Assembly (NCBI GenBank): GCA_000091205.1
Contig: AP006491.2
Reading direction: 5' to 3' (one strand)
DNA from: Cyanidioschyzon merolae
Lineage: Eukaryota
Length of the DNA: 64,000 bases
Shown here: piece after piece, positions 1 to 64,000 of the stretch
Layout of the letters: every line of letters begins with the position of its first letter
Numbering within the stretch: position 1 is the first letter of the stretch
Made by a program: the position numbers and the translations under genes
Notes under the pieces: model-generated
The model's database searches: none
What the model saw: only the letters and a program-made list of their open reading frames with translations
What the model was told of the DNA's origin: nothing

Positions 1-1665
1 GCTCGGGTGTCGCGTCTCCCGCGCTGGCCCCTGTGGCTTGATCCGCTGACACCTCTGCGGCCGCGCTGTCACCAGCAGCCACACCTGCCACCAAACCCAG
101 ACCTATGTTCAGGTGAGTCGTGATTGCTCCCAACGCGAGACATATAGCCAAAATAAACAGAATAGGACGCCCAAACTTTACCATACTACCTTCCCTCTAG
201 GCACTCAACGACTGTTGTCGATAACGAGCGTGCACCAGCGCACAGCGCAGAAGCATCGATTCGCTTCCGCCGCGCACGCATGAGAGGCACCCGCGCGTGC
301 ATCCATCGTCCTGCATGGAGGACGTGTCACGCGCGTGCGGATGCAATCGGGGGCGTAGGCATCGCTGCGGGGATGGGGGGGGGCCTAAAGCGGCATCGCG
401 CCCCCGCACTCGTGACAGATAAACGTGGGACACTGACCTGCTCCGCATGGTCACGTTTTTTGAATTTCCCCTTAAACATTGTTTTAAATTTGTAGCCTCG
501 ACATTCGACGTGCTTTGAAATGGCCGAGGGACTCCCACGTACTTCGGAGATTCTTGGTCGTGCTTTTTTTGGAGTGGCGCGACTGACACTTTTCTGCTAG
601 AAATTGTAGAGTCACCGGAGTCAAGATTATTCGCGACGCTCCTGAACACGGGGTCGTAAAACAGCCGATATCCGTATCCGATGCACACGCGCAAGCCTCC
701 GCGCTTCTCAGTTCCTCACATGTAGCATGCTCAAATCATACTTGCTTTAGGTTTCGGCGCTTCATATTCCAGGCAACTCGTGGACGCTGCAGTTCGCCCC
801 ACGTGATTGACGAGAAACGGTACTCGGCGTCGTTCGCTGACACGTTCCTCACAAGCCCATGCCGAACGTTCTTCGAACCACTCACGTCAAATTAGACTGG
901 AGCCCGTTCGAAATACAAATCATCAGCTCTCTGCGGGCATCAAAGAAACGGAATTCGACAACTGCATGGTACCTCTTATGAAATATGCGATCGGAGGCTC
1001 CCGTCTCCTCTGTTCACGTGGAACATGAGATGCTGTGCGTGAACCGCAGCGACCTTCTGAGCATGGAATTTTCGGACCGGAACGGGAGGCAGTGAAGCCG
1101 GGACCTGAACCCTATCACCAACATCCCTCTACTGCTTAATTCGAGCTGGATGGGCATCGGCGACCAGCATATCTACAGTCTGAGAGAAAAGAGAGCAAGC
1201 CGAAGCAGATGCAGTGCAAATCCTGCACTGCTTGGTGTTCATCACAGCATGAAGAGACCCGAACGTTAGCATCTACACCCGAATGATGTAGGTGGACTCA
1301 TTCAACTTTGTCCTGACTTTGGTACGGATCGCGAGTTGTGGCGACACCAGAGGCGATTTTTTCGGTCTCACAGCACGTTTCCACGTAGAGCAGAGATTCC
1401 CTCGTGCGCGCGTCGCATCAGGACCCGGAAAAGCGTGCATCATTCCAAGCCCTATTTCCAAGATCCACGATCCAAACCTCCCTTTGGAGGAACGGGTCGT
1501 TTCCCACGTTCCACCGTGTGCCGAGCCTACAGGAAGCGTCTATGGTAGTCGTTGAACCGTCGGTGCCGACGCAGCACAGATACAGAACGGCTTTGGTAGA
1601 CCGTTGCGGGAGTCGGCTTCAGAACGCCGCTCGCTGAAGCACGTTCGGCGCTTGAGCAACCTAGT

Positions 1666-3402
1666 ATGACCACCGAAATAGTAAAGAAGCAGCCGTCGAG
1701 AGAGGAAGCTTCACTAGACGGCGAAGGAGTGGACGTCGTCATCAACGGTTCCGATCTTCCGCAAGTGATTTGTGCTGCGTCCCTTGCGGGCCTGGGGTAT
1801 AAGGTGCTTCTTCTGGAGCCGAGCGAGACGTACGGCGGCTGCACGAGCGGACCACTTTCTGCAGCGCTGCTCTTTGGGGATCTTGACTCGGCCACGGATA
1901 ACAAACATCTCAAGGGCCCTGTACGCGTCGTAGCGAATGGCGGGAACCGGCTGACGGAGCTGCGAAGCCAAGCGCTTGCAAACGCCTCCGCCTTTGTCCT
2001 CGAGTTGCAGCCGCGCTTCTATTTCGCGGCTGATGCCTTCCTGGACCTTCTCGTCGGCAGTGGGGCGGCTTCGTACCTGTTTTTCCAGCCAGTAGACAGC
2101 TTGTTCTGGTTGCAGGCTTCAAGTAACACGGTTGCAGACACTGTCGTTATCGACGTGCCGTGCACCAAGGCCGCCATAGCGCGCTCCCATGACCTCGGAC
2201 TGACGGAGAAGCGCCTGCTCATGCGTTGCCTGCGCTCATGTTTTGTACTGAGTTCCGCGGCGACCGAGTACGATCCGCATAGCCCTGCAATGGATATAAC
2301 TGATGAGGAGCGACGAGAAATGAACCGGCGTTGGTCCGCGGCGGGAGACTCGGCCACGTTGCTTCAGCAACTCGAAGAAGCGTTCGCGTCGGCGCCCTCA
2401 GACCAACAATGGAAACGCGTTGCGGCGCTAGTACATGATATCTACGCTTGGGGCATCGAGGACATGCCGACGGCTCCCGCGACCTGGCGATGCAGTATCG
2501 ACCGCCTGGAGCGCTTCATTCAATCCGTCATGCGCTTCCACGCTGCAACGCCGTTTCTCTGCTGCAAGTACGGGAGCAATGAGATCATTCAGGCGTTCGC
2601 GCGCAGATGCGCTGTCAAGGGTGGCATCCTTGCAATGGACCGAAGCATTATGGCTTCAGCGGCTTGCGATGCGGAGCAGGGTCCAGACGAGAATGGCGCT
2701 GGGTTCGTAGTAGAGACGAATCACGGTGAAAGAATTTTCTGCAGGATCGGAGTCATCTCACCACAGCACGATTCAAATATCCATGTAGACGCGAAACTGG
2801 TACTTCGCTTCGCCGGGCTCACGAGCGAAGCGCTGCGACTTGGCGAACCAGGGCGTACGAATCGCGCTGCCACTGGCCACGCGTTTTTCATCGCTCGATT
2901 CAACGAGGGCGCGCTCGCCGCAGCGTCATCGTATTCGTCTGCCACGCTGTATATCTGGCAAATCAGTTCTGCGGCGGGTATCTGTATGCCTGGCTATTAT
3001 GTGGTCTATGCGGAATGTGATCTGCAGCGGTTGCCTCGTCAGCAGGTTGCAAATACCGAGTCGACAGCATCCGCTCTGCACACCTTCCGGGGCATGGTGG
3101 CGCACGTGCTTCGCTGCATCGCGCCCGCCGCGTGCGAGGCGTGCGATGACGACGTGGCCGTGCTCGAAAGCGTGTTTGCAGCATATGCCTTTTACGAGGC
3201 TCCCGCACCACCGTCTGGATTTTCCGTTCAAACACGTGATGGCTCAGCGAACGTGTCGGTTCCGTACTCGTACGCTCGGATGGACAGGATCCCGCACGCC
3301 ATCCGTCAAATCCTGGAGCATATCGTAGGCGACGACCAAAGAGCAGCATCATCCTTGGATGTGTTCTTTGGTATATCGCCGCCACCAGAGGGCTCCTCGT
3401 GA
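1666..3402 (+). CDS. Rab GDP-dissociation inhibitor / Rab escort protein (GDI/REP) family protein
   Basis: A 578-aa ORF with an ATG start. The N-terminal dinucleotide-fold motif 'VDVVINGSDLPQVICAASLAGLGYKVLLLEPSETYGG' matches the GDI/REP SCR1 region ('DVIVLGTGL...GKKVLHxDxxxYYGG'). Downstream blocks are arranged as in GDI/REP. Confidence 0.55.
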   Translation: MTTEIVKKQPSREEASLDGEGVDVVINGSDLPQVICAASLAGLGYKVLLLEPSETYGGCTSGPLSAALLFGDLDSATDNKHLKGPVRVVANGGNRLTELRSQALANASAFVLELQPRFYFAADAFLDLLVGSGAASYLFFQPVDSLFWLQASSNTVADTVVIDVPCTKAAIARSHDLGLTEKRLLMRCLRSCFVLSSAATEYDPHSPAMDITDEERREMNRRWSAAGDSATLLQQLEEAFASAPSDQQWKRVAALVHDIYAWGIEDMPTAPATWRCSIDRLERFIQSVMRFHAATPFLCCKYGSNEIIQAFARRCAVKGGILAMDRSIMASAACDAEQGPDENGAGFVVETNHGERIFCRIGVISPQHDSNIHVDAKLVLRFAGLTSEALRLGEPGRTNRAATGHAFFIARFNEGALAAASSYSSATLYIWQISSAAGICMPGYYVVYAECDLQRLPRQQVANTESTASALHTFRGMVAHVLRCIAPAACEACDDDVAVLESVFAAYAFYEAPAPPSGFSVQTRDGSANVSVPYSYARMDRIPHAIRQILEHIVGDDQRAASSLDVFFGISPPPEGSS

Positions 3403-4064
3403 GCTGCCGGTGCCCCAGCGCGAGAACATGGTTTCCCAGTATGTGTCTGTTTTGAATCGCGATGATGAAGCCGCGTGTGCAGATAGACGCCTAGGCTTGT
3501 AAACTTTACGAAATAGTTCCTAATTGCTCAGCGAGGCGCATGCGTTGGTCGGTGCGTGTCCAGCGAGGCCGATGGCTACACGCATGACGGCATCTCGACC
3601 CCGGATCAGGGCCGGGAGCATTCGTTCAAACTGCGGAACGCTCGAGGCGAGGCAGCGCAGGCGGTGATGCAGCCTAGCGTGCGACGCACAGGAGGTACCG
3701 TCCTGTCGTGCTTCCGCGAGTGCATGCGGGTTCCTGGCGGCGACATGCCCCATGGCGCCGCAGGCACGATGCAGTGGCGGTCACCAGCCAATGCATCAGA
3801 CTTCGAAACGACGTTTCATTAAACATCGCTCGAAGCTGGTGCTTGGCCCGCTGAGCGCGTCTTGAAGCGACCGCTTGATCATTACGATCGCTTAATGCTA
3901 CCCTACTGACCATAAGCGGGGGTTCGCGACCCCACTCAGTATGAAGCGAACCTGCACCGAGTTGCAGGACGGCAACGAAAGTTGGTCTCGTCGACGTACC
4001 GGGTGCTTCAAGGGATGGACCTGCAGCGCGAAGTACCAGGCCGCGTCGCGTGCTGAGCTGCCTC

Positions 4065-4343
4065 TTACTGTTTCTTGACCATTCGCTGCATGATAAACAG
4101 CGATGCGTCAAGGAAGCGCTCGGCACAGTTCGATAAACATTCTGTCTCCGAGCTCGACAGTTTGCTGCCAGGCTTTTGGACGCATTTGTCCCAGCAGAGC
4201 TCTGTGAGCTTCGCAATTACTGCTTGCACAGCAGCCTTTTGGTTTTCTTGCTCTAAAAAGTTGCTAAACTCTTGCTGCGCGGGGCTAGACGGCGAATCTG
4301 ACAGATCCCCAAACCCACTCGAACTACTTGAACCAAAAGACAT
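4065..4343 (-). CDS. small Tim (Tim8/Tim13-type) mitochondrial intermembrane-space chaperone
   Basis: Twin Cx3C motif 'CWDKCV ... CLSNCAERF' with a flanking 'KLTELCWDKCVQKPGSKLSSSETECLSNCAERFLDASLFIMQRM' typical of Tim13/Tim8. The track ORF starts at GTG (4388); the first in-frame ATG is at 4343 ('MSFGSSSS...'). Confidence 0.75.
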   Translation of the reverse strand: MSFGSSSSSGFGDLSDSPSSPAQQEFSNFLEQENQKAAVQAVIAKLTELCWDKCVQKPGSKLSSSETECLSNCAERFLDASLFIMQRMVKKQ

Positions 4344-4579
4344 GACTTGCGGACAGTTCGGGTGATACGGCCGCTTCCAGCGGGTCACAGGAGCGAAGGC
4401 TCTCGACGACCGCCGGGTAAATGAATATCCACGCGCCGATCCCTGCCAGCCCTTTTCGACCGGCCGCTTCTATCGGTTTGCGTTTATCTCGAGGCACACT
4501 TCGAGCGTTAGAAGCTGCCGGACGAGGTTGGCTCCCGTCAGCTCCGCGGGTCTCGTCGTCAGCTCCGCAGGTCTCGTCG

Positions 4580-5328
4580 TCAGATATGGCTGGCGGGGCT
4601 AAAGTCTCGGTTCACGAACTTTATGCGTTTATCGCCACTGGTTGAACTCATCAATGCAAGGAGTCCTCGAACTCGTGCCCTCAGTGCCATGTGCTGCTCT
4701 GACAGCTCTGTGTGCTTTTCTACCGCCGAGGCGCTCCGCTGGCTTCTCTCTATCTCGATCTTCTCAGGTGTAGAGCCCAGATCACTCCTTGGACTTCTCA
4801 TCTCTTCAAAAAATGAACCCACATGTTTATGCCGTTAGGTAAGGACCTTACCGGATGGAGAAGGACTTGCACGAGGAAGACTGCACGTGCCCCGGTGTGT
4901 CATCGTGTGCTGAACGCTTCAGCGATTCGCTCAGAGGAGCGATCATTACGTTTCACGATAGCAAACACTCCCTCGACGCGGTTGAACGTCGAAGCGTACG
5001 GAGGAATGAAAAGCAGCTCTACTTCCCGATAGAATCGGCAAAAGCTCGAACGCAAGGGCGATTGGTGAAATGCTACGTTGTGTGATAGGTGGACATCACC
5101 AGATGTCAGGCGGAGAGTCTTTAATGATTCGACAAAGTGATTGCTGTCGTATGAGCCTTCTCTACGAGCGAAACTGAGGTCGCCAAATATATCCACTGCA
5201 GCCAGAACGGAGAATATCATTCTTCTCTTCGAGTTTGATCTCTCATATAGCGAGTTGTCCTCTCTGCGAGTAGCCATATACGCTTCGATCGTTTCGTCCG
5301 GAGAAAGTCCAATTGACTGAAAAAACAA
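4580..5328 (-). pseudogene. degenerate TnpB/Fanzor-like RuvC nuclease remnant (copy C)
   Basis: ORF 4580..4822 ends '...LSEQHMALRARVRGLLALMSSTSGDKRIKFVNRDFSPASHI'. This aligns with the copy A C-terminus '...LTDDQMERRAKMRRLLESVSTINDKKLMEFVNRDFNAASNI' (RuvC-III motif). DNA at 4583-4700 aligns with 23223-23330. The upstream ORF 4900..5328, in another frame, shows only weak similarity to the copy A middle region. Confidence 0.5.
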
Positions 5329-7614
5329 ACCGTCGTCCCTGTGCTTCTCACCGATCGCGACATTCCAGGAATTCTGTCGTTGCGATTTCGGTGGAGGATG
5401 TTCTCGCTTGAACTAGGACTCTTTTTTGCGACTGTATTCCAGTGTTTTCAGGATCACACGTACATCCTGTTGAGAAACATAGAAGCCCGCGGCGGCTGCC
5501 ATCGTCGCTTTTTCCTTCCGTAACGTGTTCAACGGATCATATTCTACATTGACCGCAGGCACACTTTGAGCATATCGGTCCTCGGCTCGAAGCGCATTTC
5601 CTTCTTTGTTTCGGTGTTCCCGAACCATCTGAGTACAGAGATATGACCGACCCCGAGGATGAATGCAGTCCTCCTTTCGCTGTTCAGTAAAGACTGTATC
5701 CTACAGACACTTCGTCTACGATCTATACGGTACAATGCATCCTGGTTTTTCTGATTTCCTGCTGTGCACTGTGCGAAAGCATACGACTGCACGCAGCGGG
5801 GTTGAAACGACCTCGAGTTCGTTGAAAGACGACAAGTGCGCACTCGGCGACACCGCGCCAACGGCACTTGTACGGGTCTGTGTGCGTTGCTTCGGATGCT
5901 GCTCGTACAGGTTCCATCGCGAGACGAACGCGCCTCTGGTACCCGCGAACCGACATACGCTGATGTTCACGACACCCGGGACATGACACTTGATTCTTAC
6001 GACGCTTCAGCCGTGACAAGACTGGATACATATGCATCGGATTATGGACGAGGAAGAGATCGCTCACGCTCGAGTCGCCTTTGCATGGGATGGTGCACCT
6101 GGAGCGCGCTAGAGTCGTGGTGCGACGCAGCGTATGACACCACGCACTGTCTCCATTGGGCGCTGCGCGAAGACCCATCCATGAGAACGTCCACGCGTGC
6201 AAACAACTCTGTTTTCTGATGCGGCCGGGAGTGCTCGTGGTTGCGCGTATCGCACGCAACTGCTGCTGCGCTCCGGTTGCTCGAAGCAACTTGTTTATGT
6301 TGAATTTGCTGAGCGTCATACAGGATCGGGCTCGAGTGCCAAGTGAATAGGAATTGCACAGACAGGTGTGCTCCGGATGCCGCGATCGGTGCCGCATGTC
6401 GTCGCCAGCGAGCGTCTAGCATAATCTCTCGGCCTATTTCATTGGTTTCCTAAGGATAAAGCAAGTGCCCAGTGACTTGCAAATGCCGTTGTGCGATTTG
6501 AATTCCTTGCATATACAGAAACAGGCTCCTAACTCGCCGTTGAATGAGGTCGCGCCCGTCCAGCAGTTCCGATTTTTACGAAGCCACTGCATGCAGCACG
6601 TTCATGAGGCGCGCAGCCGCCAGACGTCGAGATCCCATCCATGGAGCGCGATCCTGTGAGCCCGGCAGCGTATATATGCTCGTTACGTAGAGACAGAGTT
6701 ACCAGTCATCGATCATGCACCCAGATGGAAACGAAAGCAGACCCAGCAACCAAGCGTCTGCGTCGACAGGGGAAGCAGCGTGTACCTCACGTGTCGCTGG
6801 CTTCAGTTGAGAGCGAATCCATCCTCCAAGCGTGAGGAATCCGTCACGGCCTTGTGGATTTGGCTCCAGCTGGTGACCTGCGATCTGAAGACCCGCTCAG
6901 ACGATCTTCGGGACTGCGGCGTACATACACTGTGATGATTCGCGGTTCTGCGCGTGACCAGGAGTTTCCATCAGCATTGTCGGTCGTCGGAAGAGGCATC
7001 GGCCACGGCCGCGGCATGGTCCACGACGCTCCGTTCGGAAGCACAACGCGTAGCAATTCGAAACGCGGCCGAGTCGCCCGGCGTACAAGCGTGCGCACAC
7101 CGCCCATCGTCCGCGGTCAGGATGTACAGAAGCCCACCGAGTTCACGCGCTCTTCTACCAGGAAGCTGTCCGAGTGTAAAGGTTAGTGACTGTCCAAAAC
7201 CAGTGATTCTTCCAAACGGCTGCGTACTGGCGACCACCGGTGTGCGATTGCCTTGCACTCAGAAGTAGTGACAAGAGATGATCCACTATTTGACTCTGTC
7301 AGCGCTTTGGGTAAGAGCCCTAGCTCCGAGAGATTCCCAGTTCGAGCGTACTCATCTTCGTGCAAGTGCAAGTCGTTCCAGATCGCCAACGCGAGAAGCT
7401 TCACTTACGCTCTCAAAACACGAACACTAGTTAAAGTTGCCCACACACCGAGGAAACAAAGAGCCTCCTGGGAATCCGAGTTATACGTACGCTTCACAGA
7501 ACGTCCGTGTAATGCAGGGGAGCTTGCCGGTTAGGGTCGCAGCGGTGCGTCCCCGGTGAAACTACTGGGAAGCGGCGCGCGCATGCAGATCCGAACGTGC
7601 GCCAGCGCATGCGC

Positions 7615-7762
7615 ATCGCGTCCGGGATCGGGCGATGTCCAGTTCGTCCCATTGTTTACACTATAGTACATGATCGCGTCCGGGATCGGGCGATGTCCAG
7701 TTCGTCCCATTGTTTACACTATAGTGGATGATCGCGTCCGGGATCGTGCGATGTCCAGTTCA
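7615..7762. repeat. 58-bp tandem repeat, ~2.5 copies
   Basis: The unit 'atcgcgtccgggatcgggcgatgtccagttcgtcccattgtttacactatagt(a/g)(c/g)atg' starts at 7615, 7673 and 7731, with a period of exactly 58 bp. Confidence 0.85.
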
Positions 7763-9184
7763 ACTCATCATAATCCATGACTGTATCATGGCATGCGCAG
7801 CTTCGAGGCGCGCATGGATCAGCCGCAAAGCTGTCTCCCCAGTGAGCAGCAAACGCAAAGTCGCTGCACCGATCGAACCCCAATTCCATAACAGGACCGT
7901 GACTATTTTGGTCTCTGCAGAGGCAAAGCATGCGCTGAATCGCGAAGTCCATAGCGTTGTAGTCGGCAGCTCGATTGCATCTGAGAGCATCCGCTTCCGG
8001 GCATGCCTCCTAGACCAAACCAGACCCGCAACAGACATCGATAGGTGCTGCCACGTTCTCCGTACTGCGTCTAGGGGTAGAGATCGGGGCTGAAGCATTG
8101 GTGCCTGGGGCGAGCCTGCTGTTGCGGCTTGCATGGACGCTCATCATTTGGCACAGTTGCTTATCGTGGCTGGGCTAGTCGCCAACACGAATGAACCTGG
8201 ACAGAGGCGCGGGCGGTCCTCTTTCCACTTCGCATCGCATGCGCAAATCCCGAGACCAAAACGATCCTCCTTCGTACGCATGGGGCGCATACTCCAGCTT
8301 ATATTGCCTCGGCTGATGAGAAAATGCTTCGCGCTCTGAATTCGTCCACATCCGACAATCAGTTTGAGGTACTACACATTGAAGCCCGCATCGCCTCGGC
8401 TGATGAGGCAAATGTTCCACACTTTCAAAGCATCCACGTATAACACTCCATATGAACGCCCACGCGCTCTTTGGACTCAAGCAACCCGCGCCTTCCCGAC
8501 CGTTGCCAGCGTAGCAGCGATACCAGTGGATCACCTCATCGACAGTGACCACCATTCATGGTTGCCACACCCTTAAAAGCGCGTTTCGCGGAGCCACGAT
8601 GCTGCGCACCTCGCTTCCTCAGTGCAGCGTCGGCTTCTGATCTGACACACCTGCCAACACCGGCAAGCGTCTGCGTTCATCGAGCGACGTTGTCGCCTCT
8701 GTGGCGAACGCGCATCAATCCAGCGAGTATCGCGTGTCGCCACGGACGCTTCCGGCACGCTGGACGAACGATAGAGCGTAAGGTATGTCCAGTTTCTCCG
8801 AACACAAGTATGGATATTCGAGCTTGGAACTAGGATACAGAACGACGAACGCTTTCCCAGATGCGGATATCGATCGCTCCGTCCGAGTTCCCGAGCCTGT
8901 CAAACAGAAACAACCCAGCGTCGCTGTGCGCCAATTCGAGCCGCGCACGCTGCGGGCGAAATCGCGGCAGTCGCCCGGGAGTCCGGCGCCGCAGCCGTGC
9001 ACCCGTCCGTACCCATCCACTCGTACTGGGAAGGTGCGCTCGACTGGAACACGCCTCGCCTCGCCTCGCCGTACGGCAACATCGGAGAGTTCTTCAGTCG
9101 GCAGTCTCCCGGAATACTGGAAAGTTTTCTGCTGTCAACTGGTGCGTAGGTAAGGTTTTCGAACCGGGCCTCAGGGAAGGTTTG

Positions 9185-11806
9185 ATGAACAAACGGCCAT
9201 GCTGCTGGTACTGTGGCACCCCAACGGCGGCAGGGGCGTCAGCCTCGGGCGCGTGCCAAGCAGCGGCGCCTGACGTCAGCAGTGCTGCTGCTGCTGCTGC
9301 TGCTGCTGACAGCGAGCACTTGTCGTTCAGCGCTCTTCTGATGAACTGGAGTCGGGCTGTTGTTTGCAGAGGCTGTCAACGAGTTCTCGCCGAGCGAGTT
9401 GTTGACCTCTGCGAAGCGCCGTGCACAAGTTGGTGCGGGCTGCACGCCTGGAACCTCACTAGTGAGCCGGGTGCACCAGAAGTGGGAACTGGCCGAGAAA
9501 GACTCAAAGCGTCTGAGGGCGAGGGGGGAGTTTCTGGCACGGCAGAGTCTGTTGATGCCGCTGCAACGGTGCTGGAAAAGTCGCCGGCGTTGGGGTCCGA
9601 GCTGCTCGAGCTCGGCGACGTCGCCGGAGCCGACCCCGCCGCCGACCGCCTCTTTGAGCACTTTGTGGTAACGCCAGATATGCACTCTGAGCCGTATAGC
9701 TTCCTCGGGTTCACCGGAGCGCCGGAGGATCCGTTTGCATCGCAGGGACTGATCACTTCCGCGTGTTTTCTGCTGCCCCGAGTGGACGCATTTCCGCTCG
9801 TTACGGTACACAAAGTAAGCGGTGCGCTTGCCGAAATGGAGCGCTTGCTCAGCTTTCTGGGGACTTCATCGACGCATTCATCCGTCGTCAAAAACGAACA
9901 CGATCGGGGAACAATGTCTGCCTCGAGTGCGGTGCTGGTGACGCCAAGTCGGTCGCAGACGCCGCTCGAGGATAGCGACCCGTCGGAAGACGAGAACGAC
10001 CTGGAGGCGCAGGAACCTGTGCAGCCCGCTGAGGTGTCATCCTCTGTCTCGACGAGGGGTCAGGCTGGTGCGGAGGGGCGACCATCGCCGGCGATCTCCG
10101 TCCTGCTCGATGAACAGAGCAGCAGCGCCTTTGGGGATGAAGACGCAGCCGCCGGAGCACTGCTGCGCGCCTACGTTCGCGTCTACTTTGTGATTCTGGA
10201 CGTGGTCTACGCGCTCCAAATGGAATCCGAGGCGCTCGAGAAAGAGCTGATCGAGACTGCGCTCGCGATGTACAGGGTTTGCGTCGAGCGCATCTCGCTA
10301 CGAAACCGCATTCCCGAGGCGTTTGCTGTGGCGTGCATCCTCTTGGCATGGGAACGGGTGGTTGTCCGCCATACGCACCGGGTACCCGCGGGGCAAACAA
10401 GCCCCACAGACGGCTGCACGCCCTCGGGTATCGAATCGGAATCTCTGCTCCAGTACCGAGGATGGAATCCAGTCTTCGTGCGACGTGTTGTTGAGGCGTC
10501 AACTCCAGTATGGCCGCAAGCGAGTATTGCACTGGTTTACGATTACATGCGACGGGTTCTGAATACGCTGTTGGAGCGCCGACCAGATACCGTGGAGGCG
10601 ATCAGTCACGAAATGCCGAAATACTGCGCGCTTCTTGGAGTCAGTGCAGCGGTTGCCGATCTCGCGCACAGCATTGCGGAGCAGGCAGTCATCCACGGTG
10701 TGTGCGCTCGGCGTACAAGCGTCAGCGTTTGCGCTGCAGCCATTTATTTGGCGAATCATTTGGAAGACGCTCGACGCATGCCCAGTGGTGCCTCGAACCG
10801 AACGCAGAGCATGGACGGGAGCGCACATGCTGCCGTCGTCCACGATCCCGTCCGGTTAAAGCAGCGTGATATCGCCGAGAAGCTACAGCTGTCGGAAGTC
10901 ACCCTGAGAAAGGCCCATAAGGAGATTCTGACACATCTGGATGTTGTGCTGCCAGCTGGCTACCGGCCATCGGGGGTGCTCCGGCGATGTCTGCCGCCCA
11001 GCTATCAGCGCGTTGCCGCAAGCGCACTTCAGCGACTGGCAACGCAAGAAGCACTCGACACAAGTGGTCAGAAACTCGCGAATACGGGCGACGGTATCGC
11101 TCGCGGCCCAGGAGCGCCCACAGATCCAGCAGCCACCACCGCCAACACCGGCGAGCACAGGACACACGTCCTGCCCATGGACGCCAACGTCGCTGCTTCG
11201 CGTTCGTCGCCAGCGTCTCTGGAAGCAACGTTGGACACGTGTCGCGAGACGTCCATCCAAGCCTCCCAGCAACCGGTGCACATGGTGCAAGCATCGAACG
11301 AGCACCAGTGCAGCGCTTTGGCAGTCACAGGGGCGCCCCCAGGTACACCGTCCACTACCGAGGATTCGGCCGCCAGCGTACAAGCGCTGCCACGAGCACT
11401 CGGGCCGGCGGCGTTGTTACGCCAGTGCCGTATCACAACGTTGCCCCATACGCCTGGTGCCGCAAGCTTGCGAGCGCTTCTGTACCAGGTCGGCTTATCA
11501 ACGCCGCTCGTGGATGCTATTGTTGACGCCGCCCTGGCGCGAACGTTGCCTGTTCCGATTGGGTTGCTGTTGAACCTCATCGACAGCGGCTGGGTACCCG
11601 TCTGGGCACAGGCGTCTGCTGCGACCTGCAACCGGACACTCGAGGACGCCACACAAACCGCCAGCGAGCGTCATGCCCGAGAAAGCTGTCTAGCACCGCC
11701 AGCACCGCCACCGCCACCGCCACCGCCACTACCGCGCTTGCCGAGTGCTCGCGCCAGACTCACCCCCATCCGTGACCAGTCTGGCGCGCTAAACACGAAT
11801 CCATGA
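9185..11806 (+). CDS. TFIIB-related transcription factor (Brf/TAF1B-like; Zn-ribbon + two cyclin folds + long C-terminal extension)
   Basis: Zn-ribbon 'CCWYCG...(x)...CRGCQRV' sits right after the ATG at 9185. The first cyclin fold is 'LIETALAMYRVCVERISLRNRIPEAFAVACILLAWER'. The second is 'VCAAAIYLANHLEDARRM...DIAEKLQLSEVTLRKAHKEI', matching the TFIIB 'AAAIYMAS...DIAxxxxVTEVTIRxxYKEL' pattern. There is a poly-Ala tract and a Pro-rich C-terminus. The track ORF start at 8861 is probably 5'UTR. Confidence 0.55.
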   Translation: MNKRPCCWYCGTPTAAGASASGACQAAAPDVSSAAAAAAAADSEHLSFSALLMNWSRAVVCRGCQRVLAERVVDLCEAPCTSWCGLHAWNLTSEPGAPEVGTGRERLKASEGEGGVSGTAESVDAAATVLEKSPALGSELLELGDVAGADPAADRLFEHFVVTPDMHSEPYSFLGFTGAPEDPFASQGLITSACFLLPRVDAFPLVTVHKVSGALAEMERLLSFLGTSSTHSSVVKNEHDRGTMSASSAVLVTPSRSQTPLEDSDPSEDENDLEAQEPVQPAEVSSSVSTRGQAGAEGRPSPAISVLLDEQSSSAFGDEDAAAGALLRAYVRVYFVILDVVYALQMESEALEKELIETALAMYRVCVERISLRNRIPEAFAVACILLAWERVVVRHTHRVPAGQTSPTDGCTPSGIESESLLQYRGWNPVFVRRVVEASTPVWPQASIALVYDYMRRVLNTLLERRPDTVEAISHEMPKYCALLGVSAAVADLAHSIAEQAVIHGVCARRTSVSVCAAAIYLANHLEDARRMPSGASNRTQSMDGSAHAAVVHDPVRLKQRDIAEKLQLSEVTLRKAHKEILTHLDVVLPAGYRPSGVLRRCLPPSYQRVAASALQRLATQEALDTSGQKLANTGDGIARGPGAPTDPAATTANTGEHRTHVLPMDANVAASRSSPASLEATLDTCRETSIQASQQPVHMVQASNEHQCSALAVTGAPPGTPSTTEDSAASVQALPRALGPAALLRQCRITTLPHTPGAASLRALLYQVGLSTPLVDAIVDAALARTLPVPIGLLLNLIDSGWVPVWAQASAATCNRTLEDATQTASERHARESCLAPPAPPPPPPPPLPRLPSARARLTPIRDQSGALNTNP

Positions 11807-11841
11807 GCGAGCGTCCCAGGCGCAAACTTTTGGACTCGTGC

Positions 11842-11874
11842 GTATGTATGTATGTATGTATGTGTGTGTGTGTG
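11842..11874. repeat. (GTAT)5(GT)7 microsatellite between convergent gene 3' ends
   Basis: The sequence 'gtatgtatgtatgtatgtatgtgtgtgtgtgtg' is read directly. It lies in the 74-bp gap between the stop codons of the TFIIB-like gene and the helical-repeat gene. Confidence 0.9.
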
Positions 11875-11879
11875 GCGCC

Positions 11880-14417
11880 CTAAACATTCAGCGAGTCGAG
11901 TGGCGGCAGCGTAACCCCTCGCTGCTGGATCTCCTGACGCAGCTGACGCATGTAATCGATACGAGATCCGCGTAAACAGGTCTCGTAGACGATTTCGTAG
12001 ACAAGCGGCGACGGCTGGTACCCATAGCGGACACCGTATTCATGTAAAAGATTCATAGCAGTCTCGGCAGCGGCTGCCTTGCGAAGGCACTGGAACAGGG
12101 CGAAGAATGCTTGTTCGCTCGGCATAGACGCCTTGAACGGTACACCGTCGCTGGACACGCGCTCCGGCGACTCGCAACCGAGTTCACGTTCGAGCGCTCG
12201 CATCCAGTTCAGTGCCGCCTGGACGTCACCACGACTAGCCGCTAGCTCCAGCATCGCCACATATGCAGTTTCGGTCGGTTTGAGGCCAGATCCCATGCTC
12301 CGAATCCGCTCTATCGTTTTCACTGCTTGCTCCTCGTTTCCCACTTGAGCCCAGTAGCGCACCAGAAGCGACAAGGTTTCCGCGTTCAGCGACGTGCTCT
12401 CCTGGCGCTGGGCAAGGTCCTCGAGCACAGCCCGCGCCGTCGCCGCATGACCCCGATCCAAGCACAGCTTAATCAGCGCGTTCGCAACTGGAACTGAAAG
12501 CGGCATATTCCGTTCAGCCATATGGATATGGATCGAAAGCGCCCGCCGAATGTCACCGCCCGAGATACAGGCCAACATCAACTGTTGCAGCAGCGCGCTC
12601 GAGGGGCGTATGCGGCGTCGTCGAACCTCCTTGAGAACCGACATGGCACGCTCGGCTCGTTGCTCTGCGGGCGGAGCAGTGCTGACGGCACGTGCGATCG
12701 CCGTAAACACTTCCAAATCGAAGCGACACGCTGTTGCATGCAGTAAATGCTGGTAAAGGTGAAAGATAATGTCCAGGTTGAGCGCTGGCAGCGTAATGCG
12801 CTCAAAAGTGTGTCCCGCTCTGGCGGTGGAACGCAACGCCGGTTTGCGCGTTGCCCCCGCTCCGCCGGCAAGCTGCGCTTCCTGACGTCGAGCAGCTTCT
12901 GCAGCGGCATTGAAAATGTGCGCAACATCCGATGGTCGAATCCGGTAACCGAGCGCTCTCGAGTGGGCCATGACCTCGAGCGACTCGGTGACGAGGCCCT
13001 CGTCCGCGCAACGTTTCAGCAGTGTTCGCAAGAGAACGCGCGACGGCGGATGAATTCCCTTGAACGGGGCCGGTCTCTCACCCGGTCGATATTCGACAAG
13101 GAGATCGGTCGCCTCAACAATTTGTCCCAGGCGGATGGCGGCCGACATTGCACTCTCCAGAACGAGCACTGGCAGCTGGAGCAGCGGATCCACCACCGCT
13201 GTCGACGACGTCGCTGCTACGGGAGCAGCATCGCCGCTCCTAGCGGGAGCAGGAACAGACACCGCGGCTGTCTTTGTATCCACAGATTCCGGTAGCTGCC
13301 GTGCAGGTGGCACGACTTGGCCTCTATCTAGCGCCTCTTTGGATGACGCGAACTGGTCAGTGGCGGTTGTAGCCGCTGGTGCTCGCGACGTCTCCGCGAC
13401 GCGCAGACGCTGCATCACCCGTGCATAGCGCTTGAGCACTTTCGCTACTGTCCATCGAAACCAGTGCATGATGCGTTCGTCTGCAATTGGTCTCATGTGA
13501 TCGGGAAACAAGGCGACACCGAGTTCTGCAATGTATCGGAAGGCTAGGTAGCGAGCCTCACGCGTGACCTGTTCCAGTTCGGAAGCGACATTGTTTCGGG
13601 CGGCTTGCTCGAGCGCCGTCGTCATCATCCGAACGATTGCATCACTGAAGCGAAGGTATAGAGGAGCGTGCCTTTCCACACAGAGTCGAATGAACTCGGC
13701 TAGACAGCCGACGCTGGGTGCTGTTCCCGTGAGTGTTGGCAAGGCTTGCAGCAAACGAGCAGCCCCGACGAGCCCGGCCCGAGAGCGATCACAGCGCTCG
13801 ATGATTTTTTGCACCTGAGTGACCTGGGGGAACTGCGGTACGTCTGTTGCGAGTGCACGCTCCTGATATGCAGCCAGGAGTGCACGAGCACCCTGGTTGG
13901 TACCACGCCGGCGGCGCCCGTGCAAGAGCAGCTCCAGTTGCGCCCAAATGGCACTCGCTGGAGACGCTGGCTGGTTTGTTTCCAAGCGGTCAGCTGGTCC
14001 CGCTTCTGCCGCGCCTGTTCGCCGTGCTGCTTTTCTTGCTGCTTTACGCGAGGGTCGCTGCGCACGTTGCCACCAGTGGTACCATCTGGAGCCAAGTATC
14101 GTTGCCAGTGCAGCACTGTCGTCGGGCTCGGCGAGTTCACGCGCCATGGCGGCCACGGCTCTGCCGTGTTGACGGTACTTTACGCTTCGCTCGTCGCGGT
14201 GCAGGTACCGAAGCAGGTCCTGCAACTGGCGAACATCGAGTTTCGCGGGTAAGATGCCTTCATCAGCGCCACTGGAAAGCTGCTTCGCTCGCTTGGCACT
14301 CCTCGATGCACTTCGAGTCAATAAACCCGACGCCGAGGCCACGGGAAGTACTCGGGGCCAGTGCGTCACCACCAGGGACGGCAGGCCTCGACAACAACAG
14401 CGTCGCAGGACGCACAT
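11880..14417 (-). CDS. helical-repeat (PPR/TPR-like) protein
   Basis: An 845-aa ORF with an ATG start. The C-terminal two-thirds consists of degenerate ~35-aa alpha-helical repeats, for example '...ALIKLCLDRGHAATARAVLEDLAQRQ...LSLLVRYWAQVGNEEQAVKTIERIRSMG...AYVAMLELAASRGDVQAALNWMRAL'. No catalytic motif is recognised. Confidence 0.4.
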   Translation of the reverse strand: MCVLRRCCCRGLPSLVVTHWPRVLPVASASGLLTRSASRSAKRAKQLSSGADEGILPAKLDVRQLQDLLRYLHRDERSVKYRQHGRAVAAMARELAEPDDSAALATILGSRWYHWWQRAQRPSRKAARKAARRTGAAEAGPADRLETNQPASPASAIWAQLELLLHGRRRRGTNQGARALLAAYQERALATDVPQFPQVTQVQKIIERCDRSRAGLVGAARLLQALPTLTGTAPSVGCLAEFIRLCVERHAPLYLRFSDAIVRMMTTALEQAARNNVASELEQVTREARYLAFRYIAELGVALFPDHMRPIADERIMHWFRWTVAKVLKRYARVMQRLRVAETSRAPAATTATDQFASSKEALDRGQVVPPARQLPESVDTKTAAVSVPAPARSGDAAPVAATSSTAVVDPLLQLPVLVLESAMSAAIRLGQIVEATDLLVEYRPGERPAPFKGIHPPSRVLLRTLLKRCADEGLVTESLEVMAHSRALGYRIRPSDVAHIFNAAAEAARRQEAQLAGGAGATRKPALRSTARAGHTFERITLPALNLDIIFHLYQHLLHATACRFDLEVFTAIARAVSTAPPAEQRAERAMSVLKEVRRRRIRPSSALLQQLMLACISGGDIRRALSIHIHMAERNMPLSVPVANALIKLCLDRGHAATARAVLEDLAQRQESTSLNAETLSLLVRYWAQVGNEEQAVKTIERIRSMGSGLKPTETAYVAMLELAASRGDVQAALNWMRALERELGCESPERVSSDGVPFKASMPSEQAFFALFQCLRKAAAAETAMNLLHEYGVRYGYQPSPLVYEIVYETCLRGSRIDYMRQLRQEIQQRGVTLPPLDSLNV

Positions 14418-15556
14418 GTTCAGGCTTGAGCCGGAACCGGCTCAGTGCATGCCGCTCTCGTCGCACAGCGCATAGAGAGGTCACCGGAGACCTCGCAGGG
14501 TGGCACGCGCCACACCCGTTGACGACCCGTTTCGCACGCCCGCTCGCTGTGAAAAGTTGACGGCACGCGCTGCTGCGGTGCGTTGCGCTCCCGCAGTCCA
14601 CAGCGCAGTCCAGCGGTCCACTTGGTTGCGAGACTGCTCTGTTCTGGGCACGAGACCCATATCGAAGAGAGATAGAACGGGTACTAGTTTATTAACTCGA
14701 GTGTACACACTAATATTTGAATATCTTCCAACGATTATCAACTTTGGTATTTGTAGGCGCTTTCTGTGGCACCCTCCTTTGCTTCCCTCGCATCTCCGAA
14801 TGGACATAGGGCAATCTTTCCTGCATCGCTGGCTCTGTTGTCAGCAGTCGATGGATGTTGATGGCAGCGTGCAAGTCGGGTATTCTCCGATTCTGGCTCA
14901 TGCGGAAGCATTGAATGCACCGGTGGTAGCCATGAAATCGGGACGCGAATGCGATCATCAGTACGCATCGACTGTTGGCAACGTAACGGACTTGGCTCGC
15001 GTGACCCGCGCCTGCGGGAAGCCGGACATTAGAGCGGAGAAAGGAGTATCCGACGCAGAACAAGGCCGCAAACGCTGATGCTGAATGACAGAGGAAAGAA
15101 ATACAAACATTAGATTGTACACTCGAGTTCGTGAAGTGGTGCCCAGCCCATTCCACGCCCGCGTTGGTGTAAAAAGTCGAAAAATCTATGCGATGGACGC
15201 AGTAGCAGCTGCGTTCGTAGACACCTCGACTGGGTGCCTGAACGGTCGTGCAGAAGCGTCCATTTGGAGATCATCTGGATCCCTGTACAAACAAGTCATT
15301 TAAGTACACTATTGTAATCACTGAGTCATCTTGGACTCGAGCGTACCACACCCGCGAGCGACGCCCTGATGCGCCCGCGCAGTCGGAGCGCAGGCAGCGA
15401 TTGGTGCAGGGATTCGCAAGCAATGGACGCAAATCACTTTGCTGCTCATCGCTTCCGGAAGTATCGTTGGTGGACGCAACTGCACGATAGTGTCCGGCTG
15501 CCAGCGTACATCTATCGAGGAAGCATTGCGCCTTTTTCATTTGATTAACTATTCAT

Positions 15557-17092
15557 ATGGGCGTTAACTGGCGTTTACCAGAGACCAGAGCTTTTGTCGT
15601 AAGCTCTGCACCGGTTTCACGCGCTGCAAGCAGGTCACCGTGTACCATGGGCAACCGCTTCTCGAGTTGGGTCTGGTCTGTCGCTCCGCTGCGTTTCTTG
15701 CGCTATCCATTGACGTCGCGGCGTTCTCTGGAAACCCGTATGAGCCAGCAGGATAGCGGACGGTCCTTTTCGGTTCATCGCACAGGCGAGCGCGCGAGCT
15801 CGAGCGTCGCCACTGCGGAGCGGATTCAGCGGCGTCCGATCGAGGTTGAGCCTCAAGGCGACGATATCGAACCGCCGGAGGGATTTATCGCACCGGAACC
15901 GCGGTTGTTTCGCGTGCGAAATGATCACTTTATGGACTTTTTCACCGGGGCGTTAGCAAGTCTCGTCCGTGGCGGTAGCGGCGCCTTTGTAACTGGTTAC
16001 CGTCTACGCATCCGCGACAACGCACAGGCCCCAGCGCGTTCATCATATGAAACAGGGGATCGGTACGGTACGACGACGAGCACGACGTCAAGCGAGCGTG
16101 ACGTTGGTGCACAGATGCTGGAGCGTCTCTATGCACGAATCGAGGAGTCGTCGGCGTTTCTGCCGGCGTCGCGCCCGGCGGCAGGCACGCTCAAGCTGTA
16201 CGAGTTCGAGGCGTGTCCGTTCTGTCGCAAAGTTCGCGAGGCCATGTCAGCGCTCGATCTGGATGTACTCATGTTTCCGTGTCCGAAAGGCGGTGAGCGA
16301 TACCGTCCGTTTGTGCAGCAACGCGGTGGCAAGGCCCAGTTTCCATTCCTCATCGATGAGAATACCGGGTTTGAAGGATACGAATCGGATGCGATCATCC
16401 AGTATCTGTTCAAGACGTACGGTGATGGGCGTGTGCCGCTGCCGTTGGCGCTGGGGCCGGTCACGAACGTCAGCGCCGGCATGGCTACCATGATGCGCGC
16501 GGGGCGGGGCATGCGCAAGGCGGGTCCATGTGCGGTGCCGCGATATGCGCTGGAGCTCTGGGCCTACGAAGCATCGCCGTTTTCGAAACTTGTTCGGGAG
16601 CGTCTCGTTGAGTACGAGTTGCCTTACGTGCTGCATAACGCAGCGCGGGGCTCTGTGAACCGAGAAGTGCTGCGCAACCTCACCGGGCGCGTTCAAGTAC
16701 CGTACTTGATTGACCCGAACACGGGCATTTCCATGTTCGAATCTGCTGAGATCCTCGATTACCTCGATATGACGTATGGTCCGAATAGCAAGAATGTTGG
16801 CAAGCGCAGGAATCGCTCTAGCAGCACTGGGCTGAGTTCCAGTGCACCGCACCAGCAGACGAAGGCCACTGGAACCGCATCGGCAGCGATGGGCGTAGAT
16901 GCCTCGGCTGCCGCCACTGCAACTGGTGCAGCGGCAACCGCGGTTGCATCCACTGGTAGCAGCAGTACCGCATCTGAATCCAAGCCAACGAATCTGAATC
17001 CGGATATTACGCCCAAGGACGAGAAGCTGGAAGCGTACTGCGCAGATCCTCAGAATGTAGACTCGGATGAATGCCGCGTCTATGATGATTAG
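15557..17092 (+). CDS. thioredoxin-fold protein with two tandem GST-N / glutaredoxin-like domains
   Basis: Two repeats of the 'LKLYEFEACPFCRKVREAMSALDLDVLMFPCPKGGERYRPFV...FPFLIDENTGFEGYESDAIIQYLFKTYG' / 'LELWAYEASPFSKLVRERLVEYELPYVLHNAARGSVNREVL...VPYLIDPNTGISMFESAEILDYLDMTYG' pattern (CPF/SPF active-site position, then the 'VP.L.D...G..+.ES..I..YL' GST-N signature). The true start is uncertain because of a long N-terminal extension. Confidence 0.55.
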   Translation: MGVNWRLPETRAFVVSSAPVSRAASRSPCTMGNRFSSWVWSVAPLRFLRYPLTSRRSLETRMSQQDSGRSFSVHRTGERASSSVATAERIQRRPIEVEPQGDDIEPPEGFIAPEPRLFRVRNDHFMDFFTGALASLVRGGSGAFVTGYRLRIRDNAQAPARSSYETGDRYGTTTSTTSSERDVGAQMLERLYARIEESSAFLPASRPAAGTLKLYEFEACPFCRKVREAMSALDLDVLMFPCPKGGERYRPFVQQRGGKAQFPFLIDENTGFEGYESDAIIQYLFKTYGDGRVPLPLALGPVTNVSAGMATMMRAGRGMRKAGPCAVPRYALELWAYEASPFSKLVRERLVEYELPYVLHNAARGSVNREVLRNLTGRVQVPYLIDPNTGISMFESAEILDYLDMTYGPNSKNVGKRRNRSSSTGLSSSAPHQQTKATGTASAAMGVDASAAATATGAAATAVASTGSSSTASESKPTNLNPDITPKDEKLEAYCADPQNVDSDECRVYDD

Positions 17093-17845
17093 CGACTGCC
17101 GTGCGATCTCGCACCGTTGTGACTTGGGGTCTTTCGGTGAAGCCAAACTACCCTAAAGGTCGGTGTATATCAACGATTCCCGAGTCTGGATGAGCACTGC
17201 CCCAGCGGACGCCTGCTTGAACTCCGGATCGCGGGGTCCGTTCGGGTCCTGCTCGCTCGGGCTTGTCGCAAGGAAGTTGCAGGTAACCCGGAATGATCGC
17301 ATCCTCGTGATGCGTACGGGATTAGCTGGCGTGCCCAGTGTCGTAGAGAAACCAGGTGCTCTCACAGGGATGCCAAGATACGCCAAGATACCGCAGCGTT
17401 CACGATCGCTGCATCAGGACACCATCAGGTTTCTCTCCTGAGCCGAGCATTCACGGCAAGTTGATGCGCTGGGCTACGGCTTGCAAGGCGATTCAGCACG
17501 TACGTTGAGCGCATTGCGTATGCTGATGTCAAAGCGACGCCCTGGCTGCAGGGTCAGAGTTCGATGCACGTGCGCGTGCTGCTGCGCTTGCAGCGCAGGG
17601 AGACTTCCATCAAGTTACCTGCGGCCTCGCTTACTATTCATAGCACCATACTTGATGCGCAGATACACGATATGCACACGGCGCTCAGATATGTTCAACG
17701 TTCTACGCCGATGGCGCCGCGTTGTGCTGTGCAATTCTTCACGAAAGTGGTAAGCAGCACGGTGTTGAGCAGCATACAAGAGTGCCATCGACGCTGCCAT
17801 TGGCAGCGTCGATGGATCCATGCAGTGCAGTGATGCGGTTCACGG

Positions 17846-17846
<1 letters not shown>

Positions 17847-17882
<36 letters not shown>
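17847..17882. repeat. (CTG)12 microsatellite
   Basis: The sequence 'gctgctgctgctgctgctgctgctgctgctgctgc' is read directly. Confidence 0.9.
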
Positions 17883-18019
17883 TGCATCAGGGTGTGAAAA
17901 TGCCGCTTCAGGGAAGCTACCGCTGTGCTCCTCGATCTTGAAGCATATGTGGACACTAAAACGATAAACGCTCGGCAAACCGTAGCGTGCATAGAGACAC
18001 CCAGTCACAAACGCTTCCC

Positions 18020-18260
18020 AGCAAAAATTGCCAGCTGCCTGTTGTCGACTTCAGGTTATCCAGGAGCAGAACGAGCCTCAGAGGCTGCACCACAAGTTTG
18101 GATTGCGACAGCGCCTCGAGTCCCGTCTTCGGCACCGCACATTTTTCGGATATGAATGGCGGCGTCCGGGTTGCGGTTCGCGACCTCCATGCGTTTTTTG
18201 CCTCTGGTTCAACGCCTTAACGCAAGGATTGCTAGAACTCGTGCCCTATGTGCTACTACA
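18020..18260 (-). pseudogene. TnpB/Fanzor-like 3'-end fragment (copy D)
   Basis: The reverse complement of 18149-18184 translates 'VANRNPDAAIHI', against 'FVNRDFNAASNI' in copy A. DNA 18149-18260 aligns with 4583-4700 and with 23223-23330 at roughly 70-75% identity. Downstream of the motif, the minus-strand sequence stays alignable with copy A through '...cctct(g/c)agg'. Confidence 0.45.
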
Positions 18261-18674
18261 GTCTCGTCATCGTCCCATCGGACAAACATCGGTCCTCTCC
18301 TATCTCTCGTCTCCATCTTCTTCTTCTTCGTTACTTGCTCCTCTCTGCTATATGGTCAGCGACACGAGGATTTTTTCTTTTTGTTTCTGTTGAATCCAGC
18401 GACATCGAATCCTCTGGGATCCGCGACTTCTACGTCCATACATTTCCCCTGGATTTCCATTTCTTCAAATCAAGGCACTTGCATTGCGTCAGCTATAGTA
18501 CGCGAAATAGCATCTGACGACACGCACCTCAGCGTGGCGCCTCGTGGAAATGAACGCTTGTAGAAAGAATCGGCGTGCGAACGTATCGACTCGGTGGCGT
18601 AGACGCCGTCGCTGGCGCTCCGGTTAGCCGGCGTCGCGCAGCAGCGCCTGCGCCACATGAGCTTTCCGCTCCCG

Positions 18675-19179
18675 GGAATCGACATAAACGTTGTCTGGGG
18701 TACGCTAAGATTACCGTTGCTCTGCTCCTGATTTCTGTATTTCTGTATCTGGGAATTTGCGTATTCGCGTATCGGGGAATCGACATAAACGTTGTCTGGG
18801 ACACGCGTAGATTACCGCTGCTCTGCTCCTGATTTCTGTATTTCTGTATCTGCGAATTTGCGTATTTGCGTATCGGGGAATCGACACAAACGTTGTCTGG
18901 GACACGCGTAGATTACCGTTGCTCTGCTCCTGATTTCTGTATTTCTGTATCTGCGAATTTGCGTATTTGCGTATCGGGGAATCGACACAAACATTGTCTG
19001 GGGTACGCTAAGATTACCGTTGCTCTGCTCCTGATTTCTGTATTTCTGTATCTGCGAATTTGCGTATTTGCGTATCGGGGAATCGACATAAACGTTGTCT
19101 GGGGTACGCCTAGATTACCGTTGCTCCGCTCCTGATTTCTGTATTTCTGTATCTGCGAATTTGCGTATTTGCGTATCGC
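18675..19179. repeat. 101-bp minisatellite, 5 tandem copies
   Basis: The unit 'ggaatcgaca(t/c)aaac(g/a)ttgtctggg...gattaccgttgctctgctcctgatttctgtatttctgtatctgcgaatttgcgtatttgcgtatcgg' starts at 18675, 18776, 18877, 18978 and 19079, with a period of exactly 101 bp. Each unit contains internal 9-bp sub-repeats (tttctgtat x2, tttgcgtat x2). Confidence 0.95.
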
Positions 19180-19939
19180 CAGGGTCGAGCGAGTATGCTA
19201 CCCAAGCATCCGAGGGTGCACGACAGCGCAGGCACCGATGCTACCTGCCACGTCACCGCGCTGACCTGATGCAGACCGGTACGCCTCCTCAAGCAGGCAG
19301 CCTTGCGCACACAAATCACCGTCGCAGGCTGGCGGTATTGATCGAGCTCTGTTTCCCAACGGACTGCACAACGGGTGTACTCCGAATATGACGCCCGTGT
19401 CGCTAGCGCATATGGAGCTCGGAGAACGACATGGATTCGCTAGCGTCTGCAGACGGCCTCTCAGCAGGGTCCAGCATATATGCACGTTGACAATCAGGGA
19501 TTCGCGCCAGGGCAGGTGCGTGCACCGTCGGCACGCCTGCTGCTTCATCTACCTATTTGGCTGCGTTTTCAGCGCAGATGCTAGCACAATTTAAGCCACA
19601 CGCGTTGCCTGATGCGCACACAATGTAGCAGCGGGTGCAATGCATTCATTAGCACCCTGAATGTTATCCAGGAACCTGGCGAGTACGCCCACTTGCCCAG
19701 TCCTGTTCATCGGCACGCCAGCGACTGGAATCTTTCGTAGCGCCGCAGCGCTCGACGCGAGTCGATACGGAAGGCGCGCATCGCCTGTGCATACGCTGCA
19801 TGGACCTGTGAGCGTTGCGTCTGTTTTTGCTTCGTGAGGCTTTGTGTACACCGCCTGCGTACGCTCTAGACACCGCCTGAGTGTGCCTTGCGTGCCCCGC
19901 GACGTGCGTCCACAGCCGACTCGGACACAGCGTCTACAT

Positions 19940-20320
19940 ATGGCACCGGACGCGTTCCCTGGGCGACGTTTCTCGGCGGAGCACTCGATTCGAGTCGCTG
20001 CCGCTTTCATAGGCATTAGCTTTGTGCTAGCGTACGCGTTGCGAGAGTGGATCCGCTCGTCGCCGAAACTGGTTCTCGCGACTGGCGTTTTGGCGTCCCT
20101 GTGGTCAGTCTACACGCTCAGTCTGTGCAGCGCCTGCCGCGTAGCGCTGTTCAGCACTGCAAACGAACGCCGTCGCACGAAGCCGCTGGGGTGGATCGCC
20201 ACCGTACTAAGTGGGGCGTTCGGAGGTCTGCTTGGTTCCCGAATCCACGCGGTCTGCTTCACCACTTCGGTGTTGCTGTACGCGGTCTGGGTCTGGGAGC
20301 TACAGATACCAGAGCAGTGA
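19940..20320 (+). CDS. hypothetical small multi-pass membrane protein
   Basis: A ~126-aa ORF from ATG 19940 with about four hydrophobic helices ('VAAAFIGISFVLAYAL', 'LVLATGVLASLWSVYTL', 'LGWIATVLSGAFGGLLG', 'AVCFTTSVLLYAVWVW'). No family is recognised. Confidence 0.25.
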   Translation: MAPDAFPGRRFSAEHSIRVAAAFIGISFVLAYALREWIRSSPKLVLATGVLASLWSVYTLSLCSACRVALFSTANERRRTKPLGWIATVLSGAFGGLLGSRIHAVCFTTSVLLYAVWVWELQIPEQ

Positions 20321-20992
20321 CGCTTGAATACAGCAGCGCGCAGCGCGTGCGCCCTCATGCCAACCTTCAAAAGAAGCACCGGCCGATGCTGGAGCGGCTT
20401 TGCAACTTGCGCTTGCACAGCCCGAGTCTGGACTGACTTGCCGATCGGGATAGTGCCTATAGCTGCAGGCATGGGAACACTGTCCCCGCGGTTCACGATG
20501 GTGCGTTCGAAGCTTGCGTCGCCAGGCTGCAACTGCAGCGTCCCGGGCCACTCAGCGGATTGCGCTTCCGCTACGTATCCGGAGCGGGACCAGGCTGAGG
20601 ACGCGGAAACACCGGGCGCCGCCAGCGTCTCCCAGTCTAGACACCAAGTTGTTCCATTCAGGGAAAGCTGGCCGTGTTCGCAGTGAGCGCGATGAGCGTT
20701 TGCGACGCTTTCGCCATGGAGCGCTGCGGGCGAGTCAGCACTAGGACGCAGAGACGAATCCCAGTGCAACCAGGAGCTGGGATGCGTTTCGTCGATGCGG
20801 CATGGACTTCTGCATCGACAGGGACGGCGAATGGGGACCGTTTCGTTTGATTTATAGCCTTCTGCGCTTATGATGCACGACTCGTATGATGCCACGCGGC
20901 ACACTCGATGCTTCCTGGTAACTGGGGACGCGATCAATTCGACCTAAAGCGCATCGGGTGACCGACATTCCGCCGCCAGCCAGTGCACGGTA

Positions 20993-22648
20993 CTAAAACG
21001 TTGCAGAGTCCTCTAGGTCGTCGTCCGGCAACGCCACGAGATCTCTGTACCCGCTCAACAAATCCGCGAAGCGTTGCCGCTGCCGAATGATGCGCCAACG
21101 ATTACCCTGAACCATGAGCTCGCCCGGTAGCACCTTCATATTGTAGTTGCTCGCCATGGACATGCAGTATGCTCCGCTGTCCATTACAGCGAGACCCGTG
21201 CCGGGTGCGGGTAGCGGAAGCACCCGCGCTTTTCCCAAGAAATCACTCGATTCGCAGACTGGCCCCACGATGTCGTATGTCGCCATTTGCTCGCCGGCTA
21301 CTCCGGGCTCAGTCAGGGTGATCAACTGGTACGCTCCGTACAGCGCTGGTCGAATCAGCTCCGCCATCGATCCGTCGACGACGATGAAGCGCTTATCGCC
21401 ATTCCGTTTGACTCCAATGACCCTACACACCAGGATGCCGGCATTCCCAATGAGGGAACGCCCCGGCTCAATGATGAGGGTTAGGTCGCGTCCCGCTAAA
21501 CACGGCCGAATCGCATCGATGAGCTCCTGCGGGGTCGGGATGCGTTCGCCTTTCCGCTCATAATCGATCCCGAGACCACCACCGATATTCAGGAAGCGAA
21601 TACTGTGGAAACCACGTGCACTGATTTCGTCGATCACTTGAAGCATGGTCACAACATTGTCGTGAAAAAGTTCCACTTTTTTGATGGTGGACCCCAGATG
21701 CGAATGGACACCGACCAGCTCGACCTGTGCTTCATTTTGTCTGATTCGATCCAGAAACCAGCGCAGTTGATCGGTGCGAATACCAAACTTGCTCGTTGCA
21801 AGCCCAGTGCTCACATACGGATGCACCTGGGGATCGATGTCAGGGTTGATGCGGAGCAGGACGCGTGCCTTGCGTCCTTCGCGCTTCGCCGCCGCTAAAA
21901 TATTCTCGAGATCGAACTCCGAGTCGACGTTGATGAGACACTCTGCTCGAACGGCAAGGGCGATTTCCTGAGGCGTTTTCCCGTTTCCGTTGAAGACCGT
22001 GCGTCGCATATCGAAGCCGGCGAGTCGCGCTAGGCGCAGTTCGTTGCCACTCACCAGAACTGCCCCACATCCGCGTTCACGCACAAGCTGCATAATCATC
22101 AAGTTGTTGTTGGCCTTGACAGCGTAGCCGATGATGGCATCCATACCTGCCAGCGCTTCCTGGTACGCTCGCACGTTCGCCTCAATGCGGCTCTGCGAGT
22201 AGAGGTAGAATGGCGATGCCTCAGGTCCCAGGGCGTCTTGAATGTCCTTCACGCGCACCTCCTCGCAGTACAGGAACCCGTCGCTTCCCACTTCGAACTG
22301 GGGTGCTGGATTCTGCACCGCAGGCGCTGCAACGACCTGCATTCGAAGCAGCTGCGAGGCCTGCAGGCCGCTAGACGAGGCTTGACTCTCGACGCCGTGA
22401 AAAGGTCGACGGCACCAAGCCCCGATCGTCCTCCGTCGCCGTCGTGAGCACGCACCCGACCCCAGACGCAACCAAGACGCCGACGCCTTGGCGTATACTC
22501 CTACTGCAAACATAGCCGCCCGAAGCAAGTCCAGTGCGGCTATAAAACGAACGTTGTGACGAGTTGGAAGCGTAGGCACACGCGTCCTGCCGTGTCTACC
22601 AAAAGCGAAATTTGCGCTGCGGGTGCGCGGCGCCGGTTTTTTTTTCAT
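20993..22648 (-). CDS. LYSA: diaminopimelate decarboxylase (LysA; fold-III PLP decarboxylase) with N-terminal presequence
   Basis: PLP-binding motif 'YAVKANNN'. Further blocks include 'HSHLGS', 'LNIGGGLGIDY', 'EPGRSLIGNAG' and 'GPVCESSDFLG...MDSGAYCMSMASNYN', which are typical of DAP decarboxylase rather than ornithine decarboxylase. The track start at 22666 is GTG; the first ATG is at 22648. A ~120-aa N-terminal extension suggests organelle targeting. Confidence 0.85.
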   Translation of the reverse strand: MKKKPAPRTRSANFAFGRHGRTRVPTLPTRHNVRFIAALDLLRAAMFAVGVYAKASASWLRLGSGACSRRRRRTIGAWCRRPFHGVESQASSSGLQASQLLRMQVVAAPAVQNPAPQFEVGSDGFLYCEEVRVKDIQDALGPEASPFYLYSQSRIEANVRAYQEALAGMDAIIGYAVKANNNLMIMQLVRERGCGAVLVSGNELRLARLAGFDMRRTVFNGNGKTPQEIALAVRAECLINVDSEFDLENILAAAKREGRKARVLLRINPDIDPQVHPYVSTGLATSKFGIRTDQLRWFLDRIRQNEAQVELVGVHSHLGSTIKKVELFHDNVVTMLQVIDEISARGFHSIRFLNIGGGLGIDYERKGERIPTPQELIDAIRPCLAGRDLTLIIEPGRSLIGNAGILVCRVIGVKRNGDKRFIVVDGSMAELIRPALYGAYQLITLTEPGVAGEQMATYDIVGPVCESSDFLGKARVLPLPAPGTGLAVMDSGAYCMSMASNYNMKVLPGELMVQGNRWRIIRQRQRFADLLSGYRDLVALPDDDLEDSATF

Positions 22649-22697
22649 TGGACAAAAGGTTGCCACAGGCCAGCGATCCCCGACTAGGCCTTTTTAT

Positions 22698-22817
22698 CAG
22701 CACGCGGTGAAGCAGCCATCGATCCACGCCCTACTTCCAAGTTCCAAAACCCATAGATCTTCTCGGGTATGCTGGTGGTTTCATAATGTCTATCGTACGC
22801 CGAGCCTGCCGTGAGCG
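22698..22817 (+). repeat. dispersed ~110-bp repeat 'R', copy R1
   Basis: The sequence 'cagcacgcggtgaagcagccatcgatccacgccctacttccaagttcc...ctggtggtttcata...gccgagcctgccgtgagcg' is ~70% identical to R2 (25608-25723). It is related to the reverse complement of R3 (29120-29252). Confidence 0.55.
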
Positions 22818-22955
22818 TTTAAAATAGCGCGTAAAGCACCTCTGCAGTCGTGGCACGGAGACAGAACTGGGTTGCCATACCAGAGAGGGCGTCGGCTCGA
22901 GACCAAGCTCATCCATGCCAAAGCACACTAAGCCTATCCGAAACTGCGCCCTTGA

Positions 22956-22990
22956 CCACCACCACCACCAGCAGCAGCAGCAGCAGCAGC
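22956..22990. repeat. (CCA)4(GCA)7 microsatellite
   Basis: Read directly from the sequence. Confidence 0.9.
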
Positions 22991-23054
22991 CGCGAACGCT
23001 TTCCAAGCATCAAACGCTGCATAACCGGTGCACAGTAGCGGCGACCGACGCGAC

Positions 23055-24128
23055 CTAGACGAAATATCTCCCGCCGACATGCAGACGCCTAAAGGTCTTT
23101 AACGACCTGCCCCATACGAATGGCTTCAGCTTCCCCTTGTACAATTCGGCCCTGAGAGGTTGTCCAACAAAGTTGACTCGTGTCAACTCCGGGGCTCTCT
23201 TTGCCATTACTGCACATCTCCTGATATTGCTGGCGGCGTTAAAGTCCCGGTTCACAAACTCCATAAGTTTCTTGTCATTGATTGTACTTACTGATTCAAG
23301 TAGCCTTCGCATTTTCGCCCTCCTTTCCATTTGGTCGTCTGTCAGCCGTCCGTACTTTGCTATATCCTCAGGGCTCCGCTGGCACTTTTCCATATCGACC
23401 CTCTGGGGTGTACAACCCAGTTCATGGTGCGTATACGATGTTCGGAACTCATCTACAGGTATTGTAACAAAACGCCGTGCGCACTCTATGTACGTTCTCG
23501 TAGTTCGAGCTGGTGTACACCCGTTTTGGGTCTTCCAGCGCCCTGCTCCGTATGCTACTACGAGCCTCTGACTTTCATCCTCTTTGAGGGCACTCAACGG
23601 ACTGAAAAAGTTCGCGAACGCCCGCTGCCTCCCACAGCATAGATTCATACGCAAACGAGCACACCGGGGCTTTGTATACTCTTTCCACAGCGCCTCCCAG
23701 TGAGCAGCACGAACTTCACTGAACTCCCGAAAAGCATCAAAGTCCGCTCCGCGGCTCGTCACCTCGCTCAAGGCTTCCAGGTGATCCTTCATTCCTGAAT
23801 TCCATGTCTCAGTTTTCTTTCTTGCATTCCTTGTACCGGATTCTCGATAGTACCTTGCTCTCGAGAACCTCAACAGACGCATGTCTTTCTGACGCAAGTT
23901 GCCGGCAGTACCATCTTCCGCACGTTTGGGTACTGCGATGGTTATGATATTTGTGTTTCCGGGGTTCACACCTACCGCAAAGTCGTCACCGTGCACTTTC
24001 TGCATCGCAGGATCCGCCACCTTCTCATCTTCATGCTTTGTCACGGGCGCAGCCGAGGGCGGAACTGGACGATCCGCCTTCAAGCGCCGATAGCGTACAC
24101 ACATGGCTACTCCATCGGTTTCGATCAT
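23055..24128 (-). CDS. TnpB/Fanzor-like RuvC-domain nuclease homolog (copy A; RuvC-I Asp replaced by Asn)
   Basis: A 357-aa ORF with an ATG start. The RuvC-I-like motif is 'FAVGVNPGNTNIITIA' (N55; copy B has 'GADPGNT'). The RuvC-II motif is 'IPVDEFRTSY' (E227, codon 23448-23450). A degenerate zinc finger reads 'HHELGCTPQRVDMEKC'. The RuvC-III motif is 'FVNRDFNAASNI' (D295, 23223-23250). Confidence 0.8.
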   Translation of the reverse strand: MIETDGVAMCVRYRRLKADRPVPPSAAPVTKHEDEKVADPAMQKVHGDDFAVGVNPGNTNIITIAVPKRAEDGTAGNLRQKDMRLLRFSRARYYRESGTRNARKKTETWNSGMKDHLEALSEVTSRGADFDAFREFSEVRAAHWEALWKEYTKPRCARLRMNLCCGRQRAFANFFSPLSALKEDESQRLVVAYGAGRWKTQNGCTPARTTRTYIECARRFVTIPVDEFRTSYTHHELGCTPQRVDMEKCQRSPEDIAKYGRLTDDQMERRAKMRRLLESVSTINDKKLMEFVNRDFNAASNIRRCAVMAKRAPELTRVNFVGQPLRAELYKGKLKPFVWGRSLKTFRRLHVGGRYFV

Positions 24129-24217
24129 CCCAGTGAGTACTTTTGTTTGCTCACTTTGAGACGTTTGAAATCGAAGATATGCTTCCAGTACGTCTCCCGG
24201 TTTTCACCGGAGAACTC

Positions 24218-24457
24218 CTACCTGTTAACATTGAACTCGGGACTGGTCTCCTTTATGATGCCTTGGAGGACTCTGGAGCTGATAGTCACAAAATGTGACT
24301 TGATGGTGCACAACGGAACGCCATTGAAGCGCTTACCCATTAGGAGAGCCTTCCGTCCCTCCCACTCTTCATGTTTTCCTCTCTCAGCTTCATCTCCGCC
24401 TTGCGTTCGAGTTCTCGATTCAGGAATACGAAATAGAGCAGGATGATGTGATAACAT
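24218..24457 (-). CDS. element ORF2 (79 aa) upstream of the Fanzor-like ORF
   Basis: The sequence '[47 protein letters not shown]...' is conserved in copy B (60832..61182, where it is 116 aa). Its function is unknown. Confidence 0.4.
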
Positions 24458-25101
24458 CTTTTATCATCTTTTTTTTTCATATCTGATGCCTTTTCTGCTG
24501 GATTCGCCATTCCCAAGACTGGACAGTGCTCTTGTACAACCGCACGGATTACAGAAGCTTCATTCGTGCTCTCGTTTGGCGCCTTCTTGTCGACAAAATC
24601 GATCTCATCTTCATGCTTGCGATCGTTCGTGATGCCGTTGATAATCGCCCATATTCCTTTGCGAGAGATGCACGGGTAACGTGCAAACACGGCGCGTATC
24701 ATGAAACGTTCGAGGTTCATAGTCGAATGGTTCTTCAGGTTCGTGATGTACTTCATCGTTCCGTATATGTAAATATGACGGTCACCCCTGTATCGAGTAC
24801 CGTTGAAGCTGTAGAAGGGATGTTTTTCGTGGAGGGCGTGAACCCACTCATTTTCCTTTCGCGTTGCCTCTGTAGCAAGCATGAGGTGACGAATAAAGAT
24901 CATGTCGAAGAACTCGTCCGGAATCTCGACCGTTTCCATGTGCTTCACGTCGTGATACATCTCACTCCCCGAATGCATCAGTCCTGACGACGCCTTGACG
25001 ATGGTCTTGGAGTACGAGTCGACACGGTTCCTAATGGCCTCTCGCAACTTTTCCTTGTACGGATCCTGGATATGTTCAAGAAGAAAGCTTTTCGCCACCA
25101 T
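24340..25101 (-). CDS. element ORF1 (253 aa), uncharacterised
   Basis: The ORF has an ATG start and is conserved in copy B (60284..60825, split by a stop and frameshifts). No recognisable catalytic motif is present. It overlaps ORF2 in another frame because an A9 run (A7 in copy B) sits at the junction. Confidence 0.45.
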   Translation of the reverse strand: MVAKSFLLEHIQDPYKEKLREAIRNRVDSYSKTIVKASSGLMHSGSEMYHDVKHMETVEIPDEFFDMIFIRHLMLATEATRKENEWVHALHEKHPFYSFNGTRYRGDRHIYIYGTMKYITNLKNHSTMNLERFMIRAVFARYPCISRKGIWAIINGITNDRKHEDEIDFVDKKAPNESTNEASVIRAVVQEHCPVLGMANPAEKASDMKKKDDKRCYHIILLYFVFLNRELERKAEMKLREENMKSGRDGRLS

Positions 25102-25607
25102 CTCGTCGTACAGCCGTCTTTCTTGTCGCCTTCGACATAGGGCCTCTCCCGTTTTGATTCTTTCTCTCTTCCGTTTCTTCTGGACTTGGAATTTTTTTTG
25201 TTTTTTCTGGTAGCCGGCGACACTGGGCCTCCAGGATTGTCGACTTGCTCCTACATAACTTTCCTTTTTTAGTTTTTTTAAAAAGAATACTCTTTAAACG
25301 CTTCTCTTATATACTGCGAAAAAACACTCGAGTATTTTTACTTGAGGGTTGAAACAGAAATGAACTGAAAACTATACTTTGCTACGACCTCAACGGAAAT
25401 CCGACTTTTACAGCTGAGCAACACGCTCCTGCTCAGGATCACGTTTCCCTTCAACAGCGGCTTACGTGTCGCGTCTCACGCCTGCCTGATCCCCCAGTTG
25501 CGCTCACCGGGCGCGATTCTCTTTTTCATAGACAAGACGTTTACTTGTGCCAGCATTCTCCGATTACGCGCATTTTTCTTTTCTTACCATTTTTTATGTG
25601 TTTTTTT

Positions 25608-25723
25608 CAGTGTGCGGTGACGTATCCATCAACCCCCTACTCCCAAGTTACATCATCTAAACTTCTTCTCTGATATTCTGGTCGTTTCATACGTCCTAGC
25701 ATGTGCCGAGCCTACCGAAAGCG
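25608..25723 (+). repeat. dispersed repeat 'R', copy R2
   Basis: The sequence 'cagtgtgcggtgacgtatccatcaaccccctactcccaagttacatcatctaaacttcttctctgatattctggtcgtttcatacgtcc...' is ~85% identical to the reverse complement of 29163-29252 (R3). It lies just outside the 5' end of element copy A. Confidence 0.7.
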
Positions 25724-28700
25724 ACAGCAATGGCGCCTATAGAACATGCGCTGCAATGCATTGCATGCGCCGCCAAGACCAAGCCCGGAGACTAACCAAC
25801 AAGTCACTTGCAGCCTTCCGAGAAATGATAACGAATTATCAGTACATTAACGAAGAAGAGACACCAATAGAGGACTGTACAATAGGAAAAGAGACCCAAC
25901 CAGATACGGAGAAGGAGGCACAAAGTCCTCATGATCCACTTAGATGCAAAATATCCAGAGAGAGCAGCTCAGGAAAGAGCCCGAAGAAGAAGAAGGCCAA
26001 CGAGAAAAAATAGATGAATAGAAAAAAGAACTCCCGAACGAGCCCATCACAACTTATTCCCCGGAAAGAGCACCCCAGCGGGAACTCAAGAAAACCGTCA
26101 CCAAACCCAGTCACCTGCTCACAGCGCTGAAGATCCGAAATGCCGTGCATGCAAATCTTTAGACCAATTGGCACGCGAGTTTGTAGATGGGAATCAGAAG
26201 ACTGCCAGAGAACTGGGACTGCTTGCACCAGATCGCAACAGTTTCAAACCTCAGTACCTCAAACGACGTACCAAAACTCGGATTGTTGAATGCTACCGAC
26301 TCAACAAGATCCTCAACCGCACCGACATACGCACCAACGCCGGAGACAAGGAAGCGAAGGCAGCGCTACCGGCGCTACAGGCACAACATGAGGACGCTAT
26401 CAAAAGAAAGAAGAAACTTTCCAGAGAAGACAAACGAGAGGATCGAAACCGCAAAATCGACTCCCTGACGGAATTTATGCTCGAGAGCACCAACGAAGAT
26501 GAGACCTGGCGCTCCATTCGATCGAGACTGGACCCACCAAAAAAGTGCCTGGGGCTCACACCAATCGTTTATAAGGAAGCGCTGAGGACGGAGCGTGCCT
26601 CAGTGAATGAGGCCTGGACGGACCACGGCACAGAGCTGCATGAAGACGCAACTGGGCACTGCCGAAACCGAATCTATTGGCACCAATATGCTGCACAACT
26701 ACCGCGCCTCGACCCGGTACCGGAATGGAACGACCCAATCTTCTGGCCTGAATCTGTTCGGGCCCTGCTATGCTCAAGCAACCGCAAAACACCTGGCATT
26801 GACGGTATCCCTGCGGAGTGGATGAAACTGGTGACCCCAAAAGACGAGACAACAGGGACACCATCGATACCAGATGAACCTGACACAATCTTAGGCAAAC
26901 GCCTTGTGGAGCTCATTCAACGTATGTTCGAAGAAGCGTACATCCCTGATATATGGAGGACTGTCGAGGTCGCACCGATCCTCAAAAAGGACTCCCACAC
27001 ACACAAAGACATGAACATCTACCGGACTATTCGCCTCATCCTGTCAATCATGAATCTACTTTGCGCCATGCTCACGAACCGGATCCAGAGGCGCCTCGAG
27101 GAACGCAAGTTCTTCGCCCCAGAACAGGCTGGATTCCGGAGCCGCGATGAGTGCATGAACCATGCCCTGACCCTCATTGAAGTGGCGCAACGTCGCTTTA
27201 TTCGTGACCGACAACCAACTTACGTATGCTTCACCGACTTCCGAAAGGTCTTTGACACGGTCCCGCATGATGCTCTCTTTTTGAAGATGGAACGAGCCGG
27301 AGTCTCCAGAAAGTGCTTAGCGTTCTTCCGTGCGCTCTATGCAGACTCGTGGATGCGCATCCGACTGGGCGACAGCTCAAGAACCCCTTGTATAAGAATA
27401 CGCCGTGGACTACAAAAGGGCGAGCGCGCATCCCCGCTCCTTTTCAACATCTTCATCAACGATCCGCTGAAAAACTGCAGACAATACGGGCTTGAGGTGC
27501 CGTGGATAGACTGGGGAGATGCCCGATGAGGAGCCCTCACATAGGAACCGCCTCGCAGGCCTTCTACTTGCGGACGATGTCGTGCTGTTGGCACCCGCCC
27601 CGGAAACGCTTGCGGCTAGCATGCAACAAGTCAGCACCTGGGTCGATCGCTGGGAGATGAACGTAGGAGCATCGAAGTGCGGCGTCATGGCCATCCATGG
27701 AGACTCGCAGCGCATTCGCAATCGCTCGTGGCGGTTGCAGAATCAGGAAATTCCGATCGTGGAAAACTATCGCTACCTGGGGGTCGGTCTAACGCCGACG
27801 CTCGACGAAAAGGCACACGTCGACGAGATGATCGCCAAGATGCATAGACGTACAGCGATCGCACGTCCATTCCCATCCGACCCCTCTATCTGCATAGCAA
27901 TTCGTACCAGGGCACGAAGGATGTGTATCATCCAGCCTGCGACCTGGGGTGCTGAGTGATGCGGCATGAACCACACAAATGCCTCGCGTCCGCAGACAGC
28001 CGCCAACAGGGCAATGCGACTCGTTGTCGTTGTTTGATGCTCAGTGCAGAGCAGAGCAACCACCGCGCTGGCACTCGGACTTGAACTCCAAATACCCTCG
28101 ATAGAAGCGATAGCAGCAGGCTGCCGGGCACGTATATGGGCCAAAAGGGTCCACCAAGCGCACCTGGTTCAGTCGGAGTTTCATGCAAACCCCAACGCAC
28201 CGCAAGATCACTTGGATGAAACCAACGCATATTTGGCTGAAGCGCCTCTTAGGCGAAAATGCGCTCGAATCGTTCCCCAGGAATGTAGAAGACTTCAGAC
28301 GCCTGAAGCGAACGGTCCAAACGCCAATATGGGAAAGTAGACACGGTACCAGTCGCGCGAGTAACGCCGGCTTGACTCTATACCGGAAATAGAACCTATT
28401 ATACACATGCAAGTACTGGTTGGAGGCGCTGGAATTCCCCGGACTTGCTCGAGGTACCCAGTGGCTCGCCAAAATCCGCGTTGGTGGCTTCTGGCTACCA
28501 GCACCGGCTCTAAGCCGTATAGGAATACTGGAATCGCACTGGGAGTCACACTGTCCCTGCTGTGGAGACGAGAGCCCCCGAGACGCTGACACATTTAGGC
28601 CTACAGTGCCCGCACTGGAAGCAGGAGCGCAGCGAGCTCCTTGGAGGACAGCAGCAGCTGGGCATCACCATGATAGTCGAAGGCCGGACACTCACTCTGA

Positions 28701-29140
28701 GTGTAGCACTGGCAACTGGTGGTCCGCTAACGGAGCCTCAGCGCTCATTAATGGCGAACAAACGCAAATGCTACCTTCTAGGCGGAAGGTCCAACGAATC
28801 GGATGCGCATACGGGTCCAGTGCTCTCTGCGTCTACCCACTGTGGTGGGTTTCAAGCACAAACCCGCATTGCCAACCGACAACAACGCGCTCCATGCATG
28901 ACCAGGAAGGAGAGAGGCAGCTCCCAGAATTCATCCTAACAACCAAGTTTCTCCAGCGTGTCGTGCAGCGAAGGCAAGCCTCCATCCGCAGACTGTCCGA
29001 GCACGAACTGACGACGAGACCCGATTCTACGTCGGGTGAAGCACGTCTCGAGCCGACGCCCTCTGAGGTATAGAAAAGCTGTTCTAGCTCTATGAACTAT
29101 CTGCTCCAGCATTTAAGGCGCAAAGGCGGATACGGAGGGG
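25724..29140 (+). mobile_element. 5'-truncated, degenerate non-LTR (LINE-type) retrotransposon
   Basis: A reverse-transcriptase domain is followed by a C-terminal 'HLGLQCPHWKQERSEL' CCHC-like motif (28589-28630). No endonuclease domain or ATG start is present. The RT region has several frame breaks. Confidence 0.75.
26168..27959 (+). pseudogene. LINE reverse transcriptase (frameshifted at ~27519-27529)
   Basis: LINE RT motifs are present: 'GIDGIPAEWMK' (motif 0), 'EQAGFRSRDECMNHAL' (motif 1), 'CFTDFRKVFDTVPHDAL' (motif A) and 'GLQKGERASPLLFNIFINDPL' (motif B). In the next frame come 'LLLADDVVLLA' (F/YADD box) and 'SKCGVMAI'. The track ORF starts at TTG. Confidence 0.8.
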
Positions 29141-29252
29141 CAGGTACAAGGCACACACAATAGGACGTATGAAACGACCAGAATATCCGAGAAGAAGTAT
29201 AGGTAATCTAACTTGGAGGGAGGGGGTTTTATGGATACTTCGCTGCGCACTG
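29120..29252 (-). repeat. dispersed repeat 'R', copy R3 (inverted relative to R1/R2)
   Basis: The reverse complement of 29163-29252 reads 'cagtgcgcagcgaagtatccataaaaccccctccctccaagttagattacctatacttcttctcggatattctggtcgtttcatacgtcc'. This matches R2, so R2 and R3 form an inverted pair bracketing the LINE. Confidence 0.7.
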
Positions 29253-29421
29253 TAAAAAAAAGTGAGCAAAGAAAAGTGTGAAAAGAAACATACGCCCATT
29301 CGCCTCCACAAAGGCGCTGCGCGCACACAATACAGCGGCTGCAGCGGCTGCAGCATCATCCGCAGCGCTTAACGGCCTCTGTTCGTGTCCTCGGTGTGAC
29401 GATTCTTGAGGTACGGTATCC

Positions 29422-31164
29422 ATGTCGTCACTGCCAACTTCGTCACGGCTTATGAGTTTGAGGGAACGTACGGAAATACCGGTGGTCGGAGATGACGGGA
29501 GCCATATCGACCCGTCAAACTCGTGTTCACCAAGGCGGAGCCTGTCCAACAGCAGTCGTGGATACGAACGAGCATCCCGGGGTCTGACACGGGTCGCGTC
29601 CGCGTCGTCAGCGCTGTCGCTTGTGTCGAACCCGAACCTGTCGCTGTTGGACTCTGAGCTTCAGGTTGTAGAAGACTGTAAGGAGTTCCCGGTCGTGGTC
29701 GTTGTGGTCGGTGCATCAGGAGATCTGGCCCGCAAGAAGACGCTGCCGGCCTTGTTCTCGCTCTTCTACCACAACCTGCTGCCGCTCAGTTTCGCAGTCG
29801 TCGGATATGCCCGCTCAAAGCTCTCCGTAGAAGAGTTTCGAAGTTCAGTGAGCTCGAATCTAGTCTGTCGCGTCGGAGATCGCGAGTGCTGTGAGGCGAA
29901 GACGAGGGCCTTTCTCGAACGCTGCTTCTACTTCTCTGGGCAGTATGGCTCTCTGGAAGACTGGTTGAATTTTGATCGCTGGCTTTCCGAAGACATCGAG
30001 CCGCGTATGAACCAAAGCGACACAGCAACTCGGGGGGCACGACGCGCGCCCGGGCGTCTGTTTTACCTGGCGATCCCGCCGTCGGTATTCGCGGAAACGC
30101 TGCGCAGTATCAGTCGCGGCGCCATGGCACCCGAGGAGCTTGGCGCCTGGACCCGAGTCATTGTCGAGAAACCATTTGGGCGAGACTCAGAGTCCTACAT
30201 GGCGCTACGTGACCTAGTCGCAGAATGCTTTCCGGAGGAGGCACTTTACCGCATTGATCATTACGTGGGCAAGCCACTGGTTGCGAACCTGACGACACTT
30301 CGACTTGGGAACTTTGTTTTTGATGCACTCTGGAATCGCCACTGCATTGAATCCGTGCAAGTGGTGTTCAAGGAGGATTTCGGGGTCGAGGGTCGCGCCG
30401 GCTACTTCGACGCATACGGCATCATTCGAGATATCCTCCAAAACCATTTGCTGCAGGTCCTCAGCATTATTGCGATGGATCCGCCGGCGTCGCCGCACGC
30501 TGCCGATATCAACGAGGCAAAACTCCGGCTACTGTACGACATCAAACCGTTGCATGCGAAGGATTTTATCATCGGCCAGTACGATCGATATCGGTCGGAG
30601 CGAGGCGTGCCGAAAGACTCGTGCACCGCCACGTTCGCAGCGTGTGTTGTCCAGATCGATAACGAACGCTGGCGAGGTGTCCCTTTTGTTATGCTCGCTG
30701 GGAAAGCGCTCGACGAGCGGAAGGTTTACGTGAAGGTCGCGTTCCACGAGACACCGAATCATACGTTTATACCGGAGGAACTGCGTGACAAGCGCAACAC
30801 GTTTTACATTGAAATCCAGCCGCGTCCCGCGGTCGAGCTGAGCTTTATCACCAAAACTCCCGATCTGGAGGGACGCGTTGTCCAAACCAAGCTCGACTTG
30901 GTCTACAACGAGAGCTTCAGTGCGGAAGCCCAGGACATGCCGGACGCCTACGAGCGGCTCATTTCGGACGCCATTGTGGGCGACCGCACACTCTTCATCA
31001 GCGACGCCCAGATATCGCGCGCATGGGAGCTGTTCGACCCTGCCCTGAAAGAACTGGAGCGAGATCCACCAGTTCAGCCAGTTATCTATCCGTATGGTAG
31101 TAAGGGACCGATTCTGCCCGAGACGCTGATCAAGAAATACATGGCAGGCAGGATGCAAGACTGA
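29422..31164 (+). CDS. G6PD: glucose-6-phosphate 1-dehydrogenase
   Basis: Motifs include 'VVVVVGASGDLARKKTLPALF' (NADP-binding GASGDLAKKK), 'EKPFGRD', the 'RIDHYVGKPLV' active-site signature and the C-terminal 'YPYGSKGP'. The ATG is at 29422. There is a Ser-rich N-terminal extension of ~90 aa. Confidence 0.92.
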   Translation: MSSLPTSSRLMSLRERTEIPVVGDDGSHIDPSNSCSPRRSLSNSSRGYERASRGLTRVASASSALSLVSNPNLSLLDSELQVVEDCKEFPVVVVVVGASGDLARKKTLPALFSLFYHNLLPLSFAVVGYARSKLSVEEFRSSVSSNLVCRVGDRECCEAKTRAFLERCFYFSGQYGSLEDWLNFDRWLSEDIEPRMNQSDTATRGARRAPGRLFYLAIPPSVFAETLRSISRGAMAPEELGAWTRVIVEKPFGRDSESYMALRDLVAECFPEEALYRIDHYVGKPLVANLTTLRLGNFVFDALWNRHCIESVQVVFKEDFGVEGRAGYFDAYGIIRDILQNHLLQVLSIIAMDPPASPHAADINEAKLRLLYDIKPLHAKDFIIGQYDRYRSERGVPKDSCTATFAACVVQIDNERWRGVPFVMLAGKALDERKVYVKVAFHETPNHTFIPEELRDKRNTFYIEIQPRPAVELSFITKTPDLEGRVVQTKLDLVYNESFSAEAQDMPDAYERLISDAIVGDRTLFISDAQISRAWELFDPALKELERDPPVQPVIYPYGSKGPILPETLIKKYMAGRMQD

Positions 31165-32946
31165 TCCGCGTCGGCGGTAACGCCAAACTGATAGCCGTCA
31201 CTCGGACAGCGTTCTTTTTCAGGGAGCGCAGCGCACACGCGTATACAGGATGATTCCAGTGGCGCGTGTGTGCTGCAGAGAGCACACGCGCGACTCGTGA
31301 TATCTAGATGCGTGTTTGCACCGCCATTGTGTTTGTATATGACCAGGAACAGTCAAGCGTTTTTTTGCAATAGATCATGCTACAAAAGAGAACCCATCAT
31401 CACTATGGTGAATTGTTTCTCGTCGTCCGCCCGTCGAAAGCGATCCAACGCTGCGGTGACGGTGAGCAGCACCGCGCCTCCAGCGCGATGTGCACACGTC
31501 CCGCGGATGCGGATGCGTTTGCGGCAGCGGCGGTGTTTATGGATTGCACTGCGCTTAGTTTTCAGAATCGGGTAGAGCAGCGCTATGCTGATAACCACCG
31601 AAGAGAAAGACTATGCACGCACGCCCGCCCGTAGACGGCAATGCGCAACAGCCGTTCCGGTCGTCGGTACCAGGCGATCGGTCGTTGTGCAGCACAATGG
31701 TACGCCGCCCTTGGCAACGCTTCCGCGGATATCCGGATGCTGGCGCCCGGGCACTTGTAGCGATGCCCTCCATCGCGTGTCTGTGTACAATGGCGCGCAA
31801 GGCTGCCCCGCAGCACCGGATCGCAGAGCACTTGGTGCGGGGAACGCGTCCGCGGCCGGCGGCCGGCGGCGATGGCGATGCGCGTTCTCCTCGGAGCCGT
31901 TTTCTGTGCCTTTCTGCTCTGTATCCGAATTTCGACGGTTGACAATTTTTACGCTGTTGATGCTGTAAACCATGCGCACGAGTGCCCGGGAGCAATGGGT
32001 TCATTGCTACAGCACAGATTTCGACACGGTTTTGACACGATTCGGGCTCACGCTCAATGCGCTCGGCAGGTGCCCCACGCTGCTGGGATCCAAGGGCCTC
32101 GAGCTCACGAGTCGGCATTGGCAGGTAGTTCGCCTCGATGCGTATGTCAAAAATAAGAGGATGCTCTCAATGAAATCGTAGCTGGGCGCCCGAGGGCCTC
32201 GTCCCAATTCATCCTGGCGCAGTTGCAACCGCACTCCAGGGCCTTCTTTCTCCTGCGCGGTGGTGGACGCATCAGATCGACAAGCTCCCCCGTGGTTGCG
32301 CCTTGCTGTGTACCCAGGACAATAGGATGCATTTGCACTGCATGTGCTGCACGTGGTTGTCGGCGGGGCGTTGCCGTCGCAGACCATAGGCGCAACGTCT
32401 CATAGCACAGGAGCACCCAATCGAACGAGACGTATCCGCACACGCGAGCGCCGCCCGGTAGCACGACGCCATTCGCACATCATCTGCAGACGCTTCCTCG
32501 TTCTTCCACTGCCTGTCCAAATTTATGTCAGCGAATAAAGACCTGACTCAGCAACATCGCGAGCACGCAGCCCGTCTCAGGCACGTACCACTCTAATGAA
32601 CACTTTGTTCAGCGAATATCGCTGGACGCAGGATGCCTTCGCTGGTGCGCCAGCCATGCGAGCGTCGACTTGAGCGTCCACGCCCTGGACACGTGTCCTT
32701 GTTGAGGCTGCAGCGCGGGATCCGAGCGCGATACCGGGGCGAGGCACATACGCACACATGCACGCATCCATGCACACACGCCGATTTCGCGCGCGCTTCG
32801 TTGCCGAGGCCGTGTGACGGCGAGCGCCCCCGCAGCGTGACATCTCGCATGCATGAATTGACGCACACGCATTCGCATGGATGCATGGCGCGCTTCGTGG
32901 ACACCGCAGCTGAAGCAGACGCTGCGCTCCCCGCGGGTGTCCGGTA

Positions 32947-33258
32947 ATGCAGGACAACGAGGAACTCCATACGAGCACAGAACAAGTGGATTCAGGGGCT
33001 GCACTCGGGCCGTTCCAGACACCCGAAGGAGAGACGTACTGGAGGTTAGGCGATCCGCGGAGCTTACGTCGGGTCATGGTGCGCAAGTACCGCGGCCAGG
33101 TACTCGTCGACATTCGAGAGTACTATCGCGACGCCAAAACCGGAGAGGAGCTGCCTGGACGCAAGGGTATTTCTTTAACGATGAAGCAGTTTCGATCGCT
33201 GCAGACGTTGTTGCCCGATATTGAAGTTGCCCTACAGCAGGTGAGTCGGAACGACTAG
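32947..33258 (+). CDS. PC4: PC4/Sub1-type RNA polymerase II transcriptional coactivator (ssDNA-binding)
   Basis: The sequence 'WRLGDPRSLRRVMVRKYRGQVLVDIREYYRDAKTGEELPGRKGISLTMKQFRSLQTLLPDIEVAL' matches the PC4 C-terminal domain consensus ('...VSVRDFKGKVLIDIREYW.D..GE.KPGRKGISL...QW..L...I..ID.A'). Confidence 0.75.
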   Translation: MQDNEELHTSTEQVDSGAALGPFQTPEGETYWRLGDPRSLRRVMVRKYRGQVLVDIREYYRDAKTGEELPGRKGISLTMKQFRSLQTLLPDIEVALQQVSRND

Positions 33259-34354
33259 CGTTGCTCTGTGGTTTGCGCGCGGCCTTGTTCACGGCGTCTT
33301 GGGCACGAGCCTTGTGCTGAAAAACACAAGGCAGCACTCGAAAACGCAAACCGTCACGTGTAAACAAAGTGCACGAAACACAGGAGCGGCGTGAGGGACG
33401 TGAACCTCCGACCGACACGGCGTATGCGTCGTGTGCATAGGACGGTGGCTTCGGGTTTCTCGCTCGCGCACTGCATACGACTTGGCACTGGCTTCCATGG
33501 TGCAACGTGCAAGCGATGGATCGGCCAAGGAGCGCCTGAAGACGCGTGCCGTCCATAGGGACAAACGTATCGATTCGAGTCAAGTGGCCGAGAAGCGCCG
33601 CCCTGCAGCCGTTCGGGAGCGCCGGAACCCCACCGACCCTGGACCTCTGCTCGAACAGGCGTTGCGACGGGAGACGCACTTGGAGGCGTTACGCGCTTGC
33701 TCACACACAGCGCAGTTGACGGGGTATCGGCTAGCAGGTTCGGCAGGCAATGTAGTGTTCGGGACGTCACCATATGTGCACGCTTCACGGAGGATGCGAT
33801 TTGGTTTGGCGGAAGTAGAGCCAGCTCCGAGTCGCTTCCGTTGCATATTGAAAAAGCCGCGTAGCTACTGTCGCAACATTCGGCTTGACCCGTTCGTAAG
33901 CGATAGGGAACTATTGTCGGCGCTCAGGTACCGGACTAGGCTGCGTAACGCTCGTCCACCGGGGCCGGCTCGTTCAGCCAATGCTCGTTCGCAAATGCTC
34001 GCTACTAGCAGACGCCATACGCTCCGTAATAGAGATTGGTGGCCAAATGGCTCTCCCTACTGGCATGCATTCGACCATAATGAACATGTTGCTGGTAAAA
34101 ATTCGAACCAGGTGCGGCACCGGTTTCGTCGCTAGCTGCCTCTGAGCTTCATAGATGTGCACCAGGACGCATCCAGTGCAAGCGACAGGCGCCCCGTATC
34201 CCGCACGATCCTCTCTTTGCGCACTGCGTGACGCTGGGTTACAGCACGAAACGTCGGGGTCGCACTAGCGACCCAGCCACGGTGCCGAGCAACTGGTGCA
34301 CAGACTCGTCAACGAAAAGGTACACCTGGCGACGACGTCTCGTCCGGCCATGAC

Positions 34355-36505
34355 TCACACCGGCAGCGCAGAGTCTGCTGCGGTCTCGTCTCGCTTCACT
34401 TTACGACGGAGCAGGGCCGCGGCACGTCCATGGCATCGTGAAACGAGACGATTAAGGGTGGAGACGCAGCCACAGAGTCCGTGGCGGGTCCACCATCCAC
34501 ACTGGGAGAGTACGGCTGCTCGAATCTGCGCATCCGTCAGATAAGAGTAACGCTCGTAGTTCACACTCTCATTGGTTGTGAGGTCGGCACAAAAGTAGAA
34601 GTAAACCTGTTGCGCAGCCAGCGGAAACACCAGCAAAGGGAACACCACATGACACACCAGCAGGAGCAGCGTCTGCGGCATTGTCCGCACAAGCCCGCCA
34701 AACCCCAATTGGTACACGCTCCACGCATAGGCCGGATCGAAAAACACAGCACGGACCAACAAGGACGTGTAAGAAGTCTCAAGCCATAGCAGCGACCAGA
34801 GCCACACCAGAAACGCTCGATGGTTCGACGCCCCAATGGTATTATTCATCCATGGACAGTAGTGATCGTAGCGAGCGATGCACTGATCCAGCACAATACA
34901 GTGCTTCGCCCGCGGCGGTCGGACGTTCAAACACGAAAAGCAAAAGTAGCGCTCAATAAGCCTCGGTTCTGTAAGGATATCAAACATGCCCAGCACCAGC
35001 GCCCGGGCGTACGCGTCGCTGCCGGGCGAGAGTGTCTGCACCAGCGTGGCTAACTGCTCGACCGCACCTGCTTTCCGCTCCGAAGGCGGTATCGCCCGGA
35101 CAAGCGTCAGTGGCGAGATGCTGGCCAGCGACCCCGGATCCCTATACGTGGTCGAGACCGAAGCGAGCGCGTTCACCACCAGCATGAGGTTCAGTAACCA
35201 GAAGCTCCTCGAGTGGAACCCGCCGTAGTAGCGCCATAACCATCTGTAGAGGACGCTCGTCGACGCGATCATTAGATAGTAGTAGAAATAAACGAGTCCG
35301 TGCAGGTACAACCCATAGCGTCCGTAGATCACAATTTCACGTAGACCCTGGAGCCAGGGACGTAACGCAGGAACGCGCTCACTAGCCAGCGTCACGAGGC
35401 GCTGCCCCAGCGCCAGCACACGTCGTTGCCAGCCAGAGCGGCTCGACGCCTGCTCCGAGTGCAGGTCACGAGTGAGTGCTCGCGCTGCGACTGCTGAGAA
35501 GAGGTCTGGCTCTTGGCCTAGACGCAGCCACGCTTCCACGTATTCGCTAAGGCGCACGTGGCCACGGTCACGAGCCAGTTCATGGGGCAGTACACCGGTG
35601 CGGCTGCGAATTCCGGGCGAGGCACCACGCCGCATGAGTGCTCGCGTGATACGAAAGTTGTTTCGTTGCAGCGCTCTGTGTAATGGAGTCATGCCACTTG
35701 CATCCACTGCGTTCGGATCCGACCCGTGCACCACCAGCAGGTACTGCACCAAGTTGAGGTGTTCGCGGTACGCAGCCCAGTGCAGCAGCGTGTGCTGCTC
35801 GCGGTCTCGGATGGCGTCCAGCGAACGCTGTTTCCAGGAAAGCGCGCCACGTCCTGAGCCAGCGTTTGCTATCGCGCTAGCGTTGGACGAATCCTCATCG
35901 GAGTCCGCTCTTGATGCATCGTAGATCGCAGCGAACCAGTGCACCAGGTCCAGGAAGCCGTACTGGGTAGCGTGCACGATGGGTGCGTAGCCCCGAGCGT
36001 CCGTGGCGACCGGGTCGGCGCCTGCAGCCACCAGCAACTGCGCAGCGGAAACGTGTCCGCCAACTGCCGCCCACATGAGTGGCGTCTGGCCCCGCTGGTC
36101 GTCTCCACGGGAGCGTGCATCGACCTCGGCGCCTGCGTCGAGCAGGAGCTGTGCGGTCTGGCACCTTCCCTCGAGCGCAGCCCAGTGCAGCGCGGTGTGG
36201 CCGTCTCGATCACGGTGCTCGCGTAGCAGCCACAGTGGACGCTTGCTCACCAGTTCCAGTAGACTTGTGTTTTCAATCGATGACGAAACGAGAAGCGGTG
36301 GTCTGGAGCAGGTCTCAGCACCTACCGCTGGCCCAGCAGCGACCGCTGCTTCAGAGCTCACCGCCAGCGAGGCTGGTGTTCGAGCAAGCAGCGCCCGCGC
36401 CTGCAGTCGCAACTGCTCGATAACCGAAACGACAGCGAGTTCATTGCCACTGCGTACAGAACGGCTTAACTCGTCCAAATATGGCTCTAGGCAATACGAT
36501 AGCAT
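34355..36505 (-). CDS. ankyrin-repeat DHHC-type palmitoyltransferase (Akr1/ZDHHC17-like; DHYC variant)
   Basis: N-terminal ankyrin repeats are present ('GHTALHWAALEGRCQTAQLLLDAGAEVDARS...GQTPLMWAAVGGHVSAAQLLVAAGADP...'). The DHHC-CRD reads 'CFSCLNVRPPRAKHCIVLDQCIARYDHYCPWMNNTIGASNHRAF' (DHYC as in yeast Akr1) and is flanked by TM helices. The track start at 36826 is GTG and lies in a (cacg)n stretch. In-frame ATGs sit at 36796 and at 36505 ('MLSYCLEPYLDEL'); I used the latter. Confidence 0.8.
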   Translation of the reverse strand: MLSYCLEPYLDELSRSVRSGNELAVVSVIEQLRLQARALLARTPASLAVSSEAAVAAGPAVGAETCSRPPLLVSSSIENTSLLELVSKRPLWLLREHRDRDGHTALHWAALEGRCQTAQLLLDAGAEVDARSRGDDQRGQTPLMWAAVGGHVSAAQLLVAAGADPVATDARGYAPIVHATQYGFLDLVHWFAAIYDASRADSDEDSSNASAIANAGSGRGALSWKQRSLDAIRDREQHTLLHWAAYREHLNLVQYLLVVHGSDPNAVDASGMTPLHRALQRNNFRITRALMRRGASPGIRSRTGVLPHELARDRGHVRLSEYVEAWLRLGQEPDLFSAVAARALTRDLHSEQASSRSGWQRRVLALGQRLVTLASERVPALRPWLQGLREIVIYGRYGLYLHGLVYFYYYLMIASTSVLYRWLWRYYGGFHSRSFWLLNLMLVVNALASVSTTYRDPGSLASISPLTLVRAIPPSERKAGAVEQLATLVQTLSPGSDAYARALVLGMFDILTEPRLIERYFCFSCLNVRPPRAKHCIVLDQCIARYDHYCPWMNNTIGASNHRAFLVWLWSLLWLETSYTSLLVRAVFFDPAYAWSVYQLGFGGLVRTMPQTLLLLVCHVVFPLLVFPLAAQQVYFYFCADLTTNESVNYERYSYLTDAQIRAAVLSQCGWWTRHGLCGCVSTLNRLVSRCHGRAAALLRRKVKRDETAADSALPV

Positions 36506-37181
36506 AGCAACGGGCACTCTGCTACAGCAGAGCAGGTCATGGCATCTGCAGGGCGCGGTGGTATTTCGGAGAGCGGTGAGCGCACGCGCCGCAGCGCCGC
36601 TGCGTCCTCGACGGCTGCTCAGGGCGCTTAGTCGGAGGCGACTTTGGCCTGCCTGCCTGCCTGTGTCTCGTAAGTCGTGTGCTTGGCGGTAGATACGTTT
36701 GGATTCTTGAATTGATGCGTATGTATGGGTACAGTTGTATTTGATGGTATAGGCGTAGATGATCAGGCACACGTGGCTGTAGATGCGTCCGTGCATCCGT
36801 GTATCCCAGTGCACGCACGCACGCACGCACGCACGCTAACCATTCAGCTGCGGTAGCTGGGCGCCGCAACGTGCCTGGAACGACGCTGGCGACGACCTCG
36901 TTCGTTTCCAGACAAAACACCGTAACGCATCGTGAAGACGACGTTGACACAGCAGAACAGCGCTGCACGACCGAGGCTCGCGGCAAACAGGGACGTGATC
37001 ACGCGACTGGAGCTCGCATGCTCAGCTCGTGGCAAAGCTGGGCTGCGTTGCTACCAACAGCAAAGAAGGGTGCTATGTGGGCGCTGTGGACAGCGAGCGC
37101 ACGCTTTGACTCTTCAACAGAGACGAAGTTTAGGTCTGGACGGGAGGCCTGAGCGCCACAGCGGAGCGCAGCGGTCTCGAC

Positions 37182-38243
37182 TTAGAACAGGTTCGCGACA
37201 CCGAGATATCGTTTGGATACGTAGCGCCTACGTACTGCTGTGAGGCTGGAGCGCTTGCTGCTCTGCAGCAGCTCCGTGACCAGGTCAATGCAGTCGACGA
37301 GGTTGCTCTCCTGATAGCCGGTGTGGGCGTAGAGGGTTTCGTCCCATTCACGCTGCGCGATCAGCCGCCGGGAAACCAGGGCGCATGACGCGGCAACCAT
37401 ACTGGGGGCGTGCCGTAGCGTCCGATAGTCGACGAGGCACAGTTCGAGGCAAAACTTTGCAAAATACTGTTCACGCTCAGAAGCGCCGGCGACCTTGAGC
37501 CAGCGCTCGAGAAATTTGAGGGCAGACGGTATCGTCAGATCGAATTTGAGAACATTCAGCATGACGGCCTCCATATGGAGGATTTCTTCACGTTCGTAGG
37601 CACGATCGGAAATGTAGACAAAGTCACGTACCTCGGGCGCGTATATTTCCTCGTACTTGCTTGCGATGAGCATAGCGGTAACGCCGACGAGTTGCAGTTT
37701 CTGCCGAGCGACCGCGCACTCGCTGAGAAATCGGTCGATGATATTCACCGTCAGGTAGAGTACTTCGGGAACCAGGCGAAAGCGCTCGTGCACGTCAACA
37801 AGCCAATCGATGAGGATCGCTCGCATTCGCTCGTTGATGTCTCGCTGTAAAGACATGTAATTCGGGTTTGGCATCCATTTGATTTCGCAATGCCGATAGT
37901 ACGTATAGATGTCGTTGACCAGAAAAGAGACTGCCAGGTGATTTTCCCGATCCGGGGAGTCGACGTGCCGCACGCAACTGTAGTCGATAGGTCTCACCAC
38001 TCCGGTGAATGCAGGTAGCTGCCGCGGGAGCAGCGCTTGCAAGAGCATCTCGTTTGAGAGGGCACTCGATTCGCACTCGGCTGCTGCGAGCGCCTCTGGC
38101 ACCTGGGCAGCGTGCGTTGCCAGCGTACCACGGCCGCTGAGGGCGCTGCTGCCCTCGCTCCCGGCAACACTGGAACTCACATCTTGTCGGACTGTATTGG
38201 AGATATTTCCAAGAATTCTTCGACTCCGCCGAATGGGTTCCAT
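37182..38243 (-). CDS. B-type (mitotic) cyclin
   Basis: The cyclin box reads 'MRAILIDWLVDVHERFRLVPEVLYLTVNIIDRFL...LQLVGVTAMLIASKYEEIYAPEVRDFVYISDRAYEREEILHMEAVMLNVLKFDL'. A second cyclin fold follows. The ORF has an ATG start. Confidence 0.88.
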   Translation of the reverse strand: MEPIRRSRRILGNISNTVRQDVSSSVAGSEGSSALSGRGTLATHAAQVPEALAAAECESSALSNEMLLQALLPRQLPAFTGVVRPIDYSCVRHVDSPDRENHLAVSFLVNDIYTYYRHCEIKWMPNPNYMSLQRDINERMRAILIDWLVDVHERFRLVPEVLYLTVNIIDRFLSECAVARQKLQLVGVTAMLIASKYEEIYAPEVRDFVYISDRAYEREEILHMEAVMLNVLKFDLTIPSALKFLERWLKVAGASEREQYFAKFCLELCLVDYRTLRHAPSMVAASCALVSRRLIAQREWDETLYAHTGYQESNLVDCIDLVTELLQSSKRSSLTAVRRRYVSKRYLGVANLF

Positions 38244-41200
38244 AGCGGGCAGCCTGACACGTCAACGCAGCCGTTAGGCACCAAACTGGTGGACGCTTCC
38301 CCCTGTTGCCAATACGTAACCGCTGCCGAGTTGCCCCTGCGTTTGTTCGTCAGTGCCCGCGTAGGTCCTCGCGTGCTACAGCTATAAAGCAAGCTGTCCC
38401 TCGTCTAGTTGCACAAAAATCAGGCCCTGCTCTGCACTACGCTTGCACTGTTTCTTGAAACACCCAATGCGATCTACTTGACCGTTTCCGACGCTGCGAA
38501 ACGCGAGCAAAGCGAATCCCCGAGTTGAACGTTCTGCTGATCACAACCGTAGCCCAGCCACTGAACTGGCGTATGCAAAGCAGTTAAAGGTCGTTCGTAG
38601 GTCTCGTCCCGCCTGAACACTGGTCCAGCTGGCTGGATACCCGGAAGCCGCGCAACGAGCGTCGCCCCACAAGCGGCAGCCGAAACGCTCTGCCAGCGCG
38701 ACCGGGCAGCGAACACTGCGCACAGCGGGATTTCAAATCGCGAGCGCATCATTCGAACTGGCCCGATGGATGGGATCGATGCGGCGGCTGCGGCTGCGGC
38801 GGCGGCTGCGGCGGCCTCCATGAACGTCGATTCGGCAACGGCAGCTGCGGGCGCCAGCATCGACGATTCGGCAACGCCTGCGCTGGGCGGCGCAGCGCGG
38901 CAGCAAGCGAGCGCAGGGACGACGCCTGTCTACCAGCTGACAAGGCAACACTGGACTGATCGATAGGTTCCTGATTTCATATTTTTCAAGGGTTTTGATA
39001 AGTGTATAGTGTCTGCGTTCCAAGTGCAGCGATCAAGGGCGGACGGAGAGAGAAGCAGTTTCCGGATTCTCGAATGTCTTTACGTGGTAGCTGGTTCGAA
39101 TCTTTTTCAGCTCGGACACGCTTTACGTGACGGGAAGGAACTTGTGATCGTAGGGTAGGATAGACTGGGCGTGGAAACCGAAGACGACATCCATAGGAGC
39201 CCTGTGTACTGATTAAAGGCAACCACCGAGCGGTGAAAGGTGCAACGCTGGTGCAAAGGGCGCAAAGAGGGACTTTTGCACAGGAGACGACAGGCGCAAC
39301 AAAAGCGTAGATCGGAACTGCGCTTCAGGCGTCAGACTCATTGACACCAGCCGTGAGCAGCGACATCGGGACTTGAATGCAGTCATGAGTCTCTTTGGAC
39401 TGTGCACTGTGGAGCTGCGTGCACGGAGAGACCGGCGCGTTGAAAGCCTGAGCCACCCGAGGAGCAAGGGAAGCAGTCGCAGCAAATGCCCGCAAAGACC
39501 TGCGTCGATAACCGAGGGTGGTCACCTCAACTCTAGAGTGCTATCTCGGTTGGCCAACATGAGCCCGTTCGATTGCGTTCTAACGTGGGTATCGAGGGGA
39601 ACGCACGCAAGAAATGACGCGTATCTTCGAGCGGGAGTATCGGTAGTGACGGGTTCGTCGTGGACGTCTCCAACGTCCGAAATGCCCAGAATCTCCCAGA
39701 GCAAGTACGCATGGTAGCTTGCGGAACCTGGAAACAAGGCGTGGAATGCTGGACGCTTTTCCAGTCGCTGATATCCATTGCCCAAGCGGGCGCCCCGTCT
39801 ACAGATACGGTCCGTCGATCGAAACCGCGGGGCATTGTGAATGTTCGCACGCTATCTTGACTCCAGTTCGGCAGCGTCGTAGGCGTGCGCTGAGCGCGTG
39901 ACGTCGCTTCTGGAGCACCGCTCCGTCGACGGCACGCTTCACGATGCCGCGTTTGTCAGCGGTTGCGTAGCCGAGCCCCGAGCGAACGTCTGCAAGGCCA
40001 TGTCAAGGCCGCCACGACCTATGCGACGTCCACGGCGTTGCATCGAGTGCAGCGGCAAGCACCGACACCGAGCCTGGTACCGCGGGTGTCCCTGGCATGA
40101 TGGAGCATCCGCTCTGGATGAGAGCCGTGTCCCTACGGGTGCCGGGGCGCGAACTTGTTCACAGATCAAGCGAGGTTCATGACTTTGTGACTTGCATCAA
40201 GCTCGCGTTCATGGGAGCCCAGTGAGACCCATCGAATATACATTGTAAAAAATACGTAATCACCCACGCACGGCAGCGGATACGCAGTCGACGCTCATGA
40301 ATTATGTGTCGCGCTGCTTGTACCCGGCTCTGAGCCCGCGTCTCGCGCACAGGCTACAGTACCACTACTACTGGAACTACCACCACCACCAGCAGCAGCA
40401 GCAGCAGCAGCAGCGTGCACGGTGACGGCGCGTGAACCAGGACAGTGTCCGCAGAAGCGATATGGTGAAGCTCCTGAGTCCACGAATCGCACTGGATTCC
40501 CGCACATGCACAAACACCGCGGGTTTGCCGCCGCAAGTACTCCACATCCTCGCGTGGACGCCTCCGGTCCAATACGCCGTGTGTAAATGCTCGCAAGGAG
40601 CGTTCGCGGATGCGTGCAGGTGCACATTCAGCAACAGCACATCCGATCACAGAAAAAAACTTGGAGGTAGGCTTTTGAATGATGGATGTTTTTCTGAATA
40701 CCCATAGCCATCGCACAATCATCGCTGCCTGGTCTCTGTGTCAACGCTCTGTCGATCAGAAGAAAAAAGCCCGACACTTCCGCGCCCAGATGTTCTGCCA
40801 GATCGTTTCCGAAACGAACCCGAGAGATGTCATACACACAAACACGGGGCTGCAGCTTCGCGTCGGACTCGGTTCCGTTCAGAGCCGACACGATACACCC
40901 GCTCTGAGTCGGAAACACATCGTCGTGGGCCGCGTTCCTCGCAGAACGATCGATCAGGATGCAGCACCAGAATCTTTCGAGCATACTTTAGCTCCGTAAA
41001 CAGGCGGCTTTGCATGCAAACCCACATGATGACCAGTTTCATCCGAGATCGGGTGTAGAGCAGGCGAGCGCGACGATTCACCCCAAACCGGCACGGAAAC
41101 AGGTATGGATTTGTGCGCGAATAGCATTCCATAGTGCACGCTTTTGCCAGGCGGGTAACCAGGGCACACGGGGCATCGCGACGCGAGTCATCCGACGATG

Positions 41201-41266
41201 AAACCATCGGAACATTTGATGACGGGTACACAGCGTACTCTTCGTTTCCCTGCAGGAGAGATGTGC

Positions 41267-44200
41267 TCACGAGGTGTCCTGAAGAAAGGCTCTCGCATGG
41301 AACTCGGCTCGCTGGATAACGTCCTCTGGGATGCCGGCGAGGCGAGCACACTCGATTCCTCGCGAATGCGCTGCGACCCCGGGTCGCAACCTATAGAGAA
41401 ATGCGATTTCGTGGGCGTTGGTATCGACGCGGGCGCCCATGTGGGCAAAGACAACGGAAACGGCATCATCGTCATCATCACCACTACGATGATGATGATG
41501 ATGATGCGCTGGGCGGAGCAGCGGCTCTGTCGCCAACATATGGTAGTGAGTCGCGAACAGGGTCAGACAGCGAGTCCGAAATGTCAGATACCACAGCGCT
41601 GAGTACGCAATAGCGTATCCGTCGAAAGTGGAGGTACCCCGTCCCAGTTCATCGAGAACGACTAGCGAGCGATTCGTTGCATGGCTGAGCACTTCAGCGG
41701 CTTCGAGCATCTCCACCATGAACGTGGACTGCGCGCGCATGACGCGATCGCGAGCCCCGATTCGCGTGAATAGTCGGTCGACGGGCACCCGTATGTATGC
41801 ACTGCTCGCTGGCACATAGCATCCCATTTGTGCCAGAATGACTGCAATAGAGACCTGGCGTAGCAGTGCCGACTTGCCAGACATATTCGGACCCGTAAGC
41901 ACCATGGACGGATGTTTCGCTGCATCCAGTTCGAAGTCATTCGGTACGAATTGAGAAGGACCGCGGCGCAGGGCAAGGATCGGATGCCACAGCTCCTTGA
42001 AGCAAAGCGCTGCGGCGACATCCTCGTGGGATGCGGCACGATCCAGCGGCTCTGCAAACACTGGGCGGGTCATCGGCAGCCCTGCCGCTCCCTCAAAGCT
42101 TACGTTCGCGAGCGAGGTTAGCGCGTCGAATTCACCGAGCATCCGAGCGACGCTCAGCCACAACGAGTAAGATGCATCGAATTGCTCGAACACGGTACGG
42201 GCGAATTGCGCCTCTGCCGTTTCAATGTCTTCTTCGACACGATTCAGGGCCGTCAGCAGGCTCCGGATGGTCGGCGTCCAGTAGCGGCGGTGTTGCTTCG
42301 TTTGCGACATGAGCACGAAATCGTCGGGAATATTTCTGACATCAGCAGGGAGCTCGATCTGATAGCGCTCTTGGACGCGATGGTAGAAACGTACGGGCAC
42401 GCGGCCCAGGCGGTGACGCACTTTTGCGAGCTCCTCTTCGAGCTCCCTTTCTATGCGTTCTTTTTCGCAACGCGCTGTTGCCAGCAACGAATGAGAGTCC
42501 GTGCGAGGTCGAAGGACGCCAGTGTGGCGAGCAGCGTCCGCGTCGAAAACTTGCCCATCGAGAAACGCCCCAAGCGTAGCCTCAATGCGGGCAAGCGGCA
42601 CGGCGCCGTCGCTGAGCAGCCACCGAAGGCGTCTCGAGCGCCTGTGCGACTCGGGCGCTTGCGCTGCGATTGCCCGGATTCGTCCCACAAGTTCGACTGC
42701 GGTCGCAAGCCCGTCGAGGATGCGAAGAAAGTCGCGCACCTTGCGTTGATTTGTGTCATCAAACATGACAGCGCCATGTCGGTCTACAGCGAGCGCGTGG
42801 ATACGAACGAGGCTCCGTTCAATATCCGGCAGGCTCCGCAGACAGGAGAAGAGATGCTGCTGGTGTTGCTCCTCTGCGGATTCCATCTCGTTAGCCCCTG
42901 ATAGACTGGTGAGCATCTGGTGGATGTCCTCGATTGCATCCAGACGATCGCAAATGCGTGCGACATCGCGGAACGGATGACATAACCACCGGCGGAGGTA
43001 GCGCCGACCCATGTTGGTCGCGCAGCGATCCAGAAATCCAAAGACAGAGCCGTCCTTATTGAAGTCAGCACTAGTGCGGAACAACTCGAGACCTTCCATC
43101 GCGGCTGCATCTAGCTCAAGGCGCTCATACAGCTCCGTGGGCGCCATGTCATGCAGAGAGTAAAAGTTCCCCAAAGGAAATACCTGATCTGCGATAAGCA
43201 GCTCATCTAGAAAGCTGGCAGCGCCTTGGCAAGCACGTAGCGCGAGCACATCGCTGCAAATTGCTGATAACTTTGCGACGAGCGACGCATTCGGGGGCAC
43301 GTCCCGAAGCGTGCGCCGATGAACTTGGACGTCCGGCGCCGCGCAGCTTCGCACGAGAAATTCAAGGCGCTCGGATGAAAAATCGAGAATGACTTCGCGA
43401 GGACGGACGCGAACCAGCAGTGCTTCAAGTTCGGTGAATCGCTCGCGGCTCGTATGCAAGACCCCGAGATGCACGGCTGCCGTTGCCACGCACAGGTAGC
43501 ATATGCCAAGTGGAATGGTCTCCGTACCCGGGACACGATCGCCTTCAACCACGATCATGAGGTAGCGCGGTTCCTCGAAGACGTCGTCACCCGCTTCATC
43601 TACGACAGTTCCCTTGGTGAGAATCTTCACCAGCCGGCGGTCGCAAACTTTGTTCGAATTCGCCTTGGCGGCCAGCACAGACTCGACCTGCTCTACGCGC
43701 CCGACACGATAGCCTGCGTCTACGAGACGGATCGCGTGCCGGTAGAATGCACTTTCGGGAACGCCGACACAGCGCATATCAGCGCGCCCGATGCTGGTGT
43801 AGTTCAGCTGGAGAACCCGGTGACCAATATCGGCATCAATGTCGTAACACTCGTAAAACTTTCCTTTTTTGAAGAGCAGAACCGTGTCGTAGTAGTTGCG
43901 CTTGATTTTCCAGAACTGGAGCTGGAAAGGCGTCATTTTTCGTTCTGCCTCGGGTGGCACAAATACCGTTGAGGGATCGTAGTGAGGGTCTGTAGGGCTT
44001 CGGCCTGCCGAGTCACGGACATGGACACTCCAGGGGTGCTGTGCAGACCATTCATCGACCGCGGCGCTGCCGTTAGCACTCCACTTGACATGGGTTTGCG
44101 GGCCATGCGTCCGTTTCGGCGTCGCGCTTTCACTCAAAAGCCCACGAGCCTCTATATTCACGACACAACGAGCCGGCTCCGGGCCGCTTTCGAGCTCCGC

Positions 44201-44593
44201 AGCAGCTGCTCTACTGCACCACGGCACGAGCCGTGAGCTTCCTGCACCGCTGAGCGGACTCGCTGCGCGCGGTTCCTCGCCGACGGTCAGGCGAGGGCGC
44301 TTTCGACTGCCATAGTCGGAGGCGGGCGTCACAAATGACGGTGGTGAGTCCTCACTTGCCCCAAGACGCAACCACCCACGGTCCGATGGTCCCAGCGGAG
44401 TTGCCAGAAACGTGTGTTCGCCAACTCTGTTGCAGGAGTCTTGGTGCGCTTCACCAGCGCCGGATGCTAGAACGCCGCTCTTCACGCTTTGTGTTCGCGC
44501 TGCAGTGCCAGTCTCCTCTTCCCTGTCCGCCTTGGACGACTCTGAACGACGTACGAAGTACCCTAACAGAGATGATTGTTGTATCGACTTCAT
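41267..44593 (-). CDS. MutS homolog, DNA mismatch repair (MSH6-like)
   Basis: Mismatch-binding domain I carries 'KGKFYECYDIDADIGHRVL'. The Walker A motif is 'LTGPNMSGKSALLRQV' and the Walker B region is 'SLVVLDELGRGTSTFDGYAIAYSAL'. The long N-terminal region and the 1108-aa length favour the MSH6/7 class, although no PWWP domain is seen. Confidence 0.8.
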   Translation of the reverse strand: MKSIQQSSLLGYFVRRSESSKADREEETGTAARTQSVKSGVLASGAGEAHQDSCNRVGEHTFLATPLGPSDRGWLRLGASEDSPPSFVTPASDYGSRKRPRLTVGEEPRAASPLSGAGSSRLVPWCSRAAAAELESGPEPARCVVNIEARGLLSESATPKRTHGPQTHVKWSANGSAAVDEWSAQHPWSVHVRDSAGRSPTDPHYDPSTVFVPPEAERKMTPFQLQFWKIKRNYYDTVLLFKKGKFYECYDIDADIGHRVLQLNYTSIGRADMRCVGVPESAFYRHAIRLVDAGYRVGRVEQVESVLAAKANSNKVCDRRLVKILTKGTVVDEAGDDVFEEPRYLMIVVEGDRVPGTETIPLGICYLCVATAAVHLGVLHTSRERFTELEALLVRVRPREVILDFSSERLEFLVRSCAAPDVQVHRRTLRDVPPNASLVAKLSAICSDVLALRACQGAASFLDELLIADQVFPLGNFYSLHDMAPTELYERLELDAAAMEGLELFRTSADFNKDGSVFGFLDRCATNMGRRYLRRWLCHPFRDVARICDRLDAIEDIHQMLTSLSGANEMESAEEQHQQHLFSCLRSLPDIERSLVRIHALAVDRHGAVMFDDTNQRKVRDFLRILDGLATAVELVGRIRAIAAQAPESHRRSRRLRWLLSDGAVPLARIEATLGAFLDGQVFDADAARHTGVLRPRTDSHSLLATARCEKERIERELEEELAKVRHRLGRVPVRFYHRVQERYQIELPADVRNIPDDFVLMSQTKQHRRYWTPTIRSLLTALNRVEEDIETAEAQFARTVFEQFDASYSLWLSVARMLGEFDALTSLANVSFEGAAGLPMTRPVFAEPLDRAASHEDVAAALCFKELWHPILALRRGPSQFVPNDFELDAAKHPSMVLTGPNMSGKSALLRQVSIAVILAQMGCYVPASSAYIRVPVDRLFTRIGARDRVMRAQSTFMVEMLEAAEVLSHATNRSLVVLDELGRGTSTFDGYAIAYSALWYLTFRTRCLTLFATHYHMLATEPLLRPAHHHHHHRSGDDDDDAVSVVFAHMGARVDTNAHEIAFLYRLRPGVAAHSRGIECARLAGIPEDVIQRAEFHARAFLQDTS

Positions 44594-45485
44594 CTCGCCT
44601 TGTAGAAGCCCGCATCTACCACTTCAGCGCAAAAGGCGCGAAAGTATATGCGCGTGTCGATGCAAGCATGGCGAGCATGCGTGCGCGTGAAACAAACGCA
44701 TCTCTGCGTGCAGTGCGTGCGTGCGTGCGTGCGCGCCAATTCGCCCTCGAAGGGCATGCGGGCCATCGTTTTTCCTCCGCCGATTACATACCTGCGGGTG
44801 GAGCGTTCCTCGCCAGGCGCCCGCCCCGTATTCAGCGAAGCGCCGCTTCCGTCATGACGTCGTTCGCAGGAACTTGAAATCAAAATTCCACGCGGATGTA
44901 TCGAGCAATGATGACGGTTCATAAAAGCGAGTCGTAATATAGATATATCCGCTGCTTGAGCGCTGCAGACGAGCGTATCCGCTGACATCTCTGCGCATTT
45001 CATCAGGTAAAGCAGTGCACCATTACTTTGGAATTGCGCGTGATTCAGAACTTTACAAGAGCCAGTACTCCTTTCGTAAACAAAAAAACGGTGTAGTAAC
45101 GGTTCCACGAGGCGCGTCTTCGTTGCACACCGACATCGTACAAGCCGTAGTCTGCCGCGTGCTTCATTCAAAGCACGATCATGGCCCACGATCAAAACGA
45201 CATACCGTAGACATGGGAGAAAACAGAGCGGAGACTAGCACACTCCCACGGGGGTAGGTCAAGATTGGGGCACAGTAGATGCCATTGCACCGGAACAAGT
45301 CGCATCGATGAAGGCGCGTATATGCGATGCCGCTCGTGCCGCTGCTGCGCCCGACCGCCCCAGTGCTCGGATTGCACCGGTTCCTGAGTGCGGCTCCAAT
45401 GGCCCCGCCAGCGCATCGCGATGAATCTCATGCGGCATGTCGACTTGTGCTGTGTGCTTCTGGCTTGATCAACGCACGCTCCATG

Positions 45486-46487
45486 TCACGTCTCGTTTTG
45501 TCGTTCTTGAAGTACTCGCCGCTTTCTACTACGCGTAAGCATTGTGTTCTGCTCATTATCGGAATCTTCAGGGAAAACCTGTTTGTCGTCGGCGCTCCCC
45601 GGATCAACCAGGGGCTCGTCAGGTGCGTTCGGTATTGCTGGCGCAGCGTGGCGCGCCTTATCCGTTGCTCGAATATGAGCTGGGTTCTTCGCCCGTTCAA
45701 TGCCGATGAACTTGCGGGGTGAGCGTTTATTCGCTCTTCGAGCTTCCGGTACCGCCGCCCAGCTACAGATAGGGCACGCGTCCATATCATGCCTGATCGC
45801 TGGGCAATGCTCACGTCCGAAGAGAATCATGCGCACATGAAGCTCTGCCCAGGAAGACGGATCCGGAAAGACAGCCTTCAGTGTGGACTCGGTCTCCTCG
45901 ACAGACTTGCCGCCGAGGCCCCAGCGCTGCGCTAGTCGGTGTATATGCGTGTCGACGGGAAACGCTGGCTCCCCGAATGCCTGTGATAGCACCACGGACG
46001 CGGTCTTGTGGCCAACCCCCGGGAGCGCCTCCAGCTCCGCAAACGTGCGGGGAACTTGGCCCCCGTGTTCCTCCAGTAGACGTTCAGCTATGCCTACCAG
46101 CGCTCGGGCCTTTCGCGGCGCGAGCCCCAGTGGTCGAATGATCTCGCGAATGCGTTGCTCACCGAGGTGCAAAAGCGCCTGTGGCGTCGGTGCCAACTCG
46201 AAGAGTTTGGGCGTCACGCCGTTGACTTTCAGATCGGTGCACTGGGCGGAGAGCACCACAGCCAGGAGAAGCGTGAACGGGTCTCGGTGTTGAAGCAGTG
46301 TTCGCGGTACTTGAGGATAACAGCGCTCGAGGTTTTCTCGAATTCGGGCTGCTTTCCGTACAAGTGCGGGCGTCGGCGGTTGGAAAGCCAGGAACCGAAA
46401 CATCAGACTTAAGTGTTGCATTCGCGATTCCTCCGGCTTCGCAAGAGGAGCGCGCATAAGCTTCAGAACGCCCAGGGCTTGAAACAT
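45486..46487 (-). CDS. endonuclease III (Nth) base-excision-repair DNA glycosylase
   Basis: The HhH-GPD region reads 'ELEALPGVGHKTASVVLSQAFGEPAFPVDTHIHRL'. The [4Fe-4S] cluster loop is 'CPAIRHDMDACPICSWA'. The track start at 46499 is GTG; the first ATG is at 46487. Confidence 0.85.
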   Translation of the reverse strand: MFQALGVLKLMRAPLAKPEESRMQHLSLMFRFLAFQPPTPALVRKAARIRENLERCYPQVPRTLLQHRDPFTLLLAVVLSAQCTDLKVNGVTPKLFELAPTPQALLHLGEQRIREIIRPLGLAPRKARALVGIAERLLEEHGGQVPRTFAELEALPGVGHKTASVVLSQAFGEPAFPVDTHIHRLAQRWGLGGKSVEETESTLKAVFPDPSSWAELHVRMILFGREHCPAIRHDMDACPICSWAAVPEARRANKRSPRKFIGIERAKNPAHIRATDKARHAAPAIPNAPDEPLVDPGSADDKQVFPEDSDNEQNTMLTRSRKRRVLQERQNET

Positions 46488-46771
46488 CCGAATGCTCACC
46501 CGAAGCGTGCGCTTCAGCTGCGCATCTCTGGGCGTTCACGCGCTCAGGAGACGTTGGCTGGTGCACATCCAGCGACGTCGGGGTGGTAGCGGGCGCCATG
46601 ACGTTGCACGAGGCACTGCAACGGATCTAGAAGATGATGTATATTTATATACTTAATGGACGCAAGGTCGATCCTGTCGCCCTGCATGAAGCGCTTCTGA
46701 GCTAGCTGCGCGTCGCTCTTGATACAGTGAATCACGTGAGACTGGTTTGCTTCTCCAACGCGTATCGATCC
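46488..46771. promoter_or_regulatory. putative bidirectional promoter between divergent Nth and COQ5
   Basis: A 284-bp intergenic interval lies between the first ATGs of the two divergently transcribed genes. No specific motif is identified. Confidence 0.35.
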
Positions 46772-47662
46772 ATGTTTCGGGGTCGGTTTATTCGGGGAGC
46801 CTCCAGCTGGCTCGAGAACTGGAGTGTTGCGAGTGGTGCCCGCAATTTCTGCTCCCACTCGGAACTGCCTATGGAGAAAAGCCGCCTCGTGCAGGGCGTT
46901 TTCAGCTCCGTGGCACCTGCATATGACCTAATGAACGACTGCATGTCACTGGGTCTCCACCGGGTATGGAAAGATCACTTCGTACGACGATTGCGTCCGG
47001 TGAGCGGCATGCGCATCGTAGACGTTGCAGCTGGCACTGGTGATATCGCGTTTCGGATATGGCAACGGGAGCCGCGTGTCTCTCTTACTCTTCTGGATCC
47101 TAACGAGGAAATGCTATCTATAGCACGGAGACGGGCGGCCGCTTTACTCGGCAGGTCGCGTTTTTCAGACAGCGATCATGGCGAGGAGCTCGCTCCCGGG
47201 CCTGCTACCAGCACACGTTCACAGCCAGCGGGTGTCGCGGGCACGATGCGTTTTATCGTCGCTGCTGCAGAGCGACTACCGTTGCCGGACGCTTTATTCG
47301 ACGCCTACACTATATCTTTTGGCATGAGGAACACGTCGGAGCCGCTACGAGCCATGCAGGAATCGTATCGAGTATTGCGGCAGGGTGGTCGTTTCCTGAT
47401 GATGGAATTCGCCCGCGTTCGTGAAACCTTCCCGCTGGTACAGCAGCTCTACGATGCGTATTCCATCAACGTTATACCATGGCTCGGCGAACGGATTGCC
47501 CGAGACCGCCATGCCTACGAATACCTCGTTGAGAGCATTCGGGCGTTTCCCGACCAAGACGAGGTCTGCGCTATGCTGGAACGGAGTGGTTTTCGGGAGG
47601 TCACGTTCGAAGATCTGGGCTTTGGCATGGTGAGCATCTATTCTGGATGGAAATTGGAGTAG
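46772..47662 (+). CDS. COQ5: 2-methoxy-6-polyprenyl-1,4-benzoquinol methylase (COQ5/UbiE family)
   Basis: The SAM-methyltransferase motif 'RIVDVAAGTGDIAF' is present. The UbiE-family signature blocks 'YDLMNDCMSLGLHRVWKD' and 'ISFGMRNT...ESYRVLRQGGRFLMMEF' are also present. The track start at 46727 is GTG; the first ATG at 46772 gives a mitochondrial-presequence-like N-terminus. Confidence 0.85.
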   Translation: MFRGRFIRGASSWLENWSVASGARNFCSHSELPMEKSRLVQGVFSSVAPAYDLMNDCMSLGLHRVWKDHFVRRLRPVSGMRIVDVAAGTGDIAFRIWQREPRVSLTLLDPNEEMLSIARRRAAALLGRSRFSDSDHGEELAPGPATSTRSQPAGVAGTMRFIVAAAERLPLPDALFDAYTISFGMRNTSEPLRAMQESYRVLRQGGRFLMMEFARVRETFPLVQQLYDAYSINVIPWLGERIARDRHAYEYLVESIRAFPDQDEVCAMLERSGFREVTFEDLGFGMVSIYSGWKLE

Positions 47663-48500
47663 CTCCCCAGAGGAATCGGGCCTGTTAGGATCAAGTACAA
47701 GAGCCCAGCACAAGGCACACCATCGGAGTGCTTGAGTGATGTTGGGGTCACGATCGCTGCTGTCTGGCGGGATTTTGCGATCCTCGAGGCAGCGCGTGAA
47801 GCGTTGCTACACAGTACGGTCGGATTGAGCCCATTACATGCAAATCACTGAAGATACACCGCTCAAGGCCTAATACCCAGTGAAGAGACACAGCGGACCT
47901 GAAGAGCGCTGCCAGACGGGTACATTGCATGGAGTAGGGAAACTCGATGGCGCCGTGCTATGCACAAATGCCTCGTTTTGGATACGCTGCCAGATTGCTA
48001 GAATACTACATAGCCACGTCGTGACGGAGCCACACTGTCGCATTGCCATTTCGCCATATTGTTTGCGCGAGGCAGCATGTTCCAAGCTACGCATATACGC
48101 CTGCAGTCGACCAGAGAATTGTTTCTCCATCCCCAGTTGAAATCAGTGATCGGGGCGGCCGTACAATGTCGTGCGGCCCCGACGATACTTCATGGTGGCA
48201 ATAGCGACTCGCACTGCTTAGGATTTGTGCGCACCCGTCTCTGCCGATCAATATAGAGAGCATTTTATGGAACGCAATGCCGACAGAGAGATGCTCGCGT
48301 CGCCGCAAGGAACGTCTCGTCTTTGCGTGCAACATTTCCAGCATCATGGACCGGCACCTGTCGCGGACCTGGGGCTCCGCATGCATATTGGCGTTTCTCG
48401 ACTGAATCTTTTGACAAAGGGCTTCGCTCGCAACATGCTACAATTCATGAAAGCAGCTGCCTTGAGCTCTGGGGCGTCCATGTTGCCTCCGCGGCGATCA

Positions 48501-49025
48501 TCACACAGGAGCGGAACACGTCCCAGCGATGCCCAACGCTTCGTGGACCCGCTGTTCAATTTCAGTCATGATTTTCGACTGCTCTTCCGTTTCATCGCAA
48601 TATCCGAATAGATGGCAAAGACCGTGAACGGCTGTCTTCAGTACATGTACATCAAACATTTCAGAACAACACCCCCGGGAGAGGACGCGTCGATACCGCC
48701 TGTACAGAAACGGCGTCGCGATTACCACAGTTCCCAGATCAGCGACGGTGATACCTCCGCGACTTTGGTCGACATACTGAGGCGGCTTTGCAAAGCCGAA
48801 AGCAAGCACGTCGGTAACCCGGCTTTGTTGGCGATACTTGGCGTTCAGTTTCCGCACGGTGGCGTCGCTCGCGCACCACACGGCGGCGTCCACAGCAGTG
48901 ACGCCGCTCAGCGCAACGGGCAAACCTGGTTGCTTCTCTAGAAAGCGAAGCGCTCTCCCCAAGTTCTCGTATAAATAGTCACGTTTCAACGGAACCGTGC
49001 GTTGGGTAATCCGAAGCAGAAGCAT
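48501..49025 (-). CDS. YbeY-like metalloendoribonuclease (rRNA maturation factor) with altered metal-site third ligand
   Basis: The protein aligns along its length with YbeY ('LNAKYRQQSRVTDVLAF' vs the 'LNxxYRxKDxPTDVLSF' consensus). The metal motif is 'HGLCHLFGYCDETEE', versus the canonical 'HGxLHLxGYDHxxxE'. Confidence 0.6.
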   Translation of the reverse strand: MLLLRITQRTVPLKRDYLYENLGRALRFLEKQPGLPVALSGVTAVDAAVWCASDATVRKLNAKYRQQSRVTDVLAFGFAKPPQYVDQSRGGITVADLGTVVIATPFLYRRYRRVLSRGCCSEMFDVHVLKTAVHGLCHLFGYCDETEEQSKIMTEIEQRVHEALGIAGTCSAPV

Positions 49026-49659
49026 CGATCAGCTCGAGTGCGAGCTGGTTAGCGTCGCTCCGCGCACCAGCGCCTGTGCTCGCGAGTGCTCAGCGACGTG
49101 AACCAAGGACCCGGACGTGCGGCGTAGCGCTCAGCAGACACGTCTGTTGAGCCTGAAAACCCGTGATGCTCCTACAGAGCCGCACAATTTACCTGTTCCC
49201 GAGGTAGGCAACATCCACGGTTCAGCGCATAGTGCAACGCTCGTGCTGCAGCGGCGGTAACGCGTCGCCACGCCCGGTGAGAAACGACGCGCTGTACAGG
49301 GGTGCTTGCCGGGTGTTCGGCGGTGCCCTCGTTGCCGATCATTTCTGCTTACTCCTGGAATGTGATCTTGGCAGCCTCGATGAAACCTATGCAAAATGCG
49401 TGCCTGCTGTCTTTCCGAAGCTTCAGCTGGCGCATGGGTGTCCAGGTCCTGGGCGAACATGCCGTACTTCTTTGCCGACATGGTGCAACTGACGTCACCA
49501 TGGTTTCAACAAGGCATTCCTTAGGATTTAGATCGTGATAGAACGCCTATGCACCGCATGTTGCAGCCTTGTCTCGCGCGTCTGGCACGAGAACCGAGCG
49601 TCTGCGAGGAAACGAGGACAAGGAGCTGACGCCCGTCTAGCGCTGGCTTTTCCCCAGCA

Positions 49660-50388
49660 TCAGTCCAGTCGGACAATGACGTTTGCTTCTCGCAGATGAC
49701 CGACGATATTCGAGTACTGCGCCTGCCAAGCCTCTGGGCTGACGACGTAAGACGCCTCGGGAAGCTCAATGGAACCTTTCAGCTGCAGCTGGATACCATG
49801 TGACGGCTGCAGCCGACTTCGTGGTGGAACCTCTGCTGAACAGTAAAATCCTGGCAAGTCTTGTGTTCCACGTGACTGGCCGCGGACTGATATATGCATA
49901 AAGAGGTTGCTGGCGCCCGATAGCGCGTGCAGCGCCCCGCCACACACCAACCGCAAGCTCTCGAAACGCCAGGTTTTGGTCCAACGCAACTCAGCGTTCC
50001 GCATGGTAAGTTTACCGCCAATGAGACGATCCTTACACGATGAACGGAAGAGGAGTTCGCCTGTGCGCAAGTTCAGATCCAGTCCAAGTTTGTATATTGC
50101 GAAAGAACCAAACAGCCGCTTTCGCACTTTCAGGTAGTGGTCCACACGTCCCTGCTCACCAGCCGCACGAATGATAAAGTGCGGTCGATCAGCTGATCGA
50201 CTGTTTCCTAGCTGATCGTCGACGTTTGTGCTTGCACTTTTCGACGCAAGTTCCGGGAGCGTCTCGGTGCATCTGTCCAATACCTGGGACGTGCGCTCTA
50301 AACCCGGTGCAGGGCGACGACCAGCACCGGGGCGGCTGCTGCGCCGCGGTGTTGGCGCTATGAACGTCCCGGAAGTTTGGGCCGGCAT
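49660..50388 (-). CDS. hypothetical protein
   Basis: A 242-aa ORF with an ATG start and no antisense partner with domain support. No family is recognised. Confidence 0.25.
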   Translation of the reverse strand: MPAQTSGTFIAPTPRRSSRPGAGRRPAPGLERTSQVLDRCTETLPELASKSASTNVDDQLGNSRSADRPHFIIRAAGEQGRVDHYLKVRKRLFGSFAIYKLGLDLNLRTGELLFRSSCKDRLIGGKLTMRNAELRWTKTWRFESLRLVCGGALHALSGASNLFMHISVRGQSRGTQDLPGFYCSAEVPPRSRLQPSHGIQLQLKGSIELPEASYVVSPEAWQAQYSNIVGHLREANVIVRLD

Positions 50389-53300
50389 ATGAAAACGCGA
50401 CTCAAGAGTTCCAGGGACGCATCACCGCTAGCTTCAAGCGCTGACGTGGAGCAAGGATTCAACGGTGCGAGCGTTCGCCACTACACAAACGGCTGTTGTA
50501 CCGCGTGCGCTTGCGTGTTTCGCGGCGCCCTGCACCAGAGCACTGAATTCTGGAACATCTTGAGCAGCATACGCTTTCGTTGGGTTTTCCTCCACGGTAT
50601 TCTACGAATGGAGTGTATCGTGTAGATTGAACGAACGTTGCGGGAAGACTTCATGGAGTCTCAGCTGTCTAGCGAAAAAATGCGTTACTTATGCAGAGAC
50701 GCCACAGGATGTGAAGTTTTCGTACCGTTGCTACGAACCGTGATGAAGAGCCACGAATGGATAAGGTACAATGCTCGGGCTTGTATGCGAGACCGTCGCC
50801 CGCCGAACAAGACTAAATCGATTTCGTCATGAAATGCGAACACTTTGGACGGGAATGACAAGCGTCCGTCGCACTCGAAAAGACTCTGTTCAGGAGCCAT
50901 CGCATACCTGTCTATGAGAAGTCAAAGAGCGGCAAAATGCTGTTCGTAAAGAAACGACAAGCGACGATTCCGACAAGGTCAACTGCATCAGCGATTCAAT
51001 CGAGTAGTCATGTACAAATCGCCGAACAGATAGAATCGATAAACTCCGGATCTCTCGATGAAGCGAGCATCGCGGTTGCCCCTCCCCGCATCCTTCTGAC
51101 ACGCTCGTAGGCGACGTCGCTTTGCATCACTCAAAATGGATCGAGGAGTACGCAGCTGATACTGGCGTTGCGCTGCTCTTCGTGGCAACCTCGTCTCGCT
51201 GGATCAATTCAATCGACGACGTCGTCTCTCGTGTCAAACGCTATTTTCACGCGCACGGATCAATGGACGAGTCGTTCGCAACCGGGTCTCTGCTCTTGCA
51301 AATGTCGTTTTCTAGCTTCACCAGCCCTGAACTGCTGTGCTCCCCATCTGCTCTTGGGCGGGAGGGAGCGAAAGGACCCGCTTCGGTGCGTGGGCGTGGT
51401 CGCCATGGACAAGTTGACGAAAACGTACTTGAGAAATCGTTAAAACCAATAGACATAGAAAAGGCGCGCTTCGGTCCCACGGTCCACCCAGTGTACCAGC
51501 ATCTCAATAAACAAGACGTATACGGAGTATAGCTCCCACATCTATGTCACCCATTCCAGTGAAGGAGATGGTGAAGAAGGAGCTGGCCTCGGCGAGCAAG
51601 TATGAAGATCTCGAACAACTTCGCGAAGTGCATTGGCGAAACCTGTACAAGTTTTTTTGTTTCCCGGAACGATCGAGACTGACGGAATATCTACCTGTTT
51701 GCGCTTTTCGCGAATCTCAGACCTGCGTCGAGCATGGAGACTCATTGGCGACCGTTCAACGGAGACAGAGGGAAGGGATTCGCGGTGAACGGGGATGCTC
51801 GGTTGGAGAAAATCCTCGCCCGCGTCTGTTTCTAAATCAAGCGGACAGAGCCAAATACCTACGCAGAAAGCAGATGAAGTTGCTTAGCTTCTCCAGGCGC
51901 TATGTTATCGAGTATCGGCTATGCAGCACATCGGGAGGCATTCCAGCGAGTGGAATGACGACATCAGGACTCAGGTCAGGGATGTCAGGACCCCATTGAG
52001 TAGAGGCTGATGCGCTCCGGCTTGCATTCACAGAATACATCAGCATTCAACTGGCTCATGCGGACCAAATTGGGCAGGAATGTCTGGGGCAGCGCTGGGA
52101 CAGCGAACGGGTTCGGTTGTGCGAAGGTAAGAAGCGTGCACTCGCCACCGTTTTTAATGAGTTGGAAAAGGACCTAACCGATAAGTCGCATCGTTTGAAG
52201 TTTGCTGCTGACGCAGGGCAAAGTACAGCGCGCAATGGTTACACTCCTGGTCCTCTGGCGCGAGCGTACCAGTTTAGGAATCGGTTCTGGACAGTTGCAT
52301 GAATGAGTTCACGATGGAATACACGCGTCACGAGCACGGGCACTTGGTGAACCTGTTAGACAAGAAGCAGAGCCCGATGCGCGATATGATGTGCGCTAGG
52401 CCGACTGAACATGAGAAGCTTGCCAAGGTGTGATCCTACCAGCAACCATGCGTGGAAGCACTTTCTGCACTGAGACTTGAACGCTTCGATCACCATCCGG
52501 GAATTTCTCGGGCTGTCAAGTGGCTTTATGGTGTGCGAAGCTCCCAGCGAAACCTGTTATACGGATGATAAGCGTTGTGCTGAAATACTGAGGGCTTTGG
52601 ATGAAAAATGAGAGGCTAAGAGCTAGAGAGGATTGAAGGCTGGCCCAAGCACAGCACTGGTAAGCCAAGGTCAGCACTTCAGCGAGGCTGGAGCGTCCTA
52701 CATATGCGCCAGGAGTGGTGTGTCTGGGCAATCTGTGAAGGTTAATGGTTTCCCTTCATTCCATATTACCTGAGGATACCGGACGCACGGCAGCTTGAGC
52801 CTACCCGTGAACGCAGGGCGCATCGGGCTGCGAGGACGTCTCCGCCTCTTGCTCAAGTTTATCAGGTATCGGTGGTTCGATACCCCTCATCGACGGTATC
52901 CAGTATCCCTCTATTCTTCATGTATGTACGTGTGCGTGTCCATTGGTTATCCATGCTTGTTTCGCGGACACAGCGTCGGTGACGCTGCTCCATGGGCTTC
53001 TTGGCGCGGCAGTGCGCACCGAAGACTTGGGCAGTATTGCAACGGGCCGGAGACTCGGCAAAGCCGTGTGATGCGGATGTTGTAAGCCGAGCTGCGGGTT
53101 ACCCGCACTGACGCTCGCTCAAGATCGTTATGAGGTTCGCGACCTCGTTTGCGATGGACAGGGCTGTCCAAGCTCGGAACAAAGACGGGCCCACCGCGTC
53201 GCATGGCATGAGCACGTGGCACTCTCCGGTTTCGACTGTCGTTGGAACGTCGTGAATGCTTCGCCGGTGGTCCAGGGTTGCGCCCAGCGAATACCGTGTC

Positions 53301-54481
53301 GCGCAGTGCCGGGCCAGGAATAGCTCGCTCACGAGTGCTCGTATTGCGATATACGTGCGCAGATTCGAAAGCGAGCGAGAGAGCGCGCTCACTGAGCGCA
53401 AACCGCGAAGCATATGCAAAGCCTTTTCATTTCTGAATGTGAATCGCTTGCAATGCCGCTGGCGGATAGCCACGAGCACCACGTTACGCACCGACAACGG
53501 ATGCAGGGATGCAAGAATCCAATTTCGCTACCAAGAACAAAAATATTTGCAAACTAACCACTAGATAACCGCTTCTTCTCCTCTTTAAGCGTATGAGTTG
53601 AAAGAAGGAAATGTTTTCCTTGTATTCGAAATTTGAACTTCACGGCGGAAGTTCGCAAGACCCTGACGTGTCTGCAAGACTATTGCTCTGCACGCCTTCG
53701 CGGTGGTAGGTGCTGTGGCGAGACCTGAGCAGCTCGTCCCCAATACAGCTTATTCTGGGTTCAGCGACAGTCAGGCTGTGTCCGGGCGTCGAAGCCCTGG
53801 ACGCAAAGGACTCCAGCGCTTCGCACTGTCCCAGGCAGTAGGTCGATCTGCGTAGTTTGCAGGCTTCCAGAGTTATCTTGCATCCCGACCGCGTGCCGAG
53901 CAAACCACGACTCGCACCGACGTCCTCAGTGATATAGCAAAGCAGAGCTGTTCCCGCGCCGCATCCTCATCAGCGGTATAAGCGCTATCGCGGACGATCC
54001 GAGCAGTCACTCGACGTACGATAGAACGTATGAAGCAATCTGAATACCCGAGATTTCGTACCTTTCATGGAACTTGAAGCCGCGGTCCAGCGTGATGGAC
54101 GCTTTCACGTAATTGAATATCCATCCTGCAATCTGGTGTCCATCGTCCACAGAAACGTCGATACCCCGAATGGGAATCATTTCAGGTTTCCGGGCAGCGA
54201 TGTCCGTTTCCGTTGAGTCGATACAGCGCAGCGTGCGCTGCCGTCCATTCGTCAGCGGCGAGCGCCGCCGTCGTGTCGCTGGCGATGCGGTAGGGCGCTT
54301 TTCCAACGTTCGTGCGGAGCGCTGGCGAGCTTGACGTGTCAGCGCTTATCGTGGAGCAGACAAATCCGTCGGACCTCTTGGCAGAGCAGCGCCTCCGGGT
54401 TTGTATTATTTTGTGAACGACTTGTTTCTTTTCTTCAGGACCTCGTGTTGGAACTTGTAACTTGGAAAGCACTGGTGAATT

Positions 54482-55579
54482 ATGGCTTCAACGCTCCATC
54501 CTGACGTTACGTTTCCTTCGGGAACGGTGGTGGCGGAGTACGTCTGGTTGGACGGACGCCTCGGGCTTCGCTCGAAGCCGAGAACGCTCGAGAAGAAATG
54601 GAAGTCTTTTGACGAATTGAAGAAGAACGTTTCGAAATATTTGCCGCGGTGGAACTATGATGGATCATCAACAGATCAGGCACCCGGTACAGACTCCGAG
54701 GTCATTATTTACCCGCAGGCTGTATACAAGGACCCGTTCCGCGGAGGCGATAACATTCTCGTCATGTGCGATATGTACACGCCAGGAGGCGAGCCCATTC
54801 CGACGAACCACCGCTATCAGTGCCAGAAGGTCATGGAGAAAGCAAAGGATCTTGTTCCGTGGTTCGGCATCGAACAGGAGTACTTCATCATGCGCCCAAA
54901 GGATCACAAGCCGATTGGGTTCCCTGAAGATGGCTCTCTGCCGGCGCCGCAGTTCGCGTACTACTGCGGTGTGGGGGCAAGCAACGCGTTTGGCCGCCGC
55001 ATCAGCGACGATCACTACAAGGCGTGCCTGTATGCCGGCATTCAAATCAGCGGCACGAACGGCGAAGTTGCCCCTGGTCAGTGGGAGTTCCAGGTAGGCC
55101 CGTGTGTGGGCATCGACTCTGGCGACCAACTGTGGATGGCGCGTTACATTCTGTCCCGAATTGCCGAGTACTATGGATATGACATTGATCTGTCGCCCAA
55201 ACCGGTGGTCGGTGACTGGAACGGATCCGGAGCGCACACCAATTTCTCGACATTGCCTATGCGCAAATCCGGAGGCATCGAAGAGATCTACAAGGCAATC
55301 GAGCGTCTATCGCTGAAGCACAAGGAACACATCGCTATGTACGGGCAGGGCAATGAGAAACGTCTCACCGGTAAGCACGAGACAGCTTCCATAGAGTCGT
55401 TCTCCTGGGGCAAAGCCAGCCGTGCGGCGAGCGTTCGCGTCGGAAACGCCACCGTCGAGGAAGGCTGTGGCTATTTTGAGGATCGGCGGCCAGCGGCGAA
55501 CATGGATCCCTATCTAGTGACCATGATGCTCGTATCGACCTGCTGTGAGATACCTATTGAGAAAATGCCGACGCCATAA
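54482..55579 (+). CDS. glutamine synthetase, type II (eukaryotic)
   Basis: GSII signature blocks are present: '[11 protein letters not shown]', 'GIEQEYF', 'YYCGVGA', '[15 protein letters not shown]', 'GAHTNFST' and '[12 protein letters not shown]'. The ORF is 365 aa with an ATG start. Confidence 0.92.
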
Positions 55580-56525
55580 ATATGCATCAACATGCGGAGC
55601 TTGCACGGAAGGGGGTTTGGAGACTCGCATGGAAGCGGAGGATTGGGCTGAACGTTGGGCGCTGTTCAATATGACGACGGTTTGCTGTTGACGCTTTCGT
55701 CACGTTTGTAACAGTAGACGAACAGAAGGTAACAAATGGAATTGGTAAACGTCTGCATTCGCTCTGAACCAGCCAGGTAATTGGCCAGTCAATGTGTCAG
55801 TCTCCGGGTGGGAGACGGGTCTGCACCGGACGGGCGGAGCCATGGCGAACGCGGACACCACAACGGCGAGCTGCAGCCCGCTGCGACACCGGTGCATTAC
55901 CGTCCATGGTGCAAGGGCGACGCATGGACTCGAGTTCCGCCCCAGGTACGAACACGTTCTACCACCAGTTGAGCGGCTGGTGGTCGTTACAGATCCGGTT
56001 CGCTCCGAAAGCTCCAAAGTTACGCTTCCTGATTCAGGTCGAGCACTGTGCCGTGGGATTTTGTTGGCGATCCGCCGTCGAAGGCGTCCTGTACGGTTGA
56101 GCAGCATCCCTGCACGTATTACACGCAGATGTTACAAACGCTCGTCGCCGCCAAGTGCGCACTTCTTTTGCGAATATCTCGAGAATCATCAGCATTGCTG
56201 GACTGCGAGTACGCGTGGGTACCCAGAGCGTTGGCCTGCTGTGCGCAGCGTATGGGCGCTTTGTCTGCCGGATCCGGAGGTTCCCCGAATACAGCCGATG
56301 GCGATTCGTGCAATTTCGACAAGCCATAACAAATGCCCCGAATTGCGGAATTCTAAATTTACGGAAGCGAGTCTTGGAATGAGGTACCAGCGTGGTCTCC
56401 AGTTACATGCAACCTTATCGACGCAAGCGTGCCAAAATGGTATAAAGAAACATCCATCGTCGATGATCGCGGGTCTCTCACACCGCTTTTCAAATACGAC
56501 AGCGCAATCGCGTCCGCGAATCCAT

Positions 56526-58154
56526 TCACATGCAACCGCGCTGCGCCGCGAGACGCCCAGCCAAGTCTTGTAATGCCGTCTCGAGAAAGCGGGCGAGTTC
56601 TGCATAGGTGACGATGAGGCGCGAGCGCCCATCCCTCGAATGCAACAGCATGTGCTCCTCGGTGCGCGCATTGAGTCGCCGCAGCTCGTCTCGGATGCGT
56701 TCAAGATCGAGATCAGTGCCGTGAAAGACCCGATCGCGAAAGAGTTTCAGGAGGTACCGATCACCGACTTCGGACCACTGCGGGTCGCCGACGACATCCG
56801 CACGTTCCGTGACGGCGGCAAGTTTAGAGGCAACCACGAAAAGGTCTCCATCGGTGAGCTGTTCCTGTGCAATGGTTTCCAGCGCATCACCATGGTTCAG
56901 CGCATGCTCGTACGGGGACCACACGCGCGTCACAAGGATTTGATTCCACGCATCCGATGAGATTTGCGCGGGATTGGCCAGCATCTGTAAAAACTTTTCA
57001 ACATCGGCGGAGTAGAGCGCACGGATCGTCTCGATTGCTGCTCCAAGCGACCGCACTCTGCCTTCCCGAACCGCATGGGCATTCGAGCGGGCCGCCAGAG
57101 CCAGCAAGAGCTCGCTCAACGCTATCCAGTCTTGCTCCTGGTACTCGGGTACCCTGCTGAGTACCAGGTCCTCGTCATCGGGATCGAACGCAGCAGGTAT
57201 CCCGAGCTTGTTCAGTTTTAGGCGATTTGGCGCAACGACGAGGACGTGGTGTGCCCCGATCGCGCCGTACGCGCTCAGATGATACTGCTGATGCAACGCC
57301 TGTACAGCGGACACCAGTTGCAGTGCGAGCACCCAAAAGAGCTCCTCCGACAGGCTTGGAGTTTCCCCCTGAAAATAATATTCGAGTACCGTTTTTGCTG
57401 TGGGATACATATCGTATACGAAAATGAGCTCTCGGTCCGTTGCGTGTCCGTCTGCCCCGCGGCCATTCGCGGGCATGCCTGCTTCGCTCCCGGACGCAGC
57501 ACGTTGCCGATACAAGTCCAGTGCCGCGAACGCTTCCGTAGTGAACGCAGCTCGCAGCGCAACAATGTTCGGGTGACTGACCGCACTATAGCTCCGAAAT
57601 GCTCGGACAACGCCGTCGGAGCGGGCTAGCATCGGTCCCAGATAGCGTCGGAGTGCGTAAGCTCGCCCGTTCTCGGCTGAGACGGCTTTGTACACCACGG
57701 CAGTGGCCGACGGGTTGGTTGTCGGCTCTAGCGGAAGCAGCGAGTGGTATTCGCTGACGTTGAAAGGCAAGAGTGCTGGCGGGTCCCGTACGCATCGAAC
57801 GACGAGATCGCCAGCAAGTCGCCAACGGACTCGGAAGTCTTCTTCGAGGAAAGCGGTGAGCAGGGGTGTGTCTGCTGCCGCACGGGTGAGACGGCCACGC
57901 CTGGGCTTTCGTACACCGGCCGCCGTACCCCGTTCGTTCTGTTGTGTCGATGAAAATCCTTGAGCGGTTGGTCTCGCTGCGATCAGTCTCTCTCCCGAAA
58001 GTGTCAAGGCAGCCAAGTCTGGCTCAGTTGGTGCGTGCTCGGGTGCCCCAGACCCGGCAGGCACAAACTCCGCAGCGTCCACCGCGCTCGCGAGTTCGCT
58101 CTGACTGGTGTCCAGCGTTCCAGAAGAGCGTCCTCTCGTGTTTCTATTCCGCAT
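56526..58154 (-). CDS. PAN3: PAN3-like protein (PAN2-PAN3 deadenylase subunit; pseudokinase + C-terminal knob)
   Basis: The pseudokinase N-lobe reads 'AVVYKAVSAENGRAYALRRY...HPNIVALRAAF'. The C-terminal region 'YLLKLFRDRVFHG...LLHSRDGRSRLIVTYAELARFLETALQDL' closely matches the PAN3 knob consensus 'LLKLFRDYxFHQ...SRDExxxLVVxYxxLKxxFExxxQEL'. An N-terminal zinc finger is not evident, so the start is uncertain. Confidence 0.7.
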   Translation of the reverse strand: MRNRNTRGRSSGTLDTSQSELASAVDAAEFVPAGSGAPEHAPTEPDLAALTLSGERLIAARPTAQGFSSTQQNERGTAAGVRKPRRGRLTRAAADTPLLTAFLEEDFRVRWRLAGDLVVRCVRDPPALLPFNVSEYHSLLPLEPTTNPSATAVVYKAVSAENGRAYALRRYLGPMLARSDGVVRAFRSYSAVSHPNIVALRAAFTTEAFAALDLYRQRAASGSEAGMPANGRGADGHATDRELIFVYDMYPTAKTVLEYYFQGETPSLSEELFWVLALQLVSAVQALHQQYHLSAYGAIGAHHVLVVAPNRLKLNKLGIPAAFDPDDEDLVLSRVPEYQEQDWIALSELLLALAARSNAHAVREGRVRSLGAAIETIRALYSADVEKFLQMLANPAQISSDAWNQILVTRVWSPYEHALNHGDALETIAQEQLTDGDLFVVASKLAAVTERADVVGDPQWSEVGDRYLLKLFRDRVFHGTDLDLERIRDELRRLNARTEEHMLLHSRDGRSRLIVTYAELARFLETALQDLAGRLAAQRGCM

Positions 58155-60283
58155 GAAAGGGATCTATTGCTTACAAACGCAGAGAGTTCACTCTGACGGT
58201 GAACATGATCAAAACTGCTCGCTACCACGAAGTCCGGGGCTCACGCTGCCGCTACAGCAGAGCGCACCAGCGGCGCAGCAGCAGCAGCAGATCGTGGATG
58301 CGTGCGCGCAGGTGGCGCCCCGCCTCGAAGCATATACTCCATGAAAACGGAAGACTGAACTGCTCGCTGTGTTCCTGATATTCTTTTTCGTTTGTTTCCA
58401 AAGTTTTTTTTACTAGATACAAATCCACGACATACTCAGTGCAGTGATGAGGGACTAACGGACTCGTACGTAGATTTTGGATTTCCGGTGGTGTTTTCGG
58501 AGAGGCTCGTTCGATGTTTTGCCGCCGGAGTTCTGGACGTCACCGGGCTCAAGGTAATTCGGGAATTCATGGAATAAGGATTCGTAGAATAACCGATATC
58601 GCTATCCGATTCATTCGCACTAGCCTCAACGGTTGTCCCTTCCTTAAACGTAAGACGCTCGAATCACGCGCTCTTCAGATTACCGATCGATCTGTGTTGA
58701 AGCAACTCGCGCGCGCAGCAGTGCATGCCGTTTGGTTGACGACGAATACAAGTCGCTGTGCTCCCTTGGCGACTTGTTCACAAGCTCATGTCGTGTGTTC
58801 GTTGAACTTGTTATGTCTAATACTAGATTAAGTTCGGAAAACCAATCCTTTCCTCGTTGTGGCCTTCCGCCAAGCGGTGCGCATCAGCAGCATGATACCT
58901 TTTAAAAAATATGCTCACGGAGGCTGTCGTCTCTTCTTTTTACGTGGATGAGGGTCTTGGGCTCAGACTTTAGTCACTGTAGCGATCCCTTCGAGTCGAG
59001 ATCGTCGCAGGATCGAAATTTCTAGGCTTGAACTCCGGCCTGGATTCTCCTTCCGCTTCTTGTTCTATCATGCACAACATCGCATGCCACAAACCTTTTA
59101 TCGAAAGGAAGAGCGTACGCCTGTGCATGCAGCGAATGCAAAACTCGCCGAGGGGACCACGAAGAAAAAACCCGTGATTCCATTTTTTTCAATTTTTTAC
59201 AAAACGTTTACCCTGGTCGGTGATCCATCTACTTTCAAGTTCCATTACCCATACGTCTTCTTGCATATGCTGGTTGTTTCGTAGGTTCTATCGTGCGCGG
59301 TGGCTCCCGCTAGCGCCCACTGTAGCGCCTATTGCGTCGGTGCGGTCATAGCACGTAGACAGAACAGCCTAGGCTTACCATTGAACACGCTGCGACCAGG
59401 GCGATGCCCAGACGCAGCCTAGCTACCTTCACTCCCAGAATAAACTGCGTTGCGGACGAGTTGCTCAGATTTCACTAAAACACCTGCCACTGCTGAGTCG
59501 AACGGAGCACGAGCCTGGCAGACTCGCCCGGCTCGCGTGATCTTCTACCTATTACGTAAAATTTTTCCAATTCGGAAACCTTTTCTCTCCATTCGCGTTT
59601 TTTGTAGAGGGGCAAAGCAAGATACTTATATGCTCGTGAACCGTACGTCTGTGTTCTTTATTTTAAATAGCGCGCTCGATACGCGCACCTGGGCGATCAG
59701 GCCGTCACGAGATACGGCGCGAATATAGCCGTTGAAGGGAAACGCGACTAGGACAACGCGTTTTCCTGGTAGGGGACATGAGACTCCAGATTAGGTGCGC
59801 GCACTGTTGCTGGGGGCCTTGGCGAACGTATGACAACGGCATCGCATGGCGAAATAAAGTGTGTAGATCCAACGAACAAGTTGGATTCGCGATGTAGTCG
59901 TAGCAAGGCATAGTTTTCGGTTCATTCGTGTTTCAAACCTCAAACAAGTGTATTCAAGTGTTTTTTCCCACTATATGACATAAGCGTTCAAAAAGCGTTC
60001 TTTTTCAAAAAAAAAATAAAAAAGGAAAAGTTATCAAAATGCAAGTCGACGATCCTGGAGGCCAGGTGTCGCTGGCTGCCAGAAAAAAAAACAAAAAACA
60101 GTACCGAGTCCAGAAGAACGGGAGAAGACGAAGAAGCAAAGGTAGGAGGTCCTACGTCAAAGGCTGCAAGAAAGACGACACTATAACGAGCTGGTTGTGA
60201 AAGCCTGTCTTCTTGGACAGATCAAGGTTCCGTGCAAGAAAAAGTTATGAGGTGCCATTCGAAACCGTTTTGAGCCGAACTCC

Positions 60284-60825
60284 ATGACTGTAATAAACGC
60301 GTCGTCAGGACTGATGCATTTGGCGAAGGAGATGTATCGCGACGTGACGCACATGGAAACGGTCGAGATTCCGGACGAGTTCTTCGACTTGACCTTTATT
60401 CGTCACCTGATGCTTGCTACAGAGGAAACGCGAAAGGAAATGAGCGGGTTGACGCCCTCCACGAAAAACATCCCTTTTACAGCTTCAACGGTACTCGATA
60501 CAGGGATGATCGTCATATTTACATATACGGAACGATGAAGTACATCACGAACCTGAAGAACCATTCGACTATGAACCTCGAACGTTTCATGATACGCACC
60601 GTGTTTGCACGATACCCGTGCATCTCTCGCAAAGGAATATGGGCGATTATCACTGGCATCACGAACGATCGCAAGCATGAAGATGAGATCGATTTTGTCG
60701 ACAAGAAGGCGCCAAACGAGAGCACGAATGAAGCTTCTGTAATCCGTGCGGTTGTACAAGAGCACTGTCCAGTCTTGGGGATGCCGACTCCAGCAGAAAA
60801 GGCATCAGATATGAAAAAAAGATGA
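60284..60825 (+). pseudogene. element ORF1, copy B (disrupted)
   Basis: The sequences 'SSGLMHLAKEMYRDVTHMETVEIPDEFFDLTFIRHLMLATEETRKE' and 'MKYITNLKNHSTMNLERFMIRTVFARYPCISRKGIWAIITGITNDRKHEDEIDFVDKKAPNESTNEASVIRAVVQEHCPVLGM' sit in two frames. The N-terminal ATG of copy A is CTG here and is followed by an in-frame TGA. Confidence 0.55.
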
Positions 60826-60831
60826 TAAAAG

Positions 60832-61182
60832 ATGTTATCACCTCATCCTGCTCTATTTCGTATTCCTGAATCGAGAACTCGAACGCAAGGCGGAGATGAA
60901 GCTGAGAGAGGAAAACATGAAGAGTGGGAGGGACGGAAGGCTCTCCTAATGGGTAAGCGCTTCAATGGCGTTCTGTTGTGCACCATCAAGTCACATTTTG
61001 TGAGTATCGACTCCAGAATCCTTTACGGCATCATGAAGGAGATCTGTCCGAACTTCGATGTTAGTGGGGAGGGCTTCACCGGTGAAAACCGGGAGACGTA
61101 CTGGAAGCATATCTTCGATTTCAAACGTCTCAAAGTGAGCAAACAAAAGTACTCACTGGGACGATCGAAACCGATGGAGTAG
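60832..61182 (+). CDS. element ORF2, copy B (116 aa)
   Basis: The sequence '[49 protein letters not shown]...' continues through '[32 protein letters not shown]'. In copy A the equivalent region is interrupted. Confidence 0.35.
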
Positions 61183-62234
61183 CCATGTGTGTACACTATC
61201 GGCGGTTGAAGAAAGATCGTCCAGTTCCGCCCTCGGCTGCGCCCGTGACGAAGGATGAAGATGAGAAGGAGTCGGATCCTGCGACGCAGAAGGTGCAGCA
61301 TAACGACTTTGTCGTTGGCGCGGCGAAGCAGGGAGAAAAGAAGGAGGCGGATCCTGCGATGCAGAAATTGCAGGATAACGACTTTGTGGTAGGCGCGGAC
61401 CCCGGGAACACGAGTATCATAGCCATCTCAGTACCCAAGCGTGCGGAAGATGGCATTGACGGCAACTTGTGTCAGAAAGACATGCGACTTTTGAGGTTCT
61501 CGAGAGCCAGGTACTATCGAGAATCCGGTATCATGAATGCGAGGAAGAAAACTGAGGCATGAAATGCAGGAATGAAGGATCACCTGGAAGCTATGAGCGA
61601 GATGACGAGCCGCGGAGCGGACTTTCAAGCTTTTCGGGAGTTCATGGGAGGTCCGCGTTGCTCACTGGTATGCGCTGTGAAAAGAGTAGACCAAGCCCCG
61701 GTGGGCTCTTCTGTGTGTGAATCTGTACTGTGGGAAGCAGCGTGCATTCGCGAACTTTTTCAATGAGTAGAGTGCCCTCAAAGAGGATGAAAGTCAGAGG
61801 CTGGTAGTGGCGCATTGAGCAGGGCGCTGGAAGACCCAAAAAGGGACTACGCCAGCTCCAACGACAAGAACATACAAAGAGTGCGCACGGCGTTTCGTTA
61901 CAATACCTGTAGATGAGTTCCGAACATCGCATATACACCATGAGGTTGGGGGGGGGGGGGGTGCACACTTCAGAGAGTGGAGATGGAAAAGTGCCAGCGG
62001 AACCCTTAACATATGAAAAAGTACAGAGCGCTGACGGAAGAGCAAATGGAAAGGAGGGCGAACGTTCGTGGACTCCTTGCACTAGTAAGTACAACTACCA
62101 ACGGCAATAAACGGATGGAGTTCGTGAACAGAGACTTTAACGCAGTTATCAATGTAAGGAGATATGCGGTGATGGAACAGAGACCTCCAGAGTCGACACG
62201 AGAGAATTTTGTTGGACAACCTCTTAAGGTTTAA
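61164..62234 (+). pseudogene. TnpB/Fanzor-like nuclease, copy B (frameshifted; RuvC-I Asp retained)
   Basis: Frame 0 reads '[23 protein letters not shown]...DNDFVVGADPGNTSIIAISVPKRAEDG' (D retained). It carries an internal 66-bp tandem duplication of the 'DPAxQKxQxNDFVVGA' segment. The C-terminus lies in another frame: 'LTEEQMERRANVRGLLALVSTTTNGNKRMEFVNRDFNAVINV'. Confidence 0.6.
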
Positions 62235-62448
62235 CTATATGAGAAAAAATGGAAGCAGTAGTAGGTGGCCGGTCGAAAAAAACTGGTAGGCGTCTGCACA
62301 TCAGTCGGAGACTTCTTGTCTAGGGCGCAGGTCACCAGTACTGTATACCGCCGGTGGCAACGTTTTTCTTTTGAAAGGCGTTCGCTAGCAGCGTCCGAGG
62401 AAGTAGCAACCGCAGCGCGGTAGGCGTCAAGCCTGGTGGACGGGTCGA

Positions 62449-63675
62449 ATGACTGCCGCAGTTTCACCACTGGCCGGCGACGGAGGCTTTAAGGATCTCG
62501 AATGTGACGAACCTTGTACAGCGATATGTTTTACGGGAGAAGATTCCGTTCTTCTCGCCGGTCTGGTGGACGGAAGCGTGTGCACCTGGCGAACGTCTAG
62601 CGAAAACCTCCTCTGGAAAGGTGCTTTCCAGGAGCAAACCCACGCCTCCGTTCGGGTCGTTGTGGGAGGCCCACGACGGCGACTCGCTGCACTCGGTTTC
62701 TCAGACGGCGCTTTGGCTCTTGTGGACGTGGAAGCGTGTTGTTATCCGTGGAATATGCGACTGCCCCGCCGACGAGCTCGAGATTCCGTGACTGCCGCCG
62801 CTTTTCTGTCGCATGACGGCAGCGGAGCTGCGGATGACGCACAAGTCCTGGTATGTGGCACAGACCATGGTCGATTGCACTTCATTGATGTGCGGTTGAG
62901 TGAATCCTCGAACCCCGTGGTCTCCGTCCATAAACAAGAAGACTACATTTCAGACATTTGCACGGCAGGTTTCGAGCAGCCCCGGGAGGGCACTGCCTGC
63001 TGTCTGTTAAGCGCTTCAGGCGATGGTACCCTCGCGATCTATGATTGCAGGATGGGCAGCGAAGGCCAAAGAGTAGTTCGGCGTGCATTGTCCACGGCCT
63101 CGAATGACGAACTCTTGACCGTCGCGATGTTCGATAACTGCCGGCAGGTCGTCTGCGGAACCCAGCGTGGATTCGTGGACGTAATACAGTGGGGAAAATG
63201 GGACCAGCTTGCTTATCGTTTGCGGATACATCCGACTACAGTGAATACAGTGGTGTCCTTGGATGCACGGCTTGCGTTGACGGGTGCTGATGATGGCGTC
63301 ATTCGAGTCGTTCCCGTCGTTCCACAACCTACTGCGGAGGTTTTGGGTGAGAATTTTGAAGGCATGCCGGTTGAGGCTCTGGCCTTAAATGCGTCTCGCG
63401 AGCGGCTCGCAAGCTGTGGTCACTCAGATGTGATTCGGGTGTGGCACATCGCGAAGCACCTCAATACGGTCGCGCGTGATGGGTGCGCTCACAGCCGCGG
63501 GCATCCGATGGCATGCGAATGTCGTGGTTCGGATTCGGAGTGTTCTGGTTCGATATCATCTCCGGAGGATCACGGTGCCTCGGCACGTATTGAAGCGCCG
63601 CGCGTGAGCAAGAAAAGGCGGCGGAAGCACGAACATGTTCCTTCATCCGACGCATTCTTCGGCGACCTTCTGTGA
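62449..63675 (+). CDS. WD40-repeat protein
   Basis: A 408-aa ORF with an ATG start and at least five WD-like blades (for example 'LLAGLVDGSVCTW', 'LVCGTDHGRLHFIDV', 'LLSASGDGTLAIYD', 'LALTGADDGVIRV', 'LASCGHSDVIRVWHI'). The C-terminus is a basic KKRRRK tail. Confidence 0.6.
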   Translation: MTAAVSPLAGDGGFKDLECDEPCTAICFTGEDSVLLAGLVDGSVCTWRTSSENLLWKGAFQEQTHASVRVVVGGPRRRLAALGFSDGALALVDVEACCYPWNMRLPRRRARDSVTAAAFLSHDGSGAADDAQVLVCGTDHGRLHFIDVRLSESSNPVVSVHKQEDYISDICTAGFEQPREGTACCLLSASGDGTLAIYDCRMGSEGQRVVRRALSTASNDELLTVAMFDNCRQVVCGTQRGFVDVIQWGKWDQLAYRLRIHPTTVNTVVSLDARLALTGADDGVIRVVPVVPQPTAEVLGENFEGMPVEALALNASRERLASCGHSDVIRVWHIAKHLNTVARDGCAHSRGHPMACECRGSDSECSGSISSPEDHGASARIEAPRVSKKRRRKHEHVPSSDAFFGDLL

Positions 63676-64000
63676 GGCAACTCGATCGGATCAGAGTGCA
63701 TTCGTCATGAAGATGAAATACGGCACTAGGCGGATGACGACGGATATAATGCGAGCGGTTTGGCACCTCTGGACTACCGGGGAATGCTTTCCATGTGTAA
63801 TCTCTTCGCACGAAACAATGCAGCGAAAAGTCAGAGTGTCACACTGCGCGGTTAGGAGAACGCTGCGCGAAATCGCTGGTGCGCGCCGTCCACGAACGGG
63901 TGCTGCATGCTGCGGATACATGCGCGACTTCCGCAACGAGGCGCTGGATGACGCTCGTCCTTGTTTTGCTTCGCTTTTGGCAGGAGACGCGTAAGTCTCG

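Follow-up and report, generated by a model that had tools for sequence, protein, structure and literature searches.

The closest described relative of the sequences analysed here comes from the same genome. CMe-1A is a Fanzor1 transposon family of Cyanidioschyzon merolae with about 150 copies, each approximately 80% identical to a 3169-bp consensus (Bao & Jurka 2013, Mob DNA 4:12, PMC3627910). As presented in that report, the family has neither terminal inverted repeats (TIRs) nor target-site duplications, and its 5' 635 bp constitute a separate repeat, TE-N2_CMe, of about 70 copies; its transposon class has been called unknown since 2013 (PMC3627910). The same report describes PUl-1 of Pythium ultimum, a Mariner+Fanzor1 element with 24-bp TIRs, TA duplications and a full Fanzor1 ORF, in which a transposase of the IS630/Tc1-mariner type lies upstream of Fanzor1 in the same orientation. 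Guide RNAs of Fanzors come from the 3' end of the ORF, where it abuts the right end of the transposon (Jiang et al. 2023, PMC10530073). In Chlamydomonas reinhardtii there are 20 further, ORF-less copies of the CrFNuc-1 fRNA, described as highly conserved, and RNA from the parental 3' UTR is found in small-RNA data (PMC10530073).

The window, that is the whole 64-kb stretch of DNA analysed here, is from C. merolae 10D, and three of its proteins are identical to BAM80086.1, BAM80094.1 and BAM80105.1 of that strain. It was compared with the published 3169-bp CMe-1A consensus (supplement of Bao & Jurka 2013, PMC3627910) and with 80 related loci, representing about 50 distinct insertion sites, taken from hot-spring metagenomes with Cyanidioschyzon populations; this set samples related populations and is not a genome-wide census of strain 10D. 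Within it, L012 is equivalent to L031, and L067 to L030. In total the window holds five Fanzor1 relics, one Tc1/mariner-type transposase pseudogene and eight solo TE-N2 pieces (Table 1), from repeat families largely described before in C. merolae. The outcome is mainly a correction of annotation, from which the right-end hairpins of CMe-1A and a recurrent transposase fusion emerge as results potentially useful to transposon specialists.

Table 1. Fanzor1-related and transposase-related features of the window
Feature	Position	Strand	Description
Fragment C	4352..4784	-	3'-end relic of a CMe-1-like Fanzor1 element
RuvC-III motif of C, KFVNRDFSPASHI	4583..4621	-	minus-strand translation
Spacer	4785..4899	-	from DDE_3 stop codon to Fanzor-like part; belongs to repeated composite unit
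DDE_3 transposase pseudogene, IS630/Tc1-mariner-type	4900..5850	-	ORF 4900-5328 plus decayed N-terminal part
D tail	17954..18077	-	homologous to tails of other D-type copies
D 3' part	18078..18265	-	CMe-1A 2841-3010, residues ~640-700
RuvC-III motif of D, VANRNPDAAIHI	18149..18184	-	Asp to Asn
D 5' part	18311..18535	-	CMe-1A 814-1019, 5' UTR and first ORF codons
Copy A	22999..25515	-	CMe-1A 648-3166, 84.5% identical to consensus
Relic E	51639..52272	+	very diverged Fanzor1 pseudogene, tblastn E 3e-14
Copy B	59221..62380	+	near full-length CMe-1A, 77-3169, 83.7% identical to consensus
Solo TE-N2 pieces	54158-53530, 29240-28772, 22651-22901, 1426-1618		
Solo TE-N2 pieces (rest)	25636-25739, 8891-8743, 39790-39672, 40753-40658		

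Fanzor1 relics and a transposase pseudogene in the window

An nhmmer DNA profile of 47 non-orthologous family 3' ends located four sites within the 64-kb window: B (61891-62386), A (23474-22992), C (4784-4372, E 1.3e-46) and D (18247-18078, E 6.4e-15). Copies A and B were assigned to CMe-1A because their identities to the consensus (84.5% and 83.7%) reach the ~80% usual in the family. Both are broken in frame, which leaves the window without an intact Fanzor1 ORF: A carries Asn in place of the RuvC-I Asp and has its stop codon at 23055, while B has gaps in the TE-N2 part and many frameshifts. The contexts GxDPG, DEFRT[ST] and NRD were used to locate the RuvC triad D...E...D, which is complete in the CMe-1 consensus and in copy B (GADPG, VDEFRTS, NRDFNA). 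Fragment C keeps only the RuvC-III NRD of the triad and D has NRN, and therefore neither can encode a nuclease. The fifth relic, E, retains a central portion of the protein (residues 367-393 and 454-590, ~33% identity) with a faint RuvC-III trace at 52456-52504 (nhmmer E 0.013).

The parent family of A, B, C and D is assigned to the Fanzor1/TnpB superfamily by profile comparison. The CMe-1 family profile retrieves 1435 representative proteins, and a profile of 65 superfamily representatives matches solved Fanzor1 structures in a PDB search, namely 9cf0 (P. parasitica (Parasitella) Fz1, E 4e-21), 8gkh (S. punctatus (Spizellomyces) Fz1, E 3e-13) and 9cer (G. theta (Guillardia) Fz1, E 2.5e-7). 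Only this deeper superfamily profile succeeded; PDB searches with a single sequence, then with a shallow profile, returned nothing. Neither Pfam nor NCBIfam assigned the A ORFs or family members to TnpB or Fanzor, and an AlphaFold2 model from a 22-sequence alignment reached a pLDDT of 33. One relative has a Cas12f1-like_TNB match below threshold.

Fragment C corresponds to CMe-1A 2738 to ~3169, that is residues ~612-734 and the 3' UTR. By blastn it is 69.7% identical to the CMe-1A consensus over 360 bp (CMe-1A 2738-3088 against window 4784-4431), 67% to A over 289 bp (E 2e-36), 63.5% to B over 348 bp and 69% to D over 199 bp (E 1e-27); by tblastn it is 53% identical to the Fanzor protein over 68 aa. 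The assignment is confident for 4431-4784, the last of these positions being where Fanzor similarity stops, and of low confidence for 4352-4430, a decayed right end. In the RuvC-III region the catalytic Asp is kept and both upstream Cys of the zinc-finger region are changed to Ser. A protein search with the C peptide returned its own strain allele, P0121, only, and no full-length protein of the C/D lineage.

Beyond the Fanzor-like part of C lies a different gene. ORF 4900-5328 matches the C-terminal part of a DDE_3 transposase (Pfam PF13358, 39.1 bits against a cut-off of 28.6, E 8e-10); the NCBIfam IS630 equivalog gives it 33.5 bits, below a cut-off of 100. Region 4900-5850 is thus read as an IS630/Tc1-mariner-type transposase pseudogene and not as Fanzor. 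The first-pass annotation, made from the letters of the window, had called the whole of 4580-5328 a Fanzor-like fragment, which holds for C, at 4352-4784, and does not hold for 4900-5328.

Fragment D has two parts. Its 3' part is 68% identical to the CMe-1A consensus (window 18247-18080) and 50% identical in protein over 42 aa by tblastn, with an in-frame stop; by blastn it is ~61% identical to A over 161 bp (E 5e-10). Its 5' part matches CMe-1A by blastn (65%, 226 bp, E 6e-13) and positions 82-279 of the full-length nhmmer profile (E 1.4e-6). The Fanzor-like 3' fragment first placed at ~18.0-18.26 kb is accordingly homologous to the 3' end as described, but a 5' part is also kept at 18311-18535.

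Several other details of the first description could be compared directly with these limits. C and D are decayed Fanzor-derived sequence, with homology beyond chance and pseudogenisation in both, and both minus-strand RuvC-III peptides are present where they had been read. The distance of ~240 bp between C and the start of a Tim13-like gene also agrees, the RuvC-III motif lying 237 bp from the ATG at 4346. The ~400 bp said to separate D from a 101-bp minisatellite (18674-19178) is too large, since the 5' part of D ends ~140 bp from it. All four copies do share an aligned block, but instead of ~110 bp on either side of the motif it totals ~170 bp (CMe-1A 2841-3010), or ~65-95 bp per side. The ORF 3' end and the following ~100-150 bp are homologous as stated, but what was taken for downstream sequence is mostly still coding in intact copies (compare the A stop at 23055). 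Finally, the 3' end is not the only part of the family to survive: relic E keeps the middle, D keeps a 5' part, and the 5' module TE-N2 occurs alone eight times.

Subfamily and deletion junctions of C and D

By blastn, C (69.7%) and D (65-68%) miss the ~80% identity usual in CMe-1A. A leave-one-out C/D-type consensus, built from C/D-type modules, is closer to them: C is 82.5% and D 77.1% identical to it, against 67.4% and 58.7% to CMe-1A. Because of this greater closeness C and D were filed as a sister subfamily, an older one, rather than as CMe-1A proper. The lineage differs by ~24% from the CMe-1A consensus and is sampled only as deletion derivatives. Its consensus translates as an open Fanzor-like frame with FVNRDFNAAINI intact. 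Divergence of this consensus from CMe-1A amounts to 25% at first, 16% at second and 31% at third codon positions (chi-square p 0.07), which hints weakly at a split that took place while the lineage was still coding.

The two parts of D meet at a deletion junction, ~1070|2841, which joins CMe-1A ~814-1070 to ~2841 onward and is in frame by consensus coordinates. The same junction is common to about 5-6 other copies at unrelated loci (L044, L067, L041, L066 and L069 among them), and the flanks of the junction-sharing loci, when compared, do not align. A profile search found both end parts in D itself, L066 and L069, and the tail of D (window 18118-17954) is 67% identical to L044:3453-3616. Internally deleted, non-autonomous derivatives of DNA transposons are represented by MITE-like elements and by the bacterial PATEs derived from IS200/IS605. 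Like these, D keeps both parental ends without the middle and is multicopy with one deletion junction, at loci with unrelated flanks, and D is therefore classed here as an internal-deletion, or mini, element. Unlike them, the D copies are old and decayed, and their termini and mobilising enzyme are undefined.

A shared junction also characterises C, at its border with the DDE_3 remnant, which is common to L012/L031: window 4930-4434 is contiguous with L012:940-1423 across this border (72%, 503 bp). The whole composite unit, 5850-4352, recurs and is 66-71% identical to L044, L030/L067 and L041. Window 5850-4775 aligns with L044:2146-3221, and at L044:2142-3620, L067:6553-5016 and L041:709-1906 the DDE_3 part is followed by a D-type module. 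An arrangement of DDE_3 and a Fanzor 3' end is thus present in the window, L044, L030/L067, L041 and partly L012/L031, with unrelated flanks. TIRs were sought in the window unit, L044, L067 and L041 and none was found; the copies are ~70% identical, and TIRs may have eroded. Since no termini (TIRs or target-site duplications) are definable for the mini element or the composite, movement as a unit would be read solely from recurrence at differing flanks. The passages of Bao & Jurka (2013, PMC3627910) on CMe-1A describe neither a mini form nor a version joined to a DDE_3 pseudogene. That a DDE_3 remnant is repeatedly joined to CMe-1-like sequence offers a lead on the past movement of an unclassified Fanzor1 family.

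Right-end hairpins and the guide-RNA question

C and D derive from the part of the element that abuts the right end, the ORF 3' end. That the kept region is the end encoding the guide RNA had been proposed at the outset, and it matches the characterised Fanzor/TnpB systems (Jiang et al. 2023, PMC10530073). In CMe-1A, conservation extends ~62 nt past the stop codon to ..GAAAGGCG, the exact end of the published consensus. This right end contains two hairpins, H1 (GGCGGG/CTCGCC) and H2 (10-12 bp, with two variant registers). Compared with dinucleotide shuffles, the right ends of well-preserved copies give fold z-scores of -3.4 for B and of -4.7, -2.9 and -2.2 for three loci. Folding is consistently stronger in the sense than in the antisense strand (mean -21.9 versus -16.4 kcal/mol, Wilcoxon p 5e-7), an asymmetry to which the G+U-rich composition of the sense strand contributes. 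In copy B the hairpins are intact at 62327-62380 (z -3.43), and a covariance model of the right-end element scores 82.7 bits there and 41.9 bits at copy A.

Covariation over hand-defined helices is weak. About 75-77% of cells are paired, versus ~40% in slid controls, and there are 20 double-change cells versus 12.2 expected in shuffles, a number reached by 0 of 500. RNAalifold, applied to 41 right ends over 226 columns (ORF 3' end and UTR), gave essentially no consensus fold (-0.41 kcal/mol), and an Rfam search of the window gave no match. The sequence just past the right end is common to subsets of copies and is not locus-specific. A Helitron-like reading of the right-end hairpin was rejected, the ends being unlike CTRR and varying by subgroup. 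The hairpins of CMe-1A are plausibly a candidate part of an omegaRNA/fRNA, and they equally fit a signal acting at the DNA level at the end of the element. If the family has a guide-RNA scaffold, the coding sequence still present in C and D could belong to it. The right-end hairpins are a concrete guide-RNA candidate in a tractable alga with a tiny genome.

The terminal regions of C and D fold like shuffles (z -0.64 and +0.02), as does that of copy A (+0.76). With its filters off, the covariance model detects A and B but neither C nor D, even when matches up to E<=10 are admitted. Tentatively, 17899-17925 near D may be a remnant of a right-end hairpin. Divergence in units of the C/D type is about the same throughout, from the DDE_3 and 5' parts to the RuvC-III block and tail (~66-72% identity between copies). 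At the C locus, which two metagenome contigs match with 99.1-99.2% identity, the window allele differs from the strain allele P0121 by a derived 5-bp insertion with a frameshift and a stop, whereas other strains read through. Over the 413 bp of the Fanzor-like block of C there are 8 substitutions, compared with 25 over 3623 bp in the rest of the locus (Fisher p 0.016); the rate in the block is not below that of the DDE_3 pseudogene next to it (8 over 950 bp, p 0.10). C and D are in neutral decay, with no sign of present function, and the hairpin and DDE_3-fusion results do not alter this verdict.

Origin of the shortened elements

The observed homology, family identity, shared deletion junctions, uniform divergence, loss of hairpins and strain polymorphism are best explained if C and D are dead, neutrally decaying relics of amplified, already shortened masters, non-autonomous Fanzor1 derivatives from an old sister subfamily of CMe-1A; I give this reading a probability of about 0.8. 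In D, one internal deletion would have joined the 5' UTR and first ~55 codons to the last ~90 codons and the 3' end, and the resulting mini element would then have been copied to several loci. In C, the last ~120 codons and the 3' end of an element of the same subfamily would have become fused behind the DDE_3 transposase pseudogene, and this composite, presumably moving as a unit, would likewise have been copied to several loci. There would have been two or three deletion events in master copies, followed by amplification. The terminal sequences, meaning the right-end hairpins and any guide-RNA segment, would probably be needed for mobilisation. Every copy would have the 3' end because the shortened masters already had it, and not because of present-day selection at C or D.

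The first description had left two explanations for the retained 3' end, chance and selection on an RNA element. Under the former, C and D would be CMe-1A insertions that each lost a 5' part locally, the retention of the 3' end being coincidental. Relics of transposable elements with arbitrary breakpoints are commonplace, and single 5'-truncated copies with unique breakpoints do occur in the related loci (L067b, L075b, L029). Nonetheless, C and D are nearer each other and the C/D-type consensus than CMe-1A, D retains a 5' part too, and the D junction recurs in about 5-6 other copies and the C junction in L012/L031, at loci whose flanks do not align. Recurrence of the junctions at other loci means that each shortened form arose a single time and was amplified afterwards, which contradicts independent 5' deletions and makes this account very unlikely. 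Selection on an RNA would mean that the 3' modules of C and D are kept as omegaRNA/fRNA scaffolds and used in trans by the Fanzor1 of intact CMe-1 copies, for instance in homing or in maintaining shortened elements. The ORF-less fRNA copies of C. reinhardtii (Jiang et al. 2023, PMC10530073) provide a precedent, being likewise derived from a Fanzor 3' end and without a nuclease ORF, and the hairpins of intact CMe-1A right ends (z -2.2 to -4.7, sense strand more stable) and their compensatory changes (20 double-change cells versus 12.2 expected) are in its favour. C and D differ from the CrFNuc-1 copies, however, in that they are 59-67% identical to CMe-1A, lack the hairpins and show no sign of constraint. 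Their z-scores are close to 0 (-0.64 and 0.02), the covariance model finds neither, RNAalifold (-0.41 kcal/mol) and Rfam provide no consensus fold or match, divergence is uniform across the parts of the unit, and C has a strain-specific 5-bp indel and stop together with an excess of substitutions. In addition, the window lacks an intact Fanzor1 ORF and A has Asn in RuvC-I. For C and D these results support neither a conserved fold with compensatory change nor the selection that had been envisaged, and I consider present use as guide-RNA genes highly improbable. Co-option of C as promoter or 5' UTR of the adjacent Tim8/13-like gene is hardly credible: the decayed tail runs to ~4352, ~6 bp from the ATG at 4346, and the locus is 99% conserved in two metagenome strains, but with 99% identity overall such conservation is uninformative, and differences are more frequent in the relic region than elsewhere in the locus, not rarer.

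How the Fanzor part came to lie behind a transposase is a separate matter. Region 5850-4352 might descend from a Mariner-type element in which a transposase was followed by Fanzor1, as in PUl-1, with the Fanzor deleted internally in two ways. Gene order and orientation are those of the Mariner+Fanzor1 elements of Bao & Jurka, the composite is present at at least 4 loci with DDE_3 and Fanzor parts similarly diverged, and both deletion forms, the C/L012 type and the L044 type, have the same DDE_3 side. Unlike PUl-1, the composite shows no TIRs and has Fanzor 3' (or 5' and 3') ends only, behind a transposase that is a pseudogene. Moreover, among ~25 loci that include 4.5 kb upstream, none combines DDE_3 with a full-length Fanzor, a tblastx comparison of the DDE_3 remnant with the Mariner transposase of Pythium PUl-1 gave nothing meaningful, and solo D-type copies reach further 5' than the DDE_3 junction, which fits a nested or adjacent insertion that was amplified later. 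Descent from a two-gene transposon is therefore possible but doubtful. A broader proposal, in which the CMe-1 lineage was once carried by an IS630/Tc1-mariner-type DDE transposon (transposase, then Fanzor1) and the D and C derivatives spread through the right-end module they kept (guide RNA and terminal hairpins), with ORF-less copies maintained by Fanzor1 in trans, is unlikely.

With C and D read as relics of shortened masters, the behaviour of other partial copies can be considered. Among the secondary partial copies found near other family members, most keep the 3' part. A strong 3' bias was down-weighted, however, as several of these copies share junctions and flanks and represent one event copied (a 97-bp piece in L021, L046 and L059; L012b). 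After collapsing, the independent events number about 6 that keep the 3' end only, 2 that keep both ends, 1 that keeps the 5' end only and 1 the middle; 5'-truncation thus exceeds 3'-truncation by ~6 independent events to 1, which is not significant. The bias is suggestive, and a special role of the 3' end retains some plausibility. The opposite direction is indicated by the 5' module TE-N2, which is solo eight times in this window alone.

Structure at the right end of CMe-1A

The right end, that is the 3' terminus, of the published Fanzor1 transposon family CMe-1A carries two hairpins that are conserved in alignments of right ends from approximately 40 related loci (A4 and A6). For the longer of the two there are two alternative registers, CGTCGTTCGACTTTCGAACGGCG and AACGTTTTTCTTTTGAAAGGCGTT. 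The two hairpins are stable, and the sense strand is the more stable of the two strands. Directly past the published right end, 8-15 nt are common to subsets of copies at different loci, the common sequences being TTTGTTTCCAGGGG, TTCGCTAGCAGC and TTYGG. This points to an element whose real end is further out than published, or else to a preference for particular targets at insertion.

A 97-bp piece of the right end also lies approximately 720 bp upstream of a CMe-1A core in three related metagenomic loci (L021, L046 and L059), with an identical upstream junction in all three. Its downstream flank is also borne by the 3' relic of a further locus (L012:1075-1523), and this arrangement looks like a larger repeated composite.

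Coordinates of the features (window positions unless a related locus, L0xx, or an alignment is named; P0xxx, proteins)
Feature	Position	Strand	Remarks
CMe-1A right-end hairpin pair	62327-62380 (copy B)	+	~40 related loci, A4, A6
Shared sequence past right end	A4 columns 205-220		e.g. 62381-62392; L018, L076, L015, L063; L071, L059
97-bp piece	L021:1234-1329, L046:796-891, L059:1644-1737		= CMe-1A 3073-3169
Coding tandem repeat, ~23 residues	61185-61562 (copy B)		..KHEEKKEA..QKVQDN.LVV.A; also P0011, P0012
TE-N2_CMe solo pieces	54158-53530, 29240-28772, 22651-22901, 1426-1618, 25636-25739, 8891-8743, 39790-39672, 40753-40658
Tim8/13-like gene and adjoining right end of relic C	4065-4388 and 4344-4352	-	Pfam zf-Tim10_DDP, E 9e-25
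Relic E, Fanzor1 pseudogene	51639-52272, trace at 52456-52504	+	~33% aa identity to CMe-1
IS630/Tc1-mariner-type DDE_3 transposase pseudogenes	4900-5850; L044:2142-3220; L067:5533-6553; L041:709-1378	- (window)
(CAG)n/(CTG)n microsatellites	17846-17881 and ~22960-23000
101-bp minisatellite	18674-19178		5.0 copies, 95% identity

Coding region and 5' pieces

In copy B, one of the two long CMe-1A copies, and in P0011 and P0012, the RuvC-I aspartate is immediately preceded by the coding tandem repeat, which is present in one to four copies across family members. This catalytic residue is replaced by asparagine in copy A, the other long copy (GVNPG, 23960-23975); copy B and the consensus read GADPG. 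TE-N2_CMe, a repeat equal to the 5' 635 bp of CMe-1A, is found in the window as eight solo copies or pieces, two of which bracket copy A, one on each side. A reading of the published CMe-1A consensus also places a 9-bp hairpin, CTTTCCCCC...GGGGGAAAG, in the TE-N2 3' end (consensus positions ~585-625).

Relics and their neighbours

The Tim8/13-like gene has its ATG about 6 bp away from where the decayed right end of the shortened relic C stops, and the immediate upstream region of this gene is therefore transposon-derived. The JGI gene model of the relic C ORF itself, known from a strain allele (P0121), carries the label 'TIM8'. CMe-1-like deletion derivatives lie directly downstream of a DDE_3 pseudogene, in the same orientation, at at least four loci; terminal inverted repeats were looked for in this pseudogene family and none were found.

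A fifth, strongly diverged Fanzor1 pseudogene in the window, relic E, is absent from the four copies (A to D) of the first-pass annotation. It retains the middle of the protein (residues 367-393 and 454-590), and a faint RuvC-III trace follows at 52456-52504. The right ends of the shortened relic D and of copy A are each directly followed by a (CAG)n/(CTG)n microsatellite, and approximately 140 bp separate the 101-bp minisatellite from the 5' part of relic D.

Follow-up and report, generated by a model that had tools for sequence, protein, structure and literature searches.

A dispersed gene-5′ repeat of Cyanidioschyzon merolae is very probably the 3′ tail of an old L1-like non-LTR retrotransposon family

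Introduction

The closest counterparts of the Cyanidioschyzon merolae repeat analysed here are the 'dead on arrival' copies of mammalian L1, with which it has in common an L1 ORF2p-like reverse transcriptase (RT) in the coding element, a shared 3′ end that terminates in a short poly(A), 5′ truncation at varying points, target-site duplications (TSDs) of 12–15 bp and a preponderance of copies much shorter than the coding element. Within C. merolae itself, 26 class I elements and a transposon content of ~0.7% have been reported (Nozaki et al. 2007, PMC1955436), a count that covers RT-bearing copies alone. The same organism has non-LTR 'retroelement, alive' proteins, and it also carries CMe-1A, an element of ~3 kb in total without terminal inverted repeats (TIRs), the 5′ 635 bp of which correspond to TE-N2_CMe and the class of which was given as 'unknown' (Bao & Jurka 2013, PMC3627910). 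Finally, LINE/SINE pairs with a common 3′ tail, such as eel UnaL2/UnaSINE1 and the CR1 or L2 partners, resemble the present case in that the terminal ~270 nt are common to a LINE and a short element.

The window that we analysed is a stretch of 64,000 nt of C. merolae 10D chromosome 9, in which the C. merolae 10D proteins BAM80094, BAM80103 and BAM80086 are exactly encoded. A previous sequence-only reading had described in it a '~110-bp' repeat in three copies: R1, upstream of a DAP decarboxylase (DAPDC) gene, and R2 and R3, an inverted pair at the two ends of a LINE-like pseudogene. Here we conclude that the repeat very probably derives from an old C. merolae family of L1-like non-LTR retrotransposons, of which it represents the 3′-terminal ~270–300 bp, comprising the 3′ UTR and a short poly(A).

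Results

R1, R2 and R3 are present where they had been reported, and their similarity is far above chance: R2 and R3 show 85% complementarity in an ungapped stretch of 75 nt and 79% in a 137-nt alignment (E=8e-27), R1 matches R2 at 71% over 127 nt (E=3.5e-12) and R3 at 74% over 95 nt (E=1.8e-9). The orientations had also been assigned correctly, R1 facing DAPDC in the same relative direction as R3 faces the G6PD gene. Size and number were both underestimated. The unit measures ~270–300 bp, and the window contains nine copies, six of them beyond R1–R3; a pattern of 21 invariant bases matches all six full copies in the window against 0 matches expected. As we read them from sequence, the relevant elements are the following.

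1357..1624, − strand: C1, old diverged tail copy
8743..8901, + strand: partial diverged tail copy
22639..22912, − strand: R1, older ~275-bp LINE-tail copy; nearest relative 77% identical
22913..25517, − strand: first Fanzor1 element of the CMe-1A family, body only; copies at more than 20 loci (70–88%)
25521..25816, − strand: R2, separate ~300-bp 5′-truncated LINE tail, subfamily A; nearest relative 87% identical
25828..29320, + strand: LINE pseudogene, L1-like, 5′-truncated and frameshifted, 3.5 kb
29030..29301, + strand: R3, LINE 3′ UTR/tail, subfamily A; nearest relative 91% identical
39672..39823, + strand: partial diverged tail copy
40658..40764, + strand: partial diverged tail copy
53648..54164, + strand: C5, subfamily-B unit consisting of a tail (53894–54164) and a partial 'X' segment (53648–53759)
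59125..59672, − strand: C6, subfamily-B-like tail (59125–59404) and X segment (59405–59672)
59673..62400, + strand: second CMe-1A Fanzor body, 80–88% identical to the first

The sequence 'cagtg...' after a T-run, previously taken as the terminus of the repeat and likened to Tc1/mariner ends, is internal, and the resemblance is spurious for that reason: in an alignment of 45 copies homology runs 70–110 nt beyond it. The same alignment and the per-copy junctions place the true boundary at a sharp stop, at a second T-run followed by CATTGACAAAACGTTT. Read on the opposite strand, all copies share one end sequence with a short poly(A), ...AAACGTTTTGTCAATG-A(5–9), after which the flanks are unrelated; the opposite end differs from copy to copy. 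Within the unit, conservation is highest in a 60-nt core. The intervals 22690–22700 and 29252–29260, where a look for flanking TSDs had been proposed, turned out to be one internal A/T-rich tract of the element on opposite strands and hence no flanks.

The LINE pseudogene has its protein-level start at 25828, RT ORFs at 26168–27529 and 27519–27959 and C-terminal ORF fragments at 28420–29073. Its RT matches Pfam RVT_1, and human L1 ORF2p is the best PDB match of RT plus linker (8sxt, E=1e-16). The RT ORF is 81–85% identical to the C. merolae 'retroelement, alive' proteins P0022 and P0023, and its distant relatives outside C. merolae are annotated as Tx1/APE LINEs. We found no endonuclease domain in the window LINE or its longest homologues, and neither an intact full-length LINE with an endonuclease domain nor an ORF1 was recovered. 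The RT, closest to L1 ORF2p, and a Cys motif recognised by eye would be compatible with the L1/Tx1 clade; clade and autonomy are both provisional.

At least 12 other genomic sites have R3 continuous with the LINE body (85–91% identity). The alignments to the window LINE extend back to 26308, 26461, 27633, 28061, 28214, 28300, 28453, 28684, 28721, 28762 and 28796, and some of them, including the longest, stop only at the edge of the retrieved DNA. Overall, copy 5′ starts scatter from 26308 to 29161 on the window LINE, i.e. the copies are variably 5′-truncated. Given this contiguity, and given TSDs that start right after the poly(A), R3 can be identified as the 3′ tail of the LINE itself. The window LINE has lost, or retains in diverged form, the poly(A) and the final ~45 nt of the family tail; the G6PD ATG (29422) lies 3′ of R3.

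A metagenome scan with the sequence pattern matched at least 120 loci. Among the loci listed, which were ascertained via that pattern, 165 profile hits fall at 69 distinct sites when sites are split at 94% flank identity, and a few of these sites may be orthologues from more divergent metagenome lineages. Four copies carry TSDs of 12–15 nt and varied sequence that begin at the poly(A) end (TGCAAAGCAGCCGCC, CATCACGCGCAT, ATTGCAAGCAGCT and ATCGCCCTGCAGG). Flank matches of at least 9 nt were found in 16% of copies and in 1% of displaced controls. Most old copies have no detectable TSD, and the TSD-bearing ones are a minority, as expected at 70–90% identity. The copies are indeed old, none being more than 91% identical to another (69–91%, with scattered indels). 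Searches for empty-site alleles among closely related metagenome strains yielded none, only spurious matches from a flank consisting of LINE sequence; since no presence/absence allele was found, we infer mobility from the anatomy of the copies.

The copies are strongly enriched on the 5′ side of genes. With gene positions approximated by ORFs of at least 150 aa, the nearest host-gene end was a 5′ end in 52 of 63 cases (83%; 69 distinct sites), compared with 54% for random intergenic points (p=3e-6), and 3′–3′ spacers are nearly devoid of copies. An apparent orientation bias, with the poly(A) side towards the gene within 500 bp (27:0), was lost under control: the two orientations are equally frequent in tandem contexts (8:8), and on the other side distances are inflated by unmodelled element length.

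Several window copies lie close to annotated starts. The truncated end of C1 precedes the ATG (1666) of BAM80086, a GDI-like gene, by ~40 bp; BAM80088, the pBrp gene, has its annotated ATG (8861) within the copy at 8743–8901; and the 3′ end of C5 is ~320 bp upstream of the glutamine synthetase (GS) ATG (54482). In the case of R1, whose poly(A) end is at 22639–22647, the 'first ATG' of DAPDC that had been placed ~50 bp away (in-frame ATG at 22649) belongs to the CAATG with which the element itself ends; the start of the annotated protein (BAM80092, 506 aa) lies 45 codons downstream, at ~22514, ~125 bp past the end of R1.

We read R1 and R2 as separate, older, tail-only 5′-truncated insertions on the − strand. 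R2 stands head-to-head with the LINE, and its poly(A) end (~25518–25535) abuts position 1 of the Fanzor element. Twin priming was considered for this head-to-head pair and rejected, since R2 duplicates the same 3′ region, has only ~80% identity with R3 and is lacking in the sister strain. R2 is also not part of the LINE 5′ region: longer homologues map from 25828 onward only. In the sister strain L089 the orthologous LINE (96.8% identical) lies beside G6PD without R2 at its 5′ side, which makes the inverted R2/R3 'bracket' coincidental; a different Fanzor copy (82% identical) is joined differently to that same LINE.

While tail copies are present in strains that are 97–99% identical, a syntenic 21-kb Cyanidiococcus locus has none. 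C5 is absent from the syntenic Cyanidiococcus GS spacer, and the second Fanzor element from the Cyanidiococcus Pan3–WDR55 spacer.

The second tail variant, B, is part of a non-autonomous element of ~650 bp, the sequence of which runs collinearly with the 3′ region of the LINE. Its X segment, common to at least 17 sites, has a sharp inner boundary, and one B-unit copy (c61) carries a 12-nt TSD. B units also occur at the 5′ end of some CMe-1A copies; C6, a TE-N2_CMe-like unit that lies 5′ of the second Fanzor element, is one in the window. The B unit is probably TE-N2_CMe: its length, the way its copies behave and where it sits with respect to the Fanzor body agree with the published description (PMC3627910).

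The first Fanzor element has split ORFs (24340–25101 and 23055–24128), a 5′ terminus at 25517 that reads ATCGCGCCCGGTGAGCGC... and a hairpin-like 3′ terminus (~23010–23050). Its Fanzor-like ORFs gave no Pfam match at E≤1 and no PDB match by phmmer, and the putative Fanzor assignment is based on the literature description (PMC3627910) and on RuvC-like motifs recognised by eye. CMe-1A elements have their own recurrent termini and are found elsewhere with other neighbours, without an R-type pair. At no fewer than five independent junctions, a poly(A) end of differing length and subfamily lies exactly at Fanzor position 1. Complete [tail–X–Fanzor] units have no TSDs, only chance 6–7-mers.

Discussion

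The dispersed repeat is ordinary transposon debris of a known kind. Its copies would have arisen by target-primed reverse transcription, in which copying of the element RNA begins at its 3′ end, at a nick in the target; an early stop of synthesis would leave insertions with a common 3′ end, varied 5′ truncation and short flanking TSDs. The B unit would have been mobilised in trans by the LINE machinery, presumably via the common tail. Insertion preference and selective retention are both possible causes of the gene-5′ enrichment. The copies now have the appearance of inert relics that lie mostly in promoter-side spacers of a compact genome.

The sequence-only reading had offered instead a MITE or TIR-type DNA transposon with 'CAGTG' ends, Tc1/mariner-like and split by the LINE, so that R2 and R3 would be its inverted ends. 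The two segments do lie at both LINE ends as mutually inverted sequences of 79–85% identity, but R3 is contiguous with the LINE body at a dozen or more other sites, single copies show the poly(A) end and TSDs typical of retroposition, and the LINE of the sister strain does without R2. The supposed ends are internal in all copies, and R2 and R3 differ in nearest relative and in age (87% versus 91%). In place of TIRs at both ends, the unit has a poly(A) at one and a variable boundary at the other, and its TSDs are varied rather than a fixed short TA. Genome-wide we saw no terminal-inverted organisation of copies, an outcome that the earlier reading itself had named as counting against it; we regard a split DNA transposon as extremely improbable. 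Even less weight can be given to R1 and R3 as the TIRs of a ~6.5-kb composite transposon carrying the Fanzor unit and the LINE. Both elements are indeed enclosed by these two inverted segments, yet the differing ages of R1, R2 and R3 (nearest relatives 77%, 87% and 91%) and the Fanzor element's own fixed termini, with which it recurs elsewhere among other neighbours, refute such a unit; L089 joins another Fanzor copy (82%) to the same LINE in a different way, and no second instance of the R1–R3 arrangement exists among 126 loci. Short, abundant units of fairly uniform length might also be a small structured RNA gene family or a classical pol III SINE with a tRNA, 7SL or 5S head. However, neither Rfam at the gathering threshold nor ARAGORN, run on the whole window including two B units, returned any family, tRNA-like sequence or pol III-type head. 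Nor does the unit have a foreign head, given its collinearity with the 3′ region of the LINE. With six copies RNAalifold predicted a weak structure on both strands (−5 to −9 kcal/mol; covariation term positive), and with 48 copies it predicted no pairs. We consider an RNA gene or SINE origin highly unlikely.

The description of the repeat as a recurrent promoter-proximal element holds, in view of the 83% of copies nearest a gene 5′ end, against 54% of random intergenic points; the functional counterpart of that description fares less well. A cis-regulatory module, possibly derived or co-opted from a transposable element (TE) and having promoter, 5′ UTR or insulator/terminator activity, would fit the gene-5′ enrichment and near-absence from 3′–3′ spacers, the positions of C1 and of the pBrp ATG, and the conservation of the 60-nt core. 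Against it, neither orientation prevails in tandem contexts, and in Cyanidiococcus the orthologous GS and Pan3/WDR55 spacers are wholly without copies. The degree of divergence and the scattered indels are those expected for neutral decay, and the core could equally be the RT-recognition part of the LINE tail. On balance, such a function seems improbable. A mechanistic tie between the LINE-type tail and CMe-1A can be imagined in two versions: either [tail B–X–Fanzor] spreads by LINE-mediated retrotransposition of a Fanzor-antisense transcript, suggested by the exact coincidence of its outer boundary with the poly(A) end, or Fanzor bodies become attached to LINE-type poly(A) ends in a site-specific manner. 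Together with the related reading that the LINE integrates preferentially at pol II promoter/TSS regions, these proposals are speculative and, taken jointly, rather unlikely. A processed retrocopy of Fanzor mRNA, or a template switch from a polyadenylated Fanzor transcript, was rejected in view of the conserved hairpin-like Fanzor 3′ end, which has no A-run.

As the tail of an L1-like family, the repeat differs from mammalian L1 in residing in a very compact genome, in the age of its copies and in a LINE for which neither endonuclease domain nor ORF1 was recovered. The tail is, moreover, common to a non-autonomous element, which suggests that recognition may be tail-specific ('stringent') and not poly(A)-only. 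Unlike the short partners in UnaL2/UnaSINE1-type pairs, the B unit has no pol III-type head and resembles a derivative of the LINE 3′ region, and a recognition stem-loop is not demonstrable in the C. merolae tail. TE-N2_CMe/CMe-1A agrees with what we see in the form of a ~650-bp tail B plus X unit, solo or 5′ of ~2.5-kb Fanzor bodies. Its class had been left as unknown; the unit seen here terminates on its outer side in a poly(A)-bearing tail of LINE type, and this tail, together with the TSDs of some copies, points to a retroposon.

The significance of the repeat is modest: debris of this kind is to be expected from a LINE family that was already on record for the C. merolae genome. Tail-only copies are nevertheless far more numerous than the RT-bearing ones counted previously (PMC1955436): extrapolation, as opposed to measurement, from nine copies per 64 kb gives ~2,000 genome-wide. 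A density of ~1 tail copy per 7–9 kb, as extrapolated from the window and locus flanks, would raise the TE-derived share of the genome by a few percent. This DNA would be concentrated on the promoter side of genes, in an organism that serves as a model for promoter and gene-targeting studies. Finally, it is through this tail that the 'unclassified' TE-N2_CMe/CMe-1A Fanzor elements are connected to a LINE, and this connection is a testable lead on how the Fanzor family reached 150–250 copies.

Repeat copies and tail anatomy

The sequence-only reading had recognised three similar segments, R1, R2 and R3, the last two bracketing a LINE-like reverse transcriptase pseudogene (the LINE, window 25828..29320, + strand) upstream of G6PD. 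The segments are indeed present; however, their similarity runs past the extents assigned to them on both sides, and BLASTN and a profile HMM add six further copies, so that the window holds nine rather than three. Without gaps, R2 and R3 show 85% complementarity across 75 nt; over 137 nt the figure is 79% (E = 8e-27). R1 matches both more weakly (71–74% identity, E = 1e-9 to 1e-12).

Copies of the tail (LINE-type 3' end plus poly(A), in subfamilies A and B) in the window
1357-1624, tail copy C1
8743-8901, tail copy
22639-22912, tail copy R1
25521-25816, tail copy R2
29030-29301, tail copy R3
39672-39823, tail copy
40658-40764, tail copy
53894-54164, tail copy C5
59125-59404, tail copy C6

A pattern of 21 invariant bases matches the six full copies in the window, where the chance expectation is zero. 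A metagenome scan with an invariant-column pattern yielded at least 120 loci (1.05 Mb in total); among the loci listed, the tail profile finds at least 165 copies, and merging places with the same flanks leaves at least 69 distinct sites, mostly full-length for the model. Contigs from hot-spring metagenomes that share 99% identity with the window end inside R3 or the LINE, as assemblies do at multicopy repeats.

In an alignment of 45 full copies, each with 200-nt flanks, conservation starts sharply at a T-run followed by CATTGACAAAACGTTT, 70–110 nt outside the 'CAGTG' motif, and on the opposite side it decays only partly and is still present at the flank end. When the opposite strand is read, subfamily A copies have the 3' end ...AAACGTTTTGTCAATG-A(5-9) and subfamily B copies ...AAACGTTTTGTCATCG-A(n), both followed by unrelated DNA. 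Given the sharp edge, every copy on this strand therefore shares one poly(A) 3' end. The T-run preceding 'CAGTG', the motif earlier taken as a terminus, is an A-rich tract inside the tail unit, and the positions proposed for inspection for target-site duplications (TSDs) are likewise homologous internal positions.

The tail and the LINE

Alignment of every site against window 25817-29345 shows the tail continuing collinearly into the LINE body at 12 or more independent sites (85–91% identity), with alignments starting at 26308, 26461, 27633, 28061, 28214, 28300, 28453, 28684, 28721, 28762, 28796 and elsewhere, some of these starts marking only the end of the fetched DNA and not that of the element. 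Because of this collinearity, R3 is taken to be nothing other than the 3' UTR of the + strand LINE. The LINE body contains RVT_1 (Pfam) and is 81–85% identical to C. merolae 'retroelement, alive' proteins; its best and longest alignment is to human L1 ORF2p (8sxt, E = 1e-16), and Tx1- and APE-type LINEs are distant relatives. Four copies have TSDs of 12–15 nt that begin immediately after the poly(A), and matches of at least 9 nt are found in 16% of copies versus 1% of displaced-boundary controls. Taken together, contiguity with the LINE, the RT body and TSDs at the poly(A) are the hallmarks of 5'-truncated insertion by target-primed reverse transcription.

The poly(A) 3' end, the contiguity with the LINE, the TSDs after the poly(A) and the internal location of 'CAGTG' together refute a MITE or TIR element. 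The inverted arrangement itself has a simpler basis: the LINE's protein-level start at 25828 directly abuts the truncated end of R2, and R2 and the LINE are two copies lying head to head. Nor is the bracket a structural feature, since the sister-strain orthologue (L089), 96.8% identical to the window over G6PD, R3 and the LINE, lacks R2 and carries ~760 bp of other sequence in its place; there (L089:6039-7001 versus window 25314-25831) the LINE reaches ~200–760 bp further 5'. A composite element spanning R1 to R3 is refuted as well: identities to the nearest relative differ (R1 77%, R2 87%, R3 91%), an indication that the copies arose separately and at different times. In L089 the adjoining Fanzor sequence has only 82% identity to that of the window, compared with 96.8% for the LINE and G6PD. 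With R2 absent and Fanzor divergent in L089, closely related strains thus differ in the structure of the nest of transposable elements (TEs) between the DAP decarboxylase gene (DAPDC) and G6PD, which has been rearranged.

Subfamily B and the Fanzor element

Past their non-poly(A) end, tails of subfamily A either stop or run into the LINE body, whereas B tails run into a shared segment, X, at at least 17 sites. A short part of X is related to LINE positions 28771-28802. The B unit totals ~650 bp with a sharp inner boundary, and a few B copies have TSDs at both ends (e.g. the 12-mer ACCCGAGGTGAT in copy c61). Compared by published description, it fits TE-N2_CMe, a 635-bp element equal to the CMe-1A 5' end (PMC3627910). 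We read the B unit as a non-autonomous retroposon that has its tail in common with the LINE.

The previously noted Fanzor unit corresponds, on the basis of the literature and copy behaviour, to the CMe-1A Fanzor1 family, described as ~150 copies of ~3 kb without TIRs and with no class or TSD assigned (PMC3627910). CMe-1A is probably also the WSV486-like repeat of 253 copies and 3.2 kb (PMC1955436). Pfam and PDB sequence searches returned no match for the window's Fanzor element.

Fanzor junctions and termini in the window and in metagenome loci (L numbers)
Tail poly(A) joined to Fanzor position 1: window 25517/25518; L016:6391, L018:888, L049:1054, L083:11571, L035:1479; also L091, L040
T-run, tail B, X, Fanzor body: window 59125-62400; L125:1387-4656; L093:836-3948; L074:102-2648
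Hairpin-like Fanzor terminus: window ~23010-23050 (- strand); L040:4918, L093:3948, L083:8787

At no fewer than five independent junctions, the tail poly(A) ends exactly at Fanzor position 1 (ATCGCGCTCGGTGAGCGCACCTGGGAGATCAGG...). The tails involved are not uniform in length or subfamily, one of them being a whole B/Fanzor unit, which suggests that poly(A) ends and Fanzor bodies may be joined site-specifically, in one or the other direction. Elsewhere, copies of this terminus follow X, a third shared sequence (L032/L103, L014) or unrelated DNA (L089). At four distinct sites, the order on the Fanzor sense strand is T-run, tail B, X and Fanzor body; this places the LINE-like tail in antisense at the outer Fanzor edge, with the unit boundary falling at the poly(A) end. 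Whole units at these four sites have no detectable TSDs and mostly look full-length, findings that speak against simple LINE-type retroposition.

The Fanzor 3' end is a conserved hairpin-like terminus (...ACTGTACACCGGTGGCGACGTTCGACTTTCGAACAGCGTT) without poly(A), reminiscent of IS200/IS605-type subterminal hairpins or of an omega-RNA region. Near-identical (CAG)n(CAC)n tracts adjoin this end (window 22960-23000), lie near the partial tail 40658-40764 (40376-40415) and occur at L001:11740-11779. An isolated 290-bp fragment at 4496-4784, resembling the Fanzor 3' part at 67–75% identity, is probably a decayed third copy.

Position relative to genes

Genes were approximated by long ATG-initiated ORFs, and TE-derived ORFs were masked. 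On this basis, 52 of 63 copies (83%) have a 5' end as their nearest host-gene end, compared with 54% of points placed at random in the intergenic DNA of these loci (p = 3e-6), and only 1 of 30 fully flanked copies lies in a convergent 3'-3' spacer (31% expected). Promoter-side enrichment is therefore real, and may stem from insertion preference or selective retention. The earlier suggestion of a recurrent promoter-proximal element holds as a description, but ordinary LINE debris accounts for it. The orientation bias of a first-pass count was rejected (8:8 in tandem contexts).

The window's G6PD, glutamine synthetase (GS) and GDI-like proteins match BAM80094, BAM80103 and BAM80086 of C. merolae 10D exactly. 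C1 (1357-1666 region) stops ~40 bp short of the ATG annotated for BAM80086, so the 5' UTR or core promoter of this GDI-like gene probably lies in TE-derived DNA. The annotated start codon of BAM80088 (pBrp/TFIIB-like), at 8861, falls inside the diverged tail copy 8743-8901; among metagenome gene calls the length of this protein ranges widely, from 740 to 1005 aa. R1 ends in CAATG-A(9), which supplies an in-frame ATG at 22649 and the Lys codons after it, lengthening the DAPDC ORF by 45 codons past the annotated start; one protein database holds a 551-aa version (UPI00024AAD0F), and RefSeq uses 506 aa.

Age and lineage

The highest identity between any two copies is 91%, and no polymorphic copies were found among the sampled strains, which are 97–99% identical. 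Rfam and tRNA searches of the window found no match, and the tail copies yielded no consensus RNA structure. In Cyanidiococcus yangmingshanensis, gene order across the syntenic 21-kb locus, from MutS to WDR55, is the same, but tail, LINE, X and Fanzor sequences are all absent and the spacers are far shorter (1.1 kb versus 4.1 kb in the window upstream of GS; 0.74 kb versus 4.3 kb between Pan3 and WDR55). The copies are therefore lineage-specific insertions and not ancestral promoter modules. Both the LINE family and the short element have been published before, so novelty is low, and it is only the junctions between Fanzor and the LINE tail that might repay more work.

Follow-up and report, generated by a model that had tools for sequence, protein, structure and literature searches.

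A RuvC reading frame in Cyanidioschyzon merolae as the probable 3' half of a decayed Fanzor1 transposon copy

What should be made of an open reading frame which carries the motifs of a Fanzor nuclease, but in which the first catalytic residue has been replaced? This question is raised by a 357-aa frame with an ATG start (ORF357) at positions 23055..24128, on the minus strand, of a 64-kb stretch of the C. merolae genome, referred to here as the window. ORF357 is identified by the listing of open frames, by a profile hidden Markov model (HMM) and by a structural model. It could be read as an intact gene, as a retained but catalytically dead derivative, or as the remnant of a transposon. We consider it highly probable that ORF357 is the 3' half, open to this day, of a pseudogene that was once a copy of the multicopy Fanzor1 transposable element CMe-1A, and below we set out the evidence for this reading together with that for its alternatives.

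Motifs, fold and family of the open frame

The surroundings of ORF357 are those of a eukaryotic chromosome, as a first-pass annotation made from the letters alone had proposed: seven flanking ORFs exactly match annotated proteins of strain 10D (within BAM80086-BAM80105), namely GDI, pBrp, a GST-like protein, G6PD, MSH6, glutamine synthetase and a WD-repeat protein. The DAP decarboxylase gene adjoins the locus, both in 10D and in the metagenome alleles discussed later, and the window holds four Fanzor-derived loci. ORF357 is not part of the 10D annotation, and its exact sequence is not in the protein collection, whereas each annotated neighbour tested is there.

The three RuvC motifs can be read directly at the positions that the annotation had given them, all on the minus strand. 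GVNPGNT stands at RuvC-I, where codon 55 (23964..23966) is AAC and encodes asparagine in place of D431 (GAC) of the family consensus; PVDEFRTS (VDEFRTS in its shared part) stands at RuvC-II, with E227 (GAG, 23448..23450) kept from consensus E603; and RDFNAASNI (preceded by N, as NRDFNAA) stands at RuvC-III, with D295 (GAC, 23244..23246) kept from consensus D672. The corresponding motifs shared with the family consensus are GADPGNT, VDEFRTS and NRDFNAAINI, and D295, N297 and N301 of the RuvC-III pattern RDxNAAxNI are all retained. ORF357 therefore has NPG rather than the Fanzor1 DPG motif with its catalytic aspartate. The change amounts to a single GAC>AAC transition, as had been claimed, and a second copy in the window (copy B) indeed encodes aspartate at this site (VVGADPGNT). 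A degenerate HHCC-type finger had also been noted between RuvC-II and RuvC-III, and the stretch between these motifs, YTHHELGCTPQRVDMEKCQ, does contain two histidines and two cysteines for it. These are H233, H234, C238 and C250 only, the second knuckle is without cysteines, and the canonical CxxC...CxxC zinc finger (TNB) is absent. E227 occupies the alternative RuvC-II glutamate position, seven residues ahead of HH..C, in a column that is invariant among relatives; a DPG motif and an alternative RuvC-II glutamate are typical of Fanzors (PMC10711439, PMC10530073). From start to end, ORF357 comprises the last WED strands, RuvC-I, a helical insertion, RuvC-II, the degenerate TNB/zinc-finger region and RuvC-III.

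Could three such motifs have arisen by chance in a protein whose fold is unrelated to RuvC and TnpB? Direct searches, taken by themselves, leave room for such a view. Pfam and NCBIfam scans of ORF357 and of a second frame upstream (ORF253, see below) gave no relevant match, PF07282 (TNB) included in the case of ORF357, and Pfam matched none of six close homologues, the precomputed assignment PF26935 being the uninformative DUF8286. Neither phmmer with ORF357 nor hmmsearch with a shallow profile of the close family found a Fanzor among PDB sequences, and AlphaFold, when given 19 close sequences as its alignment, returned a pLDDT of only 34.

Deeper sampling reverses this picture. The protein database holds 302 close matches to the family, and an exhaustive profile search with a threshold of E<=1e-3 collected 1441 cluster representatives, among which lengths of 600-700 aa are common. 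A deep profile built from 66 distant full-length relatives and one member of the window's own family shows no variation across its 67 sequences in the columns of the proposed D, E and D or of the RuvC-III N..N. It reaches three solved Fanzor1 structures, namely PpFz1 of Parasitella parasitica (9cf0, E=5.3e-21), SpuFz1 of Spizellomyces punctatus (8gkh, E=1.9e-11) and GtFz1 of Guillardia theta (9cer, E=1.7e-6), with alignments that pass through DPGR, DEFRTS and NRD..A.N, and 28 of the 67 relatives weakly match PF07282 (Cas12f1-like TNB). An HMM of the 66 distant relatives alone, in which the window's own family was left out, matches ORF357 at E=1.5e-72 over positions 324-600 of 613. With 71 diverse sequences, AlphaFold2 models ORF357 at a pLDDT of 80.5 and a pTM of 0.76, as a RuvC fold with a helical insertion. 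The top seven Foldseek matches of this model in the PDB are all Fanzor1 (SpuFz1, PpFz1 and GtFz1; E from 1e-9 to 3e-6, query TM-scores 0.44-0.54), followed by Cas12o, Cas12X, the mimivirus Fanzor2 ApmFz2 and Cas-phi (E from 1e-5 to 2e-3). Since both the profile searches and Foldseek arrive at solved Fanzor1 structures, ORF357 is a RuvC/Fanzor1 protein. The two checks that the first-pass annotation had suggested, a profile search and a structure prediction, thus come out in favour of its TnpB/Fanzor assignment, and specifically of Fanzor1. An unrelated fold, which is refuted by the deep profile, the distant-relative HMM and Foldseek, and which is also at odds with the identity of the sequence to the published Fanzor1 CMe-1 (see below), can be regarded as practically out of the question.

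The relationship to characterised systems is nevertheless a distant one. Solved Fanzor1 proteins (SpuFz1 8GKH, PpFz1 9CF0, GtFz1 9CER) share with CMe-1 the RuvC fold with a helical insertion, a DPG-type RuvC-I, a glutamate in D/xE(F/Y)(R/K)TS ahead of the zinc-finger region and an NRD...N RuvC-III, but sequence identity is only 10-18%, and in the CMe-1 clade HH..C..C, without a cysteine in the second knuckle, takes the place of the CxxC...CxxC ligands, with an additional helical insert in this region. Bacterial TnpBs (IS200/IS605, IS607) and Cas12 proteins have a distant RuvC architecture in common with CMe-1, which differs from them in its eukaryotic host, its much greater length (734 aa), the absence of TnpA, and the Fanzor-typical DPG motif and alternative glutamate (PMC10711439).

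A known element and its broken upstream half

The element behind ORF357 has a name. In the founding Fanzor paper (Bao & Jurka 2013, Mobile DNA 4:12, PMC3627910), CMe-1A is the sole Fanzor1 family listed for C. merolae: an element of about 3 kb without TIRs, present in about 150 copies that are ~80% identical to a 3169-bp consensus, whose single-exon gene encodes the 734-aa CMe-1 protein and whose 5' 635 bp are another repeat, TE-N2_CMe (PMC3627910). We took the consensus from supplementary file 2 of that paper and aligned it to the window. One copy (copy A) lies at 23026..25492 on the minus strand and covers consensus positions 670-3139 at 85% identity. The other, copy B, which tblastn and blastn of the region against the window had brought to light, lies at 59226..62380 on the plus strand and is full length (consensus 82-3169), with 86-88% identity in its two main blocks (735-3169) and 77-79% in its TE-N2-like 5' part; about 9 stops and some 10 frameshifting indels interrupt its gene. 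The frame of ORF357 corresponds to codons 377-734 of the CMe-1 gene, so that its start is the internal Met377, and by tblastn it has ~79% amino acid identity to consensus residues 363-733. Set beside the published segments VVGADPGNTNIITIA ... VDEFRTSYTHHELGC ... NRDFNAAINIRRC, it is the same protein save for drift. By alignment, then, the element that holds ORF357 is an already known one, a copy of CMe-1A as published in 2013: it comes from the same genome and family, it shares motifs and 3' tail with the consensus, and its divergence fits the published figure of ~80%. What sets copy A apart from the consensus is the loss of the TE-N2_CMe-like module (consensus 1-669) from its own 5' end, the 2 stops and 4 net frameshifts that interrupt codons 1-376, and D431N along with nine other private changes at conserved residues. 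Metagenome contigs contain a further 427 related stretches.

The frame had been described as intact, which holds for the open frame and not for the gene, because the first 376 of its 734 codons lie upstream and are disrupted. They remain recognisable in two further minus-strand frames. ORF253 (24340..25101), in another frame than ORF357, is an N-terminal fragment of the same ancestral gene (consensus codons ~38-293) and matches the distant-relative HMM at positions 30-257 with E=4e-39, and a 79-aa ORF in the third frame (24218..24457), the last ~40 residues of which correspond to consensus codons about 294-345, matches it at positions 257-287. Together with ORF357 (324-600) they are collinear on one HMM, which identifies the three frames as pieces of a single broken gene, HMM positions 30-321 being found upstream of ORF357 in frames other than its own.

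The lesions between them can be placed individually, all on the minus strand. The ancestral ATG (25256-25254) is followed at once by a TAG (25253-25251; the whole at 25251..25256), where codon 2 of the consensus is GAA. A -2 frameshift lies at about 25200 (codon 19), a +1 frameshift at about 25150 (codon 36) and a -1 frameshift at about 24377 (codon 293); an in-frame TAG at 24220-24218 (codon 346) ends the 79-aa ORF; and a 1-nt deletion within 24130..24145 (~24140, codon 372), again a -1 frameshift, parts ORF357 from the frame upstream. The lesions at codons 293 and 372 are common to copy B. The six to seven disabling lesions thus all precede codon 377, and the 358 codons that come after them are free of any, an asymmetry that a uniform model would produce in roughly 1-2% of outcomes.

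Such an uneven distribution could speak for the protection of the 3' half, an argument to which we return, but the history of copy A offers a simpler account. In its N-terminal half, copy A has 89.7% identity to copy B and at most 84.2% to every other copy, whereas in its C-terminal half the identity to copy B is 82.4% and other copies are closer. Given this identity and the common deletions at codons 293 and 372, the N-terminal half would share a recent history with copy B, and copy A as a whole is most likely a mosaic, in which gene conversion or recombination has joined sequence from different copies. Strain 10D and one metagenome allele (L001) are set apart by a tract of 23 mismatches at 24320-24180, which points to conversion that is still going on. 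The asymmetry would then be explained, since the upstream half stems from an already dead lineage and the frame under study was chosen as the longest among ~150 copies. Seen in this way, copy A shows how relics of transposons can convert one another even where the genome is very compact.

Selection, decay and the question of a dead derivative

Two interpretations of the asparagine had been put forward, namely a catalytically dead protein which may still bind RNA or DNA, and an early step in decay. The site itself is strongly conserved: aspartate is invariant at RuvC-I in the 66 distant relatives, and 69 of the 75 non-allelic family copies have D at position 431; of the remainder, 4 have G, 1 has H, and copy A alone has N. 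Loss of a catalytic residue nonetheless appears routine in the decay of the CMe-1 family, because D431 (lost in 6 of 75 copies), E603 (11/74) and D672 (8/70) are all missing from other copies too. Furthermore, D431N does not stand alone. Of the 45 columns in which the 66 distant relatives reach a conservation of >=90%, ORF357 departs from 15, and ten of these differences are private with respect to the CMe-1 consensus, namely H12R, D55N, W156C, Y164C, K167R, N176S, P208R, L241P, G275R and P312A.

Substitution patterns allow the older and the younger history of the sequence to be separated. Measured against the consensus, Ka/Ks is 0.29 for ORF357 and 0.48 for the broken N-terminal half, values which might be taken as a mark of constraint. 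In ORF357, however, the signal sits in the substitutions held in common with other copies (57 synonymous and 42 non-synonymous; Ka/Ks about 0.2) and hence predates copy A; this shared pattern indicates purifying selection in ancestors that would have been active. Private substitutions number 13 synonymous and 35 non-synonymous, with a Ka/Ks of about 0.8.

A third line of evidence comes from natural variation at the locus, for which strain 10D can be compared with five metagenome contigs (L001 and L084-L087), all adjoining the DAP decarboxylase gene. The five alleles differ from ORF357 at 2-10 of 1074 nt and all have N55. Among the six alleles, which diverge by at most 1%, we counted 14 non-synonymous and 0 synonymous codon variants. 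The DAP decarboxylase gene, used as a selection control, gave 2 synonymous and 10 non-synonymous variants in an over-long GTG-start ORF, too low a divergence for the control to be of use. The ORF357 frame is open in all six sampled alleles, as their own low divergence would lead one to expect; the stop codon is lost in one, and in several the called protein begins only at Met9, so the start codon of ORF357 does not appear to be kept across alleles. Neither the private substitutions, nor the six alleles, nor the conserved columns gave any sign of constraint on ORF357. With ten private changes at near-invariant residues and an own-branch Ka/Ks of ~0.8, the decay is late-stage, not an early step.

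It is against this background that a retained, truncated, RuvC-only Fanzor should be weighed, one that D431N has rendered catalytically dead and that would bind omega-RNA or DNA. Such a protein could regulate active CMe-1 copies or, as a dominant negative, inhibit them, in the manner of TldRs, the nuclease-dead TnpB derivatives in which a RuvC catalytic residue is likewise replaced (PMC10705468). Several observations are compatible with it: the 357 codons are open, and N55 present, in 10D as well as in the five alleles from the environment; no disabling lesion lies outside the upstream half; and the confidently modelled structure still has E603, D672 and a large part of the RuvC core. In Fanzor1 proteins, the REC region and most of the WED region hold the omega-RNA/target duplex. 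By comparison with solved structures, it is these that ORF357 would be missing, as the corresponding N-terminal part of solved Fanzor1 proteins lies upstream of profile position 324 and ORF357, which covers positions 324-600, lacks the full-length Fanzor1 architecture. Moreover, replacements extend to near-invariant residues besides D431, private substitutions are near-neutral, the alleles stand at 0 synonymous to 14 non-synonymous variants, and the conserved 3' hairpin of the element is destroyed in copy A (see below). The ORF also has no start context, its ATG being the first internal Met after a frameshift; the stop is lost in one allele and the first ATG in others; and the frame does not figure in the 10D annotation. 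TldRs, in contrast, are full-length, conserved, under selection and have kept their guide RNA (PMC10705468), whereas ORF357 is truncated, evolves neutrally and sits inside a decayed transposon copy. The notion of a dead nuclease that still binds RNA or DNA therefore finds no support here, and we regard it as very unlikely. More specifically, that the asparagine-bearing RuvC remnant is expressed and retained across strains, for instance as a protein that titrates omega-RNA or interferes with active CMe-1 Fanzors, strikes us as extremely improbable. If such a retained protein did exist, the lesion-free run of 357 codons would not be a matter of chance.

We therefore return to the reading of ORF357 as the open half of a pseudogenised CMe-1A copy. 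The ancestral gene would have encoded a 734-aa Fanzor1 with a basic N-terminus, possibly a nuclear-localisation signal. Its N-terminal half, by comparison with solved Fanzor1 proteins, would have contained REC and the greater part of WED, and the remainder a split RuvC, with D431, E603 and D672 as its triad and with a zinc-finger (TNB) insert of degenerate form. To judge from the homologues SpuFz1, GtFz1 and PpFz1, this transposon-borne protein was probably a DNA endonuclease that cut by means of its RuvC domain under the guidance of an omega-RNA, and the guide RNA may have come from the 3' end of the element, as in characterised Fanzor1 systems. In copy A the first 376 codons would have been wrecked by the stops at codons 2 and 346 and the frameshifts at codons ~19, 36, 293 and 372, while the 3' half would have stayed open by chance as it drifted, D431N being one of about 48 private substitutions. 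No function would be expected of ORF357 itself.

The ends of the element and the wider family

If guide RNAs of this kind derive from the right end of the element, the sequence beyond the stop codon deserves attention. Across 61 copies, the sequence stays conserved until 59 nt beyond the stop, where the similarity breaks down at the predicted right end of CMe-1A. In copy A the remnant of this tail, a candidate omega-RNA or right-end region, would span 22996..23054 on the minus strand, where the alignment stops at 23026 and 22996 is a projection. The CMe-1A tail has a potential CGCC/GGCG hairpin with a terminal hairpin after it. When defined by hand, the tail hairpin is paired in ~75% of cells, as opposed to 23-60% for shifted controls, with almost no covariation, so that it carries little weight as evidence. 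In copy A the arms GUCGCCG / UUAUG-C are unable to pair, and the consensus alignment ends 30 nt short. Other searches for RNA gave no signal: RNAalifold found no consensus structure in the 3' 270 nt of 62 copies, and Rfam returned no match, either for the 3' region or for the window in its entirety. Synonymous divergence along ORF357 drops mildly in the last ~70 codons, a pattern that we rejected as the mark of an overlapping RNA since a similar drop occurs at codons 241-340. By analogy with characterised Fanzor1 systems (PMC10432273, PMC11423790), we infer that the CMe-1 family has an omega-RNA.

At the other end of copy A lies a reverse transcriptase (RT) frame (26168-27529), recognised in the ORF listing and by Pfam as RVT_1 and oriented head-to-head with the Fanzor gene. 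One may ask whether the two genes make up one composite system borne by a retroelement. The same RT/Fanzor junction recurs in metagenome loci (L002/L003 and L015), and inverted TE-N2-like repeats stand on both sides of the block. Nevertheless, an RT is present in just 3 of the 33 loci that have at least 3 kb of upstream sequence, and on this ground we rejected an obligatory RT-Fanzor composite element. In addition, identity between loci amounts to 90-92% in the RT part as against about 84% in the Fanzor part, and both copy B and the published consensus have a TE-N2-like module there instead. A composite system is thus unlikely, and the comparison suggests a younger RT element that was inserted beside or into old Fanzor copies.

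Taken by itself, copy A would be an ordinary transposon relic of little significance. Its recognition nonetheless illustrates that Fanzors overlooked by Pfam and NCBIfam can be found through the reading of motifs. It also draws attention to the CMe-1 family as a whole, a Fanzor1 lineage without canonical zinc-finger ligands in an alga of acid hot springs. It is the intact members of this family, and not copy A, that may be of interest as thermotolerant editors.

The reverse-transcriptase element beside copy A

Within the window, copy A, a broken copy of the Fanzor1 transposable element CMe-1A, stands head-to-head with a reverse-transcriptase (RT) element at 25636-29223, whose RT ORF (26168-27529, +) matches Pfam RVT_1. 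Inverted segments resembling TE-N2_CMe flank the RT element at 25636-25710 and 29031-29223. Three further TE-N2_CMe-like segments, which match the CMe-1A consensus in its 5' module, lie at 22730-22901 (+), 53597-54147 (-) and 59226-59747 (+), the first of them directly downstream of copy A and in the orientation opposite to the Fanzor gene. Together with 29045-29090, this downstream segment forms a 46-nt inverted repeat enclosing the entire Fanzor and RT block.

The same RT junction was found again in two further distinct metagenome-contig loci (L002, 814-2710; L015, 5529-6572), and in the recurring arrangement CMe-1A consensus position ~670 adjoins the RT 5' end, the TE-N2 module being absent there. 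Identity at these two loci is 90-92% in the RT part, as opposed to only ~84% in the Fanzor part, and the junction is present in only 3 of the 33 loci with enough upstream sequence. The RT element may be a younger retroelement that favours the 5' boundary of the Fanzor unit as an insertion site.

Variable regions and possible sequence exchange in the Fanzor unit

Immediately N-terminal to RuvC-I, proteins of the CMe-1 family carry tandem acidic units of ~20-25 aa (KHEDEKEADPATQEVQDNDFVV) in variable number, from 1 in copy A up to about five in some copies, as read in family proteins P0002, P0011, P0012 and P0016 (columns ~270-400 of the family alignment A1) and at window 23990-24060. The beta-strand entering the catalytic Asp comes from the last of these units.

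The TNB zinc finger lacks its canonical CxxC...CxxC ligands in the CMe-1 clade, and likewise across much of the broader clade formed by ~600-aa relatives (alignment A3). The CMe-1 region instead reads HH..C..C, its second knuckle lacking Cys (residues 228-293 of ORF357, the open C-terminal part of copy A; window 23250-23447), and in the AlphaFold model a pair of short helices is predicted here, at lower confidence (pLDDT 65-78).

Strain 10D and L001, an environmental allele of the copy A locus, differ by 23 mismatches within about 140 nt (window 24180-24320; L001 200-340), while elsewhere they are ~99% identical. Such a cluster would fit a tract of gene conversion with a different CMe-1A copy as donor, or else a chimeric assembly of the metagenome contig.

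At the 3' end of copy A, a minus-strand (GCT)n(GGT)n microsatellite (22960-23005; gctgctgctgctgctgctggtggtggtggtgg) is found where the CMe-1A 3' tail would be expected to have its final ~30 nt.

Other Fanzor relics in the window

A short isolated CMe-1 fragment (4583-4783, -) covers consensus residues 612-679 at 53% identity (76% at the nucleotide level). A second Fanzor1-like relic at 51606-52299 (+), recognised by amino-acid similarity to CMe-1 and by the distant-family HMM, is far more divergent: it shares 34% amino-acid identity with CMe-1, and its HMM matches fall at 321-344 and 433-524 of the profile, with E about 1e-11. Since Bao and Jurka (PMC3627910) recorded a single Fanzor1 family for C. 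merolae, this relic may be the leftover of an older one.
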